A stretch of DNA of 64,000 nucleotides from Octopus bimaculoides (Eukaryota), in the NCBI RefSeq assembly GCF_001194135.2, contig NC_068987.1:49940273-50004272 (forward strand), in the 5' to 3' direction. A program made the translations under genes and the position numbers. The notes beneath the pieces are model-generated. The model was not told where the DNA came from and ran no database searches. It saw nothing but the letters and a program-made list of their open reading frames with translations. Shown here in pieces: positions 1-64,000 of this stretch (position 1 is the first letter of the stretch; the number at the start of each line of letters is the position of its first letter).

Positions 1-367
1 GGATATTTCTCATATATCTAAGAATAATGTACAAATACAAACTTCATATTACAGATGAAAATATTTATTTGTAACAGAAAAACTGAAGGTTACAAAGGAA
101 GGTGAGTGAGTATTTATTAGTACCATCATCATCATTAACCTCGCTTAACAATTTAGCATTTAAATTGGCCATATCAGGACCAAATATTATCAAATTAACA
201 ACTTCTAAGACGAACTTCAAAATCAAGCCCAAACTAAAAATAAAGCAATGTTTAAATGTTCACTACAGAAATGTCCATAAGTATCATGGAAGAGATGACA
301 AAGCACCAGGATGACTCATAGCATGAGATTCTGTAAGATCGTGTATCTATGTATGCATATGTGTATA

Positions 368-584
368 CAATGAGATGCTGTAAAGTTCCTGGCTTTAAGG
401 GTATCGTGAAAGGCCTAGTTGGAGGCCCAACCTTCTGAGTTCTTTCACTGAGCTTAGAAAAACTGAAGGTCTGGTGTAGTAAGTGTGTAAATCTGAGAGA
501 AGAATATGCTGAATAAAATCATAATTAACTGAGCCTCCTGTATTTCCTTTTACCCAAAGCCAGGAACTTTTCAGCACCCACTCA
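368..584 (+). mobile_element. Mariner-derived MITE
   Basis: TA flanks; TIRs of the type GCTGAAAAGTTCCTGGCTTT / AAAGCCAGGAACTTTTCAGC; interior encodes a transposase-like C-terminus (KCVNLREEYAE*). Further copies at 14801-14993 and, partial, 59282-59358. Confidence 0.8.
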
Positions 585-1595
585 TAAATGCACAACTGCC
601 CCCATCCCTTTCCTACTCAAGACATTCCCACTGCCATGTACTAGTCTGCTGTTGTAGTTAAATGTGAGCAGAAAAGCATACTTCAGTTCTTCCCCACCGA
701 TACCACTTACCCCTCTTACCATCTGAAATCATTTCACTGTTATGCATCTTTCATTAACACTTTCTTTTCCATCTACATTTTAGATTGATCACCTTCCTCA
801 CCCACCAAATTATTTCTCTTCCCACCCATCAGTCACTTCCTTCTCCATTCACTACATCTCCCCCACACTCTTACAACCTACTCCTCAACCATACACCAAT
901 TTCCCTATCTCCCTTTCACTCCTCATCTTCTCTACACTATTCCTCACACCACCACCACCACCACCACTATGCCCTCTTTTCTGCAGTCAGTCAACTCCTC
1001 TCCCCTACTTATCATCCCTCAACATTTGTTCATAATATTCACCATCTCCCACAACTGCTACCCACCCACACTTTCACTCACCACATATCTTGAGGTCCAC
1101 CCTGACAGCTTATCACCATTATTTTTCACTCCAGTTCCACTGCCCACCCCCACCCCTTCTTCTATAGCTATGTAACTCCCCTACAGCAAGAAACTTGTTC
1201 TCTTCTGGCCCCTTCTCTTTCACTTTAACCCTTCATCTCATAGCATAAAGCTGCCTCCCTTTCTACTAATCTTCACACAGTCAAAGGGGATGTTAGTCTT
1301 GCAGGCTGCATAGTGACCTCACTAGTGTTTATGTGACAAAAAAAAAAAAAAGCATCCAGTAGACACAGTAAAGTAGTTGGTGTTAGGAAAGGGATTCAAC
1401 TGTAGAAATTATGCTGGTGCAGACATCAGAGCATAATGCAGACTCTGGACCCATCCGATTCTGCCAGCTTGTCCAACCCATGACAGCATGGAACATGGAC
1501 ATTAAATGATAATGATAATTATAAGTACACTTACACAATTGGTCTATAAACATGAGAACATACAATCTCAAATATTTCCAGAATTCTTCACTTAC

Positions 1596-1720
1596 CTGGT
1601 TATGAAGATGACATATCCACTCAGCAAATTGTCGTGCATTAGGGATAGTGGCTGATAGAAATACATAGTGTACATTATCAGGAAGGAGGATAATGGTTTC
1701 TTCCCAAACAACACCTCGTT
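1596..1720 (-). CDS. MTREX: MTREX coding exon 7 ([42 protein letters not shown]); gene continues off window start
   Basis: Motif III SAT; ttcag acceptor, gtaagt donor; 125 bp, phase 1 to 0. Confidence 0.97.
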
Positions 1721-1853
1721 CTGAATAGAAACAAAAGGAATTTAAATGACAGAAGAAAATATTACTGAGAGAGAGCTGCAACAGGATTACAGGCAAGCTA
1801 ACCAACAAAATCATTGAGTCAAAGGTAAAAGAGCAATAATAAAAGTAACACAC

Positions 1854-1944
1854 CTTTATCTCTCATATAATGAATCTCATCAAATATCACCCAAGCAACT
1901 TCTCTCATGATCTCTGATCCTCGATATAACATACTTCTCAAAAT
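1854..1944 (-). CDS. MTREX: MTREX coding exon 6 ([30 protein letters not shown]; DExH box)
   Basis: DEIH motif II; ccacag acceptor, gtgtgt donor; 91 bp, phase 0 to 1. Confidence 0.97.
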
Positions 1945-2910
1945 CTGTGGAGAGAAAGTTATTGTAATTACTATAATGTTTGTCAGTATTAAAATGTAAT
2001 TGTTTATAATTAACAAAGAAAAATAAAGAGCTGATATATAGATGTATTGGTAAGGAGTGTCAAAGCATTTGAAGATGCAGAGAATAAGCCAACGGATAAG
2101 AAAACCTATCTATTTCATTGCCATGTTTCAAATGTAAATATTCAAAATTTCTAATGAAAATGCTTGAAAAATAAGCTTCTTACATAAAAATTATCATCGT
2201 AATGGAAGGTTTTAATTTTGATATGAATATGTAAAAAAAAAAGGCAGGTTTTGAATCACAAAACCAGAAATGGTCTCAAGTAGGTTAGTATCAAAAGGGT
2301 TAATTTGATTGTTTTATAAGTTATATCTATCTGACTTGAATCATTACATTTAACCCAAAATAAACAACAAGAGATCCTAATATGATAAAAAATAATTTGC
2401 AAGGCAGTAAAAATTTTATGACATGCCAACAATTAAAGTGTCTTCAATATCTCTCTGGTTCATTGACCTAGAGGTATAAAAGATAAAACTGAACTTCAAG
2501 ATGCTATTTTAACGATAATTTACCTTATGTCCAAATGGCATCAGAAATATTTCAGAAAGCAAGTAAAACAATGATACCTTTCTCAAGGACAACAATATAA
2601 GTAAAATAACTAACTAATAATTAAAACAAGGCTGCTGATACAGCTTAGCTTCAGTTGTACTATAACCATAACAATTTCATACTTAAGTGCTAGTCAACAA
2701 CTTTCTGAAGACCTAGGAATATGATGTTCATGACTTTCTGAAAGATTTAGACTTCAACTAGAAATTAAACTTTAACTCAATTCACAAAATTTCTTGCTCT
2801 ACTGCAATTGTTACTAAGCTACAAATAACAACAAAATTGTTTCTCTGTACAATTAAATCTTCAGTGTAAATGAGCTTCTGCAATAAACAATACAAATTAA
2901 AGAAACTTAC

Positions 2911-3085
2911 TTCAGTTGTCATGACTAAACAACTAGCAGTTGGGTTGATAGTTACATCTCCGGTCATCAAACCAACATCTTGAAACTCTTCAAACAATTC
3001 TCGATATTTCTGGTTGCTTAATGCTTTAATAGGAGATGTGTATATAACACGCTGCTTCTTTTGGAGCGACATTGCAATGGCATAG
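2911..3085 (-). CDS. MTREX: MTREX coding exon 5 ([29 protein letters not shown]...MTTE)
   Basis: Motifs Ia/Ib ([23 protein letters not shown]); canonical AG/GT; 175 bp, phase 2 to 0. Confidence 0.97.
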
Positions 3086-4565
3086 CTGGAAATATAAATT
3101 GATAAATTCTCATTCTAACTGAAGACAAGAATAAATTTATCAAAGCATACTCAAACATGGTGGTTGTTGCTGCTACTCCATTGTCAAACCCGATGCAGCT
3201 TTCTAGCTTGCCAGCTCGTCAAACCATCCAACCCATGCCAGCATGGTAAATGGATGTTAAACACAATGATAATAATTTTTTTCATCTGGTTTGGGTTGGA
3301 TGGACTAGCAAATACAGCATTTCACCATGAATCTCAATTCTACATCTTTTCTTTGAGGCTCAATGCTCTGATTTCTGGCTTACAATAATTTCATCCTCAG
3401 CCATCCTTCGACTGCTATACCACTGATCATTATCATAATTTAACATAAATGTTCGAAGCTGACATGGGTTGGATGGTTTAACAGGCTCCAATGCTTCCAA
3501 AATCTGCACTATACTCCAATGTGCCCTTTAGCATGGTTTCTACAGCTGGATACCCTTCCTAATGCCAACTATTTTACAGTGTTTATTGAATGCATATTTC
3601 ATGGCACCAGCACTAGTGAGGCTGCCATACAGCTTGCATTACTAGGAACCCCAAGAGAGGCAGCTTTATGCTAGATGAGGGGTTAGCATATGAAATAAGA
3701 AGCCATAGCAGAACAGGTTTCTTGCAGTAGAGGAGCTACATGGCTACTCACATTATAGAAAAGATGGGTGTGATTGGGACAGGGCTAAAGAGATAAAAAT
3801 AGTGATGATGAGGTGTTTGAGCAGACCCTCAAAGTAGGAGTGAAGTAGAGGCTGTAAGAGTGTATGGAGGATGACAGATGGGTTAGGGTGAGGGGTTGAA
3901 TATAATGAATGAAAAATAAATGGTGAAGGATAAATAAGGGGAGTTAGGAAGAGTAAATAACGACTCTAAAATGGGGTTGAGAGATGAATGTAGAGAATGG
4001 TTGATGGGGGTGAACAGCAGCAGAATAGTAATGATCAATATAGTAAACAGAGGATGGATGAGAGATGCCATGTATTTGAATAGGTTGCAACAGTGTTGCA
4101 AGAAGTGGGGGAGACAGGTAGGCAGTGCATGGGGAGTGTGAAACATGGTGATAGGAAAAGAAAAATAATTTGGAACCCCCTGCATATCCAAACCAAATGC
4201 CGATATCTCTATATTTCTACTGCCTACTCATTTTCTTAACTCACACGCAACCTTAAAATATTTTGTTGTTTCTGGACAGGGCACTTAATTTCATATACTT
4301 CAGTCCACCCAATCGTGAAGATTAAATGCCAGAAACCAACAAAAACAGATCAACTGTTCTATCTAGTAAATTTACTCACACTAAATCTCTATTTTTCAGT
4401 CAAGGTTACAAGTTGGAATCTAAAGCAGGGTTATTTCTACTGCATGTTAAAAGCTACATATTAAACACCAATTTCCAATATTGGCACAGGTTTACAAATT
4501 TGTAGTAAGTACAATTGACTGAAATTATTGTATTTACTTGTGCTTAAGTGGCACTATTAATAACT

Positions 4566-4748
4566 AAGAGGTAATATTTATCCCCTCTTAATGTGGATGT
4601 TCTTTTAGAACAAACTATACTATGGTATTGTAGCAAGAGTATATTTTGTACCAAAAAGCCAATATGGGAGTTTCTCCCATGGTAACTACTACAGTATAGT
4701 TTGTTCTAATAGAATGTCCACGTTTAAGTGGGGATAAATTTTATTCTT
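4566..4748. mobile_element. Degenerate foldback MITE in MTREX intron 4
   Basis: About 60-bp imperfect inverted arms (ATTTATCCCC.CTTAA..GTGGA..TTCT.TTAGAACAAACTATACT); no clean TSD. Confidence 0.6.
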
Positions 4749-5107
4749 GATTTAAGTGAAGAACATAGGGGAGTGGGGGAGGCAAATTATACATGGAGCA
4801 AAGCTAAACCTATAAAGGCAAAAAATTTTGTACCAAGATTTAACACTAAATTAGGTGTACAACTTATACATGAGTAAATACAGTACCTTAGTAGATGACA
4901 AATACTTATTTCAAGGATACTTGTGAATGAAACATTTCAACATCTAACTCACAAATAAATGATTGTTGTAAGTCACCCAAGGAATTAATGGTTTTTGTTA
5001 ATCTAAAATTTTTTATACACTTGTAAAAATAATAATATCAGATTATCTGGAATGTCAAAAAAAAAAAAGTACTGTAAATCAAGGAGATCTCAAACTGTAA
5101 TACTTAC

Positions 5108-5283
5108 ACAGCAACAACTGTTTTGCCAGCTGATGTGTGTGCAGATACCAATACAGACTGGTTGTTTTCTAAACATAAAAGTGCTTCCTTTTGGAATGGA
5201 TCAAGAATAAAAGGAAATTCCTGAGCAGGTTTTTCAGGGGGAGGTTTCAAAGGAACAAATTCTTCATCAGGAGGTAGAGCAAC
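5108..5283 (-). CDS. MTREX: MTREX coding exon 4 (VALPP...[10 protein letters not shown]...[12 protein letters not shown]; Q motif and Walker A)
   Basis: Ski2/Mtr4 motif [10 protein letters not shown]; cag acceptor, gtaagt donor; 176 bp, phase 0 to 2. Confidence 0.97.
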
Positions 5284-6049
5284 CTGTGCAGAGAGGAAGA
5301 GAGAGAAATTTAAAACACTCTCAATGTTATTATGAAAGCATGATCATTTAAGAAACTGTTGTAATAAATTAAATGCTGAGATACGTGATTAAAAAAAAAA
5401 ATGATTAATAACAGCATTTAAATTATAATAAGTGATCCTCTATTGCGTTTTTCAATAAGAGCATTTCAACAAATTGGTATTTTAATGCTTTTTTTTACCA
5501 TAATTTTATTGAAATACATTATCTTTCTAGCAATTAATTTCAAAAATAATGAAGTATTTAGTAAAATAATTGTGGTTGTTAAGCTGGTGTTTGGAACATA
5601 ATTTAACAGGAAATATTGATAGAAAGATGGATTGTATCTAAGAAGCAGGAGTGGCTTTGGGCAGGGCAGTATCAAAAGAATTAAATAAAGTGGCAAGTTA
5701 TGTAGAAAGACAAAAACATGTCTTGAGCCGTAACTTTAGTCAGCTGTTTTATTGTATCAATTTAGAAAGGAATCACCAATACTGTAAGGCCAAAGGTAGG
5801 CTGCAGCAACATAGACCAAATGGTAAAGAAAGTCAAAAGAAGCGGATGTTGGTGAGCTGTGAGAGAAATTAAACTAACATTTTAGGTTGAAAGCCTCAAT
5901 TGAAGGATTATCAAATCATTGCAGAGTATGCCTGCTTGTGTGTATGCACACATATAGCTAGTACTTCAAAGTCTGTATCAACACTGGAGTGTGAAAAATA
6001 CAGAATTTCTCTACAGAAACTTAAGGCATCATTGTCATTTACCATCCAC

Positions 6050-6265
6050 TTTCCATGCTTGCATGGGTCTGATAAAATTTGTTGAGGCAGATTTTTAACA
6101 ACCAAATGTCCTTCCTGTCACCAACCCTCACCTATTTCCAAGCAAGGCAATATTTCCCATGCCCAGATATGTTTTTAATGGAAAACTGAAAACAGACACC
6201 ACTTGTATTATGGTGATGCTTGTTTATAACCATCATGTAATGTCAAGACAAGGGTACACAAAAGC
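6050..6265 (-). mobile_element. SINE-like family with RTE-type tail and a distinct body
   Basis: Homologous copies at about 19360-19570 (-), 60130-60300 (+) and 63490-63690 (+). Confidence 0.65.
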
Positions 6266-6847
6266 ATATGTGCATGCAGACACACATACATATATTAACA
6301 AGCTTCTTTCATAAGGCAGTGAGCTGGCAGAAACGTTAGCATACCAGGCAAAATGATTAGCGACATTTCGTCTATCTTTACGTTCTGAGTTCAAATTCCG
6401 CCAAGGTTGACTTAGCCTTTCATCCTTTTGGGGTTGATTAAATAACTACCAGTTACGCAATGAGGTCAATGTAATTGACTCCAGTAATTCCTTTTGTCTG
6501 TCCTTGTTTGTCCCTTCTATGTTTAGCCCCCTGTGGGCAACAAATAAATAAACACGCTTCTTTTGGTTTCCATCTACTAAATTCACTTGCTAGGTTTGAT
6601 TGGCTTTGGGCTACAACAGATGATACTTGCTCAAGGTGTCACACAGAACATAATCTCAAAGAAACTGATGAATTGGGTAAAAAGGGTAGAGACTGGACTA
6701 TGTTGTTAAAAATAACTCAAGTATACAAAGGATTGCTTAATAGAGACAAATGATAAAAAAAAACTTAAAGAACTGAAGACCTGTTAAAAGAAAACGAACA
6801 AAAAATAATAATAATGGAACATCATCTAACTTTACAAAATGTATTAC

Positions 6848-6917
6848 CTCATGTGTGCAAGACTCCAAAGTCTCAACTTTGTGGACCTGGATACGAGGCA
6901 TAACTTCTGCAGCTGCA
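6848..6917 (-). CDS. MTREX: MTREX coding exon 3 (AAAEVMPRIQVHKVETLESCTHE)
   Basis: Matches human LMPRVKVQSVETVEGCTHE; tttctag acceptor, gtaata donor; 70 bp, phase 2 to 0. Confidence 0.92.
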
Positions 6918-7726
6918 CTAGAAACAGAAAATTAAAATCAAGTTCAGTTTTAAGAGTTTGTAATTATTACTGCCATCATACACAAATTGGAAAAATGAAA
7001 TTAGAAAACATGAACATAAAATATAATGTCCCACTTAGCATCTCTTACAGAAACACTATATGTAGATTTTAAAATAAGGCTACTATACTGTCTAGACCTA
7101 CACTTTACAACAATATCTCTTGCACACCTACTCAACACCTTTTCTGTTCCTCTATCTATATTCTCTCTCTAATAGTAACCTTGCAAAAGATTAAGTTTAC
7201 CTGTACAAATTTATTAAAACATTGTATCTACAGAATAGAAATTAAATCCAAAATTTGTTAATATCTTAAAAACAGAATTGCTTCAACCAGATCTGCTTTC
7301 TTCATAGAAACCCTTAAATCTAATTTATTTTCAGTGATGAAATAAATAAAGCCAAGAAAAAAAAACAGTCGAATTAGTATTTGTGAAGTTATGAATTTTA
7401 ATACATTATATTTTACATTTAGTTGGAGTCAGTATATTTTCACTGATTCCAGTAAAATACTAAATATTACCAACTTCAACTTGCACAGCTTTGCCTAGAA
7501 CTAATGATAAACAACAGCTATGAGGTTAAGTGAATCAAATCCTTACATTCATTACTTTTGTTTTAAATATCTCCAAGAACTATTTAAAATGTTGCTGCTT
7601 ATCCAAATCTTTAAAAGCTACCCAATTCATGTTAGCCTGGGAAACAGTTTTAAAAGATAGAAATGAAATTGAGTAAAAAATTTACAGATATTTTTACAAA
7701 ATTGTTTTAAAAAACTCAATACTTAC

Positions 7727-7825
7727 GCAAGATCCTCATGGTCAGCTTTTAATTTCTTGGAACTAATTACATCAGGGTTGTCAATCTCTCGCTTTTTAAC
7801 GATACTCCTGAGTAAATCCTCAGCC
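7727..7825 (-). CDS. MTREX: MTREX coding exon 2 (AEDLLRSIVKKREIDNPDVISSKKLKADHEDL)
   Basis: ttcag acceptor and gtaagt donor; 99 bp, phase 2 to phase 2, open; joins exons 1 and 3 in frame. Confidence 0.85.
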
Positions 7826-8749
7826 CTGAATAAGTTAAATTGATGCAAATAATCGCAATCATTTTTATGAAATATTTAATTACTTTAAGAATTTACAAAC
7901 TTTTTCACTGACATTTATTATAATGGTGTTTGTGATCATAGAGTTATTAATTCTAATCAAGCTACAGCTGGTGTCAGCCACCATTTCAAATGGTCTCACA
8001 AATTGCTATGTCTTAGGATGATGTATATGTACCATGTAAATATGAATGGGGAAAACAGTATGATTGAGGCAAGGTGAAGGAGAAATGGGAGAATAATGAC
8101 AGAGAGTAAACGAGTCACTAATTAGAAATTGTTTGCTGGCAAGAAAGAGTGCAAGTGACAGGTTGTCGGGATAGCAATGGTAAAACAGTGATGTCAATGA
8201 CAGAGTAATTTCAGGTGGCAAGCTGGCAAAATAGTTAGCACACCAGGTAAAAAGCTTAGCGGCATTTGGTCTGTCTTCACATTCTGAGTTCAAGTTCCAC
8301 TGAGGTCAACTTTGCCTTTCGTCCTTTCAGAGTTGATAAAATAAATACCAGTTGAGCACTGTGTGCATGTATGTGTGAGTGGGGGTAGGGTTGACCTATC
8401 TACTCCCCTGAAATTGCTAGCTTTTTGTGTCAAAATTTGAAACCAATGACAGAGTGATCTGAAGGAGAGGAAGGGGTGGCTAGTAGTACAGGAAGTAAAC
8501 AGAGGGGTGTATTGAAGAATGGCAATCCCTTGTTACTCAGGCAATGGGAGTACAGCAGTACAAATGGTGACTGGAGAAATGCATATGAACAATACACAGG
8601 TGGCCAAGTGTAGCAAGCAGAAGAGACCGATAACATAAGTGAAGATATTAAAAAGACAAGAGGGGCAGCAGATGGCGACTTAGAAAGAATAAACTAAATA
8701 AAAGTCCAAACCTCCACCATTATCCAAATTTTAATGTGCATTTCACCAT

Positions 8750-9530
8750 GTTTGCACAAGTGGAAAGGTTTTCTTCAGCATTGCCAAATGTCATAACTTT
8801 CTATCATCTTTATGAGGTGTAATATCTTGAAATTAGTCTTCACCACTCCATCCCAAGTTTTTCTCAGTCTTCCTTTTCCCAAAGATTCCATTCACTTCAA
8901 GTGTGTGGTACTTTACACAACCATCACAAGTTGTGGGAGTCAAGTATAACATTTTCAAATAACCAATGCTTCTTTGCAATCTTCTGCAAAGACTTGATTC
9001 AACACTAGTGCATTCAACAAATTTTTGCCTGGGTATATTCAAGTTATGCAGTCTACTTTTCAGACATTGAGTAAAAAAGGCTAAGGATCTGACAAAATGT
9101 GAAGGTAGTCAACAACTCAAAGGGAAATCGCAAATATGACTTCAATGATTTCAAATCAATTTGTTGAATCTTAAACACCAAACCTTTCTTGCCATTATGA
9201 CTATCTTCTTTTTTCTTCCCTCTCAGAACACCAGAAAGTTTATCAAAAGATGAATTTAGATTCCTTCATCAATTGTAGCACTTTCGTTAAATCATATCTA
9301 GACGTCGAAGAAAGTCTAAGTAAAGAATTTGTGCAATTTGTAGCAATGTTTAAAGCTCATCTTATTTCTCATACTGACACTAAACAAGACGTCGCAGAAA
9401 TGAAGTTTTACCGTTTGGTAAGTGGCAATTCTTTGAAGTCTTGCTTTGCAAATGTACAAAATGCCTTGTGCATTTATTTGTCACCCATGCTTACCAAGTG
9501 TTGTGAAGAAGTATTAAAAATTACTTTTTA
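8750..9530 (+). mobile_element. Decayed hAT-family transposase remnant in MTREX intron 1
   Basis: Fragments FQITNASLQS and EFVQF...CFANVQNALCIYL resemble the hAT C-terminal/dimerisation region; stops and frameshifts present. Confidence 0.6.
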
Positions 9531-10289
9531 AAAATTCCTAAAGCATGTAATTAAAAGAACTTGTCAAACATTCAAGAAGCAAAACAAAAAACAAAAACAA
9601 ATACGAAACATTTAATGGAAAAACAGTTTAAATAAAATTTCATCATAAACAAACAGTACGGGAAATGATCCTATCAACAACCGATATTTCACAAAAACTA
9701 TGCTAATATCCTTTAAAAGCTCTTAATCTTTGGATCTCTATTTGGTACCCATATGCGCTGTGTTTAGTATTTTTAAAAAATGGGCCTTCTAGCTTCTGAA
9801 ACGCAATCGAAATGTACCTAAAAATATAAAATATACGCGACAAATTCCAGGGCCATTTTTATTTTTAAAATTCTTTCGTTACAAAACGACATAAAAAAAG
9901 CTTTAATACCCTTTCAAAGTCCTCAAATAAAAAACTACGTTTAAGCTAATTTTTGTATCAAAATTATTTCTTAAAAAATGTTTCCTTTTAATATTATATA
10001 ATGGCAGAGTTGTCGAGAACAGAAATTTGTTCTTTCATTTTCGCTTCATCAGATAACTGTTTAATCGGCCGCTTCGAATGGATTAGAAACGGACTATATG
10101 AAAGTCAAACGGATGTTTTAATAAGACACAACTACTGAAATTTTACAAATTTGTATAAAATAGAATTAAAGCAAATTTAACACTTTAAATACTTGAACAA
10201 GGGGGAAATGGGACGTGTACAACACGTGACAATATGGGAACGCATAAACATGAATATTACTTGATAATTATTATCAAATTGAATCTTAC

Positions 10290-10405
10290 CTTTGTGTATC
10301 CTCAACCGATATTTTCTCTTCTTCATTTTTTTTATCAGTTACTTTAGAATTCTCGGCTTTCGACTCAAATATATCGAAAAGATCGTCTCCGAAGGTGGAC
10401 GCCAT
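10290..10405 (-). CDS. MTREX: MTREX/SKIV2L2 (Mtr4) coding exon 1 (MASTFGDDLFDIFESK...)
   Basis: ATG at 10405; N-terminus resembles human MADAFGDELFSVFE; GT donor (gtaaga) follows; 116 bp, phase 2, in frame with exon 2. Confidence 0.9.
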
Positions 10406-10436
10406 CTTCCAATTTACGGATGTGGCTTCCGGAAGT
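10400..10436 (-). promoter_or_regulatory. Housekeeping-type promoter motifs at the MTREX start: YY1-like CGCCATCTT over the ATG and palindromic ETS site CTTCCGGAAGT
   Basis: Motifs read at 10400-10408 and 10426-10436, inside a locally CpG-retaining stretch. Confidence 0.5.
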
Positions 10437-10530
10437 AACAGGAACAAGGGCGATAACCAAAGAGAATAAGTATTAGTTTCATATTAATATAAAAACCGTG
10501 TTACTTTATGGCTGTAGCTATTATTATTAT

Positions 10531-10748
10531 AAGGCGGCGAGCTGGCAGAAACGTTAATACGCCGGGCGAAATGCTTAGCAGTATTTTGTCTGTCTTTACG
10601 TTCTGAGTACAAATTCTGCTGAGATCAACTTTGCCTTTCATCTTTTCGGGTTCGATAAATTAAGTACCAGTTGTGTACTGCGATCGATCTAATTGACTTA
10701 ATCCTCCTCCCCCAAAATTTCGGGCCTTGTGCCTAGAGTAGAAAAGAA
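10531..10748 (+). mobile_element. SINE family A (tRNA-like head AAGGCGGCGAGCTGGCAGAA; central CTTTGCCTTTCATCCTTTCGGGGTCGATAAA)
   Basis: More than 15 copies in the window, e.g. 6313-6550, 8213-8447, 12103-12255, 21076-21305, 29941-30140, 48983-49139 (+); 19610-19750, 25210-25390, 48292-48414, 57415-57615, 57680-57875, 58668-58880, 59010-59225 (-). Confidence 0.85.
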
Positions 10749-11299
10749 GGCTAATCTTCCAGTTTTGGGACGTAAAAAAAGTAAATAAAAATACAAGGGA
10801 AATAATTTAACGTCTTACTAGNNNNNNNNNNNNNNNNNNNNNNNNNNNNNNNNNNNNNNNNNNNNNNNNNNNNNNNNNNNNNNNNNNNNNNNNNNNNNNN
10901 NNNNNNNNNNNNNNNNNNNNNGGGAAGGAGCAAGTCAATTATATACGCTGTGCGTATCTGTGTTTGTATTAATTTTCTGTTCAACAACTTTTCGCTAATT
11001 TTCTATGTACTGTGATTTGAGGAATATTTGGCTGCTATTTCTAGGACTAACCCTAACCCTAACCCTTGGAGATTAAATACGCTTTACACCGCTTAAAGTG
11101 CCAAAGGAGTAACTGTAAACAGCTGAATACTTGTCAGTGATTGGTTGAAATTATCGAAATAAGACAATTTTTTACATGAAATAAATTCGAATACAAAAAT
11201 TTTTTTCTGTTCTATAACACAAAATAGATAAGTATACGAAGTTTGAAAGTCTTTTGGTACCAAAAACACTACATAAAACATAAATGAAAACTGGTGCCC

Positions 11300-11870
11300 C
11301 CGTTTTGAACTAGATCTGGACAAGGCAACAGAAAAAGAAATGGAGAAGGGATTCACTATAGTTAAAAAGAAAAGAAGGAGAAGCAGAGGAATGAGTTCTC
11401 CGCCAGAGAAGCAGAAAAAAAAGAGAGAAGAGGTGAGAAAAGAAACTGTGAAGTAGGGCAGTAGGAAGGAAAAAGAAAGTGGAGTTACCAGTGGAGAAAG
11501 TGTCAGAAACCTAACTGTATGAAGGTGAAATGGAGAGACTATTTATGGAGGAAGAAAAGAGAGAACCAAAAGTCCAAGAGAAAGGAAAGAAGATATGAGG
11601 AGAAGAAGGAGTATGGTATTATGTAACGTACCCAATAAATGTTGAAACAGAGAAAAAAATAATCAAGTTACACTCAATAGTAACAGTGAAGGTGCCTTCA
11701 TACGTCTACGTGGAGGATATGAAGGCAATATTGCTAGAAGAGGAAAACTACAGAAAATTGAAAGAGATGTGTGGAGATAACATTGACCCGCCAGGAGTGG
11801 AGGTGGAATTTAAAGAGTTGCCACCAGTGGTGGATTTAAGAGATATCAAACCAGTAATGAAGTTCTAAAG
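11300..11870 (+). mobile_element. Possible degenerate non-LTR retrotransposon ORF1 fragment
   Basis: Purine-rich; translates to EKGFTIVKKKRRRSRGMSSP, a pattern common in LINE ORF1 N-termini. No decisive domain seen. Confidence 0.3.
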
Positions 11871-12583
11871 ACAAAAAAGTATGAAATTAAAGGAAAAAAA
11901 AAGAATTGTAAATAATACATATAATGGTTCAAATGGTACTGCATGGGAGTGGGACCCATGCGTCCATTTTCATTTTTCCATTTTTATATAACTTTCATTT
12001 CATTTACATTCGTTTTATGTATTTTGTCCCCACTGTGGTCTTGTCTGTCCTTGTAGTGTCCCCATCTATGTTTAGGGCTTTATGCCTAATAAAGAAATCA
12101 GTATTTCGTTTGTCTTTAAATTCTGCTGAGGTTGACTTTGCCTTTCATCCTTTTGGGGTCGATTAAATAAATACTAGTTACGCACTGAGGTCGATGTAAT
12201 CAACTTAATCCCTTCCTCCAAATATGAGGCCTTGTGCTTCCATTAGAAAAGATTATTACTATTATCAACACTATAAATATAAGCAGTGTTCTTAACTCAA
12301 TGTTGTTTATGTAATTTCGCCCCAAATTGATGCTGGGTTTTACTTCATTTGATGTTGATAAAATGAATATCTCTAGATCTCTGTCAGTCAAAGGTTGAAG
12401 TTTGACCATGAATCATCTGCACTTGTGGATCTCATCTCTAAGGCAAAAATCTTTAATGAAGACCAGTAATTTTCCAAGTGGCAACCCTCCCCTCTTCTTG
12501 CCATCATTAAGACTGTTTCTCACAGGAGGCGAGCTACTCTTCTAGTGTAAAGATTGAAAAGTGGGGTGGTTGATAACTTGTCA

Positions 12584-13836
12584 TCTATATATATAAAAAT
12601 GAGAATGTGTGTCTGTCTGTCTGTCTGTGTGAATCCCTAAAACTCGAGAACTACGCAACCAATTTCATTCAAATTTTACACATGCCTTACTTAGGGTTCC
12701 AGTTGTGTTTTAGTCAAAAAAAATTTTAACTTCTTGCAGAGTTCGAGCCCACGGCAACATAATATCTCCTCCACTATTTAAGTATTACGTGTCAAAAGTG
12801 AAACAAAAACACTCATGTCAAATACTTTCACTTTAAAAATGAAACTATTCTACTAACTGAAACAATCACATTTTGATAACTGTAATGACAGATACTTTNN
12901 NNNNNNNNNNNNNNNNNNNNNNNNNNNNNNNNNNNNNNNNNNNNNNNNNNNNNNNNNNNNNNNNNNNNNNNNNNNNNNNNNNNNNNNNNNNNNNNNNNNN
13001 NNNNNNNNNNNNNNNNNNNNNNNNNNNNNNNNNNNNNNNNNNNNNNNNNNNNNNNNNNNNNNNNNNNNNNNNNNNNNNNNNNNNNNNNNNNNNNNNNNNN
13101 NNNNNNNNNNNNNNNNNNNNNNNNNNNNNNNNNNNNNNNNNNNNNNNNNNNNNNNNNNNNNNNNNNNNNNNNNNNNNNNNNNNNNNNNNNNNNNNNNNNN
13201 NNNNNNNNNNNNNNNNNNNNNNNNNNNNNNNNNNNNNNNNNNNNNNNNNNNNNNNNNNNNNNNNNNNNNNNNNNNNNNNNNNNNNNNNNNNNNNNNNNNN
13301 NNNNNNNNNNNNNNNNNNNNNNNNNNNNNNNNNNNNNNNNNNNNNNNNNNNNNNNNNNNNNNNNNNNNNNNNNNNNNNNNNNNNNNNNNNNNNNNNNNNN
13401 NNNNNNNNNNNNNNNNNNNNNNNNNNNNNNNNNNNNNNNNNNNNNNNNNNNNNNNNNNNNNNNNNNNNNNNNNNNNNNNNNNNNNNNNNNNNNATGTGGT
13501 GCATAAATTGTCAAGTAAATGAGACGCATCTTTGCCTCTACTGATTCACTTGCAAAGTGTTGAGTAAAATTATTTCGTTGCAGACCTCCTTTGGGTCTTT
13601 TTATTATCACTGCGACACACATAGTCCCCAGTTGGTAACATTGATTTCAAGGCCCTCCTAGATGAGAGACTGGCATTCCACTTAATGTCTATGTTCCATG
13701 CTGGCATGGATTGGAGAGTTATTAATGTAGAAATATGGTATCGTAGCTACTAACAGTTGAGGGTTGCGTAGTCTAGACGGCGTTTTTAGATTTCATTATT
13801 CTCTTTAACCCGGGCAAAGCCGGGTATTTCTGCTAG
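12584..13836 (+). mobile_element. Non-autonomous Helitron (spans an N gap)
   Basis: A|TC-TATATATATAAAA 5' end followed by (GTCT)n; 3' hairpin ACCCGG-gcaaag-CCGGGT (13808-13825) then CTAG|T; A/T insertion site with no TSD. Confidence 0.8.
12899..13493. other. Assembly gap (N run)
   Basis: Other gaps: 10822-10921, 15014-15427, 21206-21215, 35490-35954, 42513-42522, 43387-43396, 49689-49717, 50338-50347. Confidence 1.
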
Positions 13837-14800
13837 TGTTTAATAAAACTGAGATAGTTTTAAACTTTCTAGACTTGTCAGTCCTTACAAAAGAACTATT
13901 ATCAATGTAAACTATTTTGTTTTTTCTTTAATAAGGATGAAGAAGGACAGTTTTTGGGTGGTAGTGGGGAGGGATGGACTGATATATGTCATTTTGAGAA
14001 CACTTGGTTCAAGGGAGAAGAATGGGCTAATACAGCTTGGTTCTGGTGTTGTATTTGAACTCAGAACGTGAAAAATCTGGAATAAATACTGCAAGCAATG
14101 TCTGCCCTAAACTCCAACAATTCTGCCAATTCACTGACCAGAAGGATGAAATTCAAAGTTGACCTCAGTGAGACTTGAACTTGGAAAGTGAAGAACCAAT
14201 GCATTTTCTGTGATTCTACCAATCATTTTCTGTGGATTCTACCAATCCACACACACATACATGCAGTCTTTCATTTGTTAGTTTTATATTTGTTTTTTTC
14301 CTCAGCTGACATAGAGTACTTGCTTCAAGTATTACACAAATCAAACCCAGTATTACATGGTTGCACCTACAAACAGGAAAAGTGTGAATTTCAGTGGAAA
14401 GAATAATGATAAATGACCAAAGTGTCTATAACAAGATTGTAGGGTAGAGGATGTAAGAAAAGATCCAGAGAGAGAGGAGCACATGAGAATAGCAAAAACT
14501 TGATCAATTCAAACATGTAGAAATTGTTGTAATAGTTGGAAAAGAGGTTGACATAAGAGACAAAATGTCTTTGAGCCAGAAATTATAGTACACAGGTGAT
14601 TAAACCTTTGTCAGATGATATCTAGGATTCTTGTGTGGGTAGCAACAGCAGTAGTAGCTAACATATGCGAAATGAATCAATTCCATTTATGTATCAGCAA
14701 AGCTTGTATGTGAAACTCAGAGTAACAATGAGGTGAAACAAAAGTGATGATAAAAGATGAATAGAACAAAAGCTTTGAACAAAAGCTAAAAGCCATTATA

Positions 14801-14993
14801 CAAGGGGGAGCTGAAAAATTCCTGGCTTTAAGGGTATTGTAAAAGGCCTGATTGGAGGCCCAACCTTCTGAGATCTTTTACAGGGCTTAGAAAACCTGAA
14901 GAACCACTTCAATAAGTGTGTGAATCTGAGAGGGGAAACTGATCCTCCTGTATTTTCTTTACCCCAAAGAAGAAACTTTTCAGCACATCCTCA
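14801..14993 (+). mobile_element. Mariner-derived MITE, second copy
   Basis: Same TIRs and interior as 368-584, TA flanks. Confidence 0.8.
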
Positions 14994-15427
14994 TATATAT
15001 ATATATATATATANNNNNNNNNNNNNNNNNNNNNNNNNNNNNNNNNNNNNNNNNNNNNNNNNNNNNNNNNNNNNNNNNNNNNNNNNNNNNNNNNNNNNNN
15101 NNNNNNNNNNNNNNNNNNNNNNNNNNNNNNNNNNNNNNNNNNNNNNNNNNNNNNNNNNNNNNNNNNNNNNNNNNNNNNNNNNNNNNNNNNNNNNNNNNNN
15201 NNNNNNNNNNNNNNNNNNNNNNNNNNNNNNNNNNNNNNNNNNNNNNNNNNNNNNNNNNNNNNNNNNNNNNNNNNNNNNNNNNNNNNNNNNNNNNNNNNNN
15301 NNNNNNNNNNNNNNNNNNNNNNNNNNNNNNNNNNNNNNNNNNNNNNNNNNNNNNNNNNNNNNNNNNNNNNNNNNNNNNNNNNNNNNNNNNNNNNNNNNNN
15401 NNNNNNNNNNNNNNNNNNNNNNNNNNN

Positions 15428-16703
15428 GATCCATTTGACAGAGGTAGTAGAGAGCCAATCTGATCTTGATCTTGAAAGTTTGCATGAATTCTGGCTCTTG
15501 AAAGTTTGCATGAATCCTGGCTCAGTTATTTCTCTTTTGGCTCCAAATGATGTCATCTGTAGTGCAGCATTGTATTGCATAATTTTGTTTTGGAAGTGCT
15601 TGGAATCTTGGTCAGTTGATGACAACAGCTTCTTCAATTCCTCTGGAGGTCGGGGGATTGCAGGGAGTTCGACCTTTCCACCACTGCAGCACAGTGCAGG
15701 TATCTCTCCAGGCCACTTTCTTGCTTTACAATGTATGCACTCTCTTGTCATTGCACCAATGGAAACTCTAGTGTCATCTCCAAAATGAACTGCTGGATCA
15801 TAATTGAAAGCTGCTTCATAGAAGTTGCTTCTCCGAGCTGTTGCAACTGCTCTTTGTTCTCCAGTGGAGATCCTATTCCTTGTCAACCATGCATACCGCT
15901 GTTCATCACTTTGAGATGCTCTGGCTTTTGTAGTGCACAGTCTGTTCATTTTTTGGTATGCTTCTCTTTCTGCTGCTGTCTCTCTTTCCCTGGACAGAGA
16001 CATTCTTTTGGCTGACCTTGACATTGTAGTCAAATTTGACACTTTTCTTCTAGGCATGGTTATATATGTATACAGAAATACACAGGTGCAGAAGATAGTA
16101 AACAATGAAAATAACTGTGTAACAGAAATTATATTTCTTAATACAACAGGCAGAATGTAAATAAGAAATTTTCATGGAAAATAAAGAATTATACAGGTTG
16201 AAGTGAAATTTATCACTTAGGGAACCAAAGAGCCAGTATCAAAGGAACCAGAAAAAAGCTGTTAACAGAAAAACACAAAACCATTGCAAAAGTAAATAAG
16301 AAATTTTTAGGGAAATTAAGTGTACAGATTGAAGTGAAATTTATGAAGTTACTTCTGTCAGTAAATTATGTATGAAATTATTTTCATCAGTAATTGTGAA
16401 TTTCTTTCTGTCAGTAATTTGTCACTGTTGTTTGTAAATAGCAATTGAAAACAATAGCGATTGAACTTAAAGTGTAAACAATAGCATCTGAAAAATGAAA
16501 GTGAAAAAAAACAACAGGGAGTGAGTGAGATATAGAGAGAGGGAGAGAGAGAGCTAGCTAGTTAGACAAATAAGATAGATATAGATAGATAAGACAGACA
16601 AATAGATACAGAGAGATAAATAGATAGAGATGGTTAGAGAGATGTAGAAAGATAGAGATATGCGCGAAAAGCGAATACACACACCTCTATTTTATATATT
16701 AGA
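15428..16703 (-). mobile_element. Helitron 5' part with disrupted Rep N-terminal ORF (ATG 16057)
   Basis: A|TCTAATATATAAAA terminus at 16703; ORF has CIHCKARKWPGE...CCSGGKVELP, YNAALQMTSFG, PGFMQTFK and an out-of-frame IGSLLP, typical of Helitron Rep N-terminal regions; 3' part lost in the gap. Confidence 0.9.
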
Positions 16704-16725
16704 TGAGATTGTGATAATTTTTTGA

Positions 16726-17032
16726 CTAGTGGATGTAAAGGGGACATACCTCCCTTCTCCACAGAACACCAGAACGAAAATTTCTGATCCCCCATTAATC
16801 ATTATGTGAAAAATGTTAAGAGTCTAAAACCATCTCTGGAACATAAGTAATGTATGTTCCCAGTTTGAAAAAACTCAGTTTAATGTAATCAGTTGTAATC
16901 TTTTTACACACACACACATACAGAACAGGATTTATATTATAGATGTATGTTCCCAGTTTGGAGAAAATCAGTTGTAAATACTGCTTTTACATACACACAT
17001 GCGCACACAGAGAACAGGACTTATATTATAGA
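16726..17032 (-). mobile_element. Short Helitron-like element with tandemly duplicated 5' end
   Basis: A|TCTATAATATAA termini at 16943 and 17032, each followed by a GT-rich microsatellite; CTAG|T end at 16726 preceded by a weak GGGA..TCCC stem. Confidence 0.55.
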
Positions 17033-20000
17033 TATATATATAGCTAATATTCTCTTATCTTATTCAATGGAACTTTTTAGATTGCCCAACAGACCATTAG
17101 ACATACATCAACCCCATATTATTAGCTGATCTCAGATGAAGGCAGCAAGCTGGCAGAATCATTTGCACATTGGAAAAATGGTTAGTAGCATTTGTTCTGG
17201 CTCTTTAGGTTCTGATTTCAAATGGGCTCATGGCTGAGGCAGTGCTAGTGTAGTAATTCCGATTACAGTGTTGAATATGCCAGTGATTGAGGTATTAAAT
17301 ACTTTGAAATGTGCAGGAGTGAAAGTGAGGCATGCTGGTGCATTGTAAAGTACAAACAACTTTTTCCATTAAATATGAGACTCACCAAGGGTCTAATAGA
17401 AGTAAGTTGCATCTACAAGGCCACAGAGAGGATGAGAAACAAATGAGAAAGGCATGCTGTGATGCATGAATGTGACAGTGTTAGTATGTGTATGAACCTT
17501 GTGTGGTGTAGCGAAAAGGAATGAACAGTATGAAAATGAGTAAACAAAAGTGGCAAATTTAGCTGGAAATAGTGTCCTTTCTTAAAAGTCTACTGCTGAA
17601 AGTGAAAAAAAGATGTGCTTGCAAAGAAAAAGAGGATGCTGAAAGTCTATGTGAGAGTCTTAAATTTGCAGAAATGTTTGTAGATAATGCATTGGGACGA
17701 GACGAAAAGTGAGTGTGCATTGAAAAGTTTGCATGTGCAGGCTTCTGTATTTTCCTCCAGTTAGTTTCTGGGCAGGTGACTGTCAAAATGATGCATTTAT
17801 TGTCTTCCATGGTCAGTGAAATACATTGTTTTTTCATGTAGTTGAAAGACTGAGACCTCTGCTCATGAAGGCAGTACAGGTTTAGCATACAGTATCTGAT
17901 AGCATAAAAAGACTTTAATCTTCTCTAAGCATGCAAATGCAAGAAAATTTCTGAGTAGGTGAATCAAACTATTTATGTAAGCATGAAAAATGTTATTATC
18001 ATCATCGTCATTTAATGTCTGGCTTCTGTACTGGCCTGGGTTGGATAGTTTGACAGAGTCTGATGAGTTGGAGGGCTTTGTTATGCACCAGTGTCTGTTA
18101 TGGCATGGTGTCTACAACTGGATGCCTGTGCTAATACCAACCACTTTTTAGAGTGTCCTGGCACCAGCAGTGATGATCACCTCATAACTTGCAAGGTTAT
18201 AACTGAGTGAGAACTGAATAGTGGATAATGATCCTAGGTGGAGAGATGTGGGAAAAGTAAGAGGGGATGTTGGGTAAGTATGTCAGGGAACAGGGGAGGG
18301 AAGGGATTAGTGATGGGTCAAAAAGGAAGGGATGCAATGCTGAATCTATAATAATACAAAAAGATATGGTGACAGCTGTGGTTTCTGGGAAGTGAAAGAA
18401 TTCTTGAAAAATAAGCTCTGATTAAAAACTCAAGTGCCAAGTAGGTAAAGTATTCATTTTGCTTGCTTATGGATTATGAATTCAAATCTTCTGCAGGACA
18501 TTTTGTTCTACATTATCTCTATTTTCCTAGCTATTGGGAATAGGCATCAGAATTATCTGACAATTTAACTTGTTGGACTGGTGGATAAATTACACTGTGT
18601 AACATGATTTTTGCCCTTGAGTAGTAGCTGTTATTTCCTATTTGGTTACCCCTAGAAAGTATGAAAAATGGTTAATATATCCTTCAAACTTTGCTTTTGT
18701 TACATTTATTCAAACCCCAAAGAATCCCGCTCAACACATGACTATGATGCTCTCCCACTACTCCTGTTCATGATCAGAGATGCACATATTGTCAGCCACT
18801 AAGGCACATGCTCAAATAGTTAAGGTCAAGTAACTGATAAGCAAATCTGTGGTATTGGGCAGAATATTAACTATAACAATCTTTATGCTTCAGCAACTCA
18901 GCACTGAATCTATCTGAAATGTAATGGAAAATAGGCCAGTTTCAAAACATTGATATCCAGGTCACAAAAGCAAAGTTTGAAGGGAATAGTAGTCATTCCT
19001 TTGATTTCTAGATAGAAGTGAATAGGAAATGACATTTATGACCAAAGCGAAAAAAACAAAAAAAAAACACTAAAAGTTTCGTTATACAGTATTATATTTC
19101 ACTCTAAGCTTTTATACTGAAATAAATTAATTTTGTAATGTGAAGTTGTCTGAATAGCTCGTGATATATTAATAGCATTAATACTTTGAATAAACCTTCT
19201 GTACACTGAAGAGTAAATGGAATGAAAATCTTGAAAACAATAACATTTTTATAAAATAGCCACTTGAGTTTCAGTTGCAGTGCATTAAGTAGTCCTAAAA
19301 CCAGCCAATCATGTTCAAAGGGCGTATATTGTTATTTTTGTATTAGATTGTCATCATTTTAATGTCCATTTTGCTATGCATGGGTCAGATGGAATTCATT
19401 GAAGCTGATTTTTTATAGCCCGATGTCTTTCTTGTTGCCAATTCTTACCTGTTTAAATGTAAGGTAATATTTCTCCATGGCAAGACATGTTTTCACAAAA
19501 CATTAGAAATAAGGACTTCACTTGGTGATTCTCATTTACAACTATCATGTGATGTCAAGACAAGGAGACACAACCTCCTTCCCCCCTACATATATAATCC
19601 TTTCTACTATAGGCACAAGGTCTGAAATTTTGAGGGGATGGGACTAGTTGATTAAACTGATCCCAGTATACAATTGGCACTTATTTATCAACCCCAAAAG
19701 GGAAAGGCAAAGTCAACCTATGCAGTGGGATTGAACCTGAAATCATGGTTGGGAAGCCAACTTGTTAACCACATAGCCATGTCTGCACCTATATCCTTAA
19801 GTCTTACTGATGTTATATTTGGAATCAGCACACCCAATACACCTACAAAGAATCAACCTAACTACTAAGGTACCAAAATGCAAGATATAACTGGGATTCT
19901 TAATTTCGGTATGAATGGTTACATTAGTATATAAAGGAGTATGCAGTATATTCAGACATGTAACTGATAGGGAAAAACTAATGGTATGTTTGGAATCAGC

Positions 20001-20224
20001 ACCCATAATATACCCCATAATTGATCTAACTTTCCAGTCAGCAGAATGTTTTGTTCTCACATCAACATTACAGCCTATGATCAATCGTGATTGAGCAGAC
20101 ATGATTAAATGGCATTCTAGCTGTGACTTATCTTTTGCAATAGTGTGTGTGTGTAGAAGATGCACAGGAGTCATTAAGTCTACAGATACATGGGGAAATT
20201 GATTTTCTCAAATGATCTGAAGAC

Positions 20225-20690
20225 TCTCTAGAGATTGTAGATAATTTCTGTTATATAGATGACCTAATTAGTAGAGAGGAAGGATGTTCCAAATGTGTAA
20301 TTACTAGAATAAGAATAGGATGGAAAAAATTCAGTGCTTTTCCTAAGATTTCTCTCTCAGAGTGAAGGGAAAATTGTATGATGCTTGTGCATGAATTGTA
20401 ATGCTACACGGTAGTGAGACATGAGCCCTAAATGCAGAGGACATGTGAAGACTGGAGAGAAATGAAGCTAGTATGCTCCACTGGATGTGCAATATCAGTG
20501 TACATGTATGACAGAGTGCTAGTGCATTGAGAGAAAAGTTAGGCATAAAGAGGAATGAAACTAATGGAAGAGAGAGACTCAGGAAGACATGGGACAAAGT
20601 ATTGAAGGTCGATCTAATGATGCTGAGTTTTATTGGAAGAGATGACAAAGGACCAAGATATCAGGTGCCTTGCTGTGCTTGAGAAAACCC
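20225..20690 (+). mobile_element. RTE-clade LINE fragment
   Basis: Homologous to 35955-36305 (RIRIGWKKFS, LYDAC, MLHGSETW, EASMLHWMC). Confidence 0.85.
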
Positions 20691-21405
20691 ATTCACCACA
20701 ACAGAATTGATATCCTCAAACCATCTTGGTAAATGCTTGTACATGTGAAGCTCTGCCCTACCTCCATCCTCTCTGCTCTGTGAAGCTTACCCCACATCTC
20801 ATTCCCAACACTTATCACTTCTTTATCTCTGACAGTGTTGTTCAGCTACCATAATCACTCAAGAGCAGAATAGGCACTATGCATACACACATCACACTTT
20901 TATTACCTTCTCTTTTCCAGAGCTCCCTATCTTTTCCCAGCCATGATCTCCACTCTCTGCTTGACTCAATCCTTAGAACCACCTCCATTCCTCATTATCC
21001 AGTCATGCTCTCTCCTCTCTGCTATACACCTCATTCACGCCCTATCTCTCGCATTGCCCACACATATCTAACATAGCATTTCATCTATCTTTATGCTCTG
21101 AGTTCAAATGCTGCTGAGGTCGATTTTGCCTTTCATCATTTCAGGGTCAATAAATTAAGCACCAGTCAAGCACTGGGTTAATGTAATTGACTATCCACTT
21201 CCCCCNNNNNNNNNNAATTAAGCACCAGTCAAGCACTGGGTTAATGTAATTGACTATCCACTTCCCCCAAAATTCAAAGCCTTGTGCCAATACCAGAAAA
21301 GATTATTAAGTTAAATAGAACTCCATAGATATGTGTATGTTTTTTTTTTTTTTTGTGAAAACTTGTTTATTTTTGCCAATCTTATTAGAGAAGAGGGAAG
21401 GACTT

Positions 21406-22065
21406 GGTAACTGGGGCAAAATGAGTAATTTCTGATTTCTTGTTATTTTCTCCTTACTTGTTCAAAACCATTATGTTGCAGGTATTACATCTTTATTTTG
21501 TACTGTTGCATCATTTTTGATAGTAAAAATTGAGTCAGGTGACAGGTACTTTTTTTTCAAGAAATTTTTCAATTTTAACTTGGTTGCTAATAAAATATCT
21601 GGATAATTTTTGGTGGTTAACAATCAATATTCTTTTCTCTATTAGATTTCAGGTCAATTTTTTTCCACACTAATGTCTAATTTTGATAATTTTCCATTTT
21701 CAAAAACAATGTCTAAACTGGGGCAAAATGAGTAATGACTAATCATAATTTCTCTAACTGCAGGGTGCACAAATATATCATGAAGAGAGCCACTTGAGCA
21801 GATTGTGAAGAAGCTGTTGAGAATATTTCATGTTGAGTTTTTAGATTTAGTCGAGTTTTGTTAATTTCATATCATATGCCATTTTTCTATGATCCTCTTT
21901 TAATCTGACCAAGATATTTAATTTTTTAATTTTTTTTTTTTTGCATTTCTGATCTTTCTTATGTCTAAGGATGGATATTGATGCATATGAATCTTTTTTC
22001 AAATGCAATTCTGGAGAACTGAAAAGGAAAATTTACCTTATCTTGTCTTACTCATTTTACTCCAT
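21406..22065. mobile_element. Possible DNA-transposon remnant
   Basis: CTGGGGCAAAATGAGTAA at about 21411 and 21718 (direct) and a diverged inverted copy at about 22048-22065. Confidence 0.35.
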
Positions 22066-23526
22066 CCAAATTTATCTTTTACATGATCAAAGAGAACAGA
22101 GATAATTTTCTGAAATAGTGTTCTGAATATTTTATAGTGTTTTCAAAGCATTTGGAGACCATTTGCTAAACAGTTATGGTTTTCGTAAGGTAGTGAACAT
22201 TTGTGAAATATATTGTTTTCTCAAAGTAAAAATTGCAGTAAACATTACTCACTGCGACCCCACCCTCGCCCTATGAATTGCTTCATACACTACAATATTA
22301 ACTCTATTGTGCGAAACATTTTATCGCGAATTGATTAATGTAAAATCTATATACCATTGATAGTCAAACAGAACATATATTAGTAATTCATTGAAAACAT
22401 GTTTACATCTGACCCTCGTACTATGCCTAAGACTTGAGTTGACTCAACAATTCTAGGTATGCATCAACATACTATTAACCACCTCAACCTTGAACAATAC
22501 GAAATAAATAAAAAAAAAACACTATCGTAACCCTAGAAGTCTTGTTTACATCTTCATAAGATAAGATTTATATGAGTAGTAAGTTTGGTGAAAGACTGAA
22601 TAAGCTTGTCTTTGTTGCTGACAGGCGTGTGTGTGTCAGAGAGAGAGGATGTGTGGTGTATTGTGCGTGTGCTTTGATGTGTGCTTTTGCTTGTTTTCGT
22701 AGTTCACTGTATTTGCGAGTGTCTGTATATGTACCTAAGTGTATTTATGTAGCCGATTGTGATTGTGTGCAAATATTTGAGGGTGTGTACTTATATTTGT
22801 ATCTTCTTTTGTATATAATGTTGTTTAGCTCTAAATCAGATTTCATCGAGCTACCCTTATGGTTAGAGACATTGCAACCATAATTATCCTATGTATTTAC
22901 TTGTACTCTTCTCTACATTATTCTGATATATATTATCCCATTTTTTTTTCAAGAGAGTAGGAGTAATTTGAGGGAGATTCGGTTGCTAATTATTAACAAG
23001 TCAGACGACCACGTGTTGCAAATGTAGAAAAACCTCTCGCCCGCACTCAAATTTAAAACCACCAAATGAAGAAGTTTTTTAAAAAGACCTTTAGATAGTA
23101 AAAACACACAAAAAACCCTTATGTCCAAAACAATACTTTAATATAAATTGCATTTTCTATGAATTAAAATTAAAGATTCGTTTATTTTTCTCAACAAAGA
23201 TACACCCTACAGGCTCTTACGATTTTGTAATTCGACCCCAGTACTAAAACGTTGCTCCCCACCCGCCATTGATATAGAGGTTCCCCTCATTGGCTCCGTG
23301 TTTGTGTGCTGAGAAGTGGGTACGTTTGCTAAGAAGAGGGTATTGCACCTCTGTATACAGCCCTTGTGGCTAATTAAATGAAATAAAGAAGAGGGTATGA
23401 GGGAAGAATTTGTTCATGTTTACGGGCTCCTGCTGAACATTTTCCCCCTATGTTCGCGACATGAATATGCTGTTATACTTAGGCAGACTACACCCATGTC
23501 TTACGTTTGTGTATATGTTAATGGGT

Positions 23527-24219
23527 GGAGTCTGGACAAAAGCCCCATAATTAAAGTGTGAAAGTGGACAAAAGACCCAGTTATATTTTTGGATCTGTCA
23601 TTAGATTGTGGTCATGCCGAGGTACTGCCTTAATTATTAGTTGAATGTATCAACCCCAGTATTTTTTCTTTTACTTGTTGCAGTTATTAGACTGCGACCG
23701 GCCATGCTGGGACCCCACCTTAAAGAATTTTTAGATGGCTGTATGGAACCCAGAATTTTATTAAGCTTGATCAAAACTACTTCTGTGATATATTTCGTTT
23801 TTTTGTTTTCTTTTTACTTGTTTCAGTCATTGGACTGTGGCCATGCTGGGGCACCGCCTTGAGGAATTTTTAATCGATACAGTTGACTAAAAAATTCTTG
23901 AAGGTGGTGCTCCAGCATGGCCGCAGCCTAATAACTGCAACAAGTAAAAATGAAAAACAATTCTAGCGTCGATACCTTCGACTAAAAATTCTTCAAGGTG
24001 GTGCCCCAGCATGACCGCAGTCTAATTGCGTCAAGTAAAAAGGATAAAAAATTCTGGAGTCGAAACGTTCAACTAAAAATTCTTCGAAGCGGTGCTCCAG
24101 CATGGGCTACAGTCTGATGACTGAAACAAGTAAAAGGTGAAAAAATAACAGAAAAAATATTACAAGTGGAGCTTTTGTCCACTTTCACACTTTAACTAGG
24201 GGGATTTTGTCCGACACTC
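23527..24219. mobile_element. Non-autonomous Mutator-like (MULE) element containing mirrored SINE-tail modules
   Basis: 9-bp direct repeat TTAATGGGT at 23518-23526 and 24220-24228; imperfect 48-bp TIRs at 23527-23574 and 24172-24219 (GGACAAAA.CCCC..A.TTAAAGTGTGAAAGTGGACAAAAG). Confidence 0.8.
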
Positions 24220-27200
24220 TTAATGGGTATATATACGTGTTTCTAGTAAATATTTCTTCCGGCTCTTTACGTTCTAATTTCAAATCCAGCTGAAGTCAAT
24301 TTCACCTTTCATCCTTTCATTGAAGTATTGGAAGAAATGAGTTGGCACGCATACACATATGTTGTTGTTTTTAATAATGGTGTGGTCAAATGTCATGCAG
24401 TTCTATGTCATAATTGAGGTCCGTGTACATGTGGAACAACAACCATTTTCATGTTATCAAATCCTACATACGTAATTCAGCTTCAGTTACCCTTATTCTA
24501 ATCTGCCTTGTTGATCGTGTAAGATTTTCTCGTTTAACAACCCTCACCTCTACATTTGGCTTCTGTTCGAGACACCACCCACGCGTGGTGTGACGTTCTT
24601 TAATGCTTGTTTAACGATGTAAACAAATAGGATGCGCCCTCTCTTTCAGAACACCCCTACATAGAAACAAACTGCACAATTATTCCTGTTGTTTTTTATA
24701 ATTTTAAATGTTGATAAGTAGCATATAAATACACGAACAATACCTAGATTTATAATAAACATATGGGAATACAGCTTAAGAAAGTTTTTAAAAATTTACT
24801 GTTTAACGCATGAATTAAGTTATGCTTCATTATGATTTGTAAACATTGGCATACAGCTATAGATATGCAAGGAAGAATACAGTCAATCGAAATTAATATT
24901 AGCATGCAATATACATTTTAACGATCGTAGAAGGGCGGAAGACTAATAGTTTCTGAAAAATTTGGACTCCGAAATACAGATTCAGCAGTGAATGTGCAGT
25001 CCCAGTGAGTTAGACTCAACTAGTTTCGACATCACTTTTCATATGTTAGACCTGTAAGTAATAGTAAACACTGCAACAGTAGGTAGGTAGATAGATAGAT
25101 AGATGCATATATTTATACTTCTGCATATATTTGTACACGCACGCAGCACATTCCTGTTCACATTGTTAAAAACAACACACCTAAATCATACACACACACA
25201 CATCAACACAAAGAACGGTTTCTGATTTAGGCACATGGCTGGCATTTTAAAAGGGAGGGGTTAGTCGTTGCAATCAACCCAGTACTTCGTTGGTACTTTT
25301 ATCGACATCTAACTGACGGAAGACTTCGGTAGGATTTGAAACCAGAACGTAAAGCGCCGGAAGAAATACCGCATGATATTTTGTCTAACTTTAATCGATA
25401 TAATGTAGCGCGTGTGTATATGTTATAGGTATGTATATATGTACATGCAAACTATGTAAATAATTATATACATATATAGACATATATTACACACACGTAT
25501 ATATAGATTGATAGATATACGTGTTCATATGCGCGCGTGCGAGGTTATTTACTTGCTTATTAACCAACACAACTCGAATGTTAATTAAAAAAGATTTTTT
25601 TAAAATTAAGCCTTTCGTTTTTTTTTCTTCAAATGATGCCTTTAGTAGTATTCCCATACGGACAGGAAATAATGATGATAGTGATGCTGTTATATAAGTA
25701 TCTCGCTAAACTCTTTTAAAAGTCCCGTGTCCGAACTAACAAACACGCCAAAAGATTTATTTCATCATCCCCATTAATAACAACATTATTATGGAATTAT
25801 TTTGAATAAGAAGTGTAAATGAAGTTAAAACAAAAAAAAGATCCTACGAGAAATATTTAAAAACAATAACTTGAAAAAAAAAACGAAAATTGAGTTGTAT
25901 TTTTATTCATTTATTATAAAAGAAAATTAATTGTGCCTGGTGTAGTGTGGATTTGAATTCCGTTTTATTTTGGTCGTGAAGGCATTCTTTATTTGTTTGG
26001 GATGAAAACAATAGAAAAAAATGAAAAGAAGAAAAAGTACGGAAGGCTAGATGTGCAGAAAATGTGTTTCTACCTCCGTATTCTGTCCTTGACCGATATA
26101 CAATATGGTAAACAATATTTTCTTTCGCATCTGGATGACACGCAAATAATAACAAATAAAACTTATTTCATAACAAATAAAACTAGTTATCATTAATCCA
26201 TTTTTATATTGCTTTTTCTCTTCCACTTAAGAAATAAATAGTTACTAATACTATAGAAATGAAAGAAATTTAAATTATATTCTTTTTTTTTCCTTTCTTT
26301 AATTTTACCGATTTTGTTAAGCTCTTCTCGGTTACATAGGGACAAGTGGATAAGACTTTTGCTATCTGGTTATTGGAGTCGTAAATTCAAATACTGTGAA
26401 AATATCCTGTTTTGAGCAGCATCAGTTCATTTCTCTTTGCTTTGGTGACATACAGCAGGATTTTCTGAAGAAAAGATAGTTAAGGCATGGAAACAAGAAT
26501 TATGATGTTTCGTGTTGTCATCCAGAAAGTGAAAGTACTGATGTCATCAAAGATCGGCATATCTGAATGGATGTAAAATACTGTTCAGTGGTACTCAACT
26601 AAATTCGCTAATGAAATGGAGCTGGGAGAATGTTTTTCCGTTTTTCTTTGAAATTGGAGATTGAGCTATGTGAAAAGCATTATATCATACGGGAACATTG
26701 AAAGTGTGATTAACTTTCTTGCATCATTGGAAATAATTAATTCCTAATTTAGCAGCAATGAATCAATGTTGTAATGGTTCTGTTTAATGACTTGTCTCAC
26801 ATATTTAGATGGAAAAGCTTGGTAGTGTTAGACAAAATTCTTTCTTCACTCGGTCTCATATCCTGTTGTTGGGCTTTAGGCATTGGTGGACAGTTGTTGA
26901 AAGAAAACAATGTTGTTATGGAGCAGGTTGGTGTTGGTAGTGGAGCAGTAGTTAACTGTTGTAACTATTTTAGAGTTATATGTGCTATAGCAGTAGTTAA
27001 CTTGTAGTTGTATTTTAGAGATGTATGTGCTATGTGGTAGATCAATCATCCTATACAGATTGGTGGAAATGGTTTACAAAATTTATTAAATGTCTTCCAC
27101 AGTGTTATCCAGTCTAATTCTTATATTTTAGTCTATTATTAAACAAATTAAAATAAAATAAATCAAAAGAAATTCACAAAAACAAAATCAGATTTTACTA

Positions 27201-28734
27201 ACACCATTTTGTTAAATTCCAATTTTCTTTCCTTTCAAAGGAAATTCCTTCACTTTCCCGACTAAGTTTCCGGCAAATGACAATCTCTGCCACTTCAGTA
27301 GTTTCATTTTCTCAATCACAAAACAAAACTTTGTCACAAGAATTACACACCAGACCTGGGGATACTTGTAACTTTTCAAGAAGACCTATGATCTAAATGT
27401 TCCGACCACAATCATCTTCTCTCTTCGTCAGCCACTAGGATTACATTATCCAACATGTCTTTTATTTGTTTGTTTTTTCTAAAATGATAAGATGAAATTT
27501 TAGAAAGATTTAGGTGCTTTTTCTCATAAGTTCATGTGGAACTCACTTTTTTTAATGCCAGCATTGGAAACAGATACTAAATGATGATGATGATGACAGG
27601 TCTTGGGTAAAGGATTGTGCTTATGGCCTTCGTAAACCACCTAAACCTGACCAGATCAACATAATTAATGTTCCTCTTGAGTAGTTTTGATTTGTAACTG
27701 AAAAATGTGAGAGTAGGGTATTCCAAAAGGGTCAGCATTCTGGAAAGGGAGGACTGAACCCAGATGGTCGATAATTGATAAAAAAAAATCAATTGTTCAG
27801 AGATTTTAGCAATAATATCTCTATGAAATTCAGATATATATTGACCAAAATTAAGGTTATTTCTTTTGTAGCTGTATTCTTTTCTCTATCTAGACATTGT
27901 TTTCTCAAATAGCTTTTATCTTTCAAATAATCATTCATTGTATTGGTACAAGCTGACTGTTTGTAGGGGAGAAGTTATCTTTGATTGAATTAACTTCGTT
28001 ATCTGTCTTGCTCTTGCTTTATTGAAATACAGCAGTGTCTCAAGTAATATAGTTGAGATAATTTAATCAAAATCATCTATGCATTTAGTTGACAAAATCT
28101 CTGTGTGTACATGAAATCTAAAAGTAAGCAAGAGAGACAATTTCTTTAAGATCAATCAACAGAAATTTTGAAACCTTTAAAAAATTCAGACCATATTCCT
28201 GAGATATTTTCTCTCAGCTGTAACTCCGAACAAGAACTCTTACATGACAATTGGAGCTTTTTGGATCTCTTCACATGAGACAACACCTTGAGTGCTGGTT
28301 GCATGATTCAATGCACCCAATGCAGTGCCACCTTAAGGCATGACCTCACTGGGTAGATACTCAGGGTTCTCACAGTTCTTGGGGCCCAATTCTAATCTAT
28401 ATATGCTGTGGCTTGCTGTCAGTAAGTAAATACAATAGGGTCCAGTGCACTGATTTGCACAGGGGTCTATAATGCTGCTAAAATGATCCTGATCTAGTGC
28501 ACTCTGTAAAGTGGTTTATATTAGAAAGGGTATCCAATGTTAGAAAAAACAAGCCCAAAATAGAGAACATATGAATACGTGAACTTCTCAAGCTGCATTA
28601 CAAGATACCTGTTTAAGTGGGGGTTCAAATAAGAATTGTTGAGCAACTTTACTATTCTCTGATCTGGCTCCAATAGGATCAGGAAGCTTCCACATGGTTG
28701 TACAAACTGTGAAAGAAACATCATCATCGTCATC

Positions 28735-29050
28735 ATCATCATCATCATTTAATGTCTGTTTTCCATGCTGGCATGTGTTGGATGGTTTGACTGGAAACTG
28801 GTAAGCTGGAGTGCTGCACCAGGTTTCAATCTGATCTGGCATGGTTTCTATAGCTGGATGCCCTTCCTAATGCCAACCACTCCAACAGTGTAGTGGGTGC
28901 TTTTTACGTACCACCAGTACAGGTGCCAGTTACGAAACACCAACATCAGCCATGACTATGATCTCACTTGGCTTGACAGGTTTTCTCAAGCACAGTATAT
29001 CGCTAAGGGTCCCGGTCACTTGTTACTGCGTCCGTGGGGCCCATCACTCA
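28735..29050 (-). mobile_element. RTE-tail repeat (LINE 3'UTR or SINE sharing it)
   Basis: (ATC)n-TTTAATGTCTGTTTTCCATGCTGGCATG...GGATGCCCTTCCTAATGCCAACCAC; similar at about 1290-1520, 32180-32460, 33050-33260 (+) and 3430-3640, 17995-18160 (-). Confidence 0.8.
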
Positions 29051-30618
29051 ATGGATACTTTTTATGCGTATCTTCATGATGATCATCATCATCCTCATAA
29101 TCATAAATTGTCCATTAATAGTCATTGATGACTATTAATGGTCAATAGTCATGTGTTGTAGTATAAAAATAGATTACTCTCTTTCGCTGGTTTCTGTCCT
29201 AAGCTGCTGTGGTTCAGCTGTAGGTGTCTTGTCTTGTATTTATCTTCATCCTTGTTTCTAAATTAGGGGTATGGATATAAGTACAGGAATGAAATTTGCT
29301 TAGTGGGTGTAAAGTCAGGTCCAACCCAAGTATTTTCATGCACATACAAAGTTTCACCTTGCTTACCTTTATGAGGCAGATTGAGAATGTTGAACAAATT
29401 GAATCTTTGTAGTCACTGTCAACCTTTCCCATGTGAAAGTTAGCTATACACACCCCGCATATATAACTAGAAGGTAAAGATAACTAGATGAGGTTAATTT
29501 GATTAATGTTTAGTTTAAATTGTAGGGAGTTAGAGACTAAAAAATAAATAAATAAATGGACGGGGTGTGAAGCTCTTGGGAAAACCAGTTGAGTGAAGAG
29601 TTCAGACCACATACATGAGATATGGCCAAGGTAATGGGAAGAGGAGAGTAAAGAACATTGTGTTGTTCTTTAGCTTCAATTCAATCTTGATAATGTAGGC
29701 CTCTGTTCAGAAGCATCTTTTTAAGACTATAAAGACTGTTTAATCTAATGAATTCTTACCTTAATTTGGATGCTAAGGTGTAATTTAAGATAGATTTGAA
29801 CTAAGAACATAAAGAATGTAACTAAATACCAGTATTCATTTTGTCTGGCACTTCACAAATTCTGCCACCAACTACTTTGTAATAGATAATAAATAATGAC
29901 ATCTAACTTAGACACAAAGTCATTAATATTTGTTGGGGAGAAGGTGACAAGCTGGCAGAGTTGTTACCATACCAGGCAAAATACTTAGTGGCATTTCGTT
30001 TTGTCTTTATGTCCTAAGTTCAAATTCCATCAAGGTCATCTTTTGCGGGCGATAAAATACTGGGGTCAATGTAATCAATGTAATCAATGTAATTACTTCC
30101 CTGTAATTGCTGGCCTCATGCCAAAATTTGAAACCAATATTTGTTGGGGAAAGAAACAGGCAATGTATTTCATCTTAGTATTTGACTAGTATTTTTATTT
30201 CATAGAACTAAGACGGGTGAAAGGCAATATTAATCTCAATGAGAATTGGAACTTGGAGTATGAAGAGATTTTACCAAGGCTTTACAGATTCTGCCAATAA
30301 AATATTTTCAGAATTCCAATAAAAGCATTGAAGTTGACCCGTATTCTTTTATTCTTTCATTTTCTTACTTGTTCGACCATTGGATTGTGGCCATGCCAAG
30401 GCACTGCCTTGAAGGATCTAGTCAAACAAATTGACCCTAGTACTTATTCTTTAAAGTCTAGTATCTATTCTATTGGTTCCTTTTGCTGAACTGCTTTATG
30501 TTGAGTTGAACAACAGACTAGAAGTCCCACCCAAGAATTTATTGTAAGCTTTACTCCCTAACATTTTTTCTGTCAAGACAGTGAAGTTATTTGTCCATAG
30601 CTGAGATCCCATAATCCT

Positions 30619-30954
30619 GTACAGTGGTCCATATCAGATAGAGTGTCGGGCTCACGATCATGAGGTAGTGAGTTCAATTCTCAGACCGGGCTGTGTGTTG
30701 TTTTCTTGAGCAAGATACTTAATTTTACATTGCTCCAGTTCACTCAGCTGTAGAAATGAGTTGCAATGTCACTGGTACCAAGCTGTATCGGCGTTTGCTT
30801 TTCCCTTGGATAATATCAGTGGCATGGGGAGGGAAGGCTGGTATGTATGGGTGACTGCTGGACTTCCATAAACAACCTTGCCCAGACTTGTGCCTTGGAG
30901 GGGAACTTTCTAGATGCAATCCCATGGTCGTTCATGACCGAAGGGGTCTTTTAC
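30619..30954 (+). mobile_element. SINE family D (tRNA-like head; CTTGAGCAAGATACTT core)
   Basis: A/B-box-like head followed by a conserved-looking core; related head on the minus strand at about 58540-58650. Confidence 0.6.
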
Positions 30955-33900
30955 ATCTGAAACTAGTTTAGATCATGACTCATGACAAGTAGATTCATCG
31001 TGCTCTGAAGTCTTGACTGAGGTTACTATCCACTACCTAGATAAATACTCGCATAAGATTGCAAGCTGTATCAGACAAAATACTTAGCTGTATTTCATCT
31101 GCTTGTATGTTCTGAGTTCAAATGTCACTGAAGTCTACTTTGCCTCTTGACCTTTCTGGGTTGATAAAATAAGCCTCAGTCGAGCACTGACATTGATGCA
31201 TTTATAGGTACAGATTTGGCTGTATGGTTAAAAAGCTTACTTCACAACCATGTGATCTTGAGTTCAGACCCACAGTTGAAGCACTGGAAATTTAGACAAA
31301 ATCTTAGTATGGTGATTATTTTCAAAAGTGCACAGCCTATCTGGCATTGGAAACAGCTAGGGACCAAAACTGCATTAAATATAGCTTGACATAAAATCAA
31401 ACAATAATGTGCATTGCTTCTATCCCAGACTGATCGATGCCTTGTGAGTAGATTTGGTAGATGGAAGCTGAAAGAAGCTCTCTCTCGTGTGTGTGTGCGT
31501 GTGTGCTCCTACCACTGCTTGACAACTGTTGTTGGTTTATTTACATACCTGCAACTCAGTTGTTTGGCGAAAGAGACCAATAGAATAAGTAATGGGTTTA
31601 AAAATATGTACTGGGGTTCAATTGTTGAACTAAACTCTTCAAAGTGGTGCCCCAGCATGGCTACAATCTAATGAGTGAAATAAATAAAAGGTAAAACATT
31701 CACATTACCATTGCTGTAAAAAAAAAAAATCAAATTTTGCTTTGTCACTCTGACAGTTTAGTCACTTTCATTAGCACATAATTTTAAAACTTAGTCTAGT
31801 AACACAAACATATCAATTTGTTTAATTGACTTTCTTTCTCTGTGACCTTATTCTTTTTTATACCAATACCAGGTTATCAATAGACTCTATTTAAATAATA
31901 TCTATTCATTTAATTTGATACGCTCCTATAATTTTCCTCATAGGTGTAGGCATGGCTGTGTGGTTAGCTTGTTCACTTTGTAGCCATGTGATTTCTGGTT
32001 CAGTTCCACTACATGGCACCTTGAGCAAGTGTCTTCTACTATAGCCCTAGGCCAACAAATGAATTTGGGAAAAATAATAAATGTGCATGTGTGTGTGATA
32101 TTAGGTTGGAAAGGACGTTCCATCACATTTCAAGATGGAAAAGAAACAAATGCTTCTTTGGTGTTAATTGATACATTTAATGAAGATACCGTGCAGCAAC
32201 ATGTAAAAGTGTCTGTGCAGTACCACGTAAAAGCGCCTGTGTGATGCCACATAAACGCATTCGTGTGGTGCCATGTAAAGCATCCAGTACACTCTGCAAA
32301 GTGGTTGGTGTTAGGAAGGGCATCCAGCCATAGAAACCACACCAATTCAAACAGGAGTCTGGTGCAGCTCCCCGGCTTGTCAGCTCTGGTCAAACTATCC
32401 AACCCATTCCAGCATGGACAACAGATGTTAAATGATGATGATAATGAGGATGATGAATGGAGATAACAATTCCTCACATTATTTGTTCTCACATTGCTTG
32501 ATAGCTGATGTTGGTTAGTTTACATTCCTGTCACTTAACAGTTCAGTAACAAAGACCAATAGAAGAAGTTATGAGGCTTTAAAAATAAGAACTGGTGTAA
32601 ATTTGTTCAACTGAAATCCCTCAGGGCAGTGCTTCAGCATGACCTCAGTCCAATAACTGAAATAAGTAAAAGAATAAAAGAATACTGGCATACTTCAATG
32701 TTTTTATTGGAACTGTTATAATAACTTCTGTTCATCAAAGAATTGAATTTATGCTATTAAATATAAAAGTTTTAATGAAGATTACATGGGACAAACAAAA
32801 CTTTCTTTGAGAACCAGACTCACTATTCAAAGGCAACAAATATGAGACTAAAACTTAACATTCCTCTCAGTGAATACTTTGACATATGTTCAGCAAACCA
32901 TGTTTATCACTAAGGGTATGCACTGGATGACACTGCCTCCTCATATTCAATGGTGCACCCTCAAATTTACAGTGTTATACTTATTTTGAAACTCCACTTT
33001 AGCATTATTACAAATTAGTGCCCACTTCCCTCAGGGTTTGTAGTCTTACAAGCTGCATGGTGATGTCAACAGTGCTGGTTGCAAGTAAAAAGTATCCAAT
33101 ACATTCTGTAAAGTGGTTGGTGTTAGGAATGATAACCAACCATAGAAAACATGTCAAAGCAGACATTGGAGTACAATGCAATCCTTAAACCTATTGAATC
33201 CTGTTAAACTGTCCAACCCAAGCCAGCATGAAATGTGGATGTTAAATAAGGATGATAATAATAAATGAGATTGACATCTTTCAGTTTCTATCTACTGAAT
33301 TAACTCACAATATTTTGTTTGGCCCTCAGCCATAGTACAGGACATTAGCCAAGGTGCCATGCAATGGGATTGAACCCAAAACCATGCCACTGGGAAGCAA
33401 ACTTCTTAACCACACAACCTCACCTACACCCAACCATGCCTGTGCATCGCATTCTCAATTACACAAGAGAAGGCCTATCATTCCATCTTCTAAAATTACA
33501 TATACTTTGTTTTTCATATTTACTATACTATTTTATCTTTAATAAATGATTTGTCAGTTAATATTAGGAGGATAGGCTGTTCCACAAATATCTAATATAG
33601 TGAGATGTCCTACTTCAAATTAGGAATTAACCCTAACATTACTATATTTCTTTTGAAATACACTACTTTTGTTTCAGTTAGTAGTGAAAATAATGAGGAA
33701 TCTGGTCAAATAACTTTTGCTAATATTAAGCTGGTATAACAGAATTGTTAGCATGCCAGGAAAAATGTTTAACGTTCTGAGTTCAGATTCCATCAAAGTT
33801 GACTTTGTCTTTCATCCTTTTGGAGTTGATAAAATAAGCACCAAAATTTGAAACCAATATTAAGCTAGTGTTTGGAACATAAAATTTAATATGAAATTTA

Positions 33901-34169
33901 GCATGAAATTTTGATAGAAAGTTTTAATTTAAATCACTTTAAAACAATGAATTTATAGTAGAGAATCAGGAGCAGTCTCTGGCAGCTTGATATCAAAAGT
34001 ATTTTATAGTATTAAATATTCATGAACAGATAACACAGGGTGGGCCAAAATTGGCAGACTATATATATTAATCTTTTAACCTTTTACTTGTTTCAGTCAT
34101 TTGATTGTGGCCATGGTGTAGCACTATCTTGAAGGGTTTTTAGTTGAAGAAATTAACCCCAGCTTCTTA

Positions 34170-34211
<42 letters not shown>

Positions 34212-34214
34212 GCA

Positions 34215-34245
<31 letters not shown>

Positions 34246-34274
34246 AGAATCAGCTCCAGTACAATTTGGAGAGA

Positions 34275-34860
34275 GATTTCAGATACCGCCTTGTCACCTC
34301 CTAAGTCCTCATGGACAACACTACAGTCCTTTCCACAAAGGGAGATGAAACACCCAAGATGTTGAAAGAGGTGGACAAAGTAGCCGCATCTTCCAGAATG
34401 AAGTTCAAACCAAAGAAATCGTACAGCTTTTTTCTGCAGAAAGGAAAACTAACAGAAACAGTTGTGTTCACTGTAGCCAATCAAAATATCCCAATTAGTG
34501 GCAGAGGAACCAATCAAAAGCCTTGGAAGGGGAACTGAAACCAAACAAATGGTAGGAAAAGGTCTGCAAGTCATTGAGCAGTGAGGCCTCTCTCGCAAAT
34601 ACAAGGCTTGGTGTTTGAGTTCATGTTAATCCTAAGGCGATTTAAATGCACAAGTCTCCAAAATCCAAGTGGTTAAAAAGTGTCAGCAGAAGGGCACCCT
34701 GGAGTCATGACCTGGTTGCATCCTGGTCCCCTTAGAGTGTAAGAAGTTAAGGACCAAAACATTTACCTGAGTGGAGTTTTTTCTCTGAAGACCTTCTTCT
34801 ATTCTACTCTCTTGAGAGTTTCTTACCACTGTAAGAGTTATTAGTGAGGGATTATCAATC
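34275..34860 (+). mobile_element. Hero/R2-group non-LTR retrotransposon RT fragment
   Basis: MDNTTVL...RMKFKPKKSYSFFLQKGK...NIPI resembles the post-FMDD RMKFKPxKSRS motif as I recall it for Hero-like elements; frameshifted. Confidence 0.55.
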
Positions 34861-35285
34861 CAGGCAAAATACTTCATAAGCTCTCTGTTAGCACACTATT
34901 TTTACAATACTGTGGCAGTATTCTTAGTGTTTCCCTTCCAAATCATCACTTGTCTTCCCATTTCCTCTTTATCTCTCTTTCGTTTGCCTCTTTCCCTTCA
35001 ACTCCTGCCCCCATGTCTGTACCGTTCCTTCAGTGTTCTGCTTTGTTATTATCAGAAATGGCTCTGACAAAGGTAGCATTCATTTTTCAGGTCGTTCAAC
35101 TTTTCTCAACTGATCAATAGACCAACTGAGTAAACCTGTCAGTAACAAACCAATAATGACTAGTGGAGCAGCCATAAGCAAAATTTACTGCAATAAAGAA
35201 AAGAATATACAATGACCATTGTTTATACCTTGTTTTGTATGTATAATGTGAGTGTGTGTGTGTGTGTATGTGTGTGTGTGTGTGT

Positions 35286-36305
35286 ATCATCATCGTTTAA
35301 CGTCCGCTTTCCATGCTAGCATGGGTTGGACGATTTGACTGAGGACTGGTGAAACCGGATGGCAACACCAGGCTCCAGTCTAATTTGGCAGAGTTTCTAC
35401 AGCTGGATGCCCTTCCTAACGCCAACCACTCAGAGAGTGTAGTGGGTGCTTTTACGTGTCACCCGCACGAAAACGGCCACGCTCGAAATNNNNNNNNNNN
35501 NNNNNNNNNNNNNNNNNNNNNNNNNNNNNNNNNNNNNNNNNNNNNNNNNNNNNNNNNNNNNNNNNNNNNNNNNNNNNNNNNNNNNNNNNNNNNNNNNNNN
35601 NNNNNNNNNNNNNNNNNNNNNNNNNNNNNNNNNNNNNNNNNNNNNNNNNNNNNNNNNNNNNNNNNNNNNNNNNNNNNNNNNNNNNNNNNNNNNNNNNNNN
35701 NNNNNNNNNNNNNNNNNNNNNNNNNNNNNNNNNNNNNNNNNNNNNNNNNNNNNNNNNNNNNNNNNNNNNNNNNNNNNNNNNNNNNNNNNNNNNNNNNNNN
35801 NNNNNNNNNNNNNNNNNNNNNNNNNNNNNNNNNNNNNNNNNNNNNNNNNNNNNNNNNNNNNNNNNNNNNNNNNNNNNNNNNNNNNNNNNNNNNNNNNNNN
35901 NNNNNNNNNNNNNNNNNNNNNNNNNNNNNNNNNNNNNNNNNNNNNNNNNNNNNNCATTCTCACCACATGTCCATACCAGCGCAATCATCTCTCTTGCACA
36001 CCACAACTGATGCTTCTAATGTTCAGCTTTTCTCTCAAGATACTTACACTCTGACGGGTATTCACATTGACATTACACATCCAATGGAGCATACTGGCTT
36101 CATTCCTTGCGAGCTTACGTATGTCCTCAGCAGTTACAGCCCATGTTTCACTGCCATGTAGCATGGCTGTTCGTATGCATGCGTCATACAGTCTGCCTTT
36201 TACTCTGAGTGAGAGTCCCTTTGTCGCCAGCAGGGGTAAGAGCTCTCTAAACTTTGCCCAGGCTATTCTTATTCTAGCAGCTACACTTTCAGCGCACCCA
36301 CCCCC
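35286..36305 (-). mobile_element. RTE-clade LINE 3' portion (RT C-terminus plus 3'UTR with (GAT)n tail), spans a gap
   Basis: ARIRIAWAKFRELLPLL...LYDACIRTAMLHGSETW...RWYGHVVRM; the CpG-retaining 3'UTR suggests a young copy. Confidence 0.9.
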
Positions 36306-36722
36306 AATGTATATATTCTTTATTCTTTTACTTGTTTCAATCATTTGACTGCAGCCATACTGGAGCACCACCTTGAAAGGTTATGCTTGAAAAAATCAAC
36401 CCTGGGGCTTATTTTTATGCCTAGTACTTATTCTATTCGCCTCTTTAGCCAAACTGCTAAGTTACAGGGATGTAAACACACCAACATTGGTTGTCAAGAG
36501 TTAATGGAGGGGGAACACAGACACAAAGACACACATGCATAGATACATACATATATACAAATATATGATGGGGTTCTTTCAGTTTCCATCTACCAAATAC
36601 ACTCACAAAGCTTTGGCTTGCCTGAAGCTATAATAGAAGACACTTGCCCATGGTACCACGTAGCAGGACTGAATCTGGAATCATGTTGTTGGGAAGCAAA
36701 CTTCTTACCATACAGCCATGCT

Positions 36723-36724
<2 letters not shown>

Positions 36725-36781
<57 letters not shown>
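36725..36781. repeat. (AT)n microsatellite
   Basis: Directly visible. Others: (CA)n 34169-34243, (AT)n about 42450-42512, (CT)n 63945-64000. Confidence 0.95.
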
Positions 36782-36782
<1 letters not shown>

Positions 36783-39459
36783 AGAGAGAGGGGGGAAGAG
36801 AGAACATTGGAGATTTGGTTCTGAAATTATTTAATTAATAATTACTCAGTAAATAATTTTAGAAGCAGCTCTCCAATGTTGTTTTTTTTCCTATATATAC
36901 TCTGTGATCTTTGTAACTGTGGAGACCAGTAGAAGGAATGGTGAACAATATGTATGTGTGTGTGCGTAAGTGTGTGTGTTTTTTTTTATTGATTTCTGAG
37001 GAAGTTTTTCTTATCTCACAAATATGACAACAAACCTAAACCAAAACATACATCAGCGAAACAATACAGAGATAAACTCAAGCATTAGATAACTTCTATG
37101 TTGCCTCGTTTATTTGTGATAAACATATATACAAGTGTACTACTGTTGCTGTGTGTAGCTGAACTTCATTTGTTCATATGTTTGGCTTAACTACTCCAAT
37201 CAATACTCAAGTTTTATTCTTTTATTCTTTTACTTGTTTCAGTAATTTGACTGCCGCCTGCTGGAGCACTGCTTTAAAGGATTTTAGTCAAAGAAATCGA
37301 CCCCAGGATTTATTCTTTGTAAGCCTGGTACTTATTCTGTGGTCCTTTTTGCCAAACTGCTAAGTTATGAGGACATAAACACACCAGCATCAATTGTCAA
37401 GAGATTGTAGGGGGACTAACACAGATTCACACACATAAATATACATACATACATTCATACACATATACATACATACATGCATACATATATATATGTATGT
37501 GTGTGTGTGTATGTGTGTGAGTCAAGAGACCATAAGTCAGGGAAAAGGCGCACTCGTATATCTGTCAGTAGAGTGGGTATATTCTCCAAAATGTATAGTA
37601 TTAAATATCCATCTTACCAATCGGTTTCCTGTAAAGAATACAATGGAGTGTTAGGTAACAAACCGATTATATAACTATACGCTCATCAGAGTTAGCCGAT
37701 ATGGAAGGGAATATGGTTACTGCTCTCTACTGTTGGAGGTGGATTAACACAACCAGAGAGTGGCTGCTGTGAAAAAGGTCATCACGAAAAAGGGTCAGGG
37801 GAGGAAGTACATTCTCTTGTACCTGTGCACCCCACCATGACTGCAACCACATGTCCTCCTGCCTAGACCTTATGCAGACAACCTTTCACCAATGCCCTTG
37901 AGCCCAGCAAAAAGAGTTTGACCAAAGCACATACCAATGCACCAATGTACACACATGCATATCCCTATAAAGCAGACACCCCACAAAATAAACTGTCTTC
38001 CTCCCCAGTACATAACCCTTCACACAGATTGTACCCCACATATACACAACCTCCCCCCCACACACACATTACACACTGCATGCTAACATAAACCACCTCC
38101 TTGACTTTATCTTTATAGAAAGAAAATAGACCAACGAACACAGCTATATATATCTGCAACCCTGGATTATACATATGACACTGCTACACATACCCCCCCC
38201 CCCCATTAATAAAACACACTTTCCCTACTTCATAATAACTCGTGCCAGCTTCACAGCATACCCAACCAAGAGAGATAACTCCTAACCTAAACTCCTGGCC
38301 CATTTTCGTTTTATCACCTCTTTCACAGTAGCCGCTGACCAGTCGTGCTAATCCACCCCCGACAAAAGAGGGCAGTCATCATATTCCCTTCCTAGTTTCT
38401 GTCTACCAAATCCACTCACAAGGCTTTGGTCAGCACAAGGCAATAGTAAAAGACACTTTCCCAAGGTGCCATGCATCGGGACTGAACCCGGAACCATGTG
38501 ATTAGGAAGCAAGCTTCTTACCTCACAGTCTGTCCTCTCTGAAAATGGCACCCACTGTTGCTTTTAGAACAAATTCATCATCATCATTTTCATAACCACC
38601 ACCACCACCACCACCATCATCGTCGTAAGGGAGTTTCTACATGGTCACTTGTATAGCTAGTAATAACTGTCAAATCTCACTCTTCCTCAAATCAGAAACT
38701 ACTGTTTTGAGAAAAAGAAAAGAAAAAAGGAATGACACACTGAATAATGTTGTATTAGATATGGTATACTGAGCTAAGAAAAAAAAATAGTTATATTGTC
38801 ATATCTGGAATGCTTTTGATCAAAGGTCTGCTCAGTCAGATCTGACCTGGTGCTAAACAACAACAGCAGCAACAACATCATACAACTTAACATTATACTC
38901 AACATCATTACTAAGAATAGGAAAATGGTTCTTGTTCGTGGTTGATTATTCCACAGACACATGTACCTCTAATGTAATTCAGGCAAAATCTATGTGATAA
39001 GGCTGTCACTTTTGAATTACATGCATAATCTACTAATGGGCTTCTCTACAGATTCCATTTTCTCAATCTCACTCAAAAGGTAAGCCAAAAACACAGACCT
39101 TAAAAGGAATAAACAAGGGGCCTAGATTTACTAGAAATAACAGCTAAATTTCCCTGAACTCACACCTTAATATGTTAAATGAGGACATTCTAGATCATTG
39201 TTATTGTCCAGTTGGGCAGCTTGACCTGACCTACAAGTTGAATGACTTATCTGTATGTGTCATGACCACAAACGATAACAATAGGTTGTTCACTGAACTG
39301 GTTGATCCTGGTCATTGACAGTTTGTTGACAGTTCATCCACTCAGCACCTAGTGATATTCACCATTGCTTCAATAAGTTCATCTGACACAATGGTTCTCA
39401 CCCATCATGCTGCATCCCATAATTTCAACACTGCATATGGATGAGGACAGCTGCATCAA

Positions 39460-39912
39460 GAAGTTCCAATCTCTAATTGTGAGAGACATGGAATAAAGTG
39501 GTGAGAATGTAGCTTCAGACATTGAGCCTCACAAAGGGAGTGACCAGGGACTGACATTTATAGTGGTTTGCTGTGCTTCAGAAGAGACACCAAGCTAAGT
39601 AAAATCATGGTTGTCCTTGAAAACAGGCATGTCACTTACAACCTTCTTCAGCTCAGTGATCCTAAACTTGCGGGCTAGTGGGTTCTGGTTCAACATTAAA
39701 AGCACCCATTGCCAGTGCCACGTAAAAGCAGCTCTGCTGGTGCTGTGTTAAAGCACCATTCTGTGAAGTGGTTGGTGTTAGGATGAGCATCGAGCTGAAG
39801 AAACTATGCCGAAATAGATGTGGAGCCCCGGCAGCTTTCCATCTGACCAGCTCCTGTCAAACTGTCCAACCCATGCCAGCATGGAGAATGAATGTTAAAT
39901 GCTGATGATGTT
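39460..39912 (+). mobile_element. RTE LINE extreme 3' end plus 3'UTR
   Basis: TWNKVV..., then the same AAGTGGTTGGTGTTAGG...CCAACCCATGCCAGCATGG...TTAAATG(ATG)n tail as 35286-35489. Confidence 0.7.
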
Positions 39913-40649
39913 ACTCAGTGGTTACTGAGTACTCGGCTGTGTTAAGGATCCACTTGTGATTTGGTCTAGGGTTGGTCATTCCCATATTCATAATTGATCT
40001 CTATTAACATGCTAGTTAACCCACACTGGAACCCTGAAAGGTGCTACTACTCTGGGTCAGAGTAGATCAGGGAACAATAGTGTCTAAGAAGTGGTTTCAC
40101 ACCTCAAAACCCTGGAACTTTCAAACCAAGGCTCCACTGCCAGATGCAGTTTATAGTCATACAAAAACAAAAATCTCACCTTATTGTGTTAAATAAGGAT
40201 ACACTGGAAAACACAGTCCTACATGCTCTAAAAAAAGATAAGATAGCCACAGTTGGAATGCCTAGTCAATCAGGTCTGATCTGGGACAAAATAACAACAA
40301 CAAACCATAAAAAGTGAAGTTAGTGAGTTGAGAAGCAAAAAAAAAAAAATCCTTTGACCATTATTTTTTATTGGCTGAATGGATTCCTCTGAGGGAGATT
40401 TTGCTAAAGGAATTTATCCAACAGTTCAATAGTATTAATCTGCAAGCAACCTCTACTCCCTGTTTTGTTTAACAAGAGTGAAGAGATAAAGAGTTTTGAT
40501 CTGATAAAGTAATATTTTTCTATTCTATGTTTCACTAAGGCTGATGCAATCCAGAACACAAGTAGTAAATAGTTTAGTTGGCAGTTAACACTGTACTTGT
40601 AGTATCCTACACACTTTATTGATCTCTTATGACCCATATGAGTCACTTT

Positions 40650-40960
40650 TCATCATCATCATCACCATCACTACCACTGCCGCTACCGCTGCTGCCACCA
40701 CCACCACCACCACCATCCTTTTCACAATGATGACAATGACCACACCCACCACATCCACCAAAACCACCACCACAACCATGAGGACAATGGCCACAACAAC
40801 CACTTCCATTAAAACGACTGCCACCACCACCATTACCGTCACCACTGCCACCACCAGTATCATTATTATCATTATGACAATGCCAACAACATACATGACA
40901 ATCGTCACCTGCACCACCTTCCTCACCATCATCATTGTGATGTTCTTAATAATCATCATC
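40650..40960. repeat. Degenerate (CAC/CAT/ACA)n trinucleotide low-complexity tract
   Basis: Directly visible; produces spurious Thr-rich and Val-rich ORFs. Confidence 0.9.
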
Positions 40961-41782
40961 ACTATTTTTGTGCTTTTCTTTTCTGTTTTTTTACCCACTA
41001 CTGGTGTGAGTTGACTGTCAGTACAGTATGGTGAAAAAAACCATCCCATAAGGAGCCTTCACTCAGCTTGTGAGAAACAGAGAAAGAGTAGCTAAATCTC
41101 AGCTCATATTACACCTTACTGTCTTGAAAAAATAAAAATAAATAAATAGTGAGCGGATTTGGTAGACGGAAACTGAAAGAAGCCTGTTGTGTGTGTATGT
41201 GTGTGTTTGTCCTACCACAAACTGCTGTCAGTGTGTTTACACCTCTGTAACTTAGCAGTTCAGCAAATGAAACCAATAGAATAAGTATCGGGCCTAAAAG
41301 AAAAAATAATTACTGGGGTTGATTTATTTGACTAAAAGTTCTTCAAGGTAGCGCTCCGGCATGGCTGCAGTCTAGTGATTGAAACAAGTAAAAAATAAAT
41401 ACAATATGTTGGATATTGTAGTTCTAGATACATTGCGTCTAAAAGTAAGTTGAGATGGTCATGGCTAAAATGCTTTTGATCATGGATCTCCTTGATCAAC
41501 AAAGCAGACATCAATATCCCTCGTGTTCCTGTTCATACTGACTTTGAAACCCAGCATCCTGAGTTCTGAAATCATTACAGTTTGCTTGGTCTAATGAGAA
41601 AGATTTGTTCTACAATGTAGGATGGGTGCAAATGTTGTTGTATGGCTAAGAAGTTTACTTTGCAACTATATGGTTTTGGGTTCAGACCTTGAGCAAGTGT
41701 CATCTATTATAGGCTCTGGTCAACCAAAGACTTGTGAATAAGTGGATTTGTTGATAGAAGCTGAAAAGAAACCAAATGCATG

Positions 41783-42157
41783 CTGTGTGGTAAGTAGCTT
41801 GCTAACCAACCACATGGTCCTGGGTTCAGTCCCACTGCATGGCACCTTGGGCAAGTGTCTTCTACTATAGCCTCGGGCCGACCAAAGCCTTCTGAGTGGA
41901 TTTGGTAGACGGAAACTGAAAGAAGCCCGTCGTATATATGTATATATATATGTGTGTGTATTTGTGTTTGTCCCCCTAGCATTGCTTGACAACCGATGCT
42001 GGTGTGTTTATGTCCCCGTCACTTAGCGGTTCGGCAAAAGAGACCGATAGAATAAGTACTAAGCTTACAAAGAATAAGTCCTGGGGTCGATTTGCTCGAC
42101 TAAAGGCGGTGCTCCAGCATGGCCGCAGTCAAATGACTGAAACAAGTAAAAGAGAGT
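41783..42157 (+). mobile_element. SINE family B, near full-length young copy
   Basis: tRNA-like head (GGCTGTGTGGTAAG...GGTTCAGTCCCACTG), internal (TA/TG)n, tail GCTCCAGCATGGCCGCAGTC...GAAACAAGTAAAAGAG. Confidence 0.9.
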
Positions 42158-42158
42158 A

Positions 42159-42199
<41 letters not shown>

Positions 42200-42446
42200 T
42201 AGATAGATATAAACACACAATCATAACATATGTACATGTGAGCATGTGTGTGTCTATTTTTATTGCCATACACAGCAACCCCAACTGCTAACTGTGAACT
42301 ATGAAATAACTTTTTTCAGCTTATGAAACTTGGATATGGGAAAAATTTACAACCTTCTATGTCAATAAATCACTATTGTACCTTCAATGGACTGCTTGAA
42401 GCTTATTGACTTCCTACACCTTGATGTTTGGATCTTACCATTACAT

Positions 42447-42512
<66 letters not shown>

Positions 42513-42523
42513 NNNNNNNNNNT

Positions 42524-42925
42524 TTGACACATTTCAGTCAATTGACTGAAGCCATACTGGAGCACTGCCTTTAATCAAAGAAATCAACCCCAGGACTTAT
42601 TCTTTGTAAGCCTAGTACTTATTTTATCAGTCTCTTTTGCGAAACCACTGAGTTTTGGGAACATAAACACACCAACATTGGTTGTCAAGCAATGCTTGGG
42701 GGACAAACACAGACACAAAACATGCACACATGAATATACATATATATAAACATATATATGTATACGCACAATGGGCTTCTTTCAGTTTCTGCCTACCAAA
42801 TCCACTCACAAGGCTTTGGTTGGCCCAAGGCTATAGTTGAAGATAAGTGCCCAAGGTGCCATGCAGTGGGACTGAACCCGGAAGCATCTAGCTGGGAAGC
42901 AAGCTTCTTACCACACAGCCATGTC
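42524..42925 (-). mobile_element. SINE family B copy
   Basis: Reverse complement of 41783-42157. Confidence 0.9.
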
Positions 42926-43160
42926 TATACCTAAAAAGATCATGTACATTGGCTAGGAATTGAACTTGGGCTGTCCACATAGCAGGTGAGCATTCTACCA
43001 TTGAACCACTGATGCTTATATGTAGTTGATGGGCAGCTGTCAACATTTTCTATCATAAAGGATTTTTAACTCACTATTTACATAGTTATATTTATAGCTT
43101 TATATGTGCTTCAAGACCCAATTCCCAAAAAGAATTATATATAATATATATATATATATA

Positions 43161-43647
43161 GGCGTTGGAGTGGGTGTGTGGTAAGTAGCTTGCTTACAAA
43201 CCACATGGTTCTGGGTTCAGTCCCATTGCATAGCACCTCGGGCAAGTGTCTTCTACTATAGCCTTGGGCCGACCAAAGCCTTGTGAGTGGATTTGGTAGA
43301 CGGAAACTGAAAGAAGCCCGTTGTATATATGTATGTGTGTGTGTGTATATGTTTGTGTGTCTGTGTTTGTCTCCCCCACCAACATTNNNNNNNNNNTGAA
43401 AGAAGCCCGTTGTATATATGTATGTGTGTGTGTGTATATGTTTGTGTGTCTGTGTTTGTCTCCCCCCCCCCAACATTGCTTGACAACTGATGCTGGTGTT
43501 TACATCCCCATAACTTAGCGGTTTGGCAAAAGAGACCGATAGAATAAGTACTAGGCTTACAAAGAATAAGTCCTGGGGTCGATTTGCTCGACTAAAGGCG
43601 GTGCTCCAGCATGGCCACAGTCAAATAACTGAATCAAGTAAAAGAGC
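43161..43647 (+). mobile_element. SINE family B copy (contains an assembly duplication around a 10-N gap)
   Basis: Near-identical to 41783-42157. Other copies or fragments at about 31215-31690, 31945-32080, 33290-33440, 36320-36722, 37210-37440, 38380-38520, 41140-41395, 43965-44120 and 59980-60125. Confidence 0.9.
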
Positions 43648-45082
43648 ATATAAGGAACTTTTTGTATACACTGATCAGGTACACTACAATTCATCAGGAA
43701 AGGAAAAAAGAAGGTACAGAAAACAGCAATAAGCTACATACGGTGAGGCAGCATTGATAGCCAAACGTGCATATATAGTGCACAGAATGAAACGTCAGAA
43801 AGCAGAAAAATGAACAATAAGCCCAACAAGTTGATTCAGGTTTAGTGTCACAACAACAATTGTCTTCTTTCTTATTGGCAACATAAAAGAACTTCAGTTA
43901 CAGCCAATTCTCATGCTTAACAATATAGGCATATCACACATACACACACACTCACAAACATATATGATGAGCTTCTTTCAGTTTCCATTTACCAAATCCA
44001 TCCATAATGTTCTGGTCAACTTGGGATTATAGTACAAAAAACACTTGCCCAAGATGCCATGTTGTGGCATTGAACTCAAAACCATGTGACTGGGAAGCAA
44101 ACTTCTTAAACACAGCCATGGTTGCCCAAAGAACAAAAATACCCAAAATTTATTGTTTACAACAGTGCTTCTCAAACTATTTTAACAGCTGTCCTCCCAT
44201 TTTTTTTACTCATACTTTTTCAGTCCCCACCCTGTATCTTGCAACAATTCAGAAGATCCAAATAGATCACAGATACATAAGCATACATTTGCACACAAAC
44301 CAAGACGTTACCTAACGTTACAGGTGCAGTGGATGTCTTTATTGCATGTAGAAAGTACATATAAATTTTGACAATGTCTTTTAAATTATATTTTCGTTCA
44401 TTGTTTATAATTTACATGCTCAAGTAGTATACATCCAGCTTTGTTTATTTACTTAATCACTTTTCGAAACTTATTTTTATGACTGATGTCATTATCTTAT
44501 TGTGGCTAAGAATAATTTTTCAGTTAAATACATGACAAAAACTATAAAAAAATTAAAAAAAGGCTGTACAACTGCATTTGTCACCTTCCGTTTTCCCACA
44601 TTGTTTCCAGTACATTTCTGCCAATCCCCCATCCCTATTAATCCAGTCATTTAATAATATTCAAGGGAAATCGAAGAGCAAAACCAAAATTCACAATCAA
44701 AAGAAGCGATCAGACGCTGTTGGTATTTCGTACTTTCAGAATTAGCCATCGTTTTATTTTTCCGTACTGTGCCATGTGACTGGATGCATGCTTAGCAGAA
44801 GGCAAGAGATAGTAGCTGGGAAAAGTGTGCAGGAGGTTGTGTTGCTTGCTTGTTTTTGCTGTTAAAACTTTTGGACGACTGATACAAATAATTTTTTTAA
44901 AATCCCAATGAGTAAAAATTTTATTTTTAATTTATAAATATTTAAAAATAAACCAATCTATTTATATACATATGTGTATATGAATATTATATGTTTGAAA
45001 TTTAATGCAGAGACATTTATTATAAACAAAATTGTGCGATAGTTAAGCCTTCTTGCACAGAACAGTTGCATACAATCTGAAA

Positions 45083-45227
45083 ATGTCCGGAGACAACAAA
45101 AGCACTATGTATGCTCACAAGACCAGGGATATTCCTGCAAAAAGGATTCTAATAAACGACCCGACTCAAATGCCTATGGACTACAGTACAACCCCTGGGG
45201 GTTCGATTTTCTCCACCACTCCTGGAG
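45083..45227 (+). CDS. EIF4EBP: eIF4E-binding protein (4E-BP), first coding exon (MSGDNK...MPMDYSTTPGGSIFSTTPG-G)
   Basis: YSTTPGG..FSTTPGG phospho-site motif diagnostic of 4E-BPs; ends at G|gtaag (phase 1), as I recall for vertebrate exon 1; possible 5'UTR acceptor cttcttgcacag ending at 45060. Confidence 0.93.
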
Positions 45228-47031
45228 GTAAGAACGAATTGCATATGTATATTTTGCAATGTATTATTATAATCTATTTTCACCCATCTCTCTGTTAAAT
45301 AAATTCGATGCATTATGCAATATCCATTGAATGTTGTTTATTTACATGAGACGAGGAGGCCCCGTGCGCCTTGGTCTGTCTTCCAAAATGGCGGCTATCA
45401 ATGTCGAGCACGTGATAGTGTTTAGGGGGGACTTCTGTTGTCTGAATTAAGAAGAGAAACGTAAATCTTAATTATCCTTAATTTCATTTTCCATGTGAAA
45501 ATGTTCATCGCGATCACTTTTTCCCGCCCCGTCCTGCGATCTATACACATTAGTAAATCCGATAATTAAACCAATGCTTTAATCTACTCAAATTCCTTCT
45601 CGTAACATTTTAAGACTTGCTGAACAATATTATGGTCCTATAGAAGTTTGTGCAAGCAAGAAGTTGAAATTTTGTAACACCAGATTTTATACATTAAATA
45701 CTTTGAAATGTAATATTTTGGTATGTAAATACGATTGAGTTTCTTTTTCCTCTTTTATATATAATATGAAATTAAAATAACGTATGCAAGGGAAACTCCA
45801 TGTGGTTATGTTGGCGAGGATTACATCTGGTGTTTCTAAAATATTTCCTAAACATATTCAGGGCCCTCATTGCTTCCGATTTCATTCCGTCTGAAAAGAA
45901 GGCACTATTTATTACTTAATAAATCTGATGTTTATTAATTGTTCACTGATTATGTTTTTCATTTTAAAGTTTTATCTTCAATGTGTTTAAATACTGGATT
46001 GCACGTGTTTTATGAATAACATAATAATATATTAATAGTCACTGTTTTAATTCAATTAGGAGATTGTAAAAGTGAATGAGTAATATACAAAAACGAAATA
46101 AACATAGAGCAGAGAAAGTACCATTTCAACTGAAATGAGATTTTCTTCTGAAAAGAATATCAACATTCAAATGGACACGTATCTATGTTTTTATTTCTCG
46201 TAGTATAACACAATCGACGGTCGTTAAAAAAGAAAAAAATAGTGTAACTTTTATTGAATAAGATGTGTTGCATTATCTCCTGTTTACAACACCGTTTGAG
46301 TGAGTAGCTGTCATAATTTAAAAGTTCTTAGTAACTTTAGACAAGACCTAGCTAAAATAAACACTCGTGGTACGACCTAAGTACATCACCAAAAACACTG
46401 ATATTAGGTAGATTTAATGGACTCCGATATAACTGGGAATTTAAACAGTAAAAAAATCATTTCCCCAGCAATATTTGAAAACCTTGGGTTTATATTATGT
46501 CTGACACTAATATTTATTTTTTACACGCTCCATGTGTGGTGATAGGAGAGGTTGTTGACAAGTTTCTTTTTCGGTTATTGTAAACAAGATCTACTTTCAA
46601 ATGCACTTTTAAACAACTGGGTCGTCATTCTTTAGGCTAAAACAAACACCTACGATTTTTTTCTCTTTTGTTTATTTCAACTCCGAGTTCATATCCCCAC
46701 TGAAATCAACTTCGCCTTTTACCCTCCAGGGGTCGATAAAATAAGGCACTATTGAAGAACTTGGATCGATTAAAGCGACTAAATTCTATCACCAATTTTG
46801 TGGCCGTGTTCCAATTTTAGAAATATTTTTTACTTGCTTAGTATGTAATTTTCATTTGATAAGGTAACTATCTTCTGTTTCTTTTCGCCTCTTCCTCTCT
46901 CTGCGACTTGTGAAAGAGATCTTGTTAGGAATGCATCTTCATCTTGGTGTGCCACTGTCACTAGCAATTCAGTGCCTCGTGGGTGAGGGAGCCTATCGTC
47001 ACCGAGACGGGCTTGTAAGGATTGAAAAGGG

Positions 47032-47238
47032 GGTACTACTAAAGCAGCGCGGACCCGAACGCGCAGTCGCGCGTCCGCGCTAACTAATCGTGAGTGGTCG
47101 ATCCTAACCCTAACCCTAAACACGTATTCATTTGCACACGCGGGTTAGGGACAGGGTTAGGGTTAGGATCGACCACTCAAGACTAGCTAGCGCGGACGCG
47201 CGACTGCGCGTTCGGGTCCGCGCTGCTTTAGTAGTTCC
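47032..47238. mobile_element. Foldback MITE with 86-bp TIRs bearing telomeric repeats, 8-bp TSD
   Basis: TSD GAAAAGGG at 47024-47031 and 47239-47246; arms 47032-47117 and 47153-47238 differ at 4 positions. Confidence 0.9.
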
Positions 47239-48743
47239 GAAAAGGGTGTCTTTAAACGTTTAATATTTGTCCAGAACCATGTGTGAAGGAAGTTTCACTA
47301 ATATTTCTTTTGGGTGGAGTTTGCTGTTTAGAACCAGTGACTAAGTTGGTTGGATCCACATCCCTTAGTTATTTCCTCCCACCTTGTTATCCTCATGAGA
47401 TTTAAGCCCCGAAGAAACTCCCGTCCCGCTTGTTTTTATTACACTGTATCTAGGACTCTATTATCCAATGTATTTTTCTTTTATGAAACGATAGGGTGTG
47501 ATTGTGAAAATGGATTGTAAGAGATTTGGCTGCTATTTCTTGAAGGCGAAGTTACCGACCGTTGGTTCCATTTCAGTTTCTCATTGATATTTTTCTCCCA
47601 GATGTTTGGGTAGTTTTTAGAAATAGTCAAACATTTGAGTTTGAGTTAAACTCTAGTACATTCACATTTGACAAATTTCTGATCAAAAGTATCCCAGCCG
47701 TAATTAGCCTATCGTTTGGTTTTCTTTAACAGCTTTAACAGTTTGATTTCAATAAGATTTGACTGCACTTTCTAGCTTGCGAAGCGACTATCTACATGCC
47801 TTTTCTTTAGCTGAGCAGAAGAAAAAAAAATTGAGTGGGTAATGCCAGTGTTGGAAAAAATAATTATAGTTGATTGCATTCGACTGAATTAATTACTTGA
47901 CTGAGATTGAAAATTCTGTAAGGACAGATCCGGTAAGATATGAAATCAAAGTAGTAACGAAAAGAATAAATTACAACCTTTATAGAATAAAGGTTGTCTT
48001 CTTACTAGCATCTCCAATACCTCTGACCATGTGAAAATTTCCTATTTTATGAATCTTATTTTTATTTTGATTTATAAGGTTTATAAGAACTTCATAATAT
48101 AGAGTCTGTCTCTTAAAGTTCCGAATGTCTTCGATTCTTTCCTGAGTTAATATTATATGAGAACATAATATTGGTTTCAGGGTTAAGTAGATTACATTGA
48201 GAATTAATCTCATTGCCATGCTCTCAAAATGTAGTTGTATATTTAAAATAATTCTTTTTAATTTTGGGACATTTATTTATCTAGAGAGCAGGAGTAAGTC
48301 GATTACTTATTTTATCAGTTCCGAAAGGATGAAAAGCAACGTCGATCTAGGCGGACGAAATTCCGCTAAGCTTTTTAGCCTGGGGCACTAATGATTCTGC
48401 CAGCTCGCCACCTTAAGTGAGAAGATAATATTAGAAGTTATTTCGGTGGACATTGGAATTAGACACTGAGGGAAAATGGCTGTAACTTTTTTAATTTTGA
48501 CGATTTTGGACCCCCACACCGGTGTGTGTGTGTGATTTTTAAAATTTTATTTTGGCGATTTTCATTTTTGACATTGTGTTCTACATGTCCAGGTCGTACG
48601 AATAGCCTTCTCGCAACTTAGATGTGAAAATGAACGGCTTACATTTATATTGAAACAGAAAAAGGATCATATGTGAAGTCCCCACCACGAAACTTGATAT
48701 GCTAGAAATAACAGCTAAACGCGGACAATCCAAATCTTGCATT

Positions 48744-48904
48744 GGTCCAGATGGACTATATGTAAATAAATATGAAGGAAAAAATGCGCTTTGGCAAACG
48801 GGGTTAGGGTTAGGTTTTGAGTTGGCTGTTATTTCTAGCATGTAAATAACCTGCTTGGTGAGGGGGGGGGGGAAGGTTCAGATTACATATAGTCCATCTG
48901 GACC
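48744..48904. mobile_element. Small TIR element (perfect 22-bp TIRs) with an internal GGGTTAGGGTTAGG
   Basis: GGTCCAGATGGACTATATGTAA at 48744-48765 and its reverse complement at 48883-48904; no TSD evident. Confidence 0.65.
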
Positions 48905-51900
48905 GGTCAGGTACTGTGGTCGATGTAATCAACTTACTCCCCGCCCAAAGTTAGAAGAAATTATTTTGAATATGCAAGTTCAGTATGTTCTGAGTTCAAA
49001 TTCCGCCGAGGTTGATTTTGCCTTTCATCCTTTCAGAGTCGGCAAATTAAGTAAGTACCAGTTTCGTACTAGAGTCGATCTAATCGACTGGTCCCCTCCC
49101 CCAAAATTTCGGGCCTTGTACCTAGAGAAGAAAAGAATATACAAGTACAGTGATAGATCATGGCAATGAGATTTAATTCTTTTTAAATACTTGTATTGCT
49201 TTATATTTAAATTAAAACAAGAAATGTTTGCAGATTTTGAATTTGACTATATATGAAAGAAAAATTCTGCAAGAAATGGCGGTGCCCCAGCATGGCCACA
49301 GCTCATGAGCTGAAACTAGATAAAATGAAAAAATGAAAAAATGAAGCATTAAAAAAAGATAATGTAGAAAGTTTACAGAAATGCCCCAGGTATGTCAAGT
49401 GAAAATTCTGACAGGAATCGCTTAAAAAGTAGATTTGAAACGTAAGTGGACTCTCCTATAAGACACATAAAAAATATAATTATTAAAATGGATGGATGCC
49501 TTTAGCAGACTGCATACTGTTGCAAGTATTTCGGGCAAGGTTTCCTCGTTTTAAGTATATTTTGCTCCTGTAAACCAGCCCTCAAAGCTGTGAAAAGATG
49601 TGTTATAGGTGCCGCCCTTCTCTCCTTCATGTTATGCAATTTAAATATAAAACGCACATATATATATCCGTTTTATGTTAACTTGCGGNNNNNNNNNNNN
49701 NNNNNNNNNNNNNNNNNAAGAATCCTCAATACCATAGTAGAGATTAATAATTTTATTTTGAACTAGTCATAATTTGCCAGATCCTCTGTACCTACAGGTG
49801 AAACTCAGTAGCAAGAGACTGACTCAACTAAAATAACGTTTGAGCATGACGTGTCTCTGGCTGAAACCAGTATGAGTTACACACACATTACTTTTGTTGA
49901 AACGAGGAATAAGGTATATGATTGAAATAATTTCATGTTTTCATTTCACTGTTCTCGTAACCCCGCCTCTTTTCAGTTTTTGTTTTGGCTAGCAAAACAA
50001 AATTGTTTACGTCATTAACAATATCAATCCACAAAGACACCAAATTATATTTCTTAACATTGTTAAATTTTCATGGCAGGTATGTTATTGTTAATAATTA
50101 ATCACGTGACAGTTAACCTGTTCTCTGATTGGTTCAAAGTTACAAGCTGTACAACAGGTGCAATGTGACACGCGCATGTGAAAGCTGGTATTGATAATGT
50201 TTCTCATTATTTTTATATATCTTTTCCAGAATGGGAATCGATACAAATAGGAGTTTGCAAATAGTTTTCTTTGAGTTATGTAAAATTATGGGAGTGGGTG
50301 GGGGAGAGTTTGGAACTTACAGCAAAAATAAAAAATTNNNNNNNNNNAAATTATGGGAGTGGGTGGGGGAGAGTTTGGAACTTACAGCAAAAATAAAAAA
50401 TAAAAAATCGATTACTACGTGTGTACATACACACATGTATATGTATGTTAAATGCACACGTATTATATGCACAAAATTTTTAAGTTATGAGAATAGATTT
50501 GCATGTATTCTTGCAGCGACTTTTTCTCAAATCATGTATTTTAAAATTTTATCTGCTGTTTTAACTGAACTTTTAAACCCCCACATGTATATCTGTTGTT
50601 TAACAGATAATTTTATCATCCACTTAAAATTGTGACTCGTATCTCTGTGTGAATATGTGTATATATATATATGTATAAGATTCTTAGTCCACCTCCTATT
50701 TGGCTGTCATATCTGTTTAGCCATTCTTTCGATTTGCGATAACAAAATGAAAGTAGGAATATTAACATTTGCCCATGGCCAAAAGAATGTGTTATACGTA
50801 TCGAATAGTCACACATTTATTTTATTCTACTTTTTTTTTTCAAAAATATTTTGGATTCCTGTTTTCACCTACGGAGATTACAATTTTGGGCACTATCATG
50901 CTATTAGCTGTCAGAAGTGAAAGTGCTCACTGCTTGCTAGTGAAGTATCTGTCTGTCTGCCTGCATGCCTGTTGCTGGCCTGTCGATTCTTTGGCTACTG
51001 ACAGCTAATACCATGACTGGCCGGAGCGAGCTATATGTCTGTCTCTCTATCTATCTATCTATCTATCTATTACTCGAAAGTTTGCGCGTCAGTTCTCCCT
51101 CCCATAATTTCAATAACGATTGCTTATGACGATTTTCATCTTTCAATTTGTGATCGTAAATCGAAAGACTGCATATACTGAATGCGAGTTTTTTTTTCTT
51201 CCGCTTTTTCCAACCACACGCAATCACGAACAAAAGGAGCCTAGTTGTCACCATGCTAGAAATAGCAACTGAATCTCTCTTTCTCATATTTCTTAAAATA
51301 CGACACTTTTGATTTAGAAATTTGAAATGCAGAATGTGTCTAGAAAAAAGATATGATCTTCAAGGCTAGGTCCAACTTCGTGCAAAATCGTTTGAATGAA
51401 ACGTGTTTCGATTAAACTTTTTTTTTGTTCTCTATAATAAATTCTTTTGTGTGTACGTTGAAACTACTTTTTCTTTCTTACGAAGAGAAAAGCATTACAT
51501 CCATTTATTTATATGTGACGCGCAGGATAAACTATTTAAATCCCTCCAGTATTGCAGTCTTTAGTTGCGAACCTTTTCGCTCCTAGTTCAAAATCCCTGC
51601 ACACAGTCAACGTTGTCTTTCTTCCGCGGTCGACAAAATAAGTATCAGCCAAGCATTAGGTTTATCCTTTATTTGACTCTTTCCAGACCATAAATATGTG
51701 GTCCCTATTCTAGAAATATTAATAATTAAGGCGAAATTTCATACCACCTCTCTCAACTTTTTGGGTGTTTTATATTCGAATCCTTATTTTTGTTATACAA
51801 TTTATTTCTTGTAATATGCTGATTACCAATTATTGAAAAATATTTTTCGTAAAATTTCTTGCTTTGCACAACCCCCCCCCCTTATTTTGAGTATCTCCAC

Positions 51901-52704
51901 AAAATATGCAATGGCATAACATGAACATACACATACAGGTTGTATTAAGTTTAAAACATCATAACAACATTAGCTGTGCTCAATTATTCAGTACTTGCAT
52001 ATATTAAGTAACAATTTTAAATCACCACGAAATAATTGAGAAGTAAAACAAAGAAATATGGGCTTTTGAAAAACAGAAATTTTGTAGATCAAAGCAACTG
52101 GAAGACCATTTTTAAAGTCATATTAAAAAGAAAAAAATTAAAGGAGGAGGGTGCTGGTGTATGATCCAAAACTACTCAGTTTTCAGCTGGCTCTTCTCCT
52201 TGTCCTCTGGAGAAAATGTCTTCCTGGGGCTACAAGCTACAGTAGCATCAACCCTTAAGGGTTAGCCACATTTAGGTGGCAAATATACTTCACGATGTCG
52301 TACAAGCTACTGTTTATACTTCGCTTAGATATTTATTATAATAATTAAGTTGCTTTATGGATTCAGATTTCAAATTCTTGTCTAAATATTTTACGGAATA
52401 AAATTTTCATAGTTCACATTCATTCATGAAACAAAATACTCGATAGGATAGAGAGAGAGAGAGAGAGAGCTGCCATCAGCATGTTACCCACTGTGAATCT
52501 TTATTTTTAACTGCAGTCATTTTTCTGTGACTTGCAGATAACCCACTCTAACAGGGAGGAGGGTTAACGATAAGGCGTGCTGGTTTTTGCTTTGCTCAAA
52601 AACATAAAGTAACGAAGTGCAGTAGCTTGGGTTAAGATTGAAAAGACCGATATGTTTAAGTGATAGCAACAGCAGCAGTTTGTCACCATTCTGTCTGATT
52701 CTCT

Positions 52705-52738
<34 letters not shown>

Positions 52739-53149
52739 AATAGACTAACAGCAGTAGTTTTCCAAACTAGCTTCATTATACAATAAGATATAAAGAGTGG
52801 TCATAATCTATCTAAATGGCTTTCAAAGTATCCCTAGCGTTAATGTAGTATAGCTATAATAATAGTATGAGCTTGCAATTTATGTGTATTCTTTGTTGGA
52901 GCAGGTGTTCTGGAGTTGGTAACTTGTGTAATTCTGACCTTAATACTCAATGTTATGAAACAATTATTCTGTAAAAAACCATTTGAATATCACATGCAGT
53001 GATTGTAAAGGTTAAGTGTATTATGTCTTGGCAGTAGACTCACCTATCTGCCTTATTCAAAGGAAGATCCATCTAGTTATAAGAAAGGAAAAAAAAAGTG
53101 TCAAAATTTATAAGTAAAAATGGAAATATTCTTTGATTCTTTTGTTACT

Positions 53150-53330
53150 ATATTTCTGCATTTGTTTTAATTCATTTTTAAAATAATGAAGAATTTAGTA
53201 AAATAACTTTCAACTTGGTGGTTGGAACATTAATTAACATGATATTTTGATGGAAAGCTTAGAAACAGGAAGCTATGTATCACAGAACCAGGGGCGATCT
53301 CAGGCAAGATGTTATCTAAAGGATTAATAT
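53150..53330. mobile_element. Second TTAA-ended MITE family (partial copies)
   Basis: Shared blocks (GAATTTAGTAAAATAA, TTGGAACAT, GTATCAAAAGGGTTAA-like end), also seen at about 2210-2304, 5545-5692, 33860-34010 and 61785-61950. Confidence 0.5.
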
Positions 53331-54644
53331 CTAATAGCTTATTGGGTCACAGACTAAGAATTTATCTTCATAAAGTGTGTTGAGAAAGAAGAAAAAAAAA
53401 AAAATCAGCCAGGCAGAGTGTACACTTCATGATTTAAAGAAATTTTGTTTTTTTTATTACAGTCACAAATTCCAAAGATAACGAGTAAATGAAGTAAAAA
53501 TAGTTCTACCTTTGTCTCAGACATGACAATATCAGGAATCTACAATCAGTCTGTGGTAATGAAACAAACAGAACAGTTGCATATTTGGGTGACTAAAAGT
53601 GTTGGGCAGTAAGTGTGCACCGCAGTTATTTCAGAATATAATTTGAATGCTGCGTTGTGTGTAGGAGTAATTTCGGTATTAAAACCCTTATAGGTCTACC
53701 GATCAAATAATACATTGTAATTTTGCCCTAGTTTTGCCAACCTCTCTTTAATATATAAATTCTCATTGTTGTTAATGCATTCGGTTAGATAATAATAGAA
53801 ATGAAACTTAAATGTCACTTCCAATATGTGGTTTGAACAGATTTTACAGGTTTGAATGCAATAAACGAAAAGATTGGAACATTATAAAAGAAACAAAAAA
53901 AAAGTTTTGTCTTTTTAAAACTTTCCTTTGAGAACATTAGTGAGGTCAGTAAGCCAGTGGTTTTGTTGAGATTGCTGGAGAGGAGTTTGTCTTTATGTAA
54001 TGAATATAGTAGGGCAAGTTAGTTGTGTAGTTATAGTATCTGTTTTCAAGTTGTGTTTGTGTGGAAGAGTTGATTTGGTGACAAAAGTATAAATTGACAT
54101 CCTTTTGGCGAGTAGTAGTTTAACACCTTGTCAACTCTCAGCTTTGAATGAGTCTTTTTTTAGCATGGAGATTTAATAAAAGTAAAACAATGGCAAAGAA
54201 AGTTGAAAAACAATTTAAATCCATTATTAACATGACAGCATTTTAGTGCTAAGTAGGACAGTGATATCTGGCCATATGCACACTTAGGTTGAAACTTGTA
54301 CCTGAAGCATAGGAATTTTATGAAATGCAGATTTTTATACTGCACTTGTTATAAAGATTAGCTGTCTAGCATTGAGCAAATTATCAAATAACTTGATTAT
54401 TGTCTTTCTTTTTTTTATTCTAATTTTTTTTTTATATCTTTTGGATTGTAGTTATTAGGTAATATATGTCTGTTTTTAGGCAGTATCCATGCAGAAGAGT
54501 TATTTAGATTTTAGTCATTAAAATAAGAATTGTGCTGCTTTCTTGTAAATACACTTCCAAGGGCTAAATTTAGTTGGTTTGTGCTTATGGTTGATTGAAT
54601 GAATCCTAAGATGTTTCCCTCAGCAAAATTGTTTGTGTCTCCAT

Positions 54645-55370
54645 AAGATATACCCAGTGTAAGAGGTGCAGCAACATCAAGGGAAGGTTAACCGGGAAAG
54701 CTTTTGTTGCAGCAGATGCACAGGGGCAATAAACACCACAGATGCTCAGAAAACAGATACCATCACATGCCAGGGGGAGAAACTGGAAGTAGTTGATAGC
54801 TTCTGCTACCTAGGTGACCAAGCCTGTAGTGTGTGTGTGTGTGTGTGGGGGGGTAGTAGATGCTCAGTGAGTGTTACCACTAGAATAAGAATAGCCTGGG
54901 CAAAGTTCAGAAAGCTCCTACCTCTACTGGTGACAAAGGGCCTCTCACTCAGAGTGAAAGGTAGACTGTACGATGCATGTGTGTAAATTGCCATGCTTCA
55001 CGGCAGTGAAACATGGGCCATGACTGCTGAAGACATGCGTAGGCTTGAAAGAGAGGAAGCAAGCATGATCCATTGGATGTGTAATGTCAGTGTCCGCACA
55101 CAACAGAGTGTAAGCACCCTGAGAGAAAAGACATAAGAAGCATCAGATGTGGTGTGCAAGAGAGACTACTGCGCTGGTATGGTCATGTACTATGGATGGA
55201 CGAGGAGAGCTATGCGGAGAAGTGTCTCTCCCAAACAGTGGAAGGAACTTGTGGTAGAAGGAGACCCAGGAAGACATGGGATGAGGTGGTGAAACATGAC
55301 CTTTGAGTGTTGGGCCTCACAGGCAATAACAAAGACAGACCTCTGGAGATATGCTGTGACTGAGAAGTAC
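54645..55370 (+). mobile_element. RTE-clade LINE fragment
   Basis: LEVVDSFCYLGD...TRIRIAWAKFRKLLPLL...LYDACV* then HGSETW, RWYGHV; internal (GT)n insertion and stop codons. Confidence 0.9.
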
Positions 55371-55698
55371 CTTTGGATCGTCGGGCAACATGCCGTGCTT
55401 GAGACCTATTGAGTCAAGTACATCAAAATCAAATCAAACCACAATCAAATGGAAATTGTAGTTGTGGTTAATGCCAATGTCGCCTGACTGGCTCCCATAC
55501 TGGTGACATGCAATAAACACCATTCATGCGTGAGTTGTTTGCCAGTGCCGCCTGACTGGAGAGCAAGATGTTAAGTCAAATAAAGCCTATTTCTTCTTGT
55601 TAAGAATCCAATTAATAAATTGATCAGTCTGTTATTAGCTTAATATTTCAAATATGTCTGTATCAGCACATGAACTATAAGGAGAACACTATATTTAA

Positions 55699-55919
55699 CC
55701 CTTTAGCATTTAAACTGGCCATATCCGGCCAAAAGTATTCTGCCTATTCTATGTTCAAACTGGCCAGATCTAGTCTCTCACACCAACCCTACAATATCGT
55801 TTTAAAAATTAACAGCTATCTCATCAAAATCTCATAGCTACGAGTTAATGCATGATTAATTGAAAACAATGTGGATAAAAAAGCATTAATTATGGCAGAA
55901 TAATGTGAACACTAAAGGG
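55699..55919 (+). mobile_element. piggyBac-type MITE
   Basis: TTAA|CCCTTTAG ... CTAAAGGG|TTAA; related copy in the opposite orientation at 61041-61250 and a fragment near 135-190. Confidence 0.8.
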
Positions 55920-56599
55920 TTAAACAATCTTCAGACATTATTGGGTTCATGTTAACTTTGAATAGCCAATGTTGATGTTAGATCTGTTACATTTTTAAGA
56001 TTCAGTATTTGTACACAGTATAAACACTGTTGGTTCTTGTTAGATTAACAAAGTTAAGGCAAGCCAAGCCTATTCATTAGCTTTATGCTCAGATAAGCTT
56101 ATTCTTTGTACTGGGTTAGCCAAGTACTGTTATCTTTATCTGAAGTGATTAATGAGAATATAAATTGTTTCTCTGGTGCTGAGAGTAGATAACTGGAGTA
56201 CATAATTTACACTAGTGGCGTAGGATTTGATACATAAGCTTATTTAATATACTGTATTCCCTACATAATTGTATTAATATTTCACAGCTCCATCTGTCTC
56301 ATGACCCCTCCTCCCTCCATATATCTTTAAACTCTGGTTTATCCTAAAGTTCTGTTACATTTCCTACATTCTTCTTTCTATATGTTAATTATCTTGCTAT
56401 TATTTTTAACAACACACTCCTATGCAAATGACAAGTGTAATAAACAGGCCTCTACGTGGTCACTTGACTTGCCAGAAATAAACAGATGTCTCTCAAGTCA
56501 CATCATGCTAACTTCAAAAATGGACTTGTTGAATAATGTGGTTCTGGGTTTCCTGCGAATGGGGAAAATGTGATGGTCATAGTTGGAGTATCTTAGATC

Positions 56600-57310
56600 A
56601 ATCAGGCTTAAACAAGAACAATAACTTGCCACCTTTCATTTTTTAACCATTTGGATGTAGCACCATTCACATCTAACCTAGTGACAGACTTGCACTGCCT
56701 CCATAAATAAATGAACAATAGTAACCTAGTTTTTTCTTTTAACACTATCCCTCCTGGTACATTTGCTATACATGTCAAAGAAACCATCTTTAACACACCC
56801 TCTCTTAATAAATGACCTCTACCCCAATTAAAATCTTCAAAATCATTGTAAATGCTAAGAGGCTTGCCTGTATAACTTTGCCAAACACCATCCTCCAAAA
56901 GTAGGATTATGTTGCTGAGCCTGAAAATAAATACTTTAACTTTAATCAGTTTGTGACTCACTGTAAAATTCAAGTTTGGCCCACATTGGTGTACTGCTCA
57001 CATATCTGGAACATTACTGCTTAGCCCTACCCAAAAGAAGATGATTCGACTGTTTCAATTGCTTATAGATCTACTGTTTCCTGTGTGTGTGGTTTTTTTT
57101 ATTCTACCATTACTACAGTACCCCTCTCCTCTTAAAACACATCTCTCTTTCATTTCTTGTCTCTGTTATGTTTCATCTCCCAAATCCTACACTAAACACT
57201 TTTTCCAATCATTCTTCCCCTTAGTTGGAACCTTCTGGAATTCCGTGCTCACCCACCTTTGTTGATTTGCTCTGAAGATCTTAAAAAAGTACATCATCTG
57301 CATCAATCTC
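56600..57310 (+). mobile_element. CR1/L2-group LINE 3' fragment
   Basis: KIQVWPTLVYCSHIW and QSFFPLVGTFWNS resemble CR1/L2 RT C-terminal motifs. Confidence 0.65.
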
Positions 57311-57919
57311 ACCAACCTGGATATGGTTTTGAAGATTATGGCACTACTACTTCTCAGTCTAACTAATAATAATAAGCATAAGCATAATAATGATAATTCT
57401 TTCTACTATAGATACAAAGGCAGCAATTTTAGTGGATGGTGGGTGGCAACTCAATTACATCACCCCCAGTGTTCAACTGGAACTTATATGACCCCAAAAG
57501 GATGAAATGCAAAATCAACTTCTGTGGCATTTGAACTTGGGATGTAAAGAGCCAAAAGAACTGCTACTAAGACTCTTGTCCTGCATGGTGCTGATTCTGC
57601 TGGCTACCTGCCAGCACCCCATAACCACAACCACCACCAGTGCCATCATAGTCATCACCAGAATTCTTCTTTCTGATATAGACACAAGGCCTGACATTTG
57701 GGTGAGTGGGTAATAAATTACATCAATCCCAGTACTCAATTGGTGCTTATTTTATCAACTCCAAAAGGATGAAAGTCAAAGTTGACCTCAGCAGAATTTC
57801 AACCCTGAATATAGAGACAGACAATGCCACTAAGCATTTTATAGGATGTGCTAACAATTCTGCCAGCTCTTTGCCTCAGTAGTAGTAGTAGTAGTAGTAG
57901 TAGGTCAAACTAAAGGGTC

Positions 57920-58365
57920 TAACCCGGTGGGAAATAAAAAAAATAAAATATTCTAATAGGTGTAAAACAACTTGCTGCGAACGAATATGGAGAAAAAAAT
58001 GCGAACGGGGGTTGGTGCTGAGAGACCTCGGAACATTCACATCCTGAATGTTCCGAGACGCCTCACCGGAGCCAAGAAACAAAAGAAAAATAGTGTAATA
58101 GATGTAAAACGACTTGCTCTGAACGAATATGAAAAAAAAATGTGCTCCCGCGAAAGGCGGGGTGGGGAGAGGACTCGGAACATTCACATCGTCATATATC
58201 GTCATTCCATGGCCTCTGAATTATAGTGTTTGACCCGGTGACAAAATTTTTTAAAAAATAGTCTAATAGGTGTAAAACAACTTGCTGGGAACGAATGTGT
58301 CTGTGAGTGTGTGTGTGATGTGTGACAATGTGAATGTTCCGAGCCTCCCCCCCTCCGTTCGTGTA
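57920..58365. repeat. Unclassified modular direct plus inverted repeat
   Basis: TAATAG(G/A)TGTAAAAC(A/G)ACTTGCT..GAACGAAT three times (57953, 58096, 58263); CTCGGAACATTCA module in both orientations. Confidence 0.7.
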
Positions 58366-59439
58366 ATTATGATGGACTCTTCCATCAGAGATGACATATG
58401 AACATTCAGCTATTGTTGAATGACTTGCACATGACTTGTTTATAGTAATAAAATGTTCATGCTGCTCACTTTCTCCATCAAATCAACATCTGAACAGGTG
58501 CACTTTGTACCATGCATCAGGTGTCAAAGTGATTGCAGAGCAATGTGAGATGAAGTGTTTTGTTCAAGAATGCAATGCACCACCTGGTCTAGGAATTGGA
58601 ATCACAATTGCTAGATTGTGAGTGCAACACTCTAACCACTAAGCATGTGTCCTCACAACAACAATAATCCTTTCTACTAAAGGCACAAGGCCTGAAATTT
58701 TGGGAGAGAGCACAAGTTGATTACATCAACCCCAGTGTGTGTCACTGGTACCTCATTTATTGACCCTGAAAGGATGAAAGGTAAAGTTGATCATGGCAGA
58801 ATTTGAACACAGAACATAAGAGATGGACAGAATGCCACTAAGCATTTTGTCTGGCATGCTAACAATTCTGCCAGCTTGCTAATCATGTTTTTGGTGTACC
58901 TTTAACAGATGAATAGTCATGATGGGTGAATTGGGCTTTGTATATTTGTCCCTCAGTGTCACTTTGACAGTACATGTTGCTTTCTCACCCTTTAATAATA
59001 ATAAGAATAATGGTTTCAAATTTTGCCACAAGGGCGGCAGTTTTGGGGGAGGGGATAAGTCAATTACATTGATCCCAGTGTTCAACTGGTACTTATTTTA
59101 TTGACCCCAAAAGGCTGAAAGGCAAAGTTCACTATGGCAGAATATGAACCCAGAACATAAAGATGGACGAAATGCCGCTAAGCATTCTGCTCGACATGCT
59201 AAGGATTTTGCCAGCTCACTGCCTTGATAATAATGGTTTCAAATTTTGCCACAAGAAAATACAGGAGGATCAGTTAATTATATTCAATAAAATCATAATT
59301 AACTGATCCTCCTGTATTTTCTTTTACCCAAAGCCAGGAACTTTCCAGCACCCCCTCGTGTGTCTTACAAAGGTTCTAGTAAGCAAAAAAAACAGACAAG
59401 ACCCTACCCACCTTCAGGTAGGTAGCCCTGTTCAATTTG

Positions 59440-59945
59440 TAGGAAAGGTATAGGCAAGAACGCCATATGGTATACCCAGTGTAAGCTATTGACAAACGAG
59501 GTGCAGTGGATTAATAAGAAGGTTATCAGAGAAGGTAGTGTTTGTATGTGGAAGATGATTAGGAAATTGATACTCTCAAATGTCCTGGTGGCTCATTAGA
59601 GGCAGTAGGTAATTTCTGCTACCCAGTGGACCAAATTAGTAGTGGGGGAGGTTGCATGGAGAGTGTGAAAGCAAGAATAGGATGGAGGAAATTCAGTGAG
59701 CTGTTATCTCTGTTGGCTATGAAAGGTTTCTCTCTCTCTGAGAGAAAGGAAGATTGTATGTTGCATGTATGCAGACAGCAGTTCTACATGTAGTGAGCCA
59801 TGGATTCCTGAACACATGGAAGTGGGATACCCAGGAGGGCATGAGATGAAGTACTGAAGAACAACCTCAGGGTGCTGAACCGTCCAGACAAGATGACAAA
59901 GGACTGAGATGCCTGACACCTTGCTGTATTCAAGAAGATCCATAC
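59440..59945 (+). mobile_element. Degenerate RTE-clade LINE fragment
   Basis: Diverged homology to 54645-55000 (FCYPVDQISSGG, ARIGWRKFSEL). Confidence 0.6.
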
Positions 59946-61040
59946 TCCACTGCAGAAGTGTTAAGGTGGTGTAAAGCACTCATGGCAGTGTGGTTAACAA
60001 GTTTGCTTCCCATCTACATGGTTTCAGGCTCAGTCCTATTGCATGGCATCTTGGGCAAATGTCTTCTAGAGCCCCAAAGCCTTGTGAGTGGATTTGGTAG
60101 ATGGAAACTGAAAGAAGCCTGTTGTTTGTATGTAAATATATGACTGTTGTAATGCTATCCAATTCCAACATTCTGCAAAAATATGTTTGGCTATAGGGAA
60201 ATATTACCTTCTCGGAAACAGGTAAGAGTTGGCAACAGGAAGGGCATCTAGCTGTAGAAAATCTACCTCAACTCCGTTCAGCTGATGCATGCTTGGAAAT
60301 AGTTTTGCTTACAACACCTAGGTTTCCCAAGACATTACTTAACTTTGGTGATCAGAGGACATCCAGTGTTTTCAACGGGATATGGCCATAAGCAGTAGAA
60401 TAGCAGAAGAATAATTGATTTTTGACTTCTTCAATATTTTTGCATAAAATTTCATAGATCTTATTACTGTGGTTTTACAACCAAATGCTCTTCCTGCTAT
60501 TAAATCTCCTTAGAGTAGGGGAAAAAAATAGGATTTCCTTTTGAAATGACTAAGCTACGGAATGTATTGTAGTTTTGTTATCTGTTAAGGTTCCTGCATG
60601 GATCCATGAGCTAAAAAAAGTGACTGTTATATCAAATACATTGTTGGTCTAACAACAACAGCCAACCCTTAGTTGCTCTACCCGTTTTAATATTCTCAGA
60701 AGGATAAAACGCATTAACCTAAATGATATTTGGACCAGAACTACGGAATCAAGACACAAAACCATCAATCCTGACTCATCAATTTATACTACTATCAGCT
60801 CTTAACTCCTCTATTTGTAATTAGATTAATCATAATATATTTATGATATTGATTGAGAGCACACAACATACATGATCATTGTGAATCATTAGGCTACTTT
60901 TTAGCATCCTAACCTGTTGAGTTTAGAATTAAAAGTTATAGCTTTGCTGTTGTGGCTTTTTTAAGATAAAATTTATTAAGTATGAGACAAAACACTAGCA
61001 ATTTTAAAAAGGAGGTTCTTTTTATTGAAATAAACTTTAA

Positions 61041-61250
61041 CCCTTTAGTATTCAGATTATTCTGTCAAATGTAAAACTTATTAATTCATATTGTCTTGAA
61101 CTAATCAAGCATTATCTTATTGCTTTGCGGATTTGAGGATGTGATCGTTTATTTTTAGAATGACATTATAGGGTAGATGAAAGAGACCAGATCCGGCCAG
61201 TTTGAACATAAAACAGGTAGAATAATTTGGCCGGTTTAAATACTGAAGGG
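61041..61250 (-). mobile_element. piggyBac-type MITE, second copy
   Basis: TTAA|CCCTTTAG ... CTGAAGGG|TAAA; interior is the reverse complement of 55699-55919. Confidence 0.75.
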
Positions 61251-62372
61251 TAAAAGCACTATAAAAAAAAATGAGGAATATTTGTTTACTGTTTAAAAAT
61301 TTATTGTACACCAAAATTAAAACTGAATGATTAGATACTGAGAGCAATTTAGCAAATGACAATTTTTAAAAAATGCAATTTGATGCATAATTGTGCTATT
61401 TTGAAATTAAAGCATTGTTGAAATTTAAAATTCAAATGTATGTAACATGGAAGATGAAATAAAATTTGTATTGTAAAAGATTGAAGAGTTTATCCCTACA
61501 AAATTTATTAAGAAATAATTGTGTCTAGAATATGAGTTACATCTGAAAAATCTAACTCCTTTATTTACTATTTTACTTTTAGAAACACAATTCCTTCTAT
61601 CAGATCCTTTTTCATAGAAGCTCTTGAATTGGATATGATTATTATTTTCTGGAAATTTTAATGCATTATATTGGAGTTCACATTCAGTTGGAGCTGGAGT
61701 CATTCTTACTGCTTCCAATTCCAGAACTCTGACTATGCCTCAACAGCCTTGATTTTTAAACTGGGCAGTTTGTGTTAAGCTAAACATTTTAACCGTTTTT
61801 ATTATCATATTTCTGTTGAGAAACTTACTCATTGTTTTGATTAATTTTGAAAATGAAAAATTCAGTAAAATAACTTCAATCATTATTAAACATGATGTTT
61901 TGATGGAATATTTTAATTCAGATCACTTTAAAAATAGGAAGTTTGAAGTTGACTTAATTAGATATAGATATATTCTCATAAGATAATAGTTCTTTAGGCT
62001 TGGTGGTAGAATTGAGTCAGGCCCAATATTTAATCCATTGGGAACAAAAGGCAAAATAAATGAAGAGGAATTTGAATACAAAACCGTGAGGCATCACACT
62101 AGATAGAATAATGCACTTAGTCTTAAACTGCTAATACTGTAAACATTGTCTTACAATTGTTAATATTTATCTCTACCTGTCAACTTTAGTGTGGTTTGAA
62201 CTTGGAGCTTAAAAGAATGTAATTAAAAATCCACCAGCATTTTGTCCTGTGCTCTACTGAATTGCCACTTTAGCACACAGATGCATGCACACATACAAGC
62301 AAGAACTGTGAAATCTTGCATGAATTAATTTCAACTCTTATTAATAACTGCGTTTTTTTTTTTTTTTTTCAT

Positions 62373-63175
62373 GACAGGGATTGACTATAAATCAAATAGC
62401 CAATGCTATTAGCATATCCTGTGAGGGAGTTGAGAATACTCTGCATAGTGAACTTGGCATGATAAAGGTTTTCTGCTTGGTGGGTGCTACGTCTTCTGAT
62501 ACCAGATCAAAAGCATACCAGGCTGATCACATCACAGGAAAATCTGCCATTATTTGAGGCAGATCCAGCTGGTTTCCTGGAATGTTTCCTAATCCAGGAT
62601 GAATGTTGGGCTTATCACTTTGAGTCAAGAGATAAAGAGACAATCCATGCAGTGGAAACACCCCTCCTCACATGCTATAAAGAAGGCCAAGGTCGTTTCA
62701 TCTGCAGGGAAGGTGATGACCTCAGCTTTTGGGGTGCAGAAGGTATTATGTTACTTGACTATCTTCAAAAAGGCTTTACCATCAATGGAAAGTACTGTGC
62801 CAACTTGTTGATGCAGGTACAAAAGGCTATCAAGACCAAGCACTCAGGAAAACTGACAAAAGGAGTTTTGTTTCATCAGGACAATGCTCCAGCGCTCAAG
62901 TCATTAGTTTCAATGACTGCTGTGCATATCTGTGGCTTTGAACTGATTGATCAGTCTCCCTACCCTCCTGATTTGGCCCCATCTAACTATCATTTGTTCC
63001 CCTACATGAAAAAGCACTTGGCAGGGAACCAGTATCCTAGTGATGATGACATCACATCTGATATTGATGACTTTTTTGACCACCAGGATGAAAGCGTCTT
63101 CATCAATGGGGTTCAAGCACTGCAACGCCATGAGAGTATCTGGTCAACCTATGAACTTTTCAGCTGACTCTCATA
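62373..63175 (+). pseudogene. 5'-truncated, frameshifted mariner (Tc1/mariner) transposase
   Basis: WVLRLL (WVPRLL-like), QDECW, KRQSMQWKH in a shifted frame, HQDNAP, YPPDLAPSNYHLF; right TIR-like GAACTTTTCAGCTGACTCTCA followed by TA. Confidence 0.9.
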
Positions 63176-63942
63176 TATGATAATTAGCTTTGTGTGTTTG
63201 ATCAGTCACACAAATAAGATAATGTTGAAGTAGGAGGCTGTCAACCATAAATAGTGACTGAGTGTCAGTAGGAGGCATCTGCTTTTGTTTTAGTTCTAAT
63301 ATACTTTTTATATTGTGTGGTTTACAAGATATTTTCAAAAGTAAGAATAGATTTTGACATTTAATTTCATTTGGCACCAACATGATTATGTAATTTGGGT
63401 TCAGTCTCACTGTGCAGCACCTTGTAGCGTCTTGTACTATGAGCCGAAGTTGATCAAAGCCTTATGAGTAGAAACTACCTCCACCATTGTGTGTGTGTGT
63501 GTCTATATGTAATTTATCTTGACATCATATGATGGTTGTAGATAAGCATCCCTGTCTTACAAGTGATGTTTGTTTTCATTTGTCTGTGGGGCTATAGGGA
63601 AATATTATTTTACTTTAGAAACGAGTGAGTTTGCAGCATTGAAGGGCATCTGACTGTAGAAAATCTGCTTCAACAAATTAAATTTGACTCATAGTGGACT
63701 TCAAAACAATAAAAACAATAACAAAAGCAATTTGAAGAATCACTATATTTACTATAATTAATAAAACTTATAATTTCTGATAATGAGTACATTAATTTAT
63801 AAAAATAATTTCTAACATACTCTTCGTTGATCACAAGAACTTATTTCAATCTGACACTTTAGTTTATTGCTCTATGCCTGGGAAATTGTTGAGTTATGGA
63901 ACATAACACTATTAGTGTATAAACTTCAGCATATACACAAAA

Positions 63943-64000
<58 letters not shown>

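What the first reader, a model, noticed from the sequence alone, without database searches (positions are those of the whole stretch)
23518..24228. Mutator-like element whose cargo is a 3+3 mirror-image array of SINE tail modules
Seen: a 9-bp TSD (TTAATGGGT) and 48-bp TIRs enclose six diverged copies of the ~55-85-bp 3' module of SINE family B (CAGTCATTGGACTGTGGCCATGCTGGGGCACCGCCTT). Three are reversed (about 23597-23633, 23667-23734, 23811-23877) and three forward (23883-23950, 23962-24041, 24052-24136). The flip point (about 23880) is within about 7 bp of the element centre (23873), so the whole 693 bp is an imperfect palindrome. Established: 9-bp TSDs and G-starting long TIRs are typical of MULEs, and Pack-MULEs capture host DNA. 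Inference: either a foldback DNA transposon built from retroposon pieces, which could spread SINE tails by cut-and-paste and yield a long hairpin RNA able to silence or be ADAR-edited against the whole SINE family, or an empty MITE later hit by six symmetric truncated insertions, which seems less likely.
Basis: partly seen in the sequence, partly recalled or inferred. Interest (0 to 1): 0.75.

Follow-up and report, generated by a model that had tools for sequence, protein, structure and literature searches.

The report
Foldback transposon built from SINE tails
This is one old, decayed copy of a small cut-and-paste DNA transposon, most likely of the Mutator type, whose interior is a mirror-image array of tail pieces from the host's common SINE; it is a neat structural curiosity with no sign of a function.

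Summary
A perfect 9-bp duplication (TTAATGGGT) flanks a 693-bp element (23527-24219). The element has about 56-bp terminal inverted repeats. Its interior is three reversed plus three forward units that match the last 90 nt or so of the host SINE. The whole element folds into one long hairpin (RNA z = -22.8, DNA z = -34).

New findings:
- The mirror axis lies in the 5-nt loop of the SINE tail's own small stem-loop. This points to one inverted duplication of a half-element, not six separate insertions.
- The ends are 7-bp asymmetric termini followed by repeated GGACAAAAG(C)CCC motifs.
- The same end type occurs in invertebrate-like metagenome contigs. One complete 702-bp element there also has a 9-bp duplication but an unrelated interior. 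Another encloses a FLYWCH zinc-finger ORF, the DNA-binding domain of animal Phantom-type Mutator transposases.

So a Mutator/Foldback-type non-autonomous element is the best reading, and the SINE array is acquired cargo.

Not testable here: other copies in the same genome, the orthologous empty site, and transcription.

The hairpin-RNA, silencing and ADAR ideas remain speculation. I rate this a new variant of a known kind, of modest interest.

The parts
23518..23526 (.). Left copy of the 9-bp target-site duplication, TTAATGGGT
   Evidence: the 9-mer occurs only twice in the window, each time abutting an element end.
23527..23533 (+). Left asymmetric 7-bp terminus, GGAGTCT
   Evidence: It differs from the right terminus. 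The same architecture (a 7-bp asymmetric outer motif inside a 9-bp duplication) is described for Tm1 Mutator/Foldback elements.
23534..23582 (+). Left terminal inverted repeat core, with two GGACAAAAG(C/A)CCC motifs at 23534 and 23566, 32 bp apart
   Evidence: repeats I2 and D6; exact 22-mer shared with the right arm; similar to metagenome element ends outside the bases used for fishing.
23581..23662 (-). Unit L1: SINE 3'-tail module, reversed, the most diverged of the six; its A-rich 3' end abuts the inverted repeat
23663..23800 (-). Unit L2: SINE 3'-tail module, reversed (core 23663-23762), plus about 35-40 nt that weakly align further into the SINE body (AAGCTTA region)
   Evidence: The extension is suggestive only. 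It corresponds to the ~60-nt gap in the arm-to-arm alignment.
23803..23877 (-). Unit L3: SINE 3'-tail module, reversed, the closest to young SINE copies (92% over 52 nt to the copy at 42100). It starts at the hairpin loop.
23878..23882 (.). Apex of the palindrome: loop TACAG of the SINE module's own stem-loop (TCGA-TACAG-TTGA; compare R2 TCGA-TACCT-TCGA and SINE GTCGA-TTTGC-TCGAC)
   Evidence: Direct reading. repeat I1 gives arms 23801-23871 and 23890-23960. Folds.
23883..23960 (+). Unit R1: SINE 3'-tail module, forward; starts at the hairpin loop
   Evidence: (D1).
23961..24051 (+). Unit R2: SINE 3'-tail module, forward
   Evidence: D1, D2; period 91.
24052..24146 (+). Unit R3: SINE 3'-tail module, forward, followed by an A-rich stretch up to the inverted repeat
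24164..24212 (-). Right terminal inverted repeat core, with two GGACAAAA(T/G)C motifs
   Evidence: (I2, I15).
24213..24219 (-). Right asymmetric 7-bp terminus, GAGTGTC when read inward. The same GAGTGTN terminus occurs in metagenome elements L072 and L025.
24220..24228 (.). Right copy of the 9-bp target-site duplication, TTAATGGGT

Best explanation
Window 23527-24219 is a single, decayed, non-autonomous cut-and-paste DNA transposon. It is most likely of the Mutator superfamily, Phantom/Foldback-like type. It inserted here and made the 9-bp duplication TTAATGGGT. It encodes nothing and would need a transposase supplied in trans.

Its interior is acquired cargo: fragments of the 3' end of the host's abundant tRNA-derived SINE. 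Each fragment runs from an internal A-rich linker, or from the tail's stem-loop, to the SINE 3' terminus with its A-rich tail.

The most likely history, all inferred:
1. A SINE 3' fragment came to lie next to one transposon end. This happened either by retroposition into an ancestor element or by template switching during gap repair, as in Pack-MULE capture.
2. The fragment was reiterated head to tail about three times. This happened either by slippage or unequal exchange between the A-rich linker and the A-rich tail, or by serial retroposition into A-rich tails.
3. A half-element broke or stalled in the SINE module's short hairpin, folded back, and was copied. That produced a two-ended palindrome with a transposase-binding end on each side.
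4. The palindromic element transposed to this site.
5. It then decayed. The arms are now about 85% identical, with one 60-bp and one 30-bp indel.

No function is shown. It lies about 13 kb upstream of the first coding exon of an MTR4/SKIV2L2-like gene, and I could find no gene over it. If read through by transcription, it would form an imperfect duplex of about 340 bp.
For: **It is a transposon**
- A perfect 9-bp duplication sits exactly at both ends.
- The ~56-bp ends are not SINE sequence, and they share an exact 22-mer that is unique in the window.

**Superfamily**
- Mutator-like elements make 8-10-bp, usually 9-bp, duplications (PMC5225508; PMC6446971).
- The end architecture matches Tm1 Mutator/Foldback elements: a 9-bp duplication, then a 7-bp asymmetric terminus, then reiterated motifs.
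- L072 886-1587 is a complete 702-bp element. It has the 9-bp duplication AAATAAATG, 65-nt inverted repeats at 91%, and a GAGTGTG + GGACAAAAGCCC terminus.
- L025 has a GAGTGTA + GGACAAAAGCCCC terminus.
- L012 has 107-nt inverted repeats full of the motif. They enclose an ORF that hits Pfam FLYWCH at E = 1.8e-10, 41 bits against a cutoff of 23.6.
- FLYWCH plus a MULE domain defines Phantom-type transposases.
- At positions not used to fish these loci, the window ends match them at 24/36 to 25/34 positions.

**The cargo is SINE-derived**
- All six units align to the last 90 nt or so of ten SINE copies in the window, including the 3' terminus and A-rich tail.
- The relatives with the same end type have unrelated interiors.

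**Inverted duplication rather than six insertions**
- The axis is the loop of the module's own stem-loop, so L3 and R1 share one hairpin.
- The arm-to-arm alignment pairs L1/R3, L2/R2 and L3/R1 at 84.6% identity, with a score of 232 against -14 +/- 13 for shuffles.
- There is no non-SINE spacer between units.
- The right arm has a regular period of 91.
- The element folds as one hairpin with z = -22.8 (RNA) and -34 (DNA).
Against: - No DDE/MULE transposase was seen with these ends. The FLYWCH ORF in L012 could itself be captured host sequence.
- Merlin also makes 8-9-bp duplications.
- The link to the metagenome elements rests on about 56 nt of end sequence, and those loci were fished with a 19-nt pattern taken from the window.
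- No second copy was seen: none in the window, and the exact 22-mer is absent from the prokaryotic-genome and metagenome collections. Family status and mobility of the 3+3 form are therefore unshown.
- Mirror partners are not closer to each other than to other units.
- The inner pair L3/R1 is discordant for a diagnostic variant: L2, R1 and R2 share ACTGCAAC, while L1, L3 and R3 keep the SINE-consensus ACTGAAAC. A simple fold-back model needs later conversion or rearrangement to explain this.
- The unit-level phylogenetic signal is weak. Unit-to-unit identity (74%) is about the same as unit-to-SINE (71%) and SINE-to-SINE (72%).
Confidence: 0.62

Rival explanations
1. An originally empty miniature transposon (little more than the two inverted repeats) was later hit by six independent 5'-truncated SINE retropositions that happen to be symmetric.
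For: - LINE-driven insertions favour A/T-rich sites, including earlier A-rich tails, so head-to-tail SINE arrays can arise serially.
- The units are as diverged from each other as SINE copies are from one another.
- L2 seems to carry more SINE body than the other units.
- L3 is much closer to young SINE copies than the rest (92%).
Against: - L3 and R1 would both have to be truncated exactly in the 5-nt loop of the same hairpin, and abut so as to rebuild it.
- No transposon-derived spacer is left between units.
- R2, R3, L1 and L2 begin at the same A-rich linker.
- The right arm is periodic at 91-94 bp.
- The arm-to-arm alignment is collinear through all three pairs.
Confidence: 0.07
2. The same foldback non-autonomous transposon, but belonging to another superfamily that makes 8-9-bp duplications (Merlin, or an atypical hAT) rather than Mutator.
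For: - Merlin makes 8-9-bp duplications (PMC4482050).
- Merlin families are annotated in Octopus vulgaris alongside Mutator (PMC13282606).
- No DDE domain was recovered here.
Against: - Nine base pairs was seen twice, in the window and in L072.
- A FLYWCH zinc finger lies inside the L012 element with related ends.
- The 7-bp asymmetric terminus plus reiterated motifs is the Tm1/Phantom architecture.
Confidence: 0.18
3. A functional hairpin-RNA locus. The element is transcribed, and its ~340-bp duplex is diced into small RNAs that target the SINE family, or it serves as an ADAR substrate or sponge.
For: - The predicted hairpin is very stable.
- Seven exact 21-mers, and one 24-mer, are shared with SINE copies in the window.
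Against:
- No gene or promoter was identified over the element.
- The arms have decayed to about 85% with large indels, as expected for neutral sequence.
- Most of the hairpin is only 70-85% identical to SINE copies.
- The Rfam hits are generic sub-threshold hairpin matches, 43 bits or less against cutoffs of 58-440.
Confidence: 0.06
4. Not a transposon at all: a local palindromic duplication of a SINE-tail minisatellite, with a chance flanking repeat.
For: Palindromes can form at short inverted repeats without any transposase.
Against: - A direct 9-bp repeat flanking inverted ends is the signature of transposition.
- The ends are non-SINE sequence with relatives in other organisms that have the same duplication length.
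Confidence: 0.02

Closest known systems
Tm1 Mutator/Foldback elements of root-knot nematodes (PMC3169594)
   Same: - 9-bp target-site duplications.
- Asymmetric 7-bp motifs at the outer ends, followed by inverted repeats made of a reiterated motif.
- Mostly short non-autonomous copies, some carrying a captured host hairpin motif.
- The partner transposase is Phantom-type (FLYWCH + MULE).
   Different: - Tm1 arms are arrays of a 14-bp motif. Here the repeat proper has only two 9-13-nt motifs, and the long arms are built from ~90-bp SINE-derived units.
- No autonomous partner is known here.
- There is no sequence similarity to Tm1.
Muta1 and other Phantom-family Mutator-like elements of Aedes aegypti (PMC5225508, PMC6446971)
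   Same: - 8-9-bp duplications.
- An N-terminal FLYWCH transposase.
- Subterminal tandem repeats; Muta1 is called a type 2 Foldback element.
- Hundreds of non-autonomous derivatives with heterogeneous captured interiors.
   Different: - Muta inverted repeats are mostly over 100 bp, with 9-15-bp subrepeats.
- The captured pieces reported are host gene fragments, not mirror arrays of a retroposon tail.
Classical Foldback elements (Drosophila FB; Tetris of D. virilis, cited in PMC9659126)
   Same: - Almost the whole element is two long inverted arms made of tandem repeats, with a tiny or absent middle.
- FB elements are grouped with Mutator.
   Different: - Their arm repeats are element-specific, not retroposon-derived.
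- The arms are much longer.
Pack-MULEs
   Same: Mutator-type ends enclosing acquired foreign DNA that is mobilised in trans.
   Different: By definition they carry host gene fragments. Here the cargo is a non-coding SINE piece, reiterated and inverted.
Miniature transposons carrying internal tandem repeats (pearl/CvA in bivalves, Xmix and miDNA4 in Xenopus; reviewed in PMC9659126), and the metagenome element L072
   Same: - Small non-autonomous elements with inverted repeats whose interior is a short tandem array.
- L072 shares the end type and the 9-bp duplication.
   Different: - Their arrays run in one direction and are not SINE-derived.
- L072's interior (52-bp x 3.6 and 40-bp x 2.8 arrays) is unrelated to the window's cargo.

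Membership tests
Mutator-like elements (MULE superfamily) | Target-site duplication of 8-10 bp, typically 9 bp | tested here: met
   - TTAATGGGT is 9/9 at both ends.
- L072, which has related ends, also has 9 bp.
- Criterion from PMC5225508 and PMC6446971.
Mutator-like elements (MULE superfamily) | A DDE transposase with a MULE domain (PF10551 / PF00872) encoded by an autonomous element with the same ends | not testable with these tools
   - No autonomous copy is in the window or in the fetched loci.
- The only related finding is a FLYWCH zinc-finger ORF inside L012.
- No eukaryotic genome collection was available.
Mutator-like elements (MULE superfamily) | Long terminal inverted repeats (often over 100 bp, some families under 60 bp), often with subterminal repeated motifs | tested here: met
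   - About 56 bp of non-SINE repeat, with two GGACAAAAG motifs per arm.
- The whole arms of about 340 bp are inverted.
- Two of the 14 Aedes families have repeats under 60 bp.
Phantom / Tm1-type Mutator-Foldback elements | Asymmetric short outer termini inside the duplication, then a reiterated motif | tested here: met
   - GGAGTCT versus GAGTGTC, followed by GGACAAAAG motifs.
Phantom / Tm1-type Mutator-Foldback elements | Transposase with an N-terminal FLYWCH finger | tested here: inconclusive
   FLYWCH (E = 1.8e-10) was found only in a distant relative from a metagenome (L012). It is not linked to a MULE domain there.
Foldback elements (structural class) | Long inverted arms composed of tandem repeats, a minimal central region, and the ability to fold into one hairpin | tested here: met
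   The loop is 5 nt.
Pack-MULE | The interior holds fragments of host protein-coding genes | tested here: not met
   The interior is entirely SINE-tail units and A-rich linkers. The ORFs inside are short and SINE-derived, and the 73-aa ORF has no homologue.
MITE (miniature inverted-repeat transposable element) | Short (under about 800 bp), non-coding, with inverted repeats and a target-site duplication | tested here: met
   693 bp with no meaningful ORF.
MITE (miniature inverted-repeat transposable element) | High copy number of near-identical copies in the genome | not testable with these tools
   There is only one copy in 64 kb, and no access to the source genome.
Merlin superfamily | 8-9-bp duplication | tested here: met
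   This feature does not separate Merlin from Mutator.
Merlin superfamily | IS1016-like transposase associated with the same ends | not testable with these tools
   No autonomous copy was available.
   - The units hold only the last 80-130 nt.
- Full copies elsewhere in the window have a tRNA-like head, for example at 42944-43015.

The most novel reading that the evidence does not exclude
The 3+3 palindrome is the master form of a multi-copy family in this genome. On this reading, a Mutator-type transposase spreads SINE-tail hairpins by cut-and-paste. Copies read through in introns or UTRs would give long double-stranded RNAs, which would feed small-RNA silencing of the SINE family or act as major ADAR substrates in an animal known for heavy RNA editing.
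Probability: 0.05. Interest if true: 0.7.

Novelty: new variant of a known kind. Interest (0 to 1): 0.3.

Why it matters
This is a clean example of three known processes acting on one small element: capture of foreign DNA by a Mutator-type element, tandem reiteration, and palindrome formation at a short hairpin.

- The mirror axis lying in the SINE tail's own stem-loop gives a concrete, checkable model for how a one-ended fragment can become a two-ended, mobilisable foldback element.
- It also defines an end type (GAGTGTN / GGGGTAC-like terminus + GGACAAAAGCCC motifs, 9-bp duplication) that seems to be shared across marine invertebrate DNA. That could help classify 'unclassified TIR' and MITE families in mollusc repeat libraries.
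- If the family proved abundant and transcribed, it would be a source of SINE-homologous double-stranded RNA. Nothing here shows that.

Tried and rejected
**Routes to other copies, the ortholog or expression that failed**
There is no expression, editing or polymorphism data.
- The exact 22-mer from the ends gave 0 hits in the prokaryotic-genome and metagenome collections.
- I tried to fish other copies through spurious ORFs. The 73-aa element ORF has no homologue.
- I tried to reach an orthologous locus through neighbouring exons. The MTR4 exon query returned only exon-sized ORFs from many animals, none matching the window's intron flanks. The 89-aa ORF at 11599-11865 has no homologue, Pfam hit or PDB hit.
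- No anchor lies within 10 kb of the element, so the empty-site test could not be done.
- Exact look-ups of three window ORFs were not on record.

**Scans with weak or no yield**
- The two-motif scan gave mostly chance hits in bacteria. I kept only loci that showed extra end features.
- The viral-contig scans gave one promoter-like tandem repeat in a giant-virus MAG and one chance coding match. I rejected both.
- By eye, the ORFs of L025 and L089 held no transposase. I did not scan them against Pfam.
- The Rfam E-value search gave only generic sub-threshold hairpin matches to plant miRNA precursors. I rejected these.

**Ideas considered and rejected**
- The element sits inside an older SINE. 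Rejected: the right flank at 24251-24340 is the head of another SINE family, starting about 22 bp beyond the duplication.
- The six units form a clade apart from genomic SINE copies. Only weakly supported.
- The SINE tail derives from the transposon. Rejected: the units keep the SINE 3' terminus and A-rich tail, and relatives with the same ends lack the module.

Full report
**What is in the sequence**

The 9-mer TTAATGGGT occurs exactly twice in the window, at 23518-23526 and 24220-24228. Between the two copies lies a 693-bp element (23527-24219).

- Its ends are inverted repeats. One search reports arms 23534-23602 and 24144-24212, 69 nt at 81% complementarity.
- Both arms contain the exact 22-mer AAAGTGTGAAAGTGGACAAAAG, which is found nowhere else in the window. 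A profile built from the two arms finds no other copy in the window either.
- Read closely, each end is a 7-bp terminus that differs between the sides: GGAGTCT on the left, and GAGTGTC on the right when read inward.
- About 49 bp follow at 88% identity. This stretch contains two copies of a GGACAAAAG(C)CCC motif, 32 bp apart.

**The interior**

BLAST of the element against the rest of the window hits only SINE copies, with E-values down to 3e-16.

- All six units align to the last 90 nt or so of ten SINE copies. The alignment includes the stem-loop GTCGA-N5-TCGAC, the GGTGCTCCAGCATGGCC core, the CTGAAACAAGTAAAAG terminus and an A-rich tail.
- Three units are reversed: L1 23581-23662, L2 23663-23762, L3 23803-23877.
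- Three are forward: R1 23883-23960, R2 23961-24051, R3 24052-24146.
- The 3' (A-rich) ends of all six face the transposon ends, and the 5' ends face the centre.
- The right arm is a tandem array with a period of 91-94 bp.
- R2, R3, L1 and L2 all begin at the SINE's internal A-rich linker. L2 may extend about 35 nt further into the SINE body (AAGCTTA region), but this is weak.

**The palindrome**

- The left half against the reverse complement of the right half aligns collinearly, pairing L1/R3, L2/R2 and L3/R1.
- Identity is 84.6% over ungapped columns. The score is 232, against -14 +/- 13 for shuffles.
- There is about 60 bp extra in the left arm and about 30 bp extra in the right arm.
- The strand folds into one hairpin: RNA -316.9 kcal/mol, z = -22.8; DNA -175.1 kcal/mol, z = -34.

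**A new point: where the axis lies**

The centre reads TCGA-TACAG-TTGA-CTAAAAAATTCTTGAAGG.

- This is the SINE module's own stem-loop. Compare R2 (TCGA-TACCT-TCGA-CTAAAAATTCTTCAAGG) and the SINE itself (GTCGA-TTTGC-TCGAC).
- Upstream of it lies the mirror image of the downstream sequence.
- L3 and R1 therefore share a single hairpin, and the axis is its 5-nt loop, 23878-23882.
- Two independent retropositions would both have to be truncated in that loop and abut perfectly.
- One inverted duplication that pivots on a short pre-existing hairpin explains the structure simply.
- Palindrome formation at short inverted repeats is an established mechanism. I state that from my own knowledge.

**Which transposon superfamily**

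A 9-bp duplication fits Mutator-like elements (8-10 bp, mostly 9) and Merlin (8-9 bp). No transposase is in the window.

The exact 22-mer is absent from the prokaryotic and metagenome collections. A looser scan for the two motifs at their spacing returned mostly chance hits. A handful of eukaryote-like metagenome contigs, however, carry the same end type:

- **L072** holds a complete 702-bp element (886-1587).
  - It has the 9-bp duplication AAATAAATG and 65-nt inverted repeats at 91%.
  - Its termini are GGGGTAC and GAGTGTG, each followed by GGACAAAAGCCC motifs.
  - Its interior is two unrelated one-directional tandem arrays.
- **L025** has the terminus GAGTGTA + GGACAAAAGCCCC.
- **L012** has 107-nt inverted repeats full of the motif. 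They enclose an ORF that hits Pfam FLYWCH at E = 1.8e-10, 41 bits against a cutoff of 23.6.

At positions that were not part of the fishing pattern, the window ends match these ends at 24/36 to 25/34 positions. That probability is optimistic, because the alignments were optimised.

From the literature:
- FLYWCH is the N-terminal DNA-binding domain of Phantom-type Mutator transposases in animals.
- The Tm1 Mutator/Foldback family shows the same layout: a 9-bp duplication, asymmetric 7-bp outer motifs, then reiterated motifs (PMC3169594; PMC5225508; PMC1702500 abstract; PMC6446971).

This makes a Mutator/Foldback-type assignment the best reading, at about 0.7. It is not proof. No MULE domain was recovered, and the FLYWCH ORF could itself be captured host sequence.

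**Direction of derivation**

The units keep the SINE 3' terminus and A-rich tail. One unit probably reaches into the SINE body. Relatives with the same ends have quite different interiors. So the SINE pieces are cargo acquired in this lineage, and the SINE tail does not come from the transposon.

I cannot decide whether the head-to-tail reiteration arose by slippage or unequal exchange between the A-rich linker and tail, or by serial retroposition into A-rich tails.

**What does not fit neatly**

- Mirror partners are not more alike than other pairs.
- L2, R1 and R2 share the variant ACTGCAAC / TAATAAC, whereas L1, L3 and R3 keep the SINE-consensus ATGACTGAAAC. The inner pair L3/R1 is therefore discordant.
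- L3 is also the unit closest to young SINE copies (92% over 52 nt).
- Conversion or rearrangement after the fold-back would explain this, and the 60-bp indel lies next to L3. This is unexplained rather than shown.

**Context**

- The window looks like cephalopod (octopus-like) DNA, judging from my memory of its SINEs. No tool confirmed the organism.
- Exons of an MTR4/SKIV2L2-like helicase lie on the minus strand from 1386 to 10483. The element is about 13 kb upstream of that gene's first coding exon.
- I found no gene over the element.
- The right flank at 24251-24340 is the head of another SINE family.
- Mutator and Merlin families are both annotated in Octopus vulgaris (PMC13282606).
- If the organism is an octopus, and if the arms were identical when formed, their divergence (p = 0.154, JC about 0.17) and that paper's calibration (JC 0.09 for about 25 My) give roughly 20-25 My. 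This is a rough inference.

**Function**

Nothing indicates one.

- The hairpin shares only seven exact 21-mers, and one 24-mer, with SINE copies in the window.
- The Rfam hits are generic sub-threshold hairpin matches.
- The arms show the indels and substitutions expected of neutral decay.

**Verdict**

The interpretation as a Mutator-like foldback element carrying SINE-tail cargo is supported in structure and strengthened in classification. The functional and 'spreading' ideas remain untested.

It is a new variant of known kinds (Foldback/Phantom-type non-autonomous Mutator elements, Pack-MULE-like capture, miniature transposons with tandem repeats). It is seen here as a single decayed copy, and its interest is modest.

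Noticed in passing
window 1386-10483 (minus strand): Exons of an MTR4/SKIV2L2 (DOB1)-like RNA helicase lie at 1386-1862, 1822-2109, 2785-3114 and 5107-5343. The first coding exon (MASTFGDDLF...) is at 10289-10483. The gene runs off the left edge of the window.
   Followed up: partly
window 11599-11865 (+): An 89-aa open frame that looks protein-like (GEEGVWYYVTYPINVETEKK...) sits just upstream of, and divergent from, the helicase gene. It has no Pfam, PDB or database homologue, and its nature is unknown.
   Followed up: yes
window 14909-16105 (-): A Helitron-like N-terminal ORF (CIHCKARKWPGE... motif, recognised from memory) is interrupted by an N gap. It has no Pfam hit.
   Followed up: partly
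window 62484-63167 (+): A mariner-type transposase remnant, with Pfam Transposase_1 at E = 4.8e-8.
   Followed up: partly
window 35985-36371 (-), 54663-55303 (+), 59563-59790 (+): Three related fragments of a LINE reverse-transcriptase C-terminal region (…RIRIAWAKFRELLPLL…), identified by eye only. The first is directly preceded by a SINE tail whose translation forms the start of the ORF.
   Followed up: no
window 43322-43366 and 43411-43455, around the N run 43387-43396: Identical microsatellite blocks lie 89 bp apart on either side of a 10-N gap. This looks like an assembly gap-closure duplication, not biology.
   Followed up: no
window 49260-49342 (+): A solo SINE-tail unit with no SINE body upstream is closest to unit R1 of the element (78%). 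A weaker second copy lies 141 bp downstream. Tail-only modules therefore exist outside the element.
   Followed up: partly
window 42944-43015 (-): The only tRNA-like hit in the window (tRNA-Ser-like, Rfam 35.5 bits) is the head of a SINE copy.
   Followed up: no
L012 4219-5037, L072 886-1587, L025 ~3729, L028/L089, L060 (metagenome contigs): A shared transposon end type occurs in several eukaryote-like metagenome contigs. It consists of a GAGTGTN or GGGGTAC-like 7-bp terminus, reiterated GGACAAAAGCCC motifs, and a 9-bp duplication. The host organisms are unknown.
   Followed up: partly
L222 6880-6945 (giant-virus MAG contig): Four tandem copies of AAAAAGGACAAAAGCCC lie upstream of an ORF. This is a promoter-like repeat that shares the motif by chance and is unrelated to the transposon ends.
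   Followed up: no
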